In this document: positions 1 to 64,000 of the stretch, in pieces
Layout: each line of letters opens with the position of its first letter
Numbering within the stretch: the stretch's first letter is position 1
Assembly (NCBI GenBank): GCA_036867785.1
Contig: CP145417.1
Span: 124,001-188,000, forward strand
Length of the DNA stretch: 64,000 bases
Reading direction: 5' to 3'
DNA from: Plasmodiophora brassicae
Lineage: Eukaryota
The notes under the pieces: model-generated
Told to the model about the DNA's origin: nothing
The model's database searches: none
What the model saw: only the letters and a program-made list of their open reading frames with translations
Made by a program: the position numbers and the translations under genes

Positions 1-137
1 GAGCCGTATCCCAGGATCTCGATGGGCGGCCTGTACCAGGTGCGCACAATGATGTCCCGCTTCGTCGTCACCTGCCTGCTGGCGTCTCTCTCCCACTTCT
101 CGAGTACCACCTGGTCAGGCGGCGACCGGAGCGACAT
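1..137 (-). CDS. 5' end of a MAPK-like Ser/Thr kinase gene, runs off the left edge
   Basis: ATG at 137 gives MSLRSPPDQ...WYRPPIEILGYGS. The duplicate at 24020-24222 continues GYGSYGIVFSAFDKRNGDRVAVK (kinase subdomains I-II, MAPK-like). Confidence 0.65.
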   Translation of the reverse strand, partial: MSLRSPPDQVVLEKWERDASRQVTTKRDIIVRTWYRPPIEILGYG

Positions 138-304
138 TCTCCTACTCCTCTGTCAAAGTGGCAGTCGGCCGATCGACGCCTGCCGTATCCAGGCACAGTC
201 GGCCAAACGTGCGCGACTGCAAGCTACCGTCAAACTGCGCCGCAGCGGCAAAAACTTTGGCCAGCTGTGTTTTGAGCATCCACGGCGAATCTGCAGCGCT
301 CTAT

Positions 305-698
305 TCAGTGCAGGTCGTTGCGGACGATGGCCAGCCCCATGTCGCCGAGTTCTTTCTCGAGGGCGGCGTGCTCGGCCTCGAGCAGGTCGCGAAGGTTGGC
401 CCGTCGCACCAGCAGCAGTTCCTTGTTGGCGCAGGCGAGCTCGTCCTTGATCCAGGCCTTCCGGTTCGTTTCTTGCTTGTGGTGATACGCCTTGTTGTTC
501 CCTTGCCAGACGGCCCACGCGTCCAGCCGTCGCTGCCTAACGCGAGGGCGTTAACGTTGGCCGTCCCCGATCCCGTTGCGATCGGCCCACCGACATTTGA
601 ACGCTTTGGGCCGCCTCCCGGAGGCGCGTGTCTTCGAGGATGCGCGCATGGATGTTGGCGGCCGACCCCGAGTAGTGCCTGCCTCCCGGAAGCGCCAT
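305..698 (-). CDS. CFAP141: CFAP141 (C1orf189)-like flagellar microtubule inner protein, 2 exons, ~111 aa
   Basis: Exon 698-595, GT..AG intron 594-537, exon 536-305. The C-terminus ELACANKELLLVRRANLRDLLEAEHAALEKELGDMGLAI resembles CFAP141 from memory. Absent from the ORF track as a spliced product. Confidence 0.7.
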
Positions 699-967
699 GA
701 CAAGCGACGCCACAATCGTCGATCGAACTGGTACGCTTGGAATCACCGATCGCAGGGCCCGAATTCTAAGCTCGTGGCACGGCCGCCTGTGGGGTCTGGT
801 CAAGCGTCCTGACGTCGCCTAGAGTACGCTCCTCTACGGCCGGGCGGACCGGGCCTCGCTGCTCTCGCCGAGGATGACGGCACAGACGCCACCAGTGCCA
901 GAACGCTGCTGTGACCTGCAAGAGCGGTGCTCGCAGCGCGCGCAGCGAGTGAGTGTATCAGACATAT

Positions 968-2203
968 TCAGTTCGTGAGTTCGGCAGCGCGTTTCGCCAT
1001 CTCGAGGGCTCCTTCGCGTGTCTTGTTGCCGCCAATGAAACCGGACATGTGCACGAACACACCGCCGGGTACGCCGGTCGCCTTGGACAGGTCGTCGTCA
1101 CGTAGGCCACGCCAGGCGGCCGGCAGTGGGCACCTGGACTCGAACGAACCCGACTCAACGGGAACCGCCTGAACACGCCAGGAGGCGCCCGTCGAGTCCT
1201 CGTACACGATGTAGAGGACCGGAGACGAAACGCCCATCGTCTCCTCCAATGCGTGCAGATGATCTTTCCAGGGGCAGAACTGGTTCAGGACCACGACCCG
1301 GCCGGACGGATCGTGCTTGAGCCGGTCCGAGAGCGCATCGGCAACAATCTGCCGCCCGGGAAGCCAGATGGTCGCCATCTCGCGGACGCGATCGGCGAGT
1401 TCGGCGCCCACCATCTGCATGGCGGCGTGGAATCGTTTCAGTTGACCTTCGTCAGTAAACGTTTCGTTCCAGGGCGTGTTCAGGCGGCCGACACGCGACG
1501 ACAGGTCCGTGTTGATGGAATACAGGCGCGTCAGGCCGCCCGTGTACGACGGGTCGCTCGCACGGTACTGCTCCACGCCATTATCAATACCGTCGAGTCC
1601 TTCGATGAACCCTGGCCGCACTTTAACGTTAGAAATGTGGCACAATAACATGCACGACGATACGCTGCCAGCTCACCTGTGTAGATCTTCTGGTACAGGG
1701 TCTCCAGGTCGTCATCAGACAGCGCCACCGGCTTGGACAGCGAGCGAATGACATCCTTGCCGAAGTGCTTGTAGATAAGGCCAGCACTCGACAGTTTCGT
1801 CGTGTGCTTCGCGGAGAACGTCTCGAAGAAGCCTTTCTGGTGATGATCAAACCGCAGTCGATCCGGATCGTAGACCTGTGGTACGGGAGGAGACGTTCAA
1901 CACACCCCGATACGTCGAAATCTATTCCAACCATGCGTACGTCGCCGACGTCGACAATAATGGTCAGACGATCCAGAACGTCGCGATCACGGGTGCGCGT
2001 GATCTCCGCGTCTTTGAACTGATCCAGCGTCTTCAGCATGAAACACGCCAGAGCCTGTGCGGATCCCACGACTCACGAAACGGAGACGCGCAGCCAAGCC
2101 CGCCGCCGCCCCATACCTCATCGCAGTGGAACGCGCCATTGTGCGTACCGATCGTGGCGGCCGACATCACACCCTGACGACAGACCCGTTTCGCAGCCTG
2201 CAT
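968..2203 (-). CDS. MYG1: MYG1 exonuclease, multi-exon, apparently intact
   Basis: IGTHNGAFHCDE, IVDVG, DGIDNG, CPWKDH and FVHMSGFIGG motifs. Start at 2203 or 2167. Confidence 0.92.
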
Positions 2204-2475
2204 GAAGTGCGCGTCTTGGCGTTCCGCAGTTGCGTGGCGCGCACTCGTACCTGCAGCTTCGCGACTACAGCGGGCAGGCGCCTATCCGTAGCCCTTCCAC
2301 AGCCGCGACGACAAAGGCGATATGCGGCCCACTGACTCCGGTGCGCGAAGGCACACGATGGAACAATGTAGTACGAGGTGCTGCCCGTCGTGTAACACGA
2401 CCACCGTGTTGGGGAGGTGCAGTCGTGCAGCAGCGCTGCGGACTTTCCGATCGGGGTGCAGTCACGCAGATTGCA
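2204..2475. promoter_or_regulatory. Probable bidirectional promoter between MYG1 and glutaredoxin
   Basis: Head-to-head genes ~270 bp apart; positional inference only. Confidence 0.4.
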
Positions 2476-3561
2476 ATGTCGACGGCGATGGCGATTGGCA
2501 GTCGCGCCGGATGGGATCAGGTGCGGGCGGCCTGCCACGCAGATGGCACGCCGCTGGCCGTCCTGTTCTACGCGACCTGGCACGAACCGTCCATGCAGAT
2601 GCGCGTCGTCGTCGATGAACTTGGCGCCGAGCACCCGTCCATTCGCTGCGTCTCTGTATGGGTGCTCCTGTTGCTGTCGTACAACGGCGTTTGATGTCGA
2701 ACTAGGTTGATGCCGACGCTGTTGCCGATGTCGCCAGTGAACTGCGTGTGCAGGCCGTCCCTACGGTTGTCACGTTCCTTGGCGACGCAGAGACCGGACG
2801 CGTTGAGGGCGCTAACGTGCCGGACGTCGTCCAGCTCGTTAGCGACGCGTCCAGGCAATCGTCACCGGCGCCTGCTGCCTGTCAACCCAATACCGACTTG
2901 GAGCAGCTCGTACGGCGCCATCGCGTCATGCTGTTTATGAAAGGTTCGCCAGCCGCGCCGCAATGCGGGTTCAGCCGGTCGATCGTCGACCTGCTGAACT
3001 CGAAACGGTGCCCGTATGGGCACTTTGATATCCTGAAGGACGATGATGTCCGTCAGGGACTGAAGGCGTTCGCCAATTGGCAGACGTACCCGCAGCTCTG
3101 GGTCGATGGCCAGGTACGCCAGAGAGTCTCGCTCGCCAGCCGGCCCACATGTTGCTGATCGGCTCTGATGACAGTTGGTCGGCGGCCTGGACGTCGTCAG
3201 GGAAATGGATGCGGACGGCGACCTCGACGCTCTGCTGCGCGAGGCACCGGCCAAGTCGTTGAACGATCGCCTGAAATCGCTGATCGCGTCCTCGCCGGTG
3301 ATGCTGTTCATGAAGGGGTCGCCGACGGAGCCCCGATGCGGTTTCAGCAAGCGCATCGTGGACGTCCTCACCGAGCGGCGTTGCCCGTTCGGGCACTTTG
3401 ACATCCTGCAGGACAACGACGTGCGCGAAGGCCTGAAGGCGTACTCGAACTGGCCGACCTACCCGCAGCTGTACGTCAACGGCGCGCTTCTGGGCGGCCT
3501 CGACATCGTCACCGAGCTTGCCGACAGCGGCGAGCTCGACGATGCGCTGTCTGCCGCATGA
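2476..3561 (+). CDS. GLRX3: Multidomain monothiol glutaredoxin (Trx + 2 CGFS Grx domains; PICOT/Grx3-4 type)
   Basis: Trx-like FYATWHEPS, then [13 protein letters not shown] twice and W.TYPQL twice; two short introns. Confidence 0.92.
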
Positions 3562-3702
3562 CCAAACGGGAATACAGCACTGCGAATGCGCCCAGGTCAG
3601 TGGGATACTGCATAGATCGCGAACAGGTACCTGCGGGGGGGGGGGGGGGGGGGGGGGGTGCCTACCTACGTGTGACATTAACGGGGCGAGCCTCTCCACA
3701 TC

Positions 3703-6249
3703 ATGGCGGCCCCGGCCAAGTACGTCATCCCAGGGGCCATCGCCGAGGAGCCCAGCGACTGCGAGGAAAGCCACGATGACGTCGGGTTCGCTCTACCGAT
3801 GGCGTCGTCGTCACCCCGGCAGGCCCATCATCCACGCCAGCGCCCGTCCATGTACGCCTTCTCGTACCGGACCATGTTCCTGGCCTGCCTGGCCAACAAC
3901 GAGCCCGAGAAGGCGGTCGACATCGTCACGATCGCGCACGGCGCCGAATGGAACTTCCTGTACCAGGAGACGGGCCTGTCGCCGCTCTGTGCGGTCGTCG
4001 ACCCGGCGGCATCGGAGCTCGACCCGCGCGCCATGCACGCCGTCGTCGACGCGCTCGTTGCACACGGCGCCCGACTCGACTGGCCGCCCTCGTCGCCGTC
4101 CCTGCAGGCGTCCCGATTCCACATTGCATTCGTCGCCGTACGCGCCCCGCTCGTTCGTTCAAACGTGGCCGCCTCGAGTCTAACAGCAGCGCCAGGCGTC
4201 CTATGGGATCCGCGACGTCGTCGAGCTCGTCCTGGACCTGGGGTACCCGGTCAACGCCACGTCGCCGGTCCCCGTTGACGACACGGCGCCGAACCTGTTC
4301 GCCACGCTGGCCCATGCGGCGGCCAGCTCCGGGTCCATCCAGTGCATCGGTACGTGTCGACATCGCTGATGGTGGATCCCTCTGACCCGATCGCGGCACG
4401 GGCAGAGCTCCTGCTGCACCGGGGCGCCGACTTCACCGCCGCCGACGGGTACGGCCGGACGCCATTGCACACGATGCTGTACACGGCGCCGGACGACTCG
4501 ATCGGCGACGTCCTGCTGCAGTGCGGGAACGACGCGTTCCAGGTGGACCACCTGGGGAACTCGGCGTTCGCCATGGCCGTTGCCGTCTGCCCCGACCTGG
4601 CGCGGTCCATGCTGACGGCGCGCAGCATGTACCAGAAGCAGGCGGGGTCGGGTGCCATCTGGAAGCACGACTTCCGCCGCCTGTTCGTCGACGAGAACGC
4701 ACAGCCGCTCACGTTCCGCGTGTTTGGCCCGGAGCGCAGCGAAGCGACGTCCAGGGCAGGCGCTGCTGTCCAACCGGTGCCCCTGTCGTCGGCGGGCGCC
4801 GTCGTGGCCCCTCCTCCCGGGCAGCGCCTGTCCGCCCTGGCGCTGATCCTGCGTCACGACCAGAAGGATCTACTGGCGACGCCCATCGTCAAGTCGTACC
4901 TGCACGAGGGATGGGGCTTTGTGGCCCGCCGGATCTGGGTCAGCGAGGTCGTCGAGTACACCGTCTTCGTGCTCAGCTTCGTCGCGCAATGCCACACGTG
5001 GCCCACCGTTGCCGACCTTGCCGCCGGTGCCGCCCTCCAGTGGTACTCGTACGTCCTGTACTTCCTCAGTAAGGGGCGCCGTGGTCCGGTCCGGGGGATC
5101 CCATCGTTCACTGACGCGCCTGCGGTCGTGGCACAGCCCTGATTCTGTCGGTGCGATCGAACAGCAGGACGGTGCGCACCGTGCTGGTGTTGGGCCTGCG
5201 AACCTGGATCCGCTCGATCTGGAACGTCGCCGCCCTGCTGCTGCAGTCGTCCCTGGCGTTCGTCCTGATCGCCCAGCTGGTCGTCATCTGCGGCCGGGCG
5301 TCGGCCTGGACCGCCTACTGGGTCAACGCCACCGCCGTCGTGCAGGTCCTGTTCGGCGTCCGGTTCCTGCGGTTCGCCTGCATCCCGAAGATGACGGGCG
5401 CGCTGGTCGCCATGGTCGTCATCATGCTGGACGACGTCGCCCGGTTCTTCGCGTTCTTCCTGGCGTTCTACGTGCCGTTCACGAACGCCTACTTCCTGCT
5501 CTTCCGGGAGAACGTCACCATCGAGTACCACAACGTGGCCATGCTGCTCTTCCGATGGATATTTGGAGGTCGGGGGTCAACGCTGCGCCGTTCACTGTGG
5601 GTATCGTTGACGCTCATTGCGTCTATGCAGGCGCCGATTACTCCATATTCAAGGACAACCTAGCGCCCGGCAATGTTGCCATGGCGCAGTCCATGTTCAT
5701 TCTGTACCTGGTCACCGTTGTCATCGTCCTGATCAATATCCTGGTCGGTGCCGGTCGGTCGTGCGTGCCCGTTGCGCTGACCGACCGCGATGGCAGGCCG
5801 CTCTGCTGACCAACACGTTCAACGCGGTCGTCGAGTCGTCCGACCTCGAGTACATGAAGGCGTTCGCTAGTGCGTTCCTGGAGCTGTCCTGCCTCGCGCC
5901 GCGAACATCGATCGGCCTGTTCCATCGGCACCTGCTGGACAGCAACCTGAAGCCGATCTTCGCCGACAAGCCCAGCGCCGGCGAATCGAACTGGGCGCGC
6001 CTCGTCAAGTCGCGCCTGGACCGGATGCTCTCCCAGCAGAGCGAGCTCGCAACGTCCATCAAGCAACTTCGTATACGGGGCCCTGCCCAGTGTAGCCGGA
6101 CGCCCAACGCTGGACAAGTCGTCCACCGTTATATAACAAACAAATGCTTCCGGCGTACCCGATTGCAGGGCCCTCTGGTGCGGACGTCTGGCTCGTGGGT
6201 CGTTTCACATGAGGTGGCAGGCAGCAGCCGTCGGTGTCCAAATATGTAA
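3703..6249 (+). CDS. Ankyrin-repeat TRP-type cation channel, copy 1; 3' end uncertain
   Basis: Ankyrin repeat LLHRGADFTAADGYGRTPLH, pre-S1 LLATPIVKSYLHEGW, S4-S5 linker TGALVAMVVIMLDD, pore RWIFGGADY, S6 LINILAALLTNTF; several GT-AG introns. Confidence 0.8.
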
Positions 6250-6380
6250 GGGGGCGTCCTGGCTTCCTCCGAACGGCGAACCCGGGACACATCATGAGTC
6301 GTGTGCTCGTGTCGTGCGGTTTCCGATGTCTGAGGAAGGTGTCCCAACCGTCAGGGGTTACAGCCCCTCTTCAGTGAACG

Positions 6381-7020
6381 GAGGGGGGGGGGGGGGGGCT
6401 GCCCCAGTGACCGGGTTGGTCAAGCAAGCAGTCGTGGAACCGCAAGGTCCACAACTCGAGGCACGAACTCTCTATGGAAATTCGTGGAGCAAGCAGTGAA
6501 CTGGTTGGTCAAGCAAGCAGTCGAGGAACCGCAAGGTCCACAGTTCGAGGCACGAACTCTCTATGGAAATTCGTGGAGCAAGCAGTCGTGGAACCGCAAG
6601 GTCCACAGTTCGAGGCACGAACTCTCCAAAAAAATATGTCCGGTACCCAACAGCCGCGAGTGTTGAAGGGGTGATCTACTGATCAGGCAGCCCAAAGTGC
6701 CAGAGCAATAAGGGTCTCGATTGAGCGTCTGGGGAGGTAAACGAACGGCGCGCAACTCAAGGTATGTCGGCATCCCGGATCCCGGCATAGACGGTATGGC
6801 GACGAAGTTCGACAACGTGCAGTTGACAAGTCCGAGCGAATCACGTCCCGTTCTGATATCGTCCAGGCGCGAAGAACCCAGTACAAAGATGATGGGCCGG
6901 CACTGCCAGGCCGGGGGACGCTGGCGTTCTGCTGGCTGAACCTTCGGTCCTCGGACATGAGACCGAGGCGCCTGCGTGAAAAGCGCGAAGCACAAATAAA
7001 CTAAACTAACTAAACTAACT
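6381..7020 (+). mobile_element. tRNA-headed SINE with three tandem head units and (AAACT)n tail
   Basis: A-box-like TGACCGGGTTGG, B-box GTTCGAGGC, AAACT tail; homologous to the TSD-flanked copy at 24745-25229. Confidence 0.8.
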
Positions 7021-7237
7021 CGGACGTTTAGGCGTGCCTCACAGTGCACAAAGCAGAGAGTCACTACCGTCACGCGATCGATCCACGAAGTCAGGTAGTG
7101 GTAGCCCACAAGGGGCCATTGTCCCGCGTGACATGCGACCGGACGGGAAGACGGATTGTTGTATCGAACTGAAAAGCCCGAGAGAGTGGTGGCCTGACGA
7201 TGACGACAAGCGATGGTGTGCGGGTGACCGAGGAGAA

Positions 7238-10200
7238 TCATCGCCGGGCAATGAAGCCATTGTCCGCAGCATTCTGCTGGAACTCATTGTGCAAGTCGAC
7301 CAGGAATTCGTGGACGCTCGGCGATACGATGCGTTGGGCGGGCTCCGGTGCCGACATGTTGTGCGCTATCATCTCCAGGTGGCAAAGAACGTCGTCGAAC
7401 TTGTGGGGAACGTCGGGGCGCCTCCACACCTCGTCCTGAGCACAGGACAGGAAATACGCCGCTGTACGACCCAGGCTCCACATGTCGGAGGCCGCCGAAT
7501 AGACGCCGGCGTCCAGCGCTTCCGGCGCGATGTACCCTTGGGTACCGGCACCGGGTCGCATCTCCACGCCCGTCTGCGGGTCGTCCACACGGCACGCCAG
7601 ATCGAAATCGGTCACCCGCCAACCTTGCACGGCGACGCTGTACATGATGTTGTTCGGGTTAATGTCGCGGTGGACAATGCCGGCGCGAGATAACGTGCCG
7701 AGTGCGGCCAAGCCGTCGATAAAGAAGCGCACAAGCACCAAGCCGATGTCGTTAACTGACAACTGCCCGAAATCGACGTCTTCGAGGCGCTCTTCAACAA
7801 GAACAACGCCGCCGCCGTTGCTGCGCGGCAAGGCGATGGACCCGAACAGGCGTGCGACGCCGTCGCCCTGCGAGTCCCGCATGAGCGCGGGCTCTTCGGC
7901 GGCGCTGCCCATCTTGTGTTTGACGGCGAGGTCATCGACGAGTGCGACAGACGCAGCTTGGCGAGTACGACTTGGTCCGTCGGAGCGTCCGCGTTTGCGC
8001 GGTGGACGACCAGAAGAACTGGTGCGCGGACTCCCTGACTTTGTCGACGGCGTCCGCTGCGAATGCGGTCGCTTCGCCGTGGATGGCCGCGATGACGGTG
8101 GGGGGCCAAACGATGTCGGGTACGGAAACACGTCCTCGACGTCGCCATGCGACAGCATCGCGTGGTAGACACTGGCCTGACGACGCACGGCGTCGCAAAA
8201 GGAGGACAATGAGCGGAGCCGGTTCAGGACGTCGGCTTGTTGCGGCGCCGGATCAGGAGGGGGTCTTGTGCGAGCGACTGCAGCGGCGGCCGATGCGACG
8301 CGATGCGCCAACTCCGTGAGGAACGCCTCATTGTCGCGGTCCAACGACTGCGGCGCCTCAATGTCGCTGTAGACACCCTGGAGCTGCACTGCTTCATGCG
8401 AAGGCGTCCGTACGAAGGATCGCCAGGTCGGGTCGCAGCGAGCAACGAACGACACACGGCCCGCATCGTGGTCGTTATCAAAAATCGGAATCATGACAAC
8501 TGGCTGGAATTGAAACGCGCCGACAAGCAGCCCGAACTGGCGCAAGCTGCTCCGTTCGCCGACAGGACGACGTCGAACAGAACCGATGCGTGCAAGCAGC
8601 GTCACCGCCATCATGACGAGCAATTTGCGGAAATCCTTATGATCTTCTTCGTTCCCGACGGCGTGCGCCGATACTTCGACCAGAAGCAGAGTGTGATGAC
8701 TGAATAAATCCCGAACCCCGCGACGGACTTCGCCAGTCCGTCAAAGCGTTCGTTGCATCAGCTTGCCTGATCGTGACATTTTGACGGACTAACCAACGGT
8801 CACCGCCGTCCCGCCCGCCCCGTTCCGCCCGCTCCGTTCCGCCCGCTCCGTTCCGCCCGCTCCGTTCCGCCCGCTCCGTTCCGCCCGCTCCGTTCCTGCC
8901 GTCCCGTTTCCTGTCCGTCTACCGGTGTGTTCGCACCTCTGGCGGCCAACGTTCCCACCCATCTAGTCGACGCCGAACCGTTCCTGGACGCACTCATGGA
9001 CGACGCTCAGTGCTACCTCATCCATTATACGTGGACCGAGGACACCGAGTCAGAGCAGACGAAGATACCTGAAAAATACCAGGATTTTGCCGACGTGTTC
9101 GACGAGGCCACCGCCACATCCTTACCGCCGCACCGCGCCTCTGACTGCTCGATCGACCTGAAACCGGGGACGGAGCCTCCATTCTGTCGCCTCTACGGCT
9201 TGTCTCCCCGCGAACAGGTAGCCCTCAAGAAGTATTTGGAAGATAACCTCCAGTCGAACTTCATACGGCCGTCGCGTTCATCTGCCGGCGCGCCGATCCT
9301 TTTCGCGAAGAAGAAGGATGGTTCGTTACGGCTTTGCGTTGATTACCGAGGCCTGAACTCGGTCACCGTGAAGAACCGTTACCCACTTCCGCTCATCGAC
9401 CAGCTGCTTTCGACACTCGGTCAAGCAACGGTCTTCTCCAAGATCGACCTTCGAAGTGCGTACAACCAGATCCGCATTCGCGAAGGTGACGAATGGAAGA
9501 CAGCATTCCGGACACCGTACGGATTGTTCGAGTACCTGGTTATGCCCTTCGGGCTTGCCAACGCCCCGGCATCCTTTCAAGCCTTCATGAACGAGACATT
9601 CAGCGACTTCATTGACCGTTTCGTTGTTGTTTACCTTGACGACATCTTGATTTTCTCCAAGAATGCTGAGGAACATGAACAGCACGTGCGTTTGGTGCTC
9701 GAGCGTCTACGCTCCGCGCGCCTGACGGCCAAACTGTCTAAGTGCTTGTTCGACGCACCGGAGGTCGAATTCCTCGGCTACTTAGTGTCCAAGGACGGCC
9801 TCCGGTTGGATCCCAGCCGAGTAGACACAATACTCGCGTGGGCCCCGCCGCGTGACCTCCACGGGCTGCAAGTCTTCCTTGGGTTCGCCAACTTCTACCG
9901 AAAGTTCATCCCGCATTTCGCGGAGATCGCACTTCCCTTGACGAACCTTACTCGCGGGGAAACCGAATTTATCTGGAACGAGACTGCTTCGACCGCCTTC
10001 GCAACTCTGAAGAGCGCGTTCACACGCGCTCCGGTCCTCGCCCACTTCGATCCTAGCGTGCCGTGCGAGATTGAAACGGATGCCTCCGACTTCGCCATTG
10101 CCATGGTCCTCTCACAACGGGGCCGTGACGGGGACTTACACCCTCTGGCGTTCTTTTCGAGGAAACTGGACCCCGCTGAGATCCGATATGCGGTCTACGA

Positions 10201-12038
10201 CAAAGAGCTCCTGGCCGTTGTTGCGTCCTTCGAGAAATGGCGCCAGTTCCTGGATTCGGATGAACATCAGACACTTGTGCACAGCGACCACCGCAACCTC
10301 AAGTACTTCATGACGACCCACAAGCTTAATCCGCGCCAAATCCGATGGTCCCAACTGCTTAGCGGCTTCGACTTCATGATTCAGCACCGACCGGGCCGCT
10401 TGCACGGTAAACCTGACGCCTTGACGCGCCGCCCGGAGTACGTCCCGACGGCGTCTGAAGAAGGCATCCTGCAACAATCTCTCCAACTGCTCCCGCTTCA
10501 TCGCCTAGTTCCGTCCCCCGTGGTGGACGCGTTCACCGTCCACGCGGAGGCGGCTCCGTCCGAGCCTCTCCTAGACCGTATCCGACGACACCAAGCGAGT
10601 GATCCGTTCGTCGCCAAGATTGCCGGTCTGCTCGACCGACCTCAAGGTAGGAAGTATTGCCTGAGAGACGGCCTCCTGTACAAAGGACGCTCCTTGGTCG
10701 TCTCCGGAGACGAATGCAAGATCGAGATCCTCCGGCAACTCCACGATAATAGGGCCTCTGGTCACTTTGGTATCCGCAAAACGCTTGGGCTTGTCCAGCG
10801 TGAATTTTGGTGGCCTGGCATGAGGGCCTTCGTCAAACTGTACGTCTCATCCTGCGACATTTGTCAGAGAAGCAAGTCTCCGCGCCACAAACCGTCCGGG
10901 CTCCTGCTGCCTCTTCCCTTGCCGAGTTCTCTGTGGTCATCGATCTCAATGGATCTGATTGTCAAGCTTCCAGTTTCCGACGGCTACGATTCGGTCCTCG
11001 TCGTCGTCGACCGGTTTTCGAAAATGGCCCACTTCATTCCGTGCAAGGAGACCCTCACAGCGGTCGAGCTGTCCGACCTGTTTTTGCAGCAGATATTCCG
11101 CCTGCATGGCCTACCGGACGACATCGTCTCCGACCGGGGGCCCCAGTTCGTGTCGGCCTTCTGGAAGCACTTACTCGTGCTCTGGCGACACGATCCTCAT
11201 CGTTGTTATCCGGAGCCAGCATGCACGCGTAGTCAGCGAACTGCGGGGAGTACCCCTCAATCACGCCGGCCATAGACAGCTCCAACACCGACGTCAACAG
11301 CGGTTTGGTCAGCGGACGCAGCAATGCGTTAAGGAGCCGGTCCCATAAGCGGCAGTGGAACTGCAGCTCTTGGCGCTCGCCGCTCAGGGTTGATTGCTGA
11401 AACTCGACGACGACACCGATGGCGACCTCCCGACAGTACCGAACGTACTGATTCTTGATGATATCACCACCGTTGTTGACGTCGAGCGACCGCTTGACCA
11501 TGCGCGATGGGAACCAGTCTTCTTCTGGCAGCAACGCCATCATTGTGTCGCCGTCTCCTGAGACCTCGTTCTGCCAGGCGATGCTCCCATACGCGTCACG
11601 GTTGAAGTTGGGAACCAGCTGCTGCAGCGCATAGTCTGAGACGACGCCAAATTGCGACAGGGAATATGCCCGAGACAGGGACGCCAACGGGAACTTATTG
11701 CGCTGCATGGACGGCCTCAACTTGTTATACTCGTGGGCGGCGGTGTCGGACGCAGCGGCTGCCAGATCACCACGACGGTACTGCGGTGGCAAGGCAGGTA
11801 TATCGGCAGCGGCCCGCAGTCGGTCGTTGTACATCTGAATTAGCATGTTGGCGTGCTGTTCGGACCGCCGATCAGCGGGCAAAACCAGTAGCGCTTGATG
11901 ATACATCCAAGTTTGGTCCATGTCGACGCGTTGGCTTTCACGACAGACGGCGACGTGCCGCATTAGATCATCGATACACTCGTTGAGCCATGATGACGAG
12001 GAGGGCGACAGCGGTGCCGACGACGACGATGACGCCAT
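7238..12038 (-). pseudogene. REase-like + protein kinase gene copy 1, split by a retroelement
   Basis: Matches the 774-aa ORFs at 20762, 31649 and 46342. Interrupted at 8692-11175, with 8 bp of host sequence (GCAGCTGC) lost. Confidence 0.93.
8692..11175 (+). mobile_element. Ty3/gypsy family A, internally deleted and 3'-truncated copy
   Basis: 87-bp LTR 8692-8778 (one mismatch to the full copy), PBS, 14-bp VNTR, then RT (YLDD), RNase H and partial integrase. Gag, protease and the 3' LTR are missing. Confidence 0.95.
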
Positions 12039-14386
12039 TGATGATGATGATGCGTTGCGGAATGCGCAATGGCCAAGTCCGTGGAGCGAGCAGCCTCTCC
12101 GAGAACACGCGCGTTGTACGTGGCTCGCAAACTGACGGGACTATGGACGACGTGGAGCCGGGTCTGGTCCCGGAATATTCACGCAACCCTGGATGATTTA
12201 CATGGCGCTCGGACGCTCCAGGACCGGCCTCATTCGCTCATCGTGCGGTGCGCAGCACCGAGGTCGACGCGCACGCGCAGATGTCCCGTCGGGCTAGCTC
12301 CAACAACATGTCGCTGCGATACGCCGACAATATCAGGGTCGGCTCATTTCATGGCCGTCCGACATGCCGTTGTCTTCGACATCACACGGCAGGTCGTCCC
12401 TGACGACGCGCCTGCCTGCACCTGGGTCGACTTCGCCGCCGACCAGTGACATTCCCCAACAGACCCAATACGATCTCAACACGTCCTGCTGGACGCTTGA
12501 CTTCGCGCGCGTCATCGAACTCATTAGCCGCATGTAACACGTCGCGTCAAGCACGTCTGGGAGGATGCCCTGCACCTCGCCGCCGGGTACGAATCGTCGC
12601 CTCAGGCACTGACCCAGGCCGTCTAACTCGTACTGCTGGACAGGGTACGCCTGCTGTCGCCTGCCATCTCCCGTCCAGCATCAGCCGCAGCGGGGCAGCG
12701 GCGTCCTGCGGGCCTGGCCGGGTCCAGCACCGCGCACGAGCCCGAGAAGGCGGTCGACATCGTCACGATCGCGCACGGCGCCGAATGGAACTTCCTGTAC
12801 CAGGAGACGGACCTGTCGCCGCTCTGTGCGGTCGTCGACCCGGCGGCATCGGAGCTCGACCCGCGCGCCATCGGAGCTCGACCCGCGCGCCATGCACGCC
12901 GTCGTCGATGCGCTCGTTGCACACGGCGCCCGACTCGACTGGCCGCCGTCGTCACCGTCCCTGCAGGCGTCCCGATTCCACATTGCATTCGTCGCCGTAC
13001 GCGCCTGCGTTCGAACGTGACCGCCACACGTCTCTGAGAACACTGCCAGGCGTCCTATGGGATCCGCGACGTCGTCGAACTCGTCCTGGACCTGGGGTAC
13101 CCGGTCAACGCCACGTCGCCGGTCCCGGTGGACGACACGGCGCCGAACCTGTTCGCCACGCTGGCCCATGCGGCGGCCAGCTCCGGGTCCATCCAGTGCA
13201 TCGGTACGTGTCGACATCGCTGATGGTGGATCCCTCTGACCCGATCGCGGCACGGGCAGAGCTCCTGCTGCACCGGGGCGCCGACTTCACCGCCGCCGAC
13301 GGGTACGGCCGGACGCCATTGCACACGATGCTGTACACGGCGCCGGACGACTCGATCGGCGACGTCCTGCTGCAGTGCGGGAACGACGCGTTCCAGGTGG
13401 ACCACCTGGGGAACTCGGCGTTCGCCATGGCCGTTGCCGTCTGCCCCGACCTGGCGCGGTCCATGCTGACGGCGCGCAGCGTGTACCAGAAGCAGGCGGG
13501 GTCGGGGGCCATCTGGAAGCACGACTTCCGGCGCCTGTTCGTCGACGAGACGGCGCAGCCGCTCACGTTCCGCGTGTTTGGCGAAGCGACGTCCAGGACA
13601 GGCGCTGCTGTCCAGCCGGTGCCCTCGGCAAGCGCCGTCGTGACCCCTCCCGGGCAGCGCCTGTCCGCCCTGGCGCTGATCCTGCGCGCGTCACGACCAG
13701 AAGGACCTACTGTCGACGCCCATCGTCAAGTCGTACCTGCACGAGGGATGGTGCGTTGTCGCCCGCCGGATCTGGGTCACCGAGGTCGTCGAGTACACCG
13801 TCTTCGTGCTCAGCTTCCTCGCGCAGTGCCACACGTGGCCCACCGTTGCCGACCTGGCCGCCGGCGCCGCCCTCCAGTGGTACTCGTACGTCCTGTACTT
13901 CCTCAGTAAGGCGTCGTGGCCCGGCCCCCCGGCGATCCCATCGTGGCTGACGCGTCTGCACAGTCCTGCTCCTGTCGGTGCGATCGAACAGTAGGACGGC
14001 GCGCACCGTGCTGGTGTTGGGCCTGCGAACCTGGATCCGATCGATCTGGAACGTCGCCGCCCTGCTGCTGCAGTCGTCCCTGTCGTTCATCCTGATCGCC
14101 CAGCTGGTCGTCATCTGCGGCTGGGCGTCGGCCTGGACCGCCTATTGGGTGAACGCCACCGCCGACGTCGTGCAGGTCCTGTTCGGCGTCCGGTTCCTGC
14201 GGTTCGCCTGCGTCCCGAAGATGACGGGCGCGCTGGTCGCCATGGTCGTCATCATGTTGGACGACGTCGCCCGGTTCTTCGCCTTCTTCCTGGCGTTCTA
14301 CGTGCCGTTCACGAACGCCTACTACCTGCTCTTCCGGGAGAACGTTACCATCGAGTATCACAACGTGGCCATGCTGCTCTTCCGAT

Positions 14387-17300
14387 TGTGCCGGCTCCAA
14401 GCTATAAGACAAGAATAGCTGTGATCCGGCTAGGCCGCCCTAAGAATGACGGACATGCACGGAGTCCGCACGGCGTCCGTGGGAGCTGCAGGTCGGGGAC
14501 ACAGACGATTATACTACACGGCTGATATACCATCACCGTTGGGACGTCACAGAGATCTCTTGAACATCCTTTCGGGGAAGGTTTCAAAGAAGGACGCGAT
14601 GGTGGCCACCGCGCAGGAGATGCTGCTGGAAGATGACGTCGATGATCGACAACAAGGACAGAGCGTGCAAGGCTCAACGATCGTCCTGCAGATGAACAAG
14701 GCGCCGACCTTGAAAAGCATGGACCGCAAGGCCGTCACGACGTTCATGGCCGAGCTGAAGACGTATCGGAATCACTTCCGGGACGATCCGAACGCCAAGG
14801 GCCAGATCCCGCGGTCAGTGAGGAGTATGATCGACCCCGGTCTGCTCAGGGCGATCTGCAAGTGGGAACTCGGCAAGGACGCCGAGGGGGTGACGGAGAG
14901 CGACCTGATGGACTGGATGAAGAGGCATCTGGAGCAGGATCGCTCGACGGACGCGAACATCGACCGGGAGATGCGGAAGCTGGCGATGAAGCTGACCATC
15001 ACCACACCAGCGGCAAGGGTCGTGAACCTCGTGCAGCAGTACGAGGAATTGGTCGCGCGCAACGGGTGGCAGGACCTCTTCACGTCCCGCGAGGGACGGA
15101 AGAACCTGGTCAAGTACCTACTGGGTGCTGTGCGCCCATCCGGTTTACAAGCGCTCATGCGGACCCTCGTCATGAAGCGCCAGACCGATCTCCAGAAGGA
15201 CCCTTTGGAATTCTATCGGGTGCTGAAGGAACGGGCTGCATCGTATGAGGAGACGATGTTGTACATGGAGCCGGGACGTGAGGATGGCAAGGGGAAGGGA
15301 AAGGTCAAACCCACCCCGAAGAAGCGAGGGGCGCAGACGGATGAAGGAGGCGGTGGAGGCCGGGACACGAAACGACACCGGAAGGACCTGCGATGTTTCA
15401 ACTGTGACGAGGTTGGACATCCAGCGTTTCGTTGCCCGAAGAAGCCTACCAAGAAGCAGGTCGCAGACCTGCTGAAGGATCGCCGCAAGGGGCCAACGGG
15501 AAGGGATGGACCCCGTAAGGCCAAATCTGATAAAGATGACGACTTGTCAGAGTACCCATGGCTTCCAGTGGTAGGAAGAGTGTCGGAGGGGGCGCAGAGG
15601 ACAGGGGACCAAGTACTCGTTCGTGTAAACGGACATGAGGAAGACTACGTTGGGGTTCTGGACAGTGGAGCGACATCGGTTGACGTTCTGATGCCATTGA
15701 CCATAGCGCGCGAGCTAATGGAGCGGGACCCATTGTTAACAATGGAGAACCTCCAGAAGCCGGAAACGTTCTGTCTGGTAGACAGAGAAACGAAGCACAC
15801 AGCCTACCATGTGATGATACTGGATCTGGGACTGACGACGACGGCAGGCGAACTGATCACTCGCCGGCGCCGATGCCTTGTATGGGACATTCCTGAAAAG
15901 GAAATAATCCTAGGGGAGAGGCTGTTGGACGACTTGGGTATCCACCCAAAGAAGGCCCTGGACGTACTCATTAAGAGCACGCCGAAGAAGGGGAATGACG
16001 TCATGGATGAAGTGCACAATATGGCAAACGAGATGCCACCTCTCTGGGAAGGGGAGGAAGAGGAAACAGAGGATGTGAGGATCGGAACCGATTCCACAGA
16101 CTCCCTGGAAAGGGAGATGGACGGGATGGTCGAGCGCGCATTGAGGAATGGCCTACCGCAAGCGATGGGGAAATCGCTTCGGAAACTCGTCAGAAGATAT
16201 AGGGACGTTTGGCGTATGAGCATTGGACCTGATGGTCCAGCCAGGGTTACACCATTTGTCACGGAGCTGAAACCGGATGCGGAACCTTACAGGTGCCGAG
16301 CCAGAAAGTACAGTATGGAGGACAGTGCTTTCATGGAGGAATTCGTCGCCCAATTGAAGAAGTATGGCCTAGTCGTTGAAAACTACAACGCGAAGTGGGC
16401 TTCACCGGTGGTGGTGGTGACGAAGCCAGGGGGCGGAAAGCGGTTCTGTGTTGATCTCAGAGCTGTTAATGCCAAATGTGTCGCCGTGGCGTGGCCTATG
16501 CCACATCAGGAGGCGATACTCAGGAACCTGGCAGGCTCGAGGTTCTGGTTTAAGCTAGACGCGTTCAAAGGCTTCTGGATGATGCCGCTGGATGAAGCGT
16601 GTCAGGAGATCTTCTCCTTCATGACAGATAAGGGGGTGTATAAGCCAACGAGGTCGATGCAGGGGGGAATGAACTCCGCCCCTCAGTATCAAGGGAGGAT
16701 GTTTGAGGTGTTCGGGGAACTTATGTTCCACAAACTAATCATATGGATCGATGATCTAATGGGGCATGCCCAAAGGGAGGATGATTGGTTCCGAACGTTG
16801 GAACGGACTCTGATGCTAGCCGAACGGCACAGCATCAAGTTCAACGTGGAGAAGTGTGAGCTCTTCACAACAGAGGTTCGGTTCTGTGGAAGGATATTCA
16901 CGCCAGAAGGGGTAAGGCACGATCCTGCTAGGATTGAGGCTTTAATGGCGATACCACAGCCGAGGACGGCAAGGGACTTGCAACAATTCCTTATGGCAAC
17001 TCAGTGGATGAGTAGGTCCATCCCTGAGTACAACAGGAAGGTACACCTGTTACAGAGGATATACGAGGATGCAATGAAGGACCAACCTGGCAGGACGAAA
17101 GCCATTGCCAGGAGGGTGCGATTGTGCAAATATGGATGGTCACCCGAACATGCGCTGGCATTCGAGAAACTGAAGATGGCAGTGGCGGACACGGTCCAAC
17201 TAGCGTACCCGCGAAAGGACCGGATCCAATGCCTATTCTCAGATGCAAATGAGGTTAACAGCGCGGCGGTAGTCACACAGATTCCGCCTGAGGACTTGGG

Positions 17301-19629
17301 TAAACCAGTGCATGGGCAGCGACATGAACCGCTGGGTTTCGTCGGACACAAGTTCGCGGGCCCAGAGCGGAACTGGTCCACGGTGGAGAAGGAAGGGTTC
17401 GCGATCAAGGATGGGATTGACAAACTGGACTATCTCGTTACAACCAACGAGCAGTTTCGTTTGTTTACCGATCATAGGAATCTCGTGAGGATATTCTCAC
17501 CAACGGACGTGTCAAAGCCAACGGCGCAGAAACTGCAACGATGGGCACTGGACATACAGAGGGTCAACTACGTCATTGAACACATTGCGGGGGAGGACAA
17601 TGTGTGGTCGGATCTTATGACGCGGTGGGGTGCACCGGACGGTGGGCCTGATGACCAGCACCTAGAGGTACGCACGATCAGGAGGATAACGCTTCAAATT
17701 GAGGACGGATATCGGGTACGGCCGTTACAAAGGAAGGAATTCCAATGGCCGACCGTGGACGAAATCCGTAAGGCTCAGAGGAAATGGCTCAGAGGAACGA
17801 AACGACCGAAGAATGGTGATGATCTCTTCGTCACAGGGAAGGGACAGGTGATCATACCAGACGAATGCAACGAGCTGAAGCTGCAGCTATGCGCTATTGC
17901 TCATGCGGGCGGAAACAGTGGGCATCTAGGACTGAAGGCCTCGTTGAGGAAGTTGGGGGAGTTCTGCCATTGGGCACACTGCGATGAGGACATGAGGACG
18001 TTCTGCAACGCGTGTTTGAACTGTCTACCGACAAGGGGCGGGGTTAGGATTCCCAGGCCATTGGGAACAGCTGTTCATGGTGTTAGGCCGAATCAGGTGA
18101 TTCACTTGGATTGGCTATACATGATGGCGGCTCAGAAGGGCGGAAGACATGATCTGCAATGGAACCTGATAATCAGGGATGATCAGTCTGGCATGGTCAA
18201 GATTACTCCTGACCATACACCCAATGCGGAAACCACTGTAGAGGCACTGCTCGAATGGAGGGCTATCTTCGGAACGTTTGAGTTGATGGTGTCAGACATG
18301 GCGTCTTGCTTTCTGGCAAACGTTGTGAAGGAACTGGCGCGTCGATGTGGATTTGCTCATCACCCGACTGTTGCCTATGGGCATTACAGTAATGGATCAA
18401 TTGAGGTGATCAACAGGAACTACTTGCAACTAGTCAGAGCACTTCTGTCTGAATTGCAGTGGGACAAATACGATTGGCCATGGTTGAACCACAACATTGA
18501 ACACACGATCAATCACAGGTCGCAGGCGCGTACCAACGGGAATGCGCCAGTGACAGTGATGATGGGACGTCAACCAGACAACCCGCTGAAGCAAGTGTTC
18601 AAGAGGCCAGGGGATGAGAAGTATGGGGAAGCTACACTCTCAAAGGAGCATATTCAGGAGCTAGTCATGCAATTGCAGACGTCGCTGAATGAAATGCACA
18701 AGGGAGCAGTGCAGCAATCGAAGAAAATCCGAGCCGTACACAGGAAGAGGAGCGACGCGTACCGACGAGCAACTGCACCGAACTTTCAGATCGGTGACTA
18801 TGTACTCATCGGATTGCCTGAACCGGGTAAGGTTCCGGGCAAGAAGCTCTTTATGAAGTGGCGGGGCCTATATCAAATAACTGATAGCCACGAGAACTAC
18901 ACCTACGAGGTGAGGAATATGTTCAATGAGACGGACACTCGAACCGTTCACGGGGACCGCGTTCGCCTCTATGAACATGGCAAAGTGAATGCCACTGAGG
19001 AACTGAAGCGACAGATGGATTATGACAATGAGCGTTTCGCCATTGAAGTCTTCAAGGACTGCAGGCACAGTCCGGAGACAGGGGAATTGGAATTGTTGAT
19101 CGGATGGAAGGGTTTCTCTGAAGCGGAGGATTCATGGGAGCCAATCTGCAGGTTGGCGATGGATGTACCGAAGCTGGTGAAGGCACATGCCGCCAGGATG
19201 AGGAAGGAGAAACATCACCTTGCTGATGAGGTTAAGGAGTTACTTAAGGCGGAAGGAGTCCAGTAGGCTAGTCATGCTTTTTTCCCGGATGCGCGCTGGG
19301 TTATTTTAATGCCGACGGCCATGTGACGACAGAAGCCAAAACTGTGTTCTACGAAGATTGAGACTTAATTATGTTAATTAGACTATATTAAGGAGAAGAC
19401 ATGATTAGGATACACCACCACTGAAGACACCTGCAAGGAGGAGCATTTCGTTGAAGGAGGGGAATGTGCCGGCTCCAAGCTATAAGACAAGAATAGCTGT
19501 GATCCGGCTAGGCCGCCCTAAGAATGACGGACATGCACGGAGTCCGCACGGCGTCCGTGGGAGCTGCAGGTCGGGGACACAGACGATTATACTACACGGC
19601 TGATATACCATCACCGTTGGGACGTCACA
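14387..19629 (+). mobile_element. Full-length Ty3/gypsy chromodomain retrotransposon, family B
   Basis: Identical 165-bp TG..CA LTRs (14387-14551, 19465-19629), 4-bp TSD CGAT, PPT GAAGGAGGGGAA at 19453-19464. Confidence 0.97.
14599..19266 (+). CDS. Single gag-pol polyprotein of family B
   Basis: CCHC knuckle CFNCDEVGHPAFRC, protease LDSGA, RT WIDD, RNase H, HHCC/DDE integrase, chromodomain IGWKGFSEAEDSWEP. The ORF is open from 14446; first post-LTR ATG is 14599. Confidence 0.93.
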   Translation: MVATAQEMLLEDDVDDRQQGQSVQGSTIVLQMNKAPTLKSMDRKAVTTFMAELKTYRNHFRDDPNAKGQIPRSVRSMIDPGLLRAICKWELGKDAEGVTESDLMDWMKRHLEQDRSTDANIDREMRKLAMKLTITTPAARVVNLVQQYEELVARNGWQDLFTSREGRKNLVKYLLGAVRPSGLQALMRTLVMKRQTDLQKDPLEFYRVLKERAASYEETMLYMEPGREDGKGKGKVKPTPKKRGAQTDEGGGGGRDTKRHRKDLRCFNCDEVGHPAFRCPKKPTKKQVADLLKDRRKGPTGRDGPRKAKSDKDDDLSEYPWLPVVGRVSEGAQRTGDQVLVRVNGHEEDYVGVLDSGATSVDVLMPLTIARELMERDPLLTMENLQKPETFCLVDRETKHTAYHVMILDLGLTTTAGELITRRRRCLVWDIPEKEIILGERLLDDLGIHPKKALDVLIKSTPKKGNDVMDEVHNMANEMPPLWEGEEEETEDVRIGTDSTDSLEREMDGMVERALRNGLPQAMGKSLRKLVRRYRDVWRMSIGPDGPARVTPFVTELKPDAEPYRCRARKYSMEDSAFMEEFVAQLKKYGLVVENYNAKWASPVVVVTKPGGGKRFCVDLRAVNAKCVAVAWPMPHQEAILRNLAGSRFWFKLDAFKGFWMMPLDEACQEIFSFMTDKGVYKPTRSMQGGMNSAPQYQGRMFEVFGELMFHKLIIWIDDLMGHAQREDDWFRTLERTLMLAERHSIKFNVEKCELFTTEVRFCGRIFTPEGVRHDPARIEALMAIPQPRTARDLQQFLMATQWMSRSIPEYNRKVHLLQRIYEDAMKDQPGRTKAIARRVRLCKYGWSPEHALAFEKLKMAVADTVQLAYPRKDRIQCLFSDANEVNSAAVVTQIPPEDLGKPVHGQRHEPLGFVGHKFAGPERNWSTVEKEGFAIKDGIDKLDYLVTTNEQFRLFTDHRNLVRIFSPTDVSKPTAQKLQRWALDIQRVNYVIEHIAGEDNVWSDLMTRWGAPDGGPDDQHLEVRTIRRITLQIEDGYRVRPLQRKEFQWPTVDEIRKAQRKWLRGTKRPKNGDDLFVTGKGQVIIPDECNELKLQLCAIAHAGGNSGHLGLKASLRKLGEFCHWAHCDEDMRTFCNACLNCLPTRGGVRIPRPLGTAVHGVRPNQVIHLDWLYMMAAQKGGRHDLQWNLIIRDDQSGMVKITPDHTPNAETTVEALLEWRAIFGTFELMVSDMASCFLANVVKELARRCGFAHHPTVAYGHYSNGSIEVINRNYLQLVRALLSELQWDKYDWPWLNHNIEHTINHRSQARTNGNAPVTVMMGRQPDNPLKQVFKRPGDEKYGEATLSKEHIQELVMQLQTSLNEMHKGAVQQSKKIRAVHRKRSDAYRRATAPNFQIGDYVLIGLPEPGKVPGKKLFMKWRGLYQITDSHENYTYEVRNMFNETDTRTVHGDRVRLYEHGKVNATEELKRQMDYDNERFAIEVFKDCRHSPETGELELLIGWKGFSEAEDSWEPICRLAMDVPKLVKAHAARMRKEKHHLADEVKELLKAEGVQ

Positions 19630-20043
19630 CGATGGATATTTGGAGGTCGGGCGTCAACGCTGCGCTGTGGGTATCGTTGACGCTCATTGCGTCTACGTAG
19701 GCGCCGATTACTCCATATTCAAGGACAACCTAGCGCCCGGCAATGTCGACATGGCGCAGTCCATGTTCATCCTGTACCTGGTCACCGTTGTCATCGTCCT
19801 GATCAATATCCTGGTCGGTGCCGGTCGGCCGTGCGTGCCTGTTGCGCCGCTGACCGACCTCGATGGCGCAGGCCGCTCTGCTGACCAACACGTTCAACCC
19901 GGTCGTCGAGTCGTCCGACCTCGAGTACATGAAGGCGTTCGCTAGTGCGTTCCTGGAGCTGTCCTGCCTCGCGCCGCGAACATCGATCGACCTGTTCCAT
20001 CGGCACCTGCTGGACAGCAACCTGAAGCCGATCTTCGCCGACA

Positions 20044-20561
20044 CCAGGTTGGTCAAGCAAGCAGTCGTGGAACCGCAAGGTCCACAGTTCGAGGCACGAA
20101 CTCTCCATGGAAATTCGTGGAGCGAGCAGTCGTGGAACCGCAAGGTCCACAGTTCGAGGCACGAACTCTCCAAAAAATGTCCGGTACCCAACAGCCGCGA
20201 GTGTTGAAGGGGTGACCTACTGATCAGGCAGCCCAAAGTGCCAGAGCAATAAGGGTCTCGATTGAGCGTCTGGGGAGGTAAACGAGCGGCCCGCAACTCA
20301 AGGTATGTCGGCATCCCGGATCCCGGCATAGACGGTATGGCGACGAAGTTCGACAACGTGCAGTTGACAAGTCCGAGCGAATCACGTCCCGTTCCGATAT
20401 CGTCCAGGCGCGAAGAACCCAGTACAAAGATGATGGGCCGGCACTGCCAGGCCGGGGGACGTTGGCGTTCTGCTGGCTGAACCTTCGGTCCTCGGACATG
20501 AGACCGAGTCGCCTGCGTGAAAAGCGCGAAGCACAAATAAACTAAACTAACTAAACTAACT
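20044..20561 (+). mobile_element. SINE copy, 5'-clipped, two head units
   Basis: Same body and AAACT tail as 6381-7020. Confidence 0.8.
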
Positions 20562-20761
20562 CGGACGTTTTGGCGTGCCTCACAGTGCACAAAGCAGAGA
20601 GTCTGTACCGTCACACGATCTATCCACGCCCACAAGGGGCCATTGTTCCGCGTGACATGCGACCGGACGGGAAGACGGATTGTTGTATCGAACTGAAAAG
20701 CCCGAGAGAGTGGCGGCCTGACGATGACGACAAGCGATGATGTGCGGGTGACCGAGGAGAA

Positions 20762-23086
20762 TCATCGCCGGGCAATGAAGCCATTGTCCGCAGCATTCTG
20801 CTGGAACTCATTGTGCAAGTCGACCAGGAATTCGTGGACGCTCGGCGATACGATGCGTTGGGCGGGCTCCGGTGCCGACATGTTGTGCGCTATCATCTCC
20901 AGGTGGCAAAGAACGTCGTCGAACTTGTGGGGAACGTCAGGGCGCCTCCACACCTCGTCCTGAGCACAGGACAGGAAATACGCCGCTGTACGACCCAGGC
21001 TCCACATGTCGGAGGCCGCCGAATAGACGCCGGCGTCCAGCGCTTCCGGCGCGATGTACCCTTGGGTACCGGCACCGGGTCGCATCTCCACGCCCGTCTG
21101 CGGGTCGTCCACACGGCACGCCAGATCGAAATCGGTCACCCGCCAACCTTGCACGGCGACGCTGTACATGATGTTGTTCGGGTTAATGTCGCGGTGGACA
21201 ATGCCGGCGCGAGATAACGTGCCGAGTGCGGCCAAGCCGTCGATAAAGAAGCGCACAAGCACCAAGCCAATGTCGTTAACTGACAACTGCCCGAAATCGA
21301 CGTCGTCGAGGCGCTCTTCAACAAGAACAACGCCGCCGCCGTTGCTGCGCGGCAAGGCGATGGACCCGAACAGGCGTGCGACGCCGTCGCCCTGCGAGTC
21401 CCGCATGAGCGCGGGCTCTTCGGCGGCGCTGCCCATCTTCTGTTTGACGGCGAGGTCATCGACGAGCGCGACAGACGCAGCTTGGCGAGTACGACCTGGT
21501 CCGTCGGAGCGTCCGCGTTTGCGCGGTGGACGACCAGAAGAACTCGTGCGCGGACTCCCTGATTTTTTCGCCGGCGTCCGCTGCGAATGCGGCCGCTTCG
21601 CCGTGGATGGCCGCGATGACGGTGGGGGGCCAAACGATGTCGGGTACGGAAACACGTCCTCGACGTCGCCATGCGACAGCATCGCGTGGTAGACACTGGC
21701 CTGACGACGCACGGCGTCGCAAAAGGAGGACAATGAGCGGAGCCGGTTCAGGACGTCGGCTTGTTGCGGCGCCGGATCAGGAGGGGGTCTTGTGCGAGCG
21801 ACTGCAGCGGCGGCCGATGCGACGCGATGCGCCAAATCCGTGAGGAACGCCTCATTGTCGCGGTCCAACGACTGCGGCGCCTCAATGTCGCTGTAGACAC
21901 CCTGGAGCTGCACTGCTTCATGCGAAGGCGTCCGTACGAAGGATCGCCAGGTCGGGTCGCAGCGAGCAACGAACGACACACGGCCCGCATCGTGGTCGTT
22001 ATCAAAAATCGGAATCATGACAACTGGCTGGAATTGAAACGCGCCGACAAGCAACCCGAACTGGCGCAAGCCGCTCCGTTCGCCGACAGGACGACGTCGA
22101 ACAGAACCGATGCGTGCAAGCAGCGTCACCGCCATCATGACGAGCAATTTGCGGAAATCCTTATGATCTTCTTCGTTCCCGACGGCGTGCGCCGATACTT
22201 CGACCAGAAGCAGAGGCAGCTGCCGTGCTCTGGCGACACGATCCTCATCGTTGTTATCCGGAGCCAGCATGCACGCGTAGTCAGCGAACTGTGGGGAGTA
22301 CCCCTCAATCACGCCGGCCATAGACAGCTCCAGCACCGACGTCAACAGCGGTTTGGTCAGCGGTCGCAGCAATGCGTTAAGGAGCCGGTCCCATAAGCGG
22401 CAGTGGAACTGCAGCTCTTGGCGCTCGCCGCTCAGGGTTGATTGCTGAAACTCGACGACGACACCGATGGCGACCTCCCGACAGTACCGGACGTACTGAT
22501 TCTTGATGATATCCCCACCGTTGTTGACGTCGAGCGACCGCTTGACCATGCGCGATGGGAACCAGTCTTCTTCTGGCAGCAACGCCATCATTGTGTCGCC
22601 GTCTCCTGAGACCTCGTTCTGCCAGACGATGCTCCCATACGCGTCACGGTTGAAGTTGGGAACCAGCTGCTGCAGCGCATAGTCTGAGACGACGCCAAAT
22701 TGCGACAGGGAATATGCCCGAGACAGGGACGCCAACGGGAACTTATTGCGCTGCATGGACGGCCTCAACTTGTTATACTCGTGGGCGGCGGTGTCGGACG
22801 CAGCGGCTGCCAGATCACCACGACGGTACTGCGGTGGCAAGGCAGGTATATCGGCAGCGGCCCGCAGTCGGTCGTTGTACATCTGAATTAGCATGTTGGC
22901 GTGCTGTTCGGACCGCCGATCAGCGGGCAAAACCGCCATCGCTGGAAGATACAGCCAAGTTTGGTCCATGTCGACGCGTTGGCATTCACGACCGAAGGCG
23001 ACGACCCGCATTAGTTCATCGATACACTCGTTGAGCCATGATGACGAGGAGGGCGACAGCGGTGCCGACGACGACGATGACGCCAT
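20762..23086 (-). CDS. 774-aa intronless REase-like + protein kinase (Crinkler/CR-effector-like architecture), copy 2
   Basis: Kinase LAVK, HRDINPNN, DFDLA, GTQGYIAPE, DMWSLG; upstream ADY...LLVEVS...HKDFRKL; basic PPRKRGR. Confidence 0.85.
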   Translation of the reverse strand: MASSSSSAPLSPSSSSWLNECIDELMRVVAFGRECQRVDMDQTWLYLPAMAVLPADRRSEQHANMLIQMYNDRLRAAADIPALPPQYRRGDLAAAASDTAAHEYNKLRPSMQRNKFPLASLSRAYSLSQFGVVSDYALQQLVPNFNRDAYGSIVWQNEVSGDGDTMMALLPEEDWFPSRMVKRSLDVNNGGDIIKNQYVRYCREVAIGVVVEFQQSTLSGERQELQFHCRLWDRLLNALLRPLTKPLLTSVLELSMAGVIEGYSPQFADYACMLAPDNNDEDRVARARQLPLLLVEVSAHAVGNEEDHKDFRKLLVMMAVTLLARIGSVRRRPVGERSGLRQFGLLVGAFQFQPVVMIPIFDNDHDAGRVSFVARCDPTWRSFVRTPSHEAVQLQGVYSDIEAPQSLDRDNEAFLTDLAHRVASAAAAVARTRPPPDPAPQQADVLNRLRSLSSFCDAVRRQASVYHAMLSHGDVEDVFPYPTSFGPPPSSRPSTAKRPHSQRTPAKKSGSPRTSSSGRPPRKRGRSDGPGRTRQAASVALVDDLAVKQKMGSAAEEPALMRDSQGDGVARLFGSIALPRSNGGGVVLVEERLDDVDFGQLSVNDIGLVLVRFFIDGLAALGTLSRAGIVHRDINPNNIMYSVAVQGWRVTDFDLACRVDDPQTGVEMRPGAGTQGYIAPEALDAGVYSAASDMWSLGRTAAYFLSCAQDEVWRRPDVPHKFDDVLCHLEMIAHNMSAPEPAQRIVSPSVHEFLVDLHNEFQQNAADNGFIARR

Positions 23087-24019
23087 TGATGATGATGATG
23101 CGTTGCGGAATGCGCAATGGCCAAGTCCGTGGAGCGAGCAGCGTCTCCGAGAACACGCGCGTTGTACGTGGCTCGCAAACTGACGGGACTATGGAAGACG
23201 TGGAGTCGGGTCTGGTCCCGAAATCACGCAACCCTGGATGACCTTACATGTCGCTCGGACGCTCCAGGAGCGGCCTCATTCGCTCCTCGTGCGTGCGCAG
23301 CACAGCGACCACCGAGGGCGACGCGCACGCGCAGAGTGTCCCGTCGTGCTGGCTCCAACAACATGTCGCTGCGATACGCCGACAATACCAGGGTCGGCTC
23401 ATTTCATGGCCGCCCGACATGCCGTTGTCTTCGACATCACACGGCAGGTCGTCCCTGACGACACCCCTGCCTGCACCTGGGTCGACGTCGCCGCCGACCA
23501 GTGACATTCCCCCAACAGACCCAATACGATCTCAACACGTCCTGCTGGACGCTTGACTTCGCGCGCGTCATCGAACTCATTAGCCGCATGTAACACGTCG
23601 CGTCAAGCACGGCTGGGGGGATGCCCTGCACCTCGCCGCCGGGTACGAATCGTCGCCTCAGGCACTGACCCAGGCCGTGTAACTCGTGCTGGACAGGGTA
23701 CGCCTGCTGTCGCCTGCCATCTCCCGTCCAGCATCAGCCGCAGCGGGGCAGCGGCGTCCTGCCTTGCCTGGCCGGGTCCAGCACCGCGCTGGCCTGATCC
23801 TCAGCGGAGGTGGCGACCTGGCCACCCGCTGGTCGCTGCGATCGGTTTGGTGCGCCCTGACCTGCACCATGCATCGATGTGTGTGCCGAACCACCAAGAG
23901 CGCCACTGAGGTCGCCGTCCGTCCGCCTGGCGAGCGTCGCTTGCCTGTCCTGCAGATCGTCCCGCAGACCAGCGGTGCCCAGCGCCTGTTGCCGCCGGTC
24001 GACATGCGAACGCGTGCCT

Positions 24020-24222
24020 ATGATGAACTTGACGGCGACCCGGTCACCGTTGCGCTTGTCGAACGCCGAGAAGACGATCCCGTAGGAGCCGTATCCGAGG
24101 ATCTCGATGGGCGGCCTGTACCAGGTGCGCACAACGATGTCCCGCTTCGTTGTCACCTGCCTGCTGGCGTCTCGCTCCCACTTCTCGAGTACCACCTGGT
24201 CAGGCGGCGACCGGAGCGCCAT
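24020..24222 (-). pseudogene. MAPK-like 5' fragment cut by a duplication breakpoint
   Basis: Ends after VAVKFII at the junction 24019/24020 with kinase-module flank sequence. Confidence 0.75.
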
Positions 24223-24390
24223 TCTCCTACTCCTATTTCAAAGTGGCGGTCGGCCGGTCGACGCCTGCCGTATCCAGGCACAGTCGGCCAAACGTGCGCG
24301 ACTGCAAGCTACCGTCAAACTGCGCCGCAGCGGCACTACTTTGGCCAGCTGTGTTTTGAGCATCCGACGGCGGAATCTGCAGCGCGCTGT

Positions 24391-25283
24391 TCAATGCAGG
24401 TCGTTGCGGACGATGGCCAATCCCATGTCGCCGAGTTCTTTCTCGAGGGCGGCGTGCTCGGCCTCGAGCAGGTCGCGAAGGTTGGCCCGTCGCACCAGCA
24501 GCAGTTCCTTGTTGGCGCAGGCGAGCTCGTCCTTGATCCAGGCCTTCCGGTTCGTTTCTTGCTTGTGGTGGTACGCCTTGTTGTTCCCTTGCCAGACGGC
24601 CCACGCGTCCAGCCGTCGCTGCCTAACGCGAGGGCGTTAACGTCCGTCGTTGCCGATCCCGTTGCGATCGGTCCACCGACAGTTGAACGCTCTGAGCCGC
24701 CTCTCGTAGGCGCGTGTCTTCGAGGATGCGCGCGTTGATGTTGGTTTGGTTTGGTTTGGTTTTATTTGTTTTTCGCGCTTTTTCTTTTTCACGCAGGCGC
24801 CTCGGTCTCGAGTCCGAGGATCGAAGGATCAGCAGCAGAACGCCAACATCCCCCGGCCTGGCAGTGCCGGCCCGTCACCTTTGTACTGGGTTCATCGCGC
24901 CTTGGACGATATCGGAACGGGACGTGATTCGCTCGGACTTGTCGACTGCACTCTTGTCGGACCTCTTTCGCCATACCGCCTATGCCGGGGAGCCGACATA
25001 CACTTGTTACGGGCCGTTCCTTTACCTCCCAGACGCTCAAGCGAGACCCCTAATAGCTCTGGCACTTTGGGCTGCCTGATCAGTAAACACCCCTTCAACA
25101 TTTACGGCTGTTGGTCACCGGGACTTTTTTGGGGGAGTTCGTGCCTCGAACTGGGGACCTTGCGGTCCCGCGACTGCTTGCTGACCTGTTGCTAGTACTC
25201 CTGACCAGCTAGGCCACTGGGGCAGCGCCCGCGTTGATGTTGGCGACCGACCCCGAGTTGTGCCTGCCTCCCGGAAGCGCCAT
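24391..25283 (-). pseudogene. CFAP141: CFAP141-like duplicate disrupted by SINE in exon 1
   Basis: Homologous to 305-698, with a 485-bp insertion. Confidence 0.75.
24745..25229 (-). mobile_element. Full-length tRNA-derived SINE with 14-bp TSD
   Basis: TSD CGCGTTGATGTTGG at 24731-24744 and 25230-25243; A box TGGCCTAGCTGG, B box GTTCGAGGC, (AAACC)n tail. The empty site is visible in copy 1 (~640-660). Confidence 0.9.
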
Positions 25284-25539
25284 GACGGCAGCGCCACAAT
25301 CGTCGATCGAACTGGTACGCTTGGGATCACCGATCGCAGGGCCCGAATTCTACGCTCGTGGCACGGCCGCCTGTGGGTCAGCGCCCTGATGTCGCCTATA
25401 GTACTCTCCTCCCGGGCGGACCGGGCCTCGTCGCTGTCGCCGGGGATGACGGGCACACGACGCCACCAGTGCCAGAACGCTGCTGTGACCTGCAAGAGCG
25501 GTGCTCGCAGGGCGAGCAGCGAGTGATGTATCAGACATT

Positions 25540-26764
25540 TCAGTTCGCGAGTTCGACAGCACGTTTCGCCATCTCGAGCGCTCCTTCGCGTGTCTTGTTG
25601 CCGCCAATGAAACCGGACATGTGGACGAACACACCGCCGGGTACGCCGGTCGCCTAGGACAGGTCGTCGTCACGTAGGCCACGCCAGGCGGCCGGCAGTG
25701 CCCGCCTGGACTCGAATGAGCCCGATTCGACGGGAACCGCCTGAACACGCCAGGAGGCGCCCGACGAGTCCTCGTACACGATGTAGAGGACCGGAGACGA
25801 AACGCCCATCGTCTCCTCCAATGTGTGCAGATGGTCTTTCCAGGGACAGAACTGGTTCAGGACCACGACCCGGCCGGACGGATCGTGCTTGAGCCGGTTC
25901 GCGAGCGCATCCGCAACAATCTGCCGCCCGGGCAGCCAGATGGTCGCCATCTCGCGGACGCGATCGGTGAGTTCGACGCCCACCATCTGCATGGCGGCGT
26001 GGAACCGTTTCAGTTGACCTTCGTCAGTAAACGCTTCGTTCCAGGGCGTGTTCAGACGGCCGACACGCGACGACAGGTCCGTGTTGATGGAATACAGGCG
26101 CGTGAGGCCGCCCGTGTACGACGGGTCGCTCGCACGGTACTGCTCCACGCCATTGTCAATACCGTCGAGTCCTTCGATGAATCCTGGCCGTACTTTAGCG
26201 TTAGAAATGTGGCAATAACATGCACGAGGATACGCTGCCTGTTCACCTGTGTAGATCTTCTGGAACAAGGTCTCCAGGTCGTCATCAGACAGTGCCACCG
26301 GCTTGGACAGAGAGCGAATGACATCCTTGCCGAAGTGCTTGTAGATAAGGCCGGCACTCGACAGTTTCGTCGTGTGCTTCGCGGAGAACGTCTCGAAGAA
26401 GCCTTTCTGGTGATGATCAAAGCGCAGTCGGTCCGGATCGTAGACCTGAGGAGACGTTCAACAAACCCCGATACGTCGAAATCTAGTCCAACCATGCGTA
26501 CGTCGCCGACGTCGACAATAATGGTCAGACGGTCCAGAACGTCGCGATCACGGGTGCGCGTGATCTCAGCGTCTTTGAACTGATCCAGCGTCTTCAGCAT
26601 GAAACACGCCAGAGCCTGTGCGGATCCCACGATTCAGGAAACGGAGGACCAAGCGCTCGCCGCCCCACCCATACCTCATCGCAGTGGAACGCGCCATTGT
26701 GCGTACCGATCGTGGCGGCCGACATCACACCACCCTGACGACAGACCCGTTTCGCGGCCTGCAT
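25540..26764 (-). pseudogene. MYG1: MYG1 duplicate with premature stop
   Basis: AAG->TAG at 25654-25656 removes the conserved FVHMSGFIGG C-terminus. Confidence 0.85.
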
Positions 26765-27031
26765 GAAGTGCGCGTCTTGGCATTCCGCAGTTGCGTGGCC
26801 CACACTCTCGTACCTGCAGCTTCGCGACTGGCGGCCAGGTGCCTCGCCGTAGCCCTTCGCGACGACAAAGGCGATATGCAGTTCACTGAGTCCTGTGCGT
26901 GAAGGCACGCGATACAACACCCGTAGTACTTACGAGGGGGCCGCCAGTCGTGTAACACGCTCACCACCGTGTTGGGCAGGTGTAGCAGAGCTGCGGACTT
27001 TTCCGATCAGGGTGCAGTCACGCAAATTGCA

Positions 27032-28122
27032 ATGTCGACGGCGATGGCGATTGACAGCCGGGCGGGATGGGATCAGGTGCGGGCGGCCTGCAAGGCAGAT
27101 GGCACGCCGCTCGTCGTCCTGTTCTACGCGACGTGGCACGAACCGTCCATGCAAATGCGCGTCGTCGTCGATGAACTTGGCGCCGAGCACCCGGCAATTC
27201 GCTGCGTCTCTGTACGGTTGCGCTGTCGTACTTCTACAACGGCGTCCGGATTGATTCCGAACTAGGTTGATGCCGATGCCGTTGCCGATGTCGCCAGTGG
27301 CCTACGTGTGCAGGCGGTCCCTACGGTGATCACGTTCCTTGGCGACGCCGAGACCGGACGCGTCGAGGGCGCGAACGTGCCGAACGTCGTTCAGCTCGTC
27401 AGCGATGCGTCCAGGCAATCGTCACCGGCGCCTGCTGCCTGTCAACCCAATACCGACTTTCAGCAGCTCGTACGGCGCTGTCGCATCATGCTGTTTATGA
27501 AAGGTTCGCCAGCGGCGCCGCAGTGCGGGTTCAGCCGGTCGATCGTCGACCTGCTGAACTCGAAACGCTGCCCGTATGGGCACTTTGATATCCTGAAGGA
27601 CGAAGACGTTCGTCAGGGACTGAAGACGTTCGCCAACTGGCAGACGTACCCGCAGCTCTGGGTCGATGGCCAGGTACGTCAGAGAGTCTGCGCTCGCAAG
27701 CCGCCTACAGGTTGCTGATCGGCTCTGACGACAGTTGATCGGCGGCCTGGACGTCGTCAGGGAAATGGATGCGGACGGCGACCTCGACGCGCTGCTGGGC
27801 GAGGCACCGGCCAAGTCGTTGGACGATCGTTTGAAATCGTTGATCACGTCGTCGCCGGTGATGCTGTTCATGAAAGGGTCGCCGACGGAGCCCCGATGCG
27901 GGTTCAGCAAGCGCATCGTGGACATCCTCACCGAGCGGCGCTGCCGCGTTCGGGCACTTTGACATTCTGCAGGACAACGACGTGCGCGAAGGCCTGAAGG
28001 CGTACTCGAACTGGCCGACCTACCCGCAACTGTACGTCAACGGCGCGCTCCTCGGCGGCCTCGACATCGTCACCGAGCTGGCCGACAGCGGCGAGCTCGA
28101 CGATGCGCTGTCTGCCGCATGA
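27032..28122 (+). pseudogene. GLRX3: Glutaredoxin duplicate with +1 frameshift in the second Grx domain
   Basis: TGCCGCGTTC here vs TGCCCGTTC in copy 1 (extra G near 27946). Confidence 0.8.
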
Positions 28123-28237
28123 CCAAACGGGAATACATCACTCCAGGTCAGTGGGATACTACATAGATCGCCAACAGGTACCTGTGGGCGGTGCCTACCT
28201 ACGTGTGACAGCAGCGGGGCGAGAGTCTCTCCACATC

Positions 28238-30632
28238 ATGGCGGCCCCGGCCAAGTACGTCATCCCAGGTGCCATCGCCGAGGAGTCCAGCGACTGCGAG
28301 GAGAGCCACGATGACGTCGGGTTCGCTCTGCCGATGGCGTCGTCGTCGCCCCGGCAGGGCCATCACCCACGCCAGCGCCCGTCCATGTACGCCTTCTCGT
28401 ACCGGACCATGTTCCTGGCCTGCCTGGCCAGCAACGAGCCCGAGAAGGCGGTCGACATCGTCACGATCGCGCACGGCGCCGAATGGAACTTCCTGTACCA
28501 GGAGACGGGCCTGTCGCCGCTCTGTGCGGTCGTCGACCCGGCGGCATCGGAGCTCGACCCGCGCGCCATGCACGCCGTCGTCGATGCGCTCGTTGCACAC
28601 GGCGCCCGACTCGACTGGCCGCCGTCGTCACCGTCCCTGCAGGCGTCCCGATTCCACATTGCATTCGTCGCCGTACGCGCCTGCGTTCGAACGTGACCGC
28701 CACACGTCTCTGAGAACACTGCCAGGCGTCCTATGGGATCCGCGACGTCGTCGAACTCGTCCTGGACCTGGGGTACCCGGTCAACGCCACGTCGCCGGTC
28801 CCGGTGGACGACACGGCGCCGAACCTGTTCGCCACGCTGGCCCATGCGGCGGCCAGCTCCGGGTCCATCCAGTGCATCGGTACGTGTCGACATCGCTGAT
28901 GGTGGATCCCTCTGACCCGATCGCGGCACGGGCAGAGCTCCTGCTGCACCGGGGCGCCGACTTCACCGCCGCCGACGGGTACGGCCGGACGCCATTGCAC
29001 ACGATGCTGTACACGGCGCCGGACGACTCGATCGGCGACGTCCTGCTGCAGTGCGGGAACGACGCGTTCCAGGTGGACCACCTGGGGAACTCGGCGTTCG
29101 CCATGGCCGTTGCCGTCTGCCCCGACCTGGCGCGGTCCATGCTGACGGCGCGCAGCGTGTACCAGAAGCAGGCGGGGTCGGGGGCCATCTGGAAGCACGA
29201 CTTCCGGCGCCTGTTCGTCGACGAGACGGCGCAGCCGCTCACGTTCCGCGTGTTTGGCGAAGCGACGTCCAGGACAGGCGCTGCTGTCCAGCCGGTGCCC
29301 TCGGCAAGCGCCGTCGTGACCCCTCCCGGGCAGCGCCTGTCCGCCCTGGCGCTGATCCTGCGTCACGACCAGAAGGACCTACTGTCGACGCCCATCGTCA
29401 AGTCGTACCTGCACGAGGGATGGTGCGTTGTCGCCCGCCGGATCTGGGTCACCGAGGTCGTCGAGTACACCGTCTTCGTGCTCAGCTTCCTCGCGCAGTG
29501 CCACACGTGGCCCACCGTTGCCGACCTGGCCGCCGGCGCCGCCCTCCAGTGGTACTCGTACGTCCTGTACTTCCTCAGTAAGGCGTCGTGGCCCGGCCCC
29601 CCGGCGATCCCATCGTGGCTGACGCGTCTGCACAGTCCTGCTCCTGTCGGCGCGATCGAACAGCAGGACGGCGCGCACCGTGCTGGTGTTGGGCCTGCGA
29701 ACCTGGATCCGATCGATCTGGAACGTCGCCGCCCTGCTGCTGCAGTCGTCCCTGGCGTTCATCCTGATCGCCCAGCTGGTCGTCATCTGCGGCTGGGCGT
29801 CGGCCTGGACCGCCTATTGGGTGAACGCCACCGCCGTCGTGCAGGTCCTGTTCGGCGTCCGGTTCCTGCGGTTCGCCTGCGTCCCGAAGATGACGGGCGC
29901 GCTGGTCGCCATGGTCGTCATCATGTTGGACGACGTCGCCCGGTTCTTCGCCTTCTTCCTGGCGTTCTACGTGCCGTTCACGAACGCCTATAACTATCTG
30001 CTCTTCCGGGAGAACGTTACCATCGAGTATCACAACGTGGCCATGCTGCTCTTCCGATGGATATTTGGAGGTCGGGCGTCAACGCTGCGCTGTGGGTATC
30101 GTTGACGCTCATTGCGTCTACGTAGGCGCCGATTACTCCATATTCAAGGACAACCTAGCGCCCGGCAATGTCGACATGGCGCAGTCCATGTTCATCCTGT
30201 ACCTGGTCACCGTTGTCATCGTCCTGATCAATATCCTGGTCGGTGCCGGTCGGCCGTGCGTGCCTGTTGCGCTGACCGACCGCGATGGCGCAGGCCGCTC
30301 TGCTGACCAACACGTTCAACGCGGTCGTCGAGTCGTCCGACCTCGAGTACATGAAGGCGTTCGCTAGTGCGTTCCTGGAGCTGTCCTGCCTCGCGCCGCG
30401 AACATCGATCGGCCTGTTCCATCGGCACCTGCTGGACAGCAACCTGAAGCCGATCTTCGCCGACAAGCCCAGCGCCGGCGAATCGAACTGGGCGCGCCTC
30501 GTCAAGTCGCGCCTGGACCGGATGCTCTCCCAGCAGAGCGAGCTCGCATCGTCCGTCAAGCAACTTCGTATGCGGGGCCATGCCCAGGGTAGCCGGACGC
30601 CCAGCCTGGACAAGTCGTCCACCGTTATATAA
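28238..30632 (+). CDS. Ankyrin-TRP channel copy 3, apparently open
   Basis: Same motifs and introns as copy 1; only in-frame indels seen until the uncertain 3' end. Confidence 0.7.
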
Positions 30633-30873
30633 CAAGCAAATGCTTCCGGCGTACCCAATTGCAGGGCCCTCTGGTGCGGACGTCTGGCTCGTGGGTCGTT
30701 TCACAGGTGGCAGGCAGCAGCCGTCGGTGTCCAAATATGTAAGGGGGCGTCCTGGCTTCGTCCGAACGGCGAACCCGGGACACATCATGAGTCGTGTGCT
30801 CGTGTCGTGCGGTTTCCGATGTCTGAGGAAGGTGTCCCAAGTGTCAGGGGTTACAGCCCCTCTTCAGTGAACG

Positions 30874-31448
30874 GAGGGGAGGGGGGAGGGGGCTGCCCCA
30901 GTGACCTGGTTGGTCAAGCGAGCAGTCGTGGAACCGCAAGGTCCACAGTTCGAGGCACGAACTCTCTATGGAAATTCGTGGAGCAAGCAGTGACCTGGTT
31001 GGTCAAGCAAGCAGTCGTGGAACCGCAAGGTCCACAGTTCGAGGCACGAACTCTCCAAAAAAAATGTCCGGTACCCAACAGCCGCGAGTGTTGAAGGGGT
31101 GATCTACTGATCAGGCAGCCCAAAGTGCCAGAGCAATAAGGGTCTCGATTGAGCGTCTGGGGAGGTAAACGAACGGCCCGCAACTCAAGGTATGTCGGCA
31201 TCCCGGATCCCGGCATAGACGGTATGGCGACGAAGTTCGACAACGTGCAGTTGACAAGTCCGAGCGAATCACGTCCCGTTCCGATATCGTCCAGGCGCGA
31301 AGAACCCAGTACAAAGATGATGGGCCGCCACTGCCAGGCCGGGGGACGTTGGCGTTCTGCTGGCTGAACCTTCGGTCCTCGGACATGAGACCGAGTCGCC
31401 TGCGTGAAAAGCGCGAAGCACAAATAAACTAAACTAACTAAACTAACT
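30874..31448 (+). mobile_element. SINE copy with two head units
   Basis: Same body and AAACT tail; preceded by CCTCTTCAGTGAACG and a G-rich tract. Confidence 0.8.
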
Positions 31449-31648
31449 CGGACGTTTTGGCGTGCCTCACAGTGCACAAAGCAGAGAGTCTGTACCGTCA
31501 CACGATCTATCCACGCCCACAAGGGGCCATTGTTCCGCGTGACATGCGACCGGACGGGAAGACGGATTGTTGTATCGAACTGAAAAGCCCGAGAGAGTGG
31601 CGGCCTGACGATGACGACAAGCGATGGTGTGCGGGTGACCGAGGAGAA

Positions 31649-33973
31649 TCATCGCCGGGCAATGAAGCCATTGTCCGCAGCATTCTGCTGGAACTCATTG
31701 TGCAAGTCGACCAGGAATTCGTGGACGCTCGGCGATACGATGCGTTGGGCGGGCTCCGGTGCCGACATGTTGTGCGCTATCATCTCCAGGTGGCAAAGAA
31801 CGTCGTCAAACTTGTGGGGAACGTCAGGGCGCCTCCACACCTCGTCCTGAGCACAGGACAGGAAATACGCCGCTGTACGACCCAGGCTCCACATGTCGGA
31901 GGCCGCCGAATAGACGCCGGCGTCCAGCGCTTCCGGCGCGATGTACCCTTGGGTACCGGCACCGGGTCGCATCTCCACGCCCGTCTGCGGGTCGTCCACA
32001 CGGCACGCCAGATCGAAATCGGTCACCCGCCAACCTTGCACGGCGACGCTGTACATGATGTTGTTCGGGTTAATGTCGCGGTGGACAATGCCGGCGCGAG
32101 ATAACGTGCCGAGTGCGGCCAAGCCGTCGATAAAGAAGCGCACAAGCACCAAGCCGATGTCGTTAACTGACAACTGCCCGAAATCGACGTCTTCGAGGCG
32201 CTCTTCAACAAGAACAACGCCGCCGCCGTTGCTGCGCGGCAAGGCGATGGACCCGAACAGGCGTGCGACGCCGTCGCCCTGCGAGTCCCGCATGAGCGCG
32301 GGCTCTTCGGCGGCGCTGCCCATCTTCTGTTTGACGGCGAGGTCATCGACGAGCGCGACAGACGCAGCTTGGCGAGTACGACTTGGTCCGTCGGAGCGTC
32401 CGCGTTTGCGCGGTGGACGACCAGAAGAACTCGTGCGCGGACTCCCTGATTTTTTCGCCGGCGTCCGCTGCGAATGTGGCCGCTTCGCCGTGGATGGCCG
32501 CGATGACGGTGGGGGGCCAAACGATGTCGGGTACGGAAACACGTCCTCGACGTCGCCATGCGACAGCATCGCGTGGTAGACACTGGCCTGACGACGCACG
32601 GCGTCGCAAAAGGAGGACAATGAGCGGAGCCGGTTCAGGACGTCGGCTTGTTGCGGCGCCGGATCAGGAGGGGGTCTTGTGCGAGCGACTGCAGAGGCGG
32701 CCGATGCGACGCGATGCGCCAACTCCGTGAGGAACGCCTCATTGTCGCGGTCCAACGACTGCGGCGCCTCAATGTCGCTGTAGACACCCTGGAGCTGCAC
32801 TGCTTCATGCGAAGGCGTCCGTACGAACGATCGCCAGGTCGGGTCGCAGCGAGCAACGAACGACACACGGCCCGCATCGTGGTCGTTATCAAAAATCGGA
32901 ATCATGACAACTGGCTGGAATTGGAACGCGCCGACAAGCAACCCGAACTGGCGCAAGCTGCTCCGTTCGCCGACAGGACGACGTCGAACAGAACCGATGC
33001 GTGCAAGCAGCGTCACCGCCATCATGACGAGCAATTTGCGGAAATCCTTATGATCTTCTTCGTTCCCGACGGCGTGCGCCGATACCTCGACCAGAAGCAG
33101 AGGCAGCTGCCGTGCTCTGGCGACACGATCCTCATCGTTGTTATCCGGAGCCAGCATGCACGCGTAGTCAGCGAACTGCGGGGAGTACCCTTCAATCACG
33201 CCGGCCATAGACAGCTCCAACACCGACGTCAACAGCGGTTTGGTCAGCGGACGCAGCAATGCGTTAAGGAGCCGGTCCCATAAGCGGCAGTGGAACTGCA
33301 GCTCTTGGCGCTCGCCGCTCAGTGTTGATTGCTGAAACTCGACGACGACACCGATGGCGACCTCCCGACAGTACCGGACGTACTGATTCTTGATGATATC
33401 ACCACCGTTGTTGACGTCGAGCGACCGCTTGACCATGCGCGATGGGAACCAGTCTTCGTCTGGCAGCAACGCCATCATTGTGTCGCCGTCTCCTGAGACC
33501 TCGTTCTGCCAGGCGATGCTCCCATACGCGTCACGGTTGAAGTTGGGAACCAGCTGCTGCAGCGCATAGTCTGAGACGACGCCAAATTGCGACAGGGAAT
33601 ATGCCCGAGACAGGGACGCCAATGGGAACTTATTGCGCTGCATGGACGGCCTCAACTTGTTATACTCGTGGGCGGCGGTGTCGGACGCAGCGGCTGCCAG
33701 ATCACCACGACGGTACTGCGGTGGCAAGGCAGGTATATCGGCAGCGGCCCGCAGTCGGTCGTTGTACATCTGAATTAGCATGTTGGCGTGCTGTTCGGAC
33801 CGCCGATCAGCGGGCAAAACCGCCATCGCTTGAAGATACAGCCAAGTTTGGTCCATGTCGACGCGTGGGCTTTCACGACCGAAGGCGACGACCCGCATTA
33901 GTTCATCGATACACTCGTTGAGCCATGATGACGAGGAGGGCGACAGCGGTGCCGACGACGACGATGACGCCAT
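31649..33973 (-). CDS. REase-like + kinase, copy 3 (774 aa)
   Basis: Intact ORF, near-identical to copy 2. Confidence 0.85.
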   Translation of the reverse strand: MASSSSSAPLSPSSSSWLNECIDELMRVVAFGRESPRVDMDQTWLYLQAMAVLPADRRSEQHANMLIQMYNDRLRAAADIPALPPQYRRGDLAAAASDTAAHEYNKLRPSMQRNKFPLASLSRAYSLSQFGVVSDYALQQLVPNFNRDAYGSIAWQNEVSGDGDTMMALLPDEDWFPSRMVKRSLDVNNGGDIIKNQYVRYCREVAIGVVVEFQQSTLSGERQELQFHCRLWDRLLNALLRPLTKPLLTSVLELSMAGVIEGYSPQFADYACMLAPDNNDEDRVARARQLPLLLVEVSAHAVGNEEDHKDFRKLLVMMAVTLLARIGSVRRRPVGERSSLRQFGLLVGAFQFQPVVMIPIFDNDHDAGRVSFVARCDPTWRSFVRTPSHEAVQLQGVYSDIEAPQSLDRDNEAFLTELAHRVASAASAVARTRPPPDPAPQQADVLNRLRSLSSFCDAVRRQASVYHAMLSHGDVEDVFPYPTSFGPPPSSRPSTAKRPHSQRTPAKKSGSPRTSSSGRPPRKRGRSDGPSRTRQAASVALVDDLAVKQKMGSAAEEPALMRDSQGDGVARLFGSIALPRSNGGGVVLVEERLEDVDFGQLSVNDIGLVLVRFFIDGLAALGTLSRAGIVHRDINPNNIMYSVAVQGWRVTDFDLACRVDDPQTGVEMRPGAGTQGYIAPEALDAGVYSAASDMWSLGRTAAYFLSCAQDEVWRRPDVPHKFDDVLCHLEMIAHNMSAPEPAQRIVSPSVHEFLVDLHNEFQQNAADNGFIARR

Positions 33974-36052
33974 TGATGATGATGATGCGTTGCGGAATGC
34001 GCAATGGCCAAGTCCGTGGAGCGAGCAGCCTCTCCGAGAACACGCGCGTTGTACGTGGCTCGCAAACTGACGGGACTATGGACGACGTGGAGTCGGGTCT
34101 GGTCCCGGAATATTCACGCAACCCTGGATGACTTACATGGCGCTCGGACGCTCCAGGAACGGCCTCATTCGCTCATCGTGCGTGCGCAGCACCGAGGTCG
34201 ACGCGCACGCGCAGATGTCCCGTCGGGCTAGCTCCAACAACATGTCGCTGCGATACGCCGACAATACCAGGATCGGCTCATTTCATGGCCGCCCGACATG
34301 CTGTTGTCTTCTACATCACACGGCAGGTCGTCCCTGACGACGCGCCTGCCTGCACCTGGGTCGACTTCGCCGCCGACCAGTGACATTCCCCAACAGACCC
34401 AATACGATCTCAACACGTCCTTCTGGACGCTTGACTTCGCGCGCGTCATCGAACTCATTAGCCGCATGTAACACGTCGCGTCAAGCACGTCTGGGAGGAT
34501 GCCCTGCACCTCGCCGCCGGGTACGAATCGTCGCCTCAGGCACTGACCCAGGCCGTCTAACTCGTACTGCTGGACAGGGTACGCCTGCTGTCGCCTGCCA
34601 TCTCCCGTCCAGCATCAGCCGCAGCGGGGCAGCGGCGTCCTGCCTTGCCTGGCCGGGTCCAGCACCGCGCTGGCCTGATCCTCAGCGGAGGTGGCGACCT
34701 GGCCACCCGCCGGTCGCTGCGATCGGTCTGGCGCGCCCTGACCTGCACCATGCATCGATGTGTGTGCCGAACCACCAAGAGCGCCACAGAGGTCGCCGTC
34801 CGTCCGCCTGGCGAGCGTCGCTTGCCTGTCCTGCAGATCGTCCCGCAGACCAGCGGTGCCCAGCGCCTGTTGCCGCCGGTCGACATGCGAACGCGTGCCT
34901 GCCGTCGAAGACCCGCCGCCATCCCGGCCGTCACATCTTCACCTGTTGAACCGTTCAATACAAGCAGACGAAGTCTACACGTTCGTGTCCCGCGCCTGCA
35001 TGTCGTCCTGGCGTCAGCCGGCACCGAGCGGCAGCGTTCGAAGAAAACGGTGCAGGGGGGACGGGGCCCGTTGCCGGGCATGGGCTCCGTCGTCTCCCGC
35101 CACCTGCCGGTCGATCACGGCAAACTATGGCCGATCAGACCACTCCAGCGACGTAAGCAGGTCGTGCATGGCCGCGGGTAAGCAGGTCGGGCATGGCCGC
35201 GGGCAGGTACAACAGTACCTGTCACCCGATTTCCAGGCGGAGTGAACTTGCCAAGAAAGTCAAGCTATCCTCGCATTTCAGTCTTCATGGCGGATGTACA
35301 CAGCTACACGCGCCTTTGTTGTCTTGTCCGCCGATGAAATGACTGTGTATGTTTGGTCTACACTGTCCAAGTATAATTAAAATAATTACTGTAATTACAA
35401 CATGAATTAACGTAATTACGTAATTAAGATCGGCCCAGGCCGTAATTAAACCGCCCTGCCGACATCCCCTGAGTCTGACAGTAGGACGCAAAGCGCCAGT
35501 GTCCCGCCCTGGCCGATTTGGATGGCGAACGAACCCCGTTACCGTTCCACGCAACGACGGTGGTGCCGCACGTGACATGCGTGCGCCAGCGGTTCGATCA
35601 GGAGCCGAAGGTGGATCTTTCAAAATACGTAGCGCACTGGTGTTGGTTGGCTGATCGGATCGGTTTACTCGTTGAACACAGGGATCGCTGGATTGGCGTC
35701 GCGGAAGACCCCGCCGTTGTGTGGCCACCCACTCACGCAGTCCTTTCGACAGCGCGCGCTGAAAACGTTCCAGTGCCCGTGCCCTAGCCACGACATTGAC
35801 GTCGACCTTGAGCTGATAATATATATGGCGACGTGCAAAACCGGCATCAAAACGTTCTCTGCCCATCTCGACAGCGTCGTGTCCTCAAATTCGCCCTCGT
35901 TGTCGACGACGTCGTCAGACTCATTGTCCGTTGAAACATCCCAGGCGGAGACTGTCACGATCAGGCAAGCTGATGCAACGAACGCTTTGACGGACTGGCG
36001 AAGTCCGTCGCGGGGTTCGGGATTTATTCAGTTATCACAGAATAGTCCTCTT

Positions 36053-39000
36053 CTAGCGATTGGGTCTCCGCCGGTTTCGGGAGCGAGGGCCAGGTTTATC
36101 GGGATATCGAGCATGAAATTCAGCAATCGCTTGGTCCAGGCCTCCTGTCCCATGGAGATTGCCCGCGGGTTCCCAGGTGCGATCGGACGGGGAGTATCCT
36201 TCCCAATCTATGAGATATTGCAACCGCCCCGACCGGTATCGGGAATCCAAGATCGACTTAACGATGAACAGGGGCTGGTCGTCATCTTCCAATACAATGG
36301 GCGGCGGCGGTGGCTGTTGGCGATGTGGAAGGACATTAGGCGTATACGGTTCCAGCTGTGACACATGGAAGACGTTATGTAGGCGCGAGGTAGGAGGCAG
36401 CTTCACTTCGTATGCGACGGGGTTAACTGTGCGAACCACTTGGAAGGGTCCCAGCAGACGGTCATCCAGTTTCCCGCACGGGCGGCCAGTCGATAAGGTT
36501 CCACGCCTGAGCATGACGAGATCGCCCACCTGCAGTGGTGGTGGTTCGCGGCGACGGCGATCCGCAGAGCGCTTCATAGCGTCGACCGCCCGTTGCAGTT
36601 GGCCCTTCAAGTAGCGGCGAACCTTCTCAAGGAATTCGGCACGCTCATCGGCGGCTGGGTTACAGACTTGGCCATTCCTGGGTCGAGGCTCCGTCACCCT
36701 TGGATGAAACCCGTAGTTGGCGAAAAACGGCGACATGCCGGTGGCCGAATGGTCGGCGTTGTTGTACGCGAACTCGGCCATAGGCAGAAGTTGCAGCCAG
36801 TCGTCCTGCATGTAGCTAACATAGCAGCGTAAGTATTGTTCGAGGATCTGGTTCACGCGTTCCGTCTGGCCGTCGGATTCCGGGTGCCGGGATGAAGACA
36901 AGTTCCGTTGGATACCAAGACGGTCCAGTAAGTGCTTCCAGAAGGCCGACACGAACTGGGGCCCCCGGTCGGAGACGATGTCGTCCGGTAGGCCATGCAG
37001 GCGGAATATCTGCTGCAAAAACAGGTCGGACAGCTCGACCGCTGTGAGGGTCTCCTTGCACGGAATGAAGTGGGCCATTTTCGAAAACCGGTCGACGACG
37101 ACGAGGACCGAATCGTAGCCGTCGGAAACTGGAAGCTTGACAATTAGATCCATTGAGATCGATGACCACAGAGAACTCGGCAAGGGAAGAGGCAGCAGGA
37201 GCCCGGACGGTTTGTGGCGCGGAGACTTGCTTCTCTGACAAATGTCGCAGGATGAGACGTACAGTTTGACGAAGGCCCTCATGCCAGGCCACCAAAATTC
37301 ACGCTGGACAAGCCCAAGCGTTTTGCGGATACCAAAGTGACCAGAGGCCCTATTATCGTGGAGTTGCCGGAGGATCTCGATCTTGCATTCGTCTCCGGAG
37401 ACGACCAAGGAGCGTCCTTTGTACAGGAGGCCGTCTCTCAGGCAATACTTCCTACCTTGAGGTCGGTCGAGCAGACCGGCAATCTTGGCGACGAACGGAT
37501 CACTCGCTTGGTGTCGTCGGATACGGTCTAGGAGAGGCTCGGACGGAGCCGCCTCCGCGTGGACGGTGAACGCGTCCACCACGGGGGACGGAACTAGGCG
37601 ATGAAGCGGGAGCAGTTGGAGAGATTGTTGCAGGATGCCTTCTTCAGACGCCGTCGGGACGTACTCCGGGCGGCGCGTCAAGGCGTCAGGTTTACCGTGC
37701 AAGCGGCCCGGTCGGTGCTGAATCATGAAGTCGAAGCCGCTAAGCAGTTGGGACCATCGGATTTGGCGCGGATTAAGCTTGTGGGTCGTCATGAAGTACT
37801 TGAGGTTGCGGTGGTCGCTGTGCACAAGTGTCTGATGTTCATCCGAATCCAGGAACTGGCGCCATTTCTCGAAGGACGCAACAACGGCCAGGAGCTCTTT
37901 GTCGTAGACCGCATATCGGATCTCAGCGGGGTCCAGTTTCCTCGAAAAGAACGCCAGAGGGTGTAAGTCCCCGTCACGGCCCCGTTGTGAGAGGACCATG
38001 GCAATGGCGAAGTCGGAGGCATCCGTTTCAATCTCGCACGGCACGCTAGGATCGAAGTGGGCGAGGACCGGAGCGCGTGTGAACGCGCTCTTCAGAGTTG
38101 CGAAGGCGGTCGAAGCAGTCTCGTTCCAGATAAATTCGGTTTCCCCACGAGTAAGGTTCGTCAAGGGAAGTGCGATCTCCGCGAAATGCGGGATGAACTT
38201 TCGGTAGAAGTTGGCGAACCCAAGGAAGACTTGCAGCCCGTGGAGGTCACGCGGCGGGGCCCACGCGAGTATTGTGTCTACTCGGCTGGGATCCAACCGG
38301 AGGCCGTCCTTGGACACTAAGTAGCCGAGGAATTCGACCTCCGGTGCGTCGAACAAGCACTTAGACAGTTTGGCCGTCAGGCGCGCGGAGCGTAGACGTT
38401 CGAGCACCAAACGCACGTGCTGTTCATGTTCCTCAGCATTCTTGGAGAAAATCAAGATGTCGTCAAGGTAAACAACAACGAAACGGTCAATGAAGTCGCT
38501 GAATGTCTCGTTCATGAAGGCTTGAAAGGATGCCGGGGCGTTGGCAAGCCCGAAGGGCATAACCAGGTACTCGAACAATCCGTACGGTGTCCGGAATGCT
38601 GTCTTCCATTCGTCACCTTCGCGAATGCGGATCTGGTTGTACGCACTTCGAAGGTCGATCTTGGAGAAGACCGTTGCTTGACCGAGTGTCGAAAGCAGCT
38701 GGTCGATGAGCGGAAGTGGGTAACGGTTCTTCACGGTGACCGAGTTCAGGCCTCGGTAATCAACGCAAAGCCGTAACGAACCATCCTTCTTCTTCGCGAA
38801 AAGGATCGGCGCGCCGGCAGATGAACGCGACGGCCGTATGAAGTTCGACTGGAGGTTATCTTCCAAATACTTCTTGAGGGCTACCTGTTCGCGGGGAGAC
38901 AAGCCGTAGAGGCGACAGAATGGAGGCTCCGTCCCCGGTTTCAGGTCGATCGAGCAGTCAGAGGCGCGGTGCGGCGGTAAGGATGTGGCGGTGGCCTCGT

Positions 39001-40387
39001 CGAACACGTCGGCAAAATCCTGGTATTTTTCAGGTATCTTCGTCTGCTCTGACTCGGTGTCCTCGGTCCACGTATAATGGATGAGGTAGCACTGAGCGTC
39101 GTCCATGAGTGCGTCCAGGAACGGTTCGGCGTCGACTAGATGGATGGGAACGTTGGCCGCCAGAGGTTCTTCAGTGCTTGGTGCCGGCAAGGGAACGTGG
39201 TCGATCCGCGTCCCGTCGCCTTGATTAGAATCCGTGGGCCGTACGTCGCACGACGACTGTGGAGCATCTCCGGCTAGAACGTCAGGGCCGGCGTTCGGCG
39301 GGGCGATCGGACAGGCGTCGTCAGATGACGTGTTTAGATAAGCACGAAGGTCGACGCGTGCGGGTTCGCGGCACATAGTGACGAAGGCAAGCGCCCAAGC
39401 GGCCGCCACGATGGATGAGCACATGAACAGGCTGACCACCTGGCGTGCCCTGGAACCGTCGTCCAAACGACAATCTGGTAGACGTCGACCGGCTCCCCGC
39501 CTGTGTCGCTGCTCCCGCGCCGGCGACGTTAGCCAGCCTGTCTGGTCGGGGAACGATTCGAGCTCGAGGCAGTTCGCAGGGGTGTTACCGGTGTCAGCCG
39601 TTTCCAGGTCGCCAGCGGCTTTGTCCTGAGTCTCAATTGCGGCTGTCGCCAAGGACTCTGCCACCCGGCGTTCATCGTTGGCCGCAGGCGGCAATGGTGT
39701 CACGATCAGGTCTTGTGCGGAAGTTGGATCTGGATGTTGTTTTGTGTTAACAGGCGCCTGGGCGATGAGCGGAGCTGCACTAGAGGCGTCCAGGGCCGGA
39801 TAACGGCAGTCGTCGTGTGGCGCAGCCACGCTTGCCTCGGTTGTCTCAGCTTCTGCATGGCCAGGATCCGCCACAGTTGTCGGCGTTGACGTTGACGGCG
39901 AGGGGGGGCACTGGCGCGGCGAGACGAGCCGCCGGCGCCAATCCACATCTGGATTAGTCTGGGCTAGCCAGGGCAGACCCAGGATGACGGGATAGGTCGG
40001 CGAATTGATCAGATTCAGGACGATCTCACACGAGAACTGGGCGTCCACCGTCGTTCTCAACGGCTGAGTCTCCTGTGATATAGGTGCGAGCTGGCGGCCG
40101 TCGACAACGCGGACAGGTATCGGACGATGCGTCGGGCGGGTAGGCAGAACGTGGAGCCGCGCGAAGGACCAGTCGATAAAGTTGCTAGTCGCGCCACAGT
40201 CGATCAAGGCCGTTGTCGAGATACTTTCGGACCCGGTGTATATGGTCATCGGAAGTACGAGATGCGGGACAGAGCGGGCGTGGAGAAACATGAGATCGCT
40301 TATTTGAACAGGGTCGGGTTCGGATGACAATGCAGAGTTTACTGGGTGGCCGGCGAACCCGTTGGCGGTCACCCTTGGACATTTCCC
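36053..40387 (-). CDS. Pol of family A (PR-linker-RT-RH-IN-chromodomain), reached by -1 frameshift
   Basis: LIDCGA, YLDD, TDASD, HHCC and D,D35E integrase, GPF motif, chromodomain [17 protein letters not shown]. Confidence 0.93.
40315..40387 (-). promoter_or_regulatory. -1 programmed ribosomal frameshift signal
   Basis: G GGA AAU heptamer in gag frame, 6-nt spacer, predicted H-type pseudoknot. Confidence 0.8.
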
Positions 40388-41217
40388 GGTGCAACCGGCG
40401 GCCGTTTCGGGCAATCCGCGATCCGGTGGCCATCTTCTTTGCAGTAGAAGCAGAGGCCGTCCTTGCGGGCACGCTCACGGGCATCGGCGGCGACAACCTT
40501 CGGAACGGGGTAGCGCGGGCAGAGGTGTTTCGCCTTTTTGACCATCTCGTCGAAGTCGGTGATCATGTCCTCGAACAGTTTTTCCGACAAGGCAGTATGC
40601 AGCGACTTCCGGAACTTCGACGCGCGCCGGGCCGAACTCATCTTGAAGGTTGCATCCGCGCGCTGAAGCGCTTGATACAAATTGTTGAACATCAACACAT
40701 GCTCTTCGACAGGTTCGGTCTGGGTGAGGTTGTCGAAGCACTCCTCCAGCTGTTCGAACGTCGGCACCGGAAACCATTTTGACATCGCGTAGGACAGGTC
40801 GGCCATCGTGGCGTCGTCCGGCAGCCCGAAATAGACTTCCAACGCCGGGCCTTCCAGCGATCTAAGAAGGGCGCTGTGCGCCGCCGGCGGAAGGCGGGTC
40901 GTCGATGACGGGAGCTGCAGCGTCCTTGACAGACACTTCAGAAAGTCGCGGGAGTTCGTGGAACTGTCGCGAATACGCCCGGTAAAGCGGGGCAGGTGGA
41001 TCTGGTGGTCGACGATGTGTCGGGATGTCGGCGACGGCTCGCTCGGCGGCATCTTGTCGGGCAGCGAGCGATTTATCGCTGTCCCAACGGCATCTTCGAC
41101 CCGGTCGGCCACTACGGACTGCATAGCTTTCAGCTGGTGCAGCATGTCGCTGACAGTGAGCGTGAGGTCCCGCACTTGATCTGCCAGTGCGGCGATCTGG
41201 TCCTCGCTCGTTGTCAT
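40369..41217 (-). CDS. Gag of family A
   Basis: ATG at 41217; CCHC knuckle [14 protein letters not shown]. Confidence 0.9.
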
Positions 41218-41256
41218 CGCGAACACACCGGTAGACGGACAGGAAACGGGACGGCA

Positions 41257-41368
41257 GGAACGGAGCGGGCGGAACGGAGCGGGCGGAACGGAGCGGGCGG
41301 AACGGAGCGGGCGGAACGGAGCGGGCGGAACGGAGCGGGCGGAACGGAGCGGGCGGAACGGGGCGGGC
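41257..41368. repeat. 14-bp VNTR (GGAACGGAGCGGGC) x8 in the retroelement leader
   Basis: 7 perfect + 1 variant unit; 6 units in the copy at 8813-8896. Confidence 0.92.
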
Positions 41369-41390
41369 GGGACGGCGGTGACCGTTGGTT

Positions 41391-41401
41391 AGTCCGTCAA
41401 A
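41391..41401 (-). promoter_or_regulatory. Self-priming-type primer binding site
   Basis: Element-sense TTTGACGGACT, 1 nt after the 5' LTR, is the exact complement of LTR bases 41446-41436. Confidence 0.8.
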
Positions 41402-44400
41402 ATGTCACGATCAGGCAAGCTGATGCAACGAACGCTTTGACGGACTGGCGAAGTCCGTCGCGGGGTTCGGGATTTATTCAGTTATCACAGAGACAGCTTC
41501 GATGTCGATATCGGAAAAGACGGCCTCGCCTCATTCGCCATATCGACTGCATCGTCCATGACCTGCCGCAGCTGTTCGTTGGCATCCCGTACGTGACCAG
41601 GGGAAAACATGAACAAACACCAGCGCCGCCAGTTATTATACGCCGCGTACAGATTGAGACACAGAGCGTACACTCTGCAAGAAGGCACCGTCAGGCAGCG
41701 CAAGTGGGCCCTTCACTGAATTGTTGATATCTGTACAGTACGGAAAGGGCTCGGTGGAGTGGTATCAGATCAACTGATCTATGGGTCAGACGCAGAGCGT
41801 CCGGAAATGCGCTCGAATTCCTGTGGCTGGAAAGAATCGCATGCTTTGCCCAGTCGTTGAGCCCGTTACGCAGCGTTGCCGCGCTTGCCTTCCTCCCTCG
41901 TCGGGGCAGCGTGTAGGATTTCTCCAATATAGTCAACTCCTGTATCAGAACTAGCTCGATCACAGGCCATACTGGGCCTGTGTCGTATCATGCTGTAGCC
42001 ATGCCAGTGTCAACAGAGGTGTCAGTGAGGGATAGCCAGTGATGCCATGCAGTGACATCACCAGAGTCAGGCTGATGTAGGGAATGAGGCGTAAATAGCC
42101 GGCCCATTTCTACACTGCCTTTCTCCGAACTCATGACCGGAATCAGCATGATACGGGATGATTGATGAGGGATGATTGATGATGCCCAGATGATGACCAT
42201 GCAGAAGGGTAGTGTGAGACTCGGGTGCCAATTATGAGCGCCCACTACTCACTAAAAACCACCTTGTAACCCGATGGGAGAAATCGGTGGAAAATCCATT
42301 TGCGGACACCCCCAGCAGGAATGTCAACCATCGGAATACCTCTGCTAGAAGATCAGATAAACATTCCACCTGCGGAACGTACCTGACGAGGACATCGGCA
42401 GTGGGGCGCTCAACCCACATGGGAGGAGCCCTTGACCACATCCACCTCCGAAGTATCATTCACACGACTCAACGACCGGCACACATGTGCGGGCCCCCAG
42501 CGCTACAGGAGCCTCAATCCCGCGGTGAAGAGGAACTTCGAAGATGTTGCCGAATGCCTCGTGAGAAAATGTGTCAGAACGGCAATCGCTCAATAAGAGC
42601 ACCAATGGCATACTAGGAGCGCCATGGATAGAGATAGCCCAGATATGAGCGAGAATGGCATACTAGCTCACGATAGGAGCGCCATTGATAACCATGGTGC
42701 CGCTATGGCAACCAGGTTGGATAATGCGGTTTCCAATATTGGAGAACCATGATCATGATCATCTGCGTATTGTTCACCATCGAATCAATACGGTCGCGCC
42801 GTCCACGTATATATATATAGGTACCGACGCTAGGAAGAGCGACTTATACTGAAGTCACCTATGCAACAATAATCATGCATTAATGGCGTTCATTGCCATC
42901 ATACCTAGTTGCTGCGTCGCTTCCTCCCTCTGGATGCGGTACTCTTGGTGCGCGCCCGTTTCGCGGTCGGCGGTACCAATTGAGATAACGCCTCGGCATG
43001 CTGATGATCTTCGCATCGGCACCGCTTTTGAACAGTTCTGCTTCTATTGCAGGGACCGCCCTGGACGCGCCCGCCGCCGCTCGACAATGCGACTCTTGAC
43101 GTATGCTGCTCGTCCATCCCTATCTTTGCACCAATCTGACCACGATTACTGCAGCACTGTTGCCCATTCGGGCCATGATCGTGCATCTAGCTGCGCCACG
43201 TCTGGTATGCGGCCTGGATGAGCAACGGCAACGTGCCGTCCGTTGCATGGCACGTTGGGAGCCAACTCACCACATCCCTCGGATCGCCGTCCTTGACGCG
43301 TCTGGCGGCCCGGCGTGGTCGGGCGCTGACGTCGGCGCCGTCAAACGGCGCTGATTCCCGGAGCCACTACGAGCAAAGCGCGTCCTGCTGGGCGCCTGTT
43401 AACAAGCCCATACGTCCGGACGAACGCACTGCGCCCCCATACCCGGTACGGTTCCTCGCCTAACGCACAGAACCAGGTCATCTAGTATACGTGCTGGGCA
43501 GGACACGCGTGCCGTCTCCCGTCCGTCCAGCATGGGCACCTGCAAGGCAGCAGTCGTCATGCCTGGACGAGACGGGGCGGGGACAACGTCGTGCCGACCT
43601 GCTCGTCAGGTGTGGCGGCGCGCCGATCGTTGCAGTCGTGCGCGTGCGCTCGCGCATACCAGAATCACCGACGCCAGGTGCCGCTACACACAGAACACGT
43701 CGTGCTGGACGCTTGCCCACCAGTCCGACACGTCTGGACGAACGCATGGATTTGGTATGCTGCGTGCCCTATTAATTTGCATAAAGAGACGCGTTCTTAC
43801 CCATGCTGTCAGGACACGTCTGCCGTCACCTGACGAATCCCGTCCAGTGTGAGTCCCTGCAAGCCAGCAGTCCTCGTGCGCCGGATAAACGGTTACGCGT
43901 CTGCACCGACCTGCGTCCTCAGCTACCATGACGTCCTGGCCACCTGACGATCGTTGTAACTGAAGGCGCGCGTCCCTGATCCTGCACCATGTAACGGTGG
44001 AAGTCTTGTCTATCAAGGGCGTCGCCGAGTTTACCTGTTGGGCAGCGCCTTCTTGCCGTGTCGGATGTCCAGCAGGACAGCGGCTCCCTGCGCCAGTGGT
44101 CTCCAGTCGACATGACATGCGCCCTTCTGCCTGTAACGGACCACCCGCCGACCTCCATACCAGCATATCGCGCGTTCGAAAAGCGTTCACTACAATCGGA
44201 TGAGGTACTACAGATGGTCCTGGAGTCGGGCGCCTTAGGGAAGCATGCGCTGCAATCGGTGCACGGCGCGCGTGCGTCGTCGTTCGAGAAGTCTAAAGTT
44301 GCCCTCCTTTGTTGGGAGCATGCCGGATAAGGCCAGATGAGTAGCGCAAACAAGTGGGGTGGGCCAGAGCAATTGGTTTCCTGTGACCCCCATCAAATGC

Positions 44401-44464
44401 TTGGCGTCTAGTGCCCGTCAATGCGACAAGGTAAGGTACAACCCGGGCCCAGGCCTTCGGCGGC

Positions 44465-45915
44465 TTGATTGCGCGGCCCGACATCGATCGGGTTCGGGTC
44501 GCTTGTGTGTTGTGGATGGATGACGATATACGTCAGAGTTCGTTGCCATCCCCAGCCCATTGAGCAAAGGTCGGCGCCAATCAACGTCAAGGCATGGGCC
44601 GACTCCGTGGCGGGCGTCGTCGACGCGGCCGACGTCCTGACGACGTCAACAGGGCCATCTGCAACATCCTACACTGTCGGCCGACGACGCTTGTCTTCGA
44701 CATCCGTTGTCCTCGATGGCATGCCGCGCCTGCCTGCTCTGTCTGCGCCCGCGCCGGCGTCGCCGCCGACCAACTGCACGAGCCAATAGATTGGCTGCGA
44801 CCACAACTCGTCCTGCAGGGTGTCTACTGGCGCGCCAGGTACGGCAGGTCTGACATCGTGCACCTGCGGGACAGATGCGAGTTGTCGCCTGGCTCCTGGA
44901 TATCTGGCGTTCTGGACTGGGATTCGCCTGCCGCCGTCAGGCCAGTGTGAAGCCCTGCCGAAAACTGGCCAATGCATCCGCTCTTGTGCGACATGCTGGA
45001 CCATTAACCTACAATCTCTGCTGACATCCCTGGCATTCTGGCAGGCACAGGCTATGCTGGTGAGAATCCTGCCGAGATCCGTGTCACCGCTGATGACCCC
45101 GTGATTCTGATCCTGATCCACAGACGTACCATCAGCCAGGTCCTGACCTTGTTGGAATTCGGGTGACGTTAGTCGTCGCGTAATCCAGTTCCAGCCCTTG
45201 TTGACGTTCACGTGACGACGATCTACTTGAACGACTCCATTCTGGTATGCTGCCCGTCGTTTACCATTAGCAGCGCTTCTGAACGGTTCTGCTTCTATTG
45301 CAGGGACCGCCCTGGACGCGCCCGCCGCCGCACGACGATATGACGCTTGACGTATGTTACTCGTCTATCCCTATCGTTGCCTTAATCTGAGCACGCCTAC
45401 TGCAGCACTGTCGCCCGTTCGGACCATGATCGTGCATCTAGCTGCGCCACGTCTGGTATATGGCCTGTCTGAGCAACGGCCACGTGCCGTCAGTGGCATG
45501 GCACATACAAAGCCAACCCGCCACGTCACTCGGATCGCCGTCTTGCATGTTGCTCCTGACCCGGCTGGCGGCCCTGCGTGCTCGGGCGCAGAGGTCGGCG
45601 CCATGAAACGGCGCTGATGCCCCGGGAGCCACAAGGACCAGAACACGTCCTGCTGGGCGCCCGACAACAAACCCATACGTCCGGACGACGCGCTACGCCC
45701 CCATAACCGGTACGGTTCCTCCTCTAAGGCACAGAACCAGGTCTTCTAATACGTGCTGGGCAGGACACGCGTACCGTCTCCCGTCCGTCCAGCATGGGCA
45801 CCTGCAAGGCAGCAGTCGTCCTGCGTAGGCGAGTCGGGGCGAATTCAACGTCGTGCCGACCCGGCTTGTTAGCTGTGGCGGCACGCCGATCGTTGCAATC
45901 GGTCGCGCGCGCTCC
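44465..45915. repeat. ~1.45-kb direct repeat, copy 1
   Basis: Near-identical to 50355-51806. Confidence 0.92.
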
Positions 45916-45958
45916 ACATGCGACCGGACGGGAAGACGGATTGTTGTATCGAACTGAA

Positions 45959-46123
45959 GATATCGTCCAGGCGCGAAGAACCCAGTACAAAGGTGATGGT
46001 CCGGCACTGCCAGGCCGGGGGACGTTGGCGTTCTGCTGGCTGAACCTTCGGTCCTCGGACATGAGACCGAGGCGCCTGCGTGAAAAGCGCGAAGCACAAA
46101 TAAACTAAACTAACTAAACTAAC
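45959..46123 (+). mobile_element. SINE 3' fragment
   Basis: SINE body from GATATCGTCCAGG to the AAACT tail. Confidence 0.8.
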
Positions 46124-46341
46124 GCGGACGTTTCGGCGTGCCTCACAGTGCACAAAGCAGAGAGTCACTACCGTCACACGATCGATCCACGAAGTTAGGT
46201 AGTGGTAGCCCACAAGGGGCCATTGTCCCGCGTGACATGCGACCGGACAGGAAGACGGATTGTTGTATCGAACTGAAAAGCCCGAGAGAGTAGTGGCCTG
46301 ACGATGACGACAAGCGATGGTGTGCGGGTGACCGAGGAGAT

Positions 46342-48666
46342 TTATCGCCGGGCAATGAAGCCATTGTCCGCAGCATTCTGCTGGAACTCATTGTGCAAAT
46401 CGACCAGGAATTCGTGGACGCTCGGCGGTACGATGCGTTGGGCGGGCTCCGGTGCCGACATGTTGTGCGCTATCATCTCCAGGTGGCAAAGAACGTCGTC
46501 GAACTTGTGGGGAACGTCGGGGCGCCTCCACACCTCGTCCTGAGCACAGGACAGGAAATACGCCGCTGTACGACCCAGGCTCCACATGTCGGAGGCCGCC
46601 GAATAGACGCCGGCGTCCAGCGCTTCCGGCGCGATGTACCCTTGGGTACCGGCGCCGGGTCGCATCTCCACGCCCGTCTGCGGGTCGTCCACACGGCACG
46701 CCAGATCGAAATCGGTCACCCGCCAACCTTGCACGGCGACGCTGTACATGATGTTGTTCGGGTTAATGTCGCGGTGGACAATGCCGGCGCGAGATAACGT
46801 GCCGAGTGCGGCCAAGCCGTCGATAAAGAAGCGCACAAGCACCAAGCCGATGTCGTTAACTGACAACTGCCCGAAATCGACGTCGTCGAGGCGCTCTTCA
46901 ACAAGAACGACGCCGCCGCCGTTGCTGCGCGGCAAGACGATGGACCCGAACAGGCGTGCGACGCCGTCGCCCTGCGAGTCCCGCATGAGCGCGGGCTCTT
47001 CGGCGGCGCTGCCCATCTTCTGTTTGACGGCGAGGTCATCGACGAGCGCGACAGACGCAGCTTGGCGAGTACGACTTGGTCCGTCGGAGCGTCCGCGTTT
47101 GCGCGGTGGACAACCAGATGAACTCGTGCGCGGACTCCCTGCTTTTTTCGCCGGCGTTCGCTGCGAATGCGGCCGCTTCGCCGTGGATGGCCGCGATGAC
47201 GGTGGGGGGCCAAACGATTTCGGATACGGAAACACGTCCTCGACGTCGCCATGCGACAGCATCGCGTGGTAGACACTGGCCTGACGACGCACGGCGTCGC
47301 AAAAGGAGGACAATGAGCGGAGCCGGTTCAGGACGTCGGCTTGTTGCGGCGCCGGATCAGGAGGGGGTCCTGTGCGAGCGACTGCAGCGGCGGCCGATGC
47401 GACGCGATGCACCAACTCCGTGAGGAACGCCTCATTGTCGCGGTCCAACGACTGCGGCGCCTCAATGTCGCTGTAGACACCCTGGAGCTGCACTGCTTCA
47501 TGCGAAGGCGTCCGTACGAAGGATCGCCAGGTCGGGTCGCAGCGAGCAACGAACGACACACGGCCCGCATCGTGGTCGTTATCAAAAATCGGAATCATGA
47601 CAACTGGCTGGAATTGGAACGCGCCGACAAGCAACCCGAACTGGCGCAAGCTGCTCCGTTCGCCGACAGGACGACGTCGAACAGAACCGATGCGTGCAAG
47701 CAGCGTCACCGCCATCATGACGAGCAATTTGCGGAAATCCTTATGATCTTCTTCGTTCCCGACGGCGTGCGCCGATACCTCGACCAGAAGCAGAGGCAGC
47801 TGCCGTGCTCTGGCGACACGATCCTCATCGTTGTTATCCGGAGCCAGCATGCACGCGTAGTCAGCGAACTGCGGGGAGTACCCCTCGATCACGCCGGCCA
47901 TAGACAGCTCCAACACCGACGTCAACAGCGGTGTGGTCAGCGGACGCAGCAATGCGTTAAGGAGCCGGTCCCATAAGCGGCAGTGGAACTGCAGCTCTTG
48001 CCGCGCGCCGCTCAGGGTCGATTGCTGAAACTCGACGACGACACCGATGGCGACCTCCCGACAGTACTGGACGTACTGATTCTTGATGATATCACCACCG
48101 TTGTTGACGTCGAGCGACCGCTTGACCATGCGCGATGGGAACCAGTCTTCGTCTGGCAGCAACGCCATCATTGTGTCGCCGTCTCCTGAGACCTCGTTCT
48201 GCCAGGCGATGCTCCCATACGCGTCACGGTTGAAGTTGGGAACCAGCTGCTGCAGCGCATAGTCTGAGACGACGCCAAATTGCGACAGGGAATACGCCCG
48301 AGACAGGGACGCCAACAGGAACTGATTGCGCTGCATGGACGGCCTCAACTTGCTATACTCGTGGGCGGCGGTGTCGGACGCAGCGGCTGCCAGATCACCA
48401 CGACGGTACTGCGGTGGCAAGGCAGGTATATCGGCAGCGGCCCGCAGTCGGTCGTTGTACATCTGAATCAGCATGTTGGCGTGCTGTTCGGACCGCCGAT
48501 CAGCGGGCAAACCCTGTATCGCTTGACGATACAGCCAAGTTTGGTCCATGTCGACGCGTGGGCTTTCACGATAGACGGCGACGACCCGCATTAGATCATC
48601 GACACACTCGTTGAGCCATGATGACGACGAGGGCGACAGCGGTGCCGACGACGACGATGACGCCAT
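46342..48666 (-). CDS. REase-like + kinase, copy 4 (774 aa)
   Basis: Intact ORF. Confidence 0.85.
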   Translation of the reverse strand: MASSSSSAPLSPSSSSWLNECVDDLMRVVAVYRESPRVDMDQTWLYRQAIQGLPADRRSEQHANMLIQMYNDRLRAAADIPALPPQYRRGDLAAAASDTAAHEYSKLRPSMQRNQFLLASLSRAYSLSQFGVVSDYALQQLVPNFNRDAYGSIAWQNEVSGDGDTMMALLPDEDWFPSRMVKRSLDVNNGGDIIKNQYVQYCREVAIGVVVEFQQSTLSGARQELQFHCRLWDRLLNALLRPLTTPLLTSVLELSMAGVIEGYSPQFADYACMLAPDNNDEDRVARARQLPLLLVEVSAHAVGNEEDHKDFRKLLVMMAVTLLARIGSVRRRPVGERSSLRQFGLLVGAFQFQPVVMIPIFDNDHDAGRVSFVARCDPTWRSFVRTPSHEAVQLQGVYSDIEAPQSLDRDNEAFLTELVHRVASAAAAVARTGPPPDPAPQQADVLNRLRSLSSFCDAVRRQASVYHAMLSHGDVEDVFPYPKSFGPPPSSRPSTAKRPHSQRTPAKKAGSPRTSSSGCPPRKRGRSDGPSRTRQAASVALVDDLAVKQKMGSAAEEPALMRDSQGDGVARLFGSIVLPRSNGGGVVLVEERLDDVDFGQLSVNDIGLVLVRFFIDGLAALGTLSRAGIVHRDINPNNIMYSVAVQGWRVTDFDLACRVDDPQTGVEMRPGAGTQGYIAPEALDAGVYSAASDMWSLGRTAAYFLSCAQDEVWRRPDVPHKFDDVLCHLEMIAHNMSAPEPAQRIVPPSVHEFLVDLHNEFQQNAADNGFIARR

Positions 48667-50354
48667 TGATGATGATGATGCGTTGCGGAATGCGCAATGG
48701 CCAAGTCCGTGGAGCGAGCAGCCTCTCAGAGAACACGCGCGTTGTACGTGGCTTGCAAACTGACGGGACTATGGAAGACGTGGAGTCGGGTCTGGTCCCG
48801 AAATCACGCAACCCTGGATGACTTACATGTCGCTCGGACGCTCCAGGAACGGCCTCATTCGCTCATCGTGCGTGCGCAGCACCGAGGTCGACGCGCACGC
48901 GCAGATGTCCCGTCGGGCTAGCTCCAACAACATGTCGCTGCGATACGCCGACAATACCAGGGTCGGCTCATTTCATGGCCGCCCGACATGCCGTTGTCTT
49001 CATCATCACACGGCAGGTCGTCCCTGACGACGCGCCTGCCTGCACCTGGGTCGACTTCGCCGCCGACCAGTGACATTCCCCAACAGACCCAATACGATCT
49101 CAACACGTCCTGCTGGACGCTTGACTTCGCGCGCGTCATCGAACTCATTAGTCGCATGTAACACGTCGCGTCAAGCACGTCTGGGAGGATGCCCTGCACC
49201 TCGCCGCCGGGTACGAATCGTCGCCTCAGGCACTGACCCAGGCCGTCTAACTCGTGCTGGACAGGGTACGCCTGCTGTCGCCTGCCATCTCCCGTCCAGC
49301 ATCAGCCGCAGCGGGGCAGCGGCGTCCTGCCGGGCCTGGCCGGGTCCAGCACCGCGCTGGCCTGATCCTCAGCGGAGGTGACGACCTGGCCACCCGCCGG
49401 TCGCTGCGATCGGTCTGGCGCGCCCTGACCTGCACCATGCATCGATGTGTGTGCCGAATCACCAAGAGCGCCACTGAGGTCGCCGTCCGTCCGCCTGGCG
49501 AGCGTCGCTTGCCTGTCCTGCAGATCGTCCCGCAGACCAGCGGTGCCCAGCGCCTGTTGCCGCCGGTCGACATGCGAACGCGTGCCTGCCGTCGAAGACC
49601 CGCCGCCATCCCGGCCGTCACATCTTCACTTGTTGAACCGTTCAATACAAGCAGACGAAGTACGTCTACACGTTCGTGTCCCGCGCCTGCATGTCGTCCT
49701 GGCGTCAGCCGGCACCGAGCGGCAGCGTTCGAAGAAAACGGTGCAGGGGGGACGGGGCCCGTTGCCGGGCATGGGCTCCGTCGTCTCCCGCCACCTGCCG
49801 GTCGATCATGGCAAATTATGGCCGATCAGACCACTCCAGCGACGTAAGCAGGTCGTGCATGGCCGCGAGTAAGCAGGTCGGGCATGGCCGCGGGCAGGTA
49901 CAACAGTACCTGTCACCCGATTTCCAGGCGGAGTGAACTTGCCAAGAATGTCAAGCTATCCTCGCATTTCAGTCTTCATGGCGGATGTACACAGCTACAC
50001 GCGCCTTTGTTGTCTTGTCCGCCGATGAAATGACTGTGTATGTTTGGTCTACACTGTCCAAGTATAATTAAAATAATTACTGTAATTACAACATGAATTA
50101 ACGTAATTACGTAATTAAGATCGGCCCAGGCCGTAATTAAACCGCCCTGCCGACATCCCCTGAGTCTGACAGTAGGACGCAAAGCGCCAGTGTCCCGCCC
50201 TGGCCGATTTGGATGGCGAACGAACCCCGTTACCGTTCCACGCAACGACGGTGGTGCCGCACGTGACATGCGTGCGCCAGCGGTTCGATCAGGAGCCGAA
50301 GGTGGATCTTTCAAAATACGTAGCGCACTGGTGTTGGTTGGCTGATCGGATCGG

Positions 50355-51806
50355 TTGATTGCGCGGCCCGACATCGATCGGGTTCGGGTCGCTTGTGTTT
50401 TGTGGATGGATGACGATATACGTCAGAGTTCGTTGCCATCCCCAGCCCATTGAGCAAAGGTCGGCGCCAATCAACGTCAAGGCATGGGCCGACTCCGTGG
50501 CGGGCGTCGTCGACGCGGCCGACGTCCTGACGACGTCAACAGGGCCATCTGCAACATCCTACACTGTCGGCCGACGACGCTTGTCTTCGACATCCGTTGT
50601 CCTCGATGGCATGCCGCGCCTGCCTGCTCTGTCTGCGCCCGCGCCGACGTCGCCGCCGACCAACTGCACGAGCCAATAGATTGGCTGCGACCACAACTCG
50701 TCCTGCAGGGTGTCTACTGGCGCGCCAGGTACGGCAGGTCTGATATCGTGCACCTGCGGGACGGATGCGAGTTGTCGCCTGGCTCCTGGATATCGGGCGT
50801 TCTGGACTGGGATTCGCCTGCCGCCGTCAGGCCAGTGTGAGGCCCTGCCGAAAACTGGCCAATGCATCCGCTCTTGTACGACATGCTGGACCATTAACCT
50901 ACAATCTCTGCTGACATCCCTGGCATTCTGGCAGGCACAGGCTATGCTGGTAAGAATCCTGCCGAGAACCGTGTCACCGCTGATGACCCCGTGATTCTGA
51001 CCATGATCCACAGACGTACCGTCAGCCAGGTCCTGACCTTGTTGGAATTCGGGTGACGTTAGTCGTCGCGTAATCCAGTTCCAGCCCTTGTTGGCGTTCA
51101 CGTGACGACGATCTACTTGAACGACTCCATTCTGGTATGCTGCCCGTCGTTTACCATTAGCAGCGCTTCTGAACGGTTCTGCTTCTATTGCAGGGACCGC
51201 CCTGGACGCGCCCGCCGCCGCACGACGATATGACGCTTGACGTATGTTACCCGTCTATCCCTATCGTTGCCCTAATGTGAGCACGCCTACTGCAGCACTG
51301 TCGCCCGTTCGGACCGTGATCGTGCATCTAGCTGCGCCACGTCTGGTATATGGCCTGTCTGAGCAACGGCCACGTGCCGTCAGTGGCATGGCACATACAA
51401 AGCCAACCCGCCACGTCACTCGGATCGCCGTCCTGCATGTTGCTCCTGACCCGGCTGGCGGCCCTGCGTGCTCGGGCGCAGAGGTCGGCGCCATGAAACG
51501 GCGCTGATGCCCCGGGAGCCACAAGGACCAGAACACGTCCTGCTGGGCGCCTGACAACAAACCCATACGTCCGGACGAACGCGCTGCGCCCCCATAACCG
51601 GTACGGTTCCTCCTCTAAGGCACAGAACCAGGTCTTCTAATACGTGCTGGGCAGGACACGCCTACCGTCTCCCGTCCGTCCAGCATGGGCACCTGCAAGG
51701 CAGCAGTCGTCCTGCGTAGGCGAGTCGGGGCGAATTCAACGTCGTGCCGACCCGGCTTGTTAGCTGTGGCGGCACGCCGATCGTTGTAATCGGTCGCGCG
51801 CGCTCC
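50355..51806. repeat. ~1.45-kb direct repeat, copy 2
   Basis: Near-identical to 44465-45915. Confidence 0.92.
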
Positions 51807-53556
51807 TGCCCTGCACCGTTTCTCGATGGTGGGGCTTTCAAGCGAGGACGTCGTCGAGCATCCAGCGGGGCGTCGGAGCCCAGGGCCCCTTGCGGCCGGT
51901 CGACTTACGAAGGCCTGCCTGGCGTCGACGACCCGGCCGTCGTCAGCCCTGCCGGGCATACCGCGTCAACCAGGCGAGTTCAGCACCAGTCGGTGATGCC
52001 GTCGCGCGCGTTCAACAACACTGTAGATTGTCCTGGCGTGTAACGACGCGACCCGCCGTCAGCCCTGCCGGGCGTACTGCCACCATATGTTTTCAATACA
52101 AACAGACAATGTTGGGACGCGCGTACGCGAGTCACTGGAGATCTGCCTGGCGCCTGGCGGCTCAGAACGGCTATCATTGGTCAAGTGGGCACACGTCGAC
52201 GATTGAGAGTGGCGACGTCGCCCTGGGCAGCTTACCTAAACTGCAATCGGTCGCATGCGCCCCTGTTTAGGAAAATGCATCGATGGCAGAGCTTCCAGCC
52301 CTGCAGGACGTTTAGCACGAGAGCGGCTGTCAGTGTCCATGGCCGTCGAAGACGTAATCTGCCTCGTACTGCTCATACACGTTGCACACCCAGTTAACGT
52401 TCTGGGCAGCGCTGACGGCGTTCATTTCGCGAAGGAGTGACAGCAGGAGATCCGACGCAGCACGAGGTGGTTGCCTTGAGTACATGAGGGCGTTGAACGC
52501 GCGGGCGCAGGGCGCGTCGCCGCCGGTCACCTTCCGGAAAGCTCGGCAACGTCGCATGATCTGGACCGGCGCGATCGCGTAGCAGATGTTGAGACAGCGC
52601 TTCGTGCCGCGCTCGTAATTCAGTATACCGTTCGGCAACAAGCGATCCGGATCCAGTTGCTGTGGCACGACCACGTGTCAGATGGGCTAGCGCGAAAGTA
52701 AATACAGCACAAACTGGCGGAGCGTTCTGTGGACGGTCGGAATCGTCATAGCCGACGGGCGGCGACTCAGGTATAGTCTGATTCCAGGCAGTGTGTCATA
52801 CCGGGAAGTATTGTCCCATCGCACAACTGTTCGTATAACATTCTGCGGATGAGCGTCCTGTGAGTTGACGTCGGCGTGACTATATTTCGTTCGAGCCTAA
52901 ATGAGAACGTCCGTCATCGTCACGACACAATAAGTGCCCAGAGCCAAGTACTAACTGCTGACGGGCTTGTCGTCGTGGAACGTTGCTTAGGACGCTTGAC
53001 AGCACATTGTGTTCGCTTCTCCTGCGGTCCAACATCCATCGTCAGGACACACATCTGCGCACCTGGCCAAACGCTGTTAACCTGTGTTTCCCGCGAGGTC
53101 GACTGGCAGAGCTCGGATGTTGCCCTCGTGGAATCGTCGCTCACGTCGTCGGAGCTCGACATCGAATGCGCGTCGGCAGCAGCCTGTAGGAAACACAGTT
53201 AGTACAGTGATCCGTGCGCAGCAAAGCATTCAGCGACGAACGATTCGCCTGCGTTTGGCTGCTGCGAGGCTCTGCAAGGTGACGGCGCGACGACTGCTCT
53301 TGGTTCGACGCGCAGGTCCATCGCCATCGCCAGCAGCATCAACGGTCTCGTCACCGTGGTCGGCTTGGTTGCCGCGGCGCTGGCGAATGGCGGCAACGTA
53401 CGCGCCCACCATGTCGTCGATGATGGCTTGACATCTCGACGACCCTTGCTGAGACATCGGTCTTGACCGGGAGTCTAGGACAACCAGTTCGAACGCGTGG
53501 ACCATGTAATCATGTGCACGCCTCGAGGTCAGGCCGATCTCGACGAGCTCGCGCCT

Positions 53557-53660
53557 CTGGCGTTCTGCTGGCTGAACCTTCGGTCCTCGGACCCGAGACC
53601 GAGCTAGTCGCCTGCGTAAAAGCGCGAAGCACAAAAAAACTAAACTAAACTAAACTAAAC
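53557..53660 (+). mobile_element. SINE 3' terminal fragment with (AAACT)n tail
   Basis: Matches the SINE 3' end; followed by CTCTTCAGTGAACG. Confidence 0.82.
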
Positions 53661-53942
53661 CTCTTCAGTGAACGCCTGTTTGCGAGTCGCAGCTCGCCCA
53701 TCAATTAGCATGTCCAGAGACGCACAAGGGGCATCGTGTCGTCTGCCCGTTCGATGGTTGCCGAAGAGCGGCCTATGTGATTGGCGCCTCGGCGGGAAGG
53801 AGTCGTTGTATCCTGCCCTCTTGGCGCCGAGTTCGACGCTGATGACAAACAATATAAAGGATCAACCAGTACGAAGAGAGAGTATTCGAGCATCAGTCAT
53901 CTTCGCTTGACGTTCCCCCTTCACGCTTCCAACCCGTTGCTA

Positions 53943-54408
53943 GCAACCATCCCCAGAAGTGTCATACAGATGGAAGAGCACGTCGCCGTCACCGATGTTC
54001 TCCAACGCTTCTGGTATAATGGCACCTGAGTAGAGAATTGCACCCGGAAGAGCGAGGAACTTGGACTCGGGCTTGTCATTCTTGGTGACGCGGACCCAGC
54101 CGCCATGAAGCACAGGACCGTGTTTCGACCGGAGGACGCCACATTCCGACGTCTGGGTGTTGAGGTCCCCTGGCAGCGCAATAATACACGGAGGCGTTGG
54201 AATGTGGCGTCCTTCTGCGATCTACACACGGTCCTGTGCTTCATGGCGGCTGGGTCCTCGTCACCAAGAATGACGAGCCCGGGTCCAAGTTCCTCGCCCT
54301 TCCGGGATACAATTCTCTACTCAGGTGCCACTATACCAGAAGCGCTGGAGAACATCGGTGACGGCGACGTGCTCGTCGATCTGTACGACACGTTCTGGGG
54401 ATGGTTGC
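53943..54408. repeat. Long imperfect inverted repeat (fold-back)
   Basis: Arms 53943-54154 and 54192-54408, spacer ~37 bp. Confidence 0.92.
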
Positions 54409-54605
54409 GAGAGACGCAGGGCGACGCATGACAAGATCCGACAGGTTTGCAAAATTGCGTACCCGTAAAGTTCGATGCGCTGTGCCCCCCGCATCCGACG
54501 CAGTTTGTGAGGACATTGGGGGGCATGGCGCATCGAACTTTAAGGTAGCCCGCAAAGTATGAGCAGTTTGATGCTCTGCGGTGGAGACCAGAAAGTAGAA
54601 CGGAG

Positions 54606-54866
54606 ATGCTTTTACTCTTTCGCCAACGTTCCTCCCACTGTGACGGTCTCTGCTTCATCGTCGACCGCGAAGAGATGATCCGTCTGGCTTGCTGTTCCGA
54701 TGGCCATCCCGCACTGCAGATCGAGGACACTGTCCGCCTTGTTGGCAAGATCCGCAAGGAGCCCGAGGTATCCGTCAGAACGATGGCAGCGACGGACTGG
54801 GAACAACATCACGATTATGCTGTTGAGCTTCCGCGGAATCTGTACCCGAGGTCGGAAGAAGAGTAG
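54606..54866 (+). CDS. Possible last exon of a small OB-fold-like protein
   Basis: IEDTVRLVGKIR..VSVRTM is reminiscent of OB-fold strands; no clear start found. Confidence 0.25.
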   Translation: MLLLFRQRSSHCDGLCFIVDREEMIRLACCSDGHPALQIEDTVRLVGKIRKEPEVSVRTMAATDWEQHHDYAVELPRNLYPRSEEE

Positions 54867-54979
54867 GTCACTGGAGTATCGACTGGAGGCTGGAAGCCTG
54901 GAACAGAAAGAAGCCGGTGGTGCGCTGCTTCAACGCTGATGCGCAGTCCGTGGCCGACGCTCGCACGCGCTCTGCGGTG

Positions 54980-56609
54980 ATGACGACGACGACGATACCG
55001 GACGAGTACATGGCCGCATCGGCCATGTGCACCGCTGCCATGTTCGCCTCGTCATCCGCGCTCGATTCAGTGTTCCCTGTCGACAGGCGTGCCAATGAGG
55101 TTTGGTGTTGCACGGGGTGGCATCCGTGCCCGATATGTGATCGTGTGGTCCACCCGTAGATCCGTGTGCAGGCCAAGATTGCCTCGCAGTATGGCGCTGC
55201 CCGACCTGCTCAACCTACGCCAAGGCCAACGGAGGAGTCGGCGTCTGGCACCAGTGCGCCGATGCCGGTGGAATCGCAAGTGGAACCCATGGCGAAACAG
55301 TCGTCCAGTGCGCTGATCACTCGTGAGACCCGTCGGGATAACCAGTCGCTGATTACGACCGGTCGTAATCGTCCTCGACTGGACGTGCGGCCACAATGGC
55401 ATGCGCCATGGAAACTCATGCGAGTCATCAGTGGGCACACTGGATGGGTTCGCTCCGTCTCCGTTGATGTCTCCAACGAATGGTTCGCGACGGGATCGGC
55501 GGACAGGACCATCAAGATCTGGGACCTGGCCAGCGGGCAGCTGAAGCTCACCCTCACTGGTCATGTGCACACGGTTCGTGGCGTGGCCATCTCCGCCAGG
55601 CACCCGTACCTGTTCAGGTACGGCTATGTCCTGCTCTTCGTAAGAACCACGGTCTAACCTTTGCCGCAGCGTTGGCGAGGATAAGATGGTGAAGAACTGG
55701 GACCTTGAAACAAACCGCGTCATTCGTTCATACCATGGGCACCTGTCGGGCGTCTACACGTCAGTGATGCTGTGCTGTGTGCTGTGCATGCCCTTGACTG
55801 GTGATGTGGCGCAGATGTGCACTGCACCCGACGCTGGATATCTTAGTGACCGGGGCGAGGGATAGCACGGCGCGAGTCTGGGACATGAGGACCAAGGCGC
55901 AGGTTCATGTGCTGTCTGGACACTCGCACACGGTGGCTTCCGTGGTTTGTCAGGCCACCGACCCGCAAGTCATCACCGGATCGCACGATTCCACGATCAG
56001 GCAGTGGGACCTTGCATCGGGTCGAACGCAAACGGTTGCATCCGCTGTTCGCTCCTGGACTTGGACGGTTGCTTATCAAGTGGTGTTTACTCCAGGTACT
56101 GACACATCATAAGAAATCCGTCCGCGCCCTGGTGTCGCACCCGGAAGAGTACACGTACGCGTCGGGCGCCCCGGACAACATTAAAGTATGGCAGTGCCCG
56201 AACGGCGTCTTCCTTCGGAATGTCACCGGGCACAATGCCATCGTGAACGCACTCGCCATCAACAGCGAGAACGTGCTCGTGTCGGGCGGCGATGATGGCT
56301 CCCTGAAGTTCTTCGACTGGAAGTCGGGGTACAACTTCCAGAGCATGAACTCCATCGTACAGCCTGGCTCGCTCGACGCCGAAGCAGGTATGTTCCAGTA
56401 TGCTGGTTGTGCTGGACACGCAACCAGTGACATGCGCGTCGACAGCGATCTACGCGATGCAGTTTGACCAGACGGGCACTCGCCTGATCACATGTGAAGC
56501 GGACAAGACCATCAAGATCTGGCGGGAGGACCCCGACGCATCCGAAGACACGCACCCGATCGATATGGAGCAGGTGCGCCTCAACGCTAAACGACGTGAC
56601 ATGTATTAA
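54980..56609 (+). CDS. PLRG1: Pleiotropic regulator 1 / Prp46 WD40 splicing factor, multi-exon
   Basis: [60 protein letters not shown]. Confidence 0.95.
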
Positions 56610-57118
56610 ACAACATTTGTGAATGCTATCTCGTCGTGAAGCGACAAGACCATAAAGATAGCGGACCATGATCTGCGTCGTTGACAAGACGACGATCGAG
56701 AACCGGTATCGTTAGACAGACGTACGCGAATCCGTCCGACGATTGTAGAGCAGGGCCCGCGATCGTCACTGCCGTCGTCGACGTCGCCTGTCGGGCTACA
56801 AAGGACCAGCGGGGACGTTGCAGGACAACCTTGCCGCCCAGTTCGGCTTGGTTCTGCGGGTTCTGGTTCGAAACCAAACCGCGCCGACCCGAGCTACAGG
56901 TAGGTAGTTGCTACGCGCTGATCACGGTTGCTCCTGTCCAGTCGGGAAAGTGCGCCACTGACCCCGCGCAAAATTTGGATGTTTGCGCGGCGGGGCATTG
57001 CGCGAGTGCGGCCTGACCTGGCCTGGTCTGCTCCGCGAGCCGCCATTTCCCAATCGCCCGGCAGTACCCGACAAGCGCACGCTACTCCCGCATTACTATA
57101 TATCCTACATTGAGGGAC

Positions 57119-59511
57119 ATGCCCGGGATCGCTTCGACGCTGGCGATGCTGGTGCACCTGCTGGCCGGCGCCTCGGTGTATGCCAATGATCCGACGACGC
57201 GCGCCTGCCCCGAGTGGTCGACGCTGGCCGGCCTCAACACGTTCCTGCAGTTGGCGGCGGAGGATCGCGTACAGTGGTGCGCTGAGACCATGTTGGTGAG
57301 AGCCGTCGAAGCCGGCCTACCCGACTTTGTCGACGCGATTACGCGCTGCGAGCGCGCCCGTGTAGGCGGCCCCGTCGTCATCCGAGCCACATGGTACGCA
57401 TACGCGCTTTGGCGTCGGCACGACGGCTCCAGTTTCGGTCATGTCCTTGAGGCTCTCGTCTCCATGGTTCAGTCGATCTATCGGATCACGTCCAGCGCCG
57501 CCATCCTGAGAGACATGGGGGCACATTACTCAGGGTTGGCCACGGCGGTGAACCTGGCCGACCGGGCCGCCATACTCGGAAACGCGCCCACCTTCTCCTA
57601 CGTCACCAATGGGGAACCTACCAGTCGCCCGCCTGAGCAGCAGAGCGAACCCATGTCTCTTGATCTTACCCTGCGCCCACCAGCTGGGCAACGCGCGCGG
57701 GGGCCAGAATCACGCTCTTCAACCAACGTCGGCGTGGACCCTCCTGTGCATGATCATAACCCGCCCCTGCACGACTTCCTCGGCCTCTCCATCGTGCCGC
57801 AGCAACCGACGTATCCACCTGGTTCCCAGGATGGCGGCCACGTGTCCATGTTCCCGCCCCGTCCCCCGTTTTACGACAGGCGACAGCAAACCCGACCGTC
57901 AACCACATCTCGCCGCGTCCCGAGACACGCACCGTATGATCACAGTCATTCGGCGCGACCAGGCGCATCAGCCTCGACAACCATCTCCTTCCACCCACAG
58001 ACGATATCGTACCATGGTGTGCGTCGTCGACAAGGCGACGATCGAGAAGCGGCTGCGCCACAATCAGGCAGACGTACGCGAAACCGTCCGACAAATGTAG
58101 AGCAAGGCCCGCCAACGACGTCATCCGCGTCGTCGACGTCACCTGCCGGGCTACAAAGGACCAGAGGCGACGGAGCAGGGCAAGCGTCTGCTAATCCGCT
58201 CCAGTTGGGCCTTGTTATTGATGCTCTCTTCCGCCGTTTAGTGGACGAGGCGGCAGCGTCCATCTGGAAGTACACGCTGCGGGACGGGACGCAGCAGGAA
58301 CAGGGGCAGCTGTTCCTGGACGCGGTCGCCGCCATGATCTACGTCAGGGACGCGCGTCTCCGCGGGCAAATGTTCGTCATGAGCGAGTCGTCCCGAGCAA
58401 TCGATAATGGCGGCCTGTCAGCGTCACTGATTCAGTTCGCTGCCACCGAGCTGGCACGGCGTCTCGCTCGCTCAGGTCAGCTGCTGTACAGCCAGGGCAT
58501 GGACCAGGCGTTCGCACCGAGGTCACCCACCGTCGACACTGAAGCCGAACGCAGGGATCTGATTCTGCTGGGTGCCCTGATTGGCATCGTGGACAACCAC
58601 AAGCGACGGGTTGTGGCAGGCACCAGGCTCCTGTTGCCGATCCCATTGCCTGTCGTGGCGTTCCGCGCGTTGCTCATGAGCGTGCCCATTAAGGCCACGG
58701 GAGCGGAAGCCAACGGCACCGCCCTGGCCGCCATCTACAGGCAGTACTGTGGTGACCGCAGCCCAGTCCAGTGCAAGCACGAAAAGGGGATCGACGTCGA
58801 GCTCGTGTTCGGGAGTGTACCTGGTGTCGACTACAGCAACGCGGACGAATATCTTCGCGGGCTGGTACGTGCCATTATGTGGATGCGTGGACAGACCATG
58901 AACGGGCCTGCATGCACGTACAGGTTGACTTGCTGCTCCAATCGCCAGCGTTCGATGCGGTTCGACAAGGATACCGCGCGGTGGCACGTCGCCCATCGCG
59001 AAGTAACGTGGATAGGGATCGTCAGGGGCATCTGGAGATGCATGCGTTGGTGATTGCGGATTCGGTTGTGACGTGTGGGAAGCTGCTGCCGTTCATATCG
59101 TTTAATGTGGAGCGACGCCTGCGTCGCAGTAACGCAACGGACGCCCGTATGGTCTGGAGTGCATACCACGCCATCAGGAGCCTGTCCGATGTCGAGTGTG
59201 CTGACTTTGTTGAAGCGTCAACGGGCGCCAGGTGCCTGCCGCTGACCATTGACGACCACTCGCGGATCAAGGTCGGTCTGTCAGTGCTCGTGTCGGCGTA
59301 CGCTGCAGGCCTAACATGTGCTGCTCCTATTGGTGCACAGGTGACCGTGCGCCGCTCGAATGGTATATCGTTCCATACCTGTTTCCGAACCGTGGAGGTA
59401 TCGAACGCGCTGATCTGCGCCGGGAGCTCTGCTCTTGCGTTGCACCTCAGGTACTCGATGAGAAGCCTTCTCGGCCGAGGAATCACCAGCGCTTCGTTCA
59501 ACGACGCATGA
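57119..59511 (+). CDS. Predicted secreted protein of unknown function; 3' exon uncertain (unspliced stop at 59053)
   Basis: Long ORF beginning MPGIASTLAMLVHLLAGASVYA (signal-peptide-like), with a low-complexity middle. Confidence 0.6.
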
Positions 59512-60421
59512 TGATGCCAGTTTCAGGGAAATATACACACACTGCGGTGAACCGCATTCATGGCGAGCTAGCGTTTCTGACACGAAGCGAACCTACTAAA
59601 TTTCAAAAGAGCAATGTGCGCTGGGACAGGCGGCAGGCCCGGCTGTTCGACAGGGCCCGTCAGCCCCCATGTTCGTTCCTGTTTCGATGCTCGCGGGGCG
59701 TAGCGTGTGCACGTCCTGTTGCGCTGGCGCCTGGCACACAGGGCCGGTCGATAACCAGGACAACCCAATATGGAATTGGATCGGAAGACATCGTACCGAA
59801 ATGAGAAGACCCGACGACATTGCCGAAACGCGCGCATGGAGCAACGCTGAAACGAGGTCACCGGGCAAATGTGTGAGGACGGTTGCATCGTGCCGCGGGA
59901 GTTGGTGCGGCTTCATATTGATCAGAACGTGTTCTTTGCATTCGGGGACCTGGCTGGCCCACACTATTAACGGTGGTTTGGGCACAAACGACCAGCGCCG
60001 CCAGTCATCAGCATCTGATCTTGCAGTCCTTAGACAGGTGGACCTGGTCGACCGCCCCTCCTTCTGAACCGCATTCCGCCGATTTGTCTGATGCTGACTC
60101 TGCTCACGCCGATTTCTATCCATCGGTACCAAATGCGCAACTGACCGACTGCCGACCACTCACAGGGAACCCATCGGGGTCAAATCGGGGTCAATTGGGC
60201 AACGCGGCCTCCAGAATGGTGGTCGGTCAACCTGTCATACAGTTATAGAGATCCCTTCATTCGGTCACACGTACGGTGTGTTTGGTGACTCTGCAGGAAT
60301 TGCTACCACTGTGGGTCAATTCGGGGCATTCTGCTCCAGACTGGCCACATTGCGATTTTCACAACATAAGTATCGTTTTCGGAAGTGCGTGAGTCGCGGC
60401 GTCATTGGTGTGCGTCTGTGA

Positions 60422-63400
60422 ATGAGTCGACCACGCAGTCTGGGATCGAGTAGCGACTCACCAGAGCATCCGGGCGGTGATGCTTCTCGGGACGTGAATA
60501 TCTTCTTTGAGCATGTGCGCGAATACCAGCGTCGTCGCGCAGCTGCCGATTCTGATCGCCAGCGGAACAACGTCGCCGCCGGCAACCGTTTTCTTGAGAT
60601 TGCTCGTCGAGCTCTGAGCGAACGGCGCAATCCTTCAGTCGACGTCATGCACAATCCGTTTCTCCGGCTCTTCGATGAGCACCGTCGGCGGCGCCAACGT
60701 CGACCGACGATGACTGTAACGAGGCATGGAGACAATGTTTCTGTGGAGCCGTTTGATATCCGCCCGGCGCTGTTGGAGAACAATGCCCGTTCCAATGTTC
60801 AGGAATTCAACGAGTGGCGCGAAACTAACTGCAAAGAGTACATGAATGAGCTCAGGCTTTCCGATTTCCTGGTGGCCGAAATCAGCAAGAAGCTGGAGGA
60901 ACTCGAGGCACCGAACATCGATCCGACAATTCTCGACAATTTCGATGAGGTGATGCGGTCAAAGGGATCGTACAACTCCCTCAATAATATGCTGAAGATT
61001 GCTTCCAACCGTGCTAAGGAGTCACGTATTCGTCGAAATGCACTGGTAATAACACACCGCTTTGTTCACGAATGTAAGTTCTCATGGTCATTTGGTAGAT
61101 TCGTGATATTTGTGAGGCCAAAGGGGTACCAAGTGACGACTTTACTGATGCTCTGGATGTGGACCTGAATGCTACAGCCGAATCTATCAGTGTGTTACGC
61201 AGACACCTTCTGGATATGGGGGTGACGTCACCCTTTATCAGGTACAAGGCCTGCTGCGGTGGTCATGTGTGGCCCGATGGCGCAGATGTGCCATCGTCAG
61301 AGGCCTGCTGTCGTCAGTCAGAGCCGTGTATCTACTTTTCGCGAATTTTGTTTCTGCAGTGTCTGTTCCGGTCGAACACGTTCTGCAAGATGCTCCACGA
61401 CGAACTCGACCGCCATCGAGAAATCGCATCGGCTCCTTTGAGAAGTACGTATATGCAAGACTGGACGGATGGAGACTTCTTTTATACGGTGTATTCGCCG
61501 TTTATGAAGTCTTGCCTCGAGAACGGCGAGTTCCCTCTCTCGTTGTCATCCATGATCGACGGGGCAGATCTTCTCAGCTGGGGATCTAAGTCAGTTGTTC
61601 CTCTTGTCCAAATTGTGATGGGGTTACCGGCTTCGGTTCGCTGCAATCAGGGCCTTATGTCCCCTGTGGCATTGATCCCAAACGTTGCTAAGGGTCATCG
61701 ACGTGCAGTGCAGAGACTGGACGCTTTTGAGCTGAATTTGATGAACTACTATGGATTCCCAGTGTTCGACGCAGTCGAGAAGAGAGTCAAGCATGTTCGA
61801 TGCATCTCGGCAGTGATGGTATGTTGTCCACATATAACAGTTTGTATGCTGCAATACCCGTATTAACCGCCTCCATCAGCCAATGGATTATATCGAGCTC
61901 TGTCACACGAGCTGTACTAGCCAGAACGGCAAGCAGGATGCTTGCAATAAATGCAGCATCAGAGGCCGTTCAGCAAACCGATCTGTCAAGTACCATGGGG
62001 CATTTATGTTCGCGTCATCGGATGTCCAACGCCATGTCAGTATACTGGTAGCGTTGCTAAGTACGGGTTGATCACTGAAGATTTATGCTTGCTGATATAG
62101 TTCTGTAAAAAATATGAAGACATGCTGGAGTATCTCGACGCATTGCCTTCCGATAAAAGGCCGAGCGACGTGCGTTCACTTGATCAGCTACGTGATGATG
62201 TGCGCTGCAAAGACGACGACGAAGTTCGGCGTCGCATGACGTCGAGGAACGTCGGTGACCGTGGTGGATACCGTCACCCGGGTTATGACGTCTACTCCGT
62301 TGGCCTTCTGTGCAGTTTTGGACACGCGTCCAATTACGTGCACGATCCTATGCACGCCATCTGCATGCGTGCTGTTCGCCCGCTTTTTCAAGCGATCGAC
62401 TTCTACGGATCGGGTTCATCATATTACAATCCTGAGGTAAGCGGGCCTGCTCGACTGCACGGCCAACTGTAACACCGTTTGCACAGACTGAGAAACTGTT
62501 CGGTCGTGGAGACTGTCCCAGTCCTGTGTGGGCTTGGCCCAATAACACTGCCTATCCCGCTAAAGTGAAGGCTGGTGTAAAATGGTCCTCCCTGGCTGTT
62601 GAAATCGATCATGTTTTGGAGAACCTTACGTGGGTATCGCGAACCGGTGGTTCAACGAAACCAAGGAACCCTTTGGTGAGTTCCTGGTGGAAAGCAGCTG
62701 ACTCCCTTGTTTGGCTCGGCGACGTTGGCATTGGGATCTGGTGGTCTGTTGTTTCGCGGGTGCTGGTTCGAACCCGTCCAGACTCTCCCATTGCTTCGTT
62801 CTGGATAGCGATGTTTCGTTTTCTCGATGCGCTGTCATCAATGCTTTCGAAGGCTTTTGTTAGAAGCAACCTAGATCGTGTGTTTTCTAACTTTCTCGAC
62901 GCTCTGGCGCATCTAGAATCTGTCATGCCCTGCGGGCTGATGACCATATCGGTACGTTTCACAAACGGCTTCACGGCTTCACCGATTTCATACTGTTCTG
63001 ATGTTTTCGTGTCAGATGCATTCTCTTGTTCATTTGCCGGAAATAATCAAGCGATGGGGTCCGCTGGTCGGTCTTATTTGGGTCTGGCCAATGGAGCGAT
63101 GGCTGCACTTCATGAAAGACGTTCTACAAGCGACCGTCTCTGAAACGGTCAACATCGCGTCCTACATGCAGCTGATCTGTGCTGCTACGTTCCTGCGCAG
63201 CGACTTCTACAGACAATATTCGCTGAGGAATGACTGCCCCTTGATGTTTGGTAATGCCACAGGCATGGATGAAATTCCTACCGCGCATCTGTCGACCCTA
63301 CCCATCGATCTGCGCCCTCCGCTGTCGTCTGTAGAACTTAACGATACGATGCGGTGTTGGTTGCATGTTCATCTGTATTCAAATACGCACTGGGCCTCTA

Positions 63401-64000
63401 CCAAGAATCATTCTTGGAGGGTCCGGTATCGGCGTTTGGTGGCGCTTTATGCGCAGGCGTCTGGGAATCCAAGAGGTCTGAATTCATTCTCTGGCATGTT
63501 TCGTCATCTTGGAAGCTTCGATCTGTTCTGCTCGTTGCACAAATCGTCGTTCGGATCAGTCTGCCTTCCAAAGTCTGTTCAATCCAGCTCTCGTGCTGAC
63601 ATCGGTACTGAGCTTGCCATTTTGGTTCACGACAATTGGTTTGAAATCATTTCAGGTAGATGTATGTTTCGGAAGCAGGACGTTGACGAGTCGTACAAGA
63701 CATGCAACTCGAAGTTTGTTGTCGAATTCGAAGAGGCTGGCCTCTACATGGGTGACATAAGCAACCTCGTCAAGCTCGATCTAGGCTGGTCGCATCGGTT
63801 GGCACATGAGGCGGATTCGATTTGCTTAATTCTGGTTGGCCGATGGTACAAACTTCACGCCTGCGACAAGCCGTACGATCGAGTTCTTCCCAGATTTTAT
63901 CCCAACCGTATTTATCAGCAGTTCTTCTCTTGGTTTTGTAACTGACTTGTCATTGTGTAGGAAATGGGTGGTATAACCCTGGAAGCGCAGATACGATGTG
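60422..64000 (+). mobile_element. CACTA/EnSpm (CMC) transposase gene, intron-containing, runs off the right edge
   Basis: QDWTDG, LSSMIDG, GLPASVR, GFPVFDA, HDPMH and HSLVHLPEIIKRWGP..WVWPMERWL match Transposase_21/DUF4218-type motifs. Confidence 0.85.

Follow-up and report, generated by a model that had tools for sequence, protein, structure and literature searches.

A chromovirus with 87-bp LTRs in Plasmodiophora brassicae that probably primes reverse transcription with its own RNA

A complete Ty3/gypsy chromovirus of 5,537 bp occupies positions 35953-41489 on the minus strand of the window, the whole 64-kb stretch of Plasmodiophora brassicae DNA that was analysed. Judged from its sequence, the element very probably uses the first 11 bases of its RNA as the primer for reverse transcription, in the manner of Tf1. 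With its near-minimal LTR, it probably adds a new host lineage to the self-priming elements of the Tf1/sushi kind.

Both LTRs of the element are 87 bp long with TG..CA ends, and the 3' LTR (36039-35953) matches the 5' LTR at 87/87 positions. On the minus strand, the 5' LTR (41489-41403) starts with TGTGATAAC and ends with GATCGTGACA. The direct terminal repeats are flanked by a short target-site duplication of 5 bp, GTCTC on both sides. The gag and pol frames are intact, and pol is in the -1 frame relative to gag. Pfam domains are arranged in pol in the order RVP_2, RVT_1, RT_RNaseH, Integrase_H2C2, rve, SH3_Tf2-1, and Chromo, which is the chromoviral series of protease, reverse transcriptase, RNase H, and integrase with a C-terminal chromodomain. 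The best solved relative of pol is Ty3 Gag-Pol (E 1.8e-153). Contigs of one public sequencing run, X13, carry a precise empty site, in which 5542 nt are skipped at the joint 35947->41490 with five shared letters, indicating that the insertion is real and fairly recent. The target duplication, the polypurine tract, the intact gag and pol, and this empty-site allele bear out the original prediction of an LTR retrotransposon with 87-bp LTRs. The features of the element are listed in Table 1.

Table 1. Positions in the window of the features of the P. brassicae element and of its second copy
Feature	Positions	Strand	Remarks
Target-site duplication GTCTC, 5' copy	41490..41494	-	Empty-site joint 35947->41490
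5' LTR, 87 bp, TGTGAT...GTGACA	41403..41489	-	Identical to 36039-35953
Putative TATA box AATAAAT (LTR 12-18), -32..-26	41472..41478	-	TATAAATA/TATAAGTA at the equivalent place in relatives
U3 arm GACGGACT (LTR 31-38), same as PBS core	41452..41459	-	8-bp hairpin with LTR 44-51
Putative self-primer AGTCCGTCAAA (LTR 44-54), presumed RNA nt 1-11, start 41446	41436..41446	-	
Predicted small U5 stem-loop AUCAG cuugc CUGAU, inside the primer:PBS-closed loop	41410..41424	-	From the predicted fold
Primer-binding site TTTGACGGACT, separated from the LTR by a single T (41402)	41391..41401	-	
14-nt tandem repeat, 8.5 copies, in the 173-nt leader from PBS to gag ATG	41257..41375	-	
gag: first ATG 41217, CCHC zinc knuckle, stop 40371-40369	40369..41217	-	
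GGGAAAT, candidate -1 frameshift heptamer, 9 nt ahead of gag stop	40381..40387	-	Presumed function
pol, 1473 stop-free codons: protease, RT, RNase H, integrase (H2C2, core, SH3), chromodomain	36053..40474	-	
Polypurine tract AGAAGAGGAC, overlaps pol stop, 5 nt ahead of 3' LTR	36045..36054	-	
3' LTR, 87 bp	35953..36039	-	
Target-site duplication GTCTC, 3' copy	35948..35952	-	Empty site in run X13
Second, defective copy	8692..11175	+	5' LTR with 1 mismatch, equal PBS (8780-8790), leader repeat

The 5' LTR is followed by TTTTGACGGACT. Reading of these bases confirmed the earlier claim that there is no TGG-type tRNA primer-binding site (PBS), that is, none that starts with TGG and is complementary to a tRNA 3' end as in tRNA-primed elements. 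A script check showed that TTTGACGGACT (41401-41391), one nucleotide past the LTR, is the exact reverse complement of LTR positions 44-54 (41446-41436). The pairing had been described as ending at 11 bp on both sides. This holds for Watson-Crick pairs, but one G:T pair (G:U in RNA), between LTR position 55 and the T at 41402, can extend the PBS-proximal side, and the complement to the LTR interior therefore comprises 11 Watson-Crick pairs and one G:U pair. An 11-nt match was attained in 1 of 20,000 mononucleotide shuffles of the LTR with its downstream sequence and in 18 of 18,230 natural 87+53-nt frames across the window, a count that includes the element's own copies. None of 300 LTR shuffles equalled the observed complementarity. 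The window contains another gypsy element (14387-19629); the best LTR complement of its post-LTR sequence is 5 nt long, which was matched by 260 of 300 shuffles. The 62-nt RNA from the presumed +1 to the PBS has a predicted fold of -23.7 kcal/mol (z -4.45; 0/200 shuffles as stable), the closing stem of which is formed by the primer and the PBS.

According to the proposed mechanism, the RNA would start at the A of LTR position 44 (41446, minus strand), with the AATAAAT box about 32 nt upstream of it. The box had been placed about 30 nt upstream of position 44, and it is indeed found at LTR 12-18. The start at 41446 fits both this TATA-like box at -32 and the C(-1)A(+1) dinucleotide. Nucleotides 1-11 of the RNA (AGUCCGUCAAA) would fold back onto the PBS one base past the LTR, closing a 32-nt loop that contains the small U5 stem-loop. 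The RNase H of the element would then cut after nucleotide 11, and synthesis from the freed 3' OH across U5 and R would produce strong-stop DNA. Plus-strand synthesis would copy the primer, so that the PBS is rewritten from R, which would account for both the perfect match of PBS and LTR and their covariation between lineages. The sequences themselves show the anatomy, the pairing, the covariation among relatives described below, and the constant TATA/CA spacing, and from them we infer where the RNA starts, where RNase H cuts, how far R reaches, and where poly(A) is added. Against the model, the sole canonical AATAAA is on the 5' side of the presumed RNA start, and there is no evident poly(A) signal in the 44 nt of R and U5. 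After the proposed cut, just 33 nt are left for strong-stop DNA and strand transfer. It follows that either R must be very short or transcripts must overrun the LTR.

Covariation of PBS and LTR across family members had been put forward as a check of self-priming, and the analysis looked for it in related elements. The nearest relatives with a 5' LTR and the following bases available are the metagenome loci L071, L002, and L036, with pol identities of 51-53% and 47%. The pair AAGGTGAACAA/TTGTTCACCTT of L071 is matched at 11/11 positions, AATTCGAATCAA/TTGATTCGAATT of L002 at 12/12, and ACTCTCGTCAA/TTAACGAGAGT of L036, for which the 3' LTR copy was used, at 10/11. The three primers differ from one another and from that of the P. 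brassicae element, and the PBS of each locus pairs with its own LTR. All three loci have a 2-nt spacer, TATAAATA starting at -31 or -32, and a partner that starts at an A after a C. Covariation is present in these three loci and in at least six more pairs in a fungal-like clade, and at least ten distinct primer/PBS pairs were found overall. Such covarying pairs, across a clade with fungal-like and amphibian elements, argue that self-priming may be an old and stable trait of this chromovirus branch. Complementarity by chance might be suspected in so GC-rich an LTR, where short matches of 6-8 nt occur often. However, the rarity of 11-nt matches among the shuffles and the recurrence of the positional pattern in relatives with different sequences effectively refute this explanation, which is left with a negligible probability.

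The pattern is not universal among the relatives. Sixteen loci have resolvable LTR pairs. Five of them are clearly positive, three are weak, with complements of 8-9 nt that were equalled by 14-32 of 300 shuffles, one is borderline (L056, 7/300 shuffles), and one has a TGG-type site. The remaining six were negative in the first pass, and L009 and L036 became positive once their boundaries were corrected; the LTR boundaries of L009, L015, L029, and L036 were set by hand. A strict signature, defined as ACA, 1-2 nt, a complement of at least 10 nt, and a TATA start at -36..-28, was found upstream of pol at nine loci and at L002 and L071, giving 11 among 80 loci. The control counts were 0 (upstream, reverse strand), 1 (inside pol), and 1 (pol reverse). 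A looser scan for CA, 0-3 nt, and a complement of at least 10 nt was dropped as noisy, with 38 upstream occurrences versus 23, 47, and 17 in the controls. The viral_contigs scan provided eight loci, none above 45% identity, one of which (L081) has a further 10-nt pair without a TATA box.

The 11-nt pairing could also have a structural role, as a leader-RNA stem involved in packaging, dimerisation, translation control, or promoter-proximal structure, while a different primer binds there or nearby. Such a stem would agree with the compact and stable predicted fold that the pairing closes, and the third copy of the motif, in U3, permits alternative hairpins. However, the 3' arm is at the place of a PBS, 1-2 nt past the LTR, in 10/10 tabulated elements, and no other, TGG-type PBS adjoins the LTR. 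The 5' arm starts at a TATA-spaced CA dinucleotide: across the tabulated elements the LTR-side partner begins 31-34 nt past the start of the TATA box, and C(-1)A(+1) is at the LTR-side boundary in 9/10 of them and shifted by one in the tenth. In Tf1 and Tj1, an equal arrangement is accepted as the hallmark of self-priming (PMC4600332). We therefore consider a purely structural stem improbable.

Priming by a host tRNA or by an internal tRNA fragment, with the LTR match being secondary, is very unlikely. An intact tRNA 3' CCA end is excluded because the site does not begin with TGG. Half-tRNA priming is known from copia-type elements, and the primers of some relatives hold TTCGAA-type strings, which we take to be loosely similar to the tRNA T-arm. 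However, four related elements have four unrelated PBSs, each matching its own LTR at a TATA-spaced position, and a shared tRNA primer is disfavoured because it would not yield unrelated, LTR-matched PBSs. ARAGORN detected no tRNA genes in the 64-kb window, and an Rfam scan of the window gave no matches at the gathering score.

The three copies of GACGGACT/AGTCCGTC (LTR 31-38, LTR 44-51, and PBS) might be DNA sites for a protein of the host or of the element, since an 8-mer occurs three times within 70 bp and two of the copies form a palindrome across the presumed start. Most self-priming relatives have no U3 copy, however, and base pairing is indicated rather than a protein site because the relatives conserve the complementarity and not the sequence of the motif. 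Protein binding thus has as little to recommend it as priming by tRNA, and self-priming remains the preferred reading of the pairing.

The direct copy of the PBS core in U3 is an observation in its own right. Its 8-bp hairpin with the start of the proposed R has a predicted energy of -14.3 kcal/mol, and 4 of 200 shuffles were equally stable. A U3 arm of unrelated sequence that hairpins with the primer also occurs in L071 and L001. It is conceivable, although rather unlikely, that the copy serves as a decoy in a near-minimal self-priming LTR with a 43-nt U3 and a 44-nt R+U5. In the 3' terminal part of the genomic RNA, where U3 is transcribed, the U3 arm would form a local hairpin with nucleotides 1-8 of R. 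The 5' copy of R has no U3 ahead of it, and it alone would remain available for pairing with the PBS and for cleavage. If true, self-priming would be specific to the 5' end, and the 3' R would be spared for strand transfer. A different role, in which the U3 hairpin blocks the self-folding of plus-strand strong-stop DNA, is not supported by folding: whether treated as DNA or as RNA, the 99-nt strand of LTR and PBS takes the 11-12-bp primer:PBS stem, and not the U3/R hairpin, as its minimum-energy structure.

The element resembles Tf1 and Tf2 of Schizosaccharomyces pombe and Tj1 of S. japonicus in having no tRNA-type PBS, in the short post-LTR PBS complementary to the LTR interior, and in a pol that ends in a chromodomain. 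The target duplication of Tf1 is also 5 bp. The LTR of Tf1 is several hundred base pairs long, compared with 87 bp here. Unlike Tf1 and Tj1, the element resides in a plasmodiophorid protist and not in a fungus, has a PBS-like U3 copy that hairpins with the primer, and is known from sequence alone. Its gag and pol occupy separate frames, with a candidate -1 slippery site, in contrast to the single ORF of Tf1. Tj1 has a stop codon instead of the frame change, and the LTR-internal partner of the PBS in Tj1 and Tf1 is taken as the mRNA 5' end, according to the accessible text on these elements (PMC4600332). Excerpts of two sources describe self-priming as characteristic of the Tf1/sushi group (PMC6317226, PMC4600332), which as compared here comprises MAGGY, Pyret, Skippy, Cft-1, sushi-ichi, the amphibian Amn elements, and the moss Tcn1 clade. 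Like the P. brassicae element, these are chromoviruses, with self-priming as their common mode in the portion of the source at hand (PMC6317226). The partially available literature reports them from fungi, vertebrates, and non-seed plants, and not from Rhizaria.

Protein similarity identifies the host as a plasmodiophorid, in agreement with the prediction of a non-fungal protist. The closest neighbours of the element in a phylogenetic tree are two Plasmodiophora proteins (support 1.0). Moving outward, this group is joined by the clade of L071, L002, and L036 (0.97), by amphibian proteins (0.98), and by the self-priming, fungal-like clade (0.88), and green-algal chromoviruses branch outside all of these. 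Because the tree held no named Tf1, sushi-ichi, or MAGGY sequences, we infer membership in the Tf1/sushi group rather than read it from the tree. The metagenome elements L071, L002, L001, and L036 (47-53% pol identity) have a common layout with the P. brassicae element: a polypurine tract, an LTR start of TGTCA.., TATAAATA, a primer starting with CA about 32 nt further on, and an LTR end of ..ACA followed by a 2-nt spacer and an 11-12-nt PBS. They differ from it in LTRs of 270-446 bp with 135-158 nt of R+U5, compared with 87 and 44, and in a common CACCAGT after the primer, which is absent from the P. brassicae element.

The second copy of the family, on the plus strand, shows the equal PBS/LTR arrangement at 8692-8790 that had been noticed earlier, with a lone LTR mismatch at position 7. 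An internal deletion joins its leader to pol residue 428, and the copy ends at pol residue 1183, in a truncation that took about 8-9 bp of flank as well. It is not independent evidence, because it belongs to one family with the complete element and has an unchanged PBS and LTR partner. The comparison of alleles drew on Logan contigs of 24 public runs, the kind of which was guessed, with X1, X3, X4, and X13 compared and with contigs that also span the flanks. A variant copy in runs X3 and X4 retains AGAAGAGGA at the polypurine tract. In run X1, a loose contig end gives a hint of a subfamily with the PBS changed at two positions.

Very short LTRs on a complete element likewise occur in the Mag lineage of Ty3/gypsy, and those of Bombyx mori mag are 77 bp long. 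Unlike the P. brassicae element, the short-LTR Mag elements are tRNA-primed and occur in insects. Mag-like elements of Culex have LTRs of 119-304 bp and PBSs for Leu, Ser, or Arg tRNA in the available part of their description (PMC3286476). The LTRs of the P. brassicae element are unusually small, as predicted, in comparison with these and with the 270-446 bp of its relatives, and are probably among the shortest of complete elements, but not a record. The literature search found no general lower bound on LTR length and no report of self-priming in plasmodiophorids, a point on which supplementary transposable-element libraries might bear.

In the partly available sources, self-primed reverse transcription was worked out in fission-yeast elements and inferred for fungi, vertebrates, and mosses. 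The full self-priming signature in a plasmodiophorid, a member of Rhizaria, would widen the host range of the mechanism. Everything from the integrase ends through the promoter and the presumed start site to the primer, R, and U5 fits into 87 bases, which thus provide a compact natural test of the LTR minimum. Structural variation in P. brassicae is reportedly concentrated in transposon-rich regions, according to the accessible portion of a preprint (bioRxiv 10.64898/2026.10.14.759018). The element is intact and its insertion is polymorphic among public runs, and the family may therefore still be moving in this crop pathogen.

The minus-strand Ty3/gypsy chromovirus at 35953-41489 is complete: an LTR retrotransposon 5,537 bp long, flanked on each side by the target duplication GTCTC. 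Among solved structures, Ty3 Gag-Pol is its best match, and its pol comprises protease, RT, RNase H, integrase (zinc-binding, core, and SH3 domains), and a chromodomain. GGGAAAT, located 9 nt before the gag stop codon, is a candidate slippery site. The leader from the primer-binding site (PBS) to the gag ATG is filled by 8.5 copies of a 14-nt tandem repeat (41257-41375), whose counterpart in the defective family copy (8806-8934) has a different register and copy number. In contigs from all four public sequencing runs analyzed, the word depth of the repeat is several-fold above that of the rest of the element, so further copies of the repeat may be present in other parts of the genome.

Features of the element, of its sister-clade relatives, and of the duplicated unit around it
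Feature	Position	Strand	Description
5' LTR	41489-41403	-	87 bp, TGTGAT...GTGACA
PBS	41401-41391	-	TTTGACGGACT, after a single T following the 5' LTR
gag frame	first ATG 41217	-	CCHC knuckle
pol frame	between LTRs	-	1473 codons without stops; -1 frame relative to gag
Polypurine tract	5 nt before 3' LTR	-	AGAAGAGGAC; overlaps pol stop codon
3' LTR	36039-35953	-	87 bp, identical to 5' LTR
L071 (metagenome locus)			LTR 270 bp, end TTAACA, then GT, PBS TTGTTCACCTT; LTR complement AAGGTGAACAA
L002 (metagenome locus)			LTR 446 bp, end CTGACA, then GT, PBS TTGATTCGAATT; LTR complement AATTCGAATCAA
L036 (metagenome locus)			old copy, LTRs 92% alike; PBS TTAACGAGAGT versus ACTCTCGTCAA in 3' LTR, 10/11 pairs
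~4-kb unit, four copies	6500-8691+11176-12735; 20047-24019; 30900-35665; 45959-50356

The PBS is perfectly complementary to AGTCCGTCAAA at LTR positions 44-54, the putative first 11 nt of the element RNA, as the original prediction had claimed. That the pairing stops at 11 bp on both sides holds for Watson-Crick pairs; one G:U pair can be added on the PBS-proximal side, and the next positions are both mismatched. A match as long as this occurred in one of 20,000 shuffles, in none of 300 LTR shuffles scored with G:U pairs allowed, and in 18 of 18,230 natural window frames, with the element's own copies included in the count. The AATAAAT described upstream of LTR 44 is located at LTR 12-18, starting at -32 from the proposed RNA start, and the pairing boundary reads gcc/AGT. 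The same arrangement is present, as originally described, in the plus-strand copy at 8692-11175, which has the same PBS and leader, an LTR with one mismatch, an internal deletion, and a 3' truncation. This copy confirms the sequence and adds no independent test.

The LTRs of Bombyx mori mag are 77 bp long. Compared to the 119-304 bp of Culex Mag-like elements (PMC3286476), the 87-bp LTRs are very short for a complete element, in agreement with their description as unusually small, and are near-minimal. The putative start at LTR 44 would divide the LTR into a U3 of 43 nt and an R plus U5 of 44 nt, with only 33 nt from the putative primer cut to the LTR end. The sole AATAAA is upstream of the proposed RNA start.

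Metagenome contigs scanned with a pol alignment provided 80 loci with 37-53% identity, four of which (L071, L002, L036, and L001) belong to the sister clade of the element. L071 and L002 contain two tandem copies each, so that a whole LTR is available between one pol and the next gag. These head-to-tail copies with a single LTR between them may form a true tandem array with a shared LTR, or may reflect an assembly path passing through an element present in many copies. The LTR complement is positioned 31 nt after the start of TATAAATA in L071 and 32 nt after TATAAATA in L002 and L036; the 5' LTR copy of L036 has two further transitions. The L001 contig ends before the PBS, and its LTR core is the same as that of L071. 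The element and L071, L002, and L036 have four unrelated primers at a single conserved position, and every primer matches the PBS of its own element, which bears out the proposed covariation of PBS and LTR. This covariation and the conserved promoter spacing support putative self-priming of the element.

The same pattern was found in a more distant fungal-like clade, sister to a Microbotryum protein, in which, for example, the primers AGTCTGAAAT, CAGTTCGAATAT, AGTTTGAATAT (one G:U pair), AGTCTGTAAATT, and AGTCTGATAAT are each located 32-34 nt after TATAAGTA or TATAAATA. Under a strict signature, ACA had to be followed, after a spacer of 1-2 nt, by 10 nt or more whose exact complement was no further than 900 nt away, and a TATA motif had to begin between -36 and -28. 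This signature has nine matches upstream of pol versus none when these regions are read on the opposite strand; three matches are inside pol ranges, two of them the true LTRs of L002 and L071, and one is on the reverse strand of these ranges. The usual RNA polymerase II initiator is a C/A dinucleotide. The LTR pairing boundary is an A preceded by C in nine of ten tabulated elements and is shifted by one in the tenth. A first quantitative pass covered 16 loci with resolvable LTR pairs, most other loci having no 5' LTR on the contig. Five were clearly positive for an LTR complement, three had a complement of only 8-9 nt (equalled by 14-32 of 300 shuffles), one had a TGG-type site, and one was borderline. 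No LTR complement was detected in this pass in six loci, among which L009 and L036 were positive after boundary correction. Among the contigs L081-L088, which are filed in the viral collection IMG/VR, several are LTR retrotransposons whose assembly appears circular, the termini overlapping exactly over 49-156 nt. In L081 the LTR is roughly 294 bp long and the self-complementary PBS (ACATCAAAGT) spans 10 nt, but no TATA box accompanies it.

The 62-nt RNA that starts at LTR 44 and ends slightly beyond the PBS is predicted to form a 12-bp primer:PBS closing stem, which encloses a 32-nt loop with a 5-bp stem-loop (-23.7 kcal/mol, z -4.45; none of 200 shuffles as stable). The predicted primer:PBS fold resembles the Tf1 arrangement as known from secondary sources, in which the mRNA anneals to the PBS through its 5' end, from which cleavage then releases the primer (PMC4600332). 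If the established model applies to the element, the primer would be copied by the plus strand and the PBS re-templated from R in every cycle, which would explain both the perfect matches and the covariation.

LTR 31-38 (GACGGACT) is identical to the PBS core and is predicted to form an 8-bp hairpin with LTR 44-51 (-14.3 kcal/mol, at least equalled by four of 200 shuffles). In L071 and L001 the same place is occupied by an 11-bp hairpin of unrelated sequence (-17.6 kcal/mol; 0/200), and the hairpin is absent from most other self-priming relatives. A role of the U3 hairpin in keeping plus-strand strong-stop DNA open is unsupported, because the single-strand fold of LTR plus PBS, as DNA or RNA, prefers the primer:PBS stem. 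More speculatively, it is possible that the hairpin functions at the RNA 3' end, where the PBS is 5.4 kb distant and a local hairpin would mask the 3' primer copy.

Contigs of uncertain kind from the sequencing runs X1, X3, X4, and X13 were compared with 35800-41650, including the flanks. An X13 contig joins 35947 directly to 41490, with five letters shared. Since the 5,542 nt skipped are exactly the element and one duplication copy, the contig represents an empty-site allele. The element and its flanks are present in the other three runs; the insertion is real and fairly recent. Loose contig ends at the outer LTR edges show other genomic contexts, which indicate further copies. Variant positions in the four runs are 41390, 41479, and 36447. 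In some contigs the first ~10 nt of the LTR differ, behind a conserved AGAAGAGGA tract. The LTR and PBS are retained in one family variant, whose internal sequence differs from the first base past the PBS onward; another variant carries one extra nucleotide in the U3 arm of the hairpin. At one loose contig end, the LTR end is followed by a PBS differing at two positions.

The window is a repeat-rich, segmentally duplicated region. The copies of a ~4-kb unit, which contains an 808-codon ORF with a protein-kinase domain, are 96-98% alike, and other repeats and both retrotransposons are nested between and inside these units. The second gypsy element (14387-19629, plus strand) is an unrelated Ty3/gypsy (pol identity 23%). 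Its TG..CA LTRs are 165 bp long, CGAT is duplicated at the target site, and a polypurine tract abuts the 3' LTR; its post-LTR sequence, beginning GAGATCTCTTG, has no TGG start and no LTR complement (best 5 nt, 260/300 shuffles). A 58-nt repeat with an A-run end (...CTCTCCAAAAAAA) at 6577-6634, 31006-31063, and, inverted, 25125-25182 is found where larger repeats have their edges. A SINE-like unit and the tail of a poly(A) retroelement are both candidates for its identity, and it has no match with ARAGORN or Rfam. The less repetitive right part of the window contains nested inverted repeats (53959-54391) with arms of 87-92 nt, 91-92% complementary, and spacers of 80 and 259 nt.

Two Plasmodiophora brassicae proteins (68% and 62% identity) are the nearest named relatives of pol. 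For the non-transposon ORF at 57017-59053, the database contains only four relatives, one of which is the ORF itself; another is a P. brassicae protein (80% identity), and the remaining two are unnamed. By protein similarity the host is a plasmodiophorid, P. brassicae itself or a species close to it, consistent with the anticipated non-fungal protist. The GC content is 50-67% in 2-kb bins, mostly near 60%. In a FastTree tree of the RT-RH-IN core of 110 sequences, rooted with the window's other gypsy element, the element clusters with both Plasmodiophora proteins (support 1.0), followed outward by two metagenome proteins (0.99), the L071/L002/L036 clade (0.97), amphibian proteins (0.98), and the fungal-like self-priming clade (0.88), with green-algal and Planoprotostelium sequences outside. 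As the tree is without named Tf1, sushi-ichi, and MAGGY sequences, membership of the element in the Tf1/sushi group is one that we infer.

Self-priming is known for Tf1, Tf2, and Tj1 (PMC4600332) and has been inferred for group members from fungi, vertebrates, and mosses (PMC6317226, PMC4600332). It is described as a typical trait both of the Tf1/sushi group and of the Tcn1 clade of mosses (PMC6317226). The LTR complement is missing from dictyostelid Skipper elements, according to excerpts of their description (PMC5006619). A P. brassicae pangenome preprint identifies Gypsy and Copia as the main repeats, and priming is not mentioned in its excerpted text (bioRxiv 10.64898/2026.10.14.759018). 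A search of the main texts of the published literature found no report of self-priming in plasmodiophorids. The element represents a new host lineage for a known kind of self-priming retrotransposon, and not a new mechanism.
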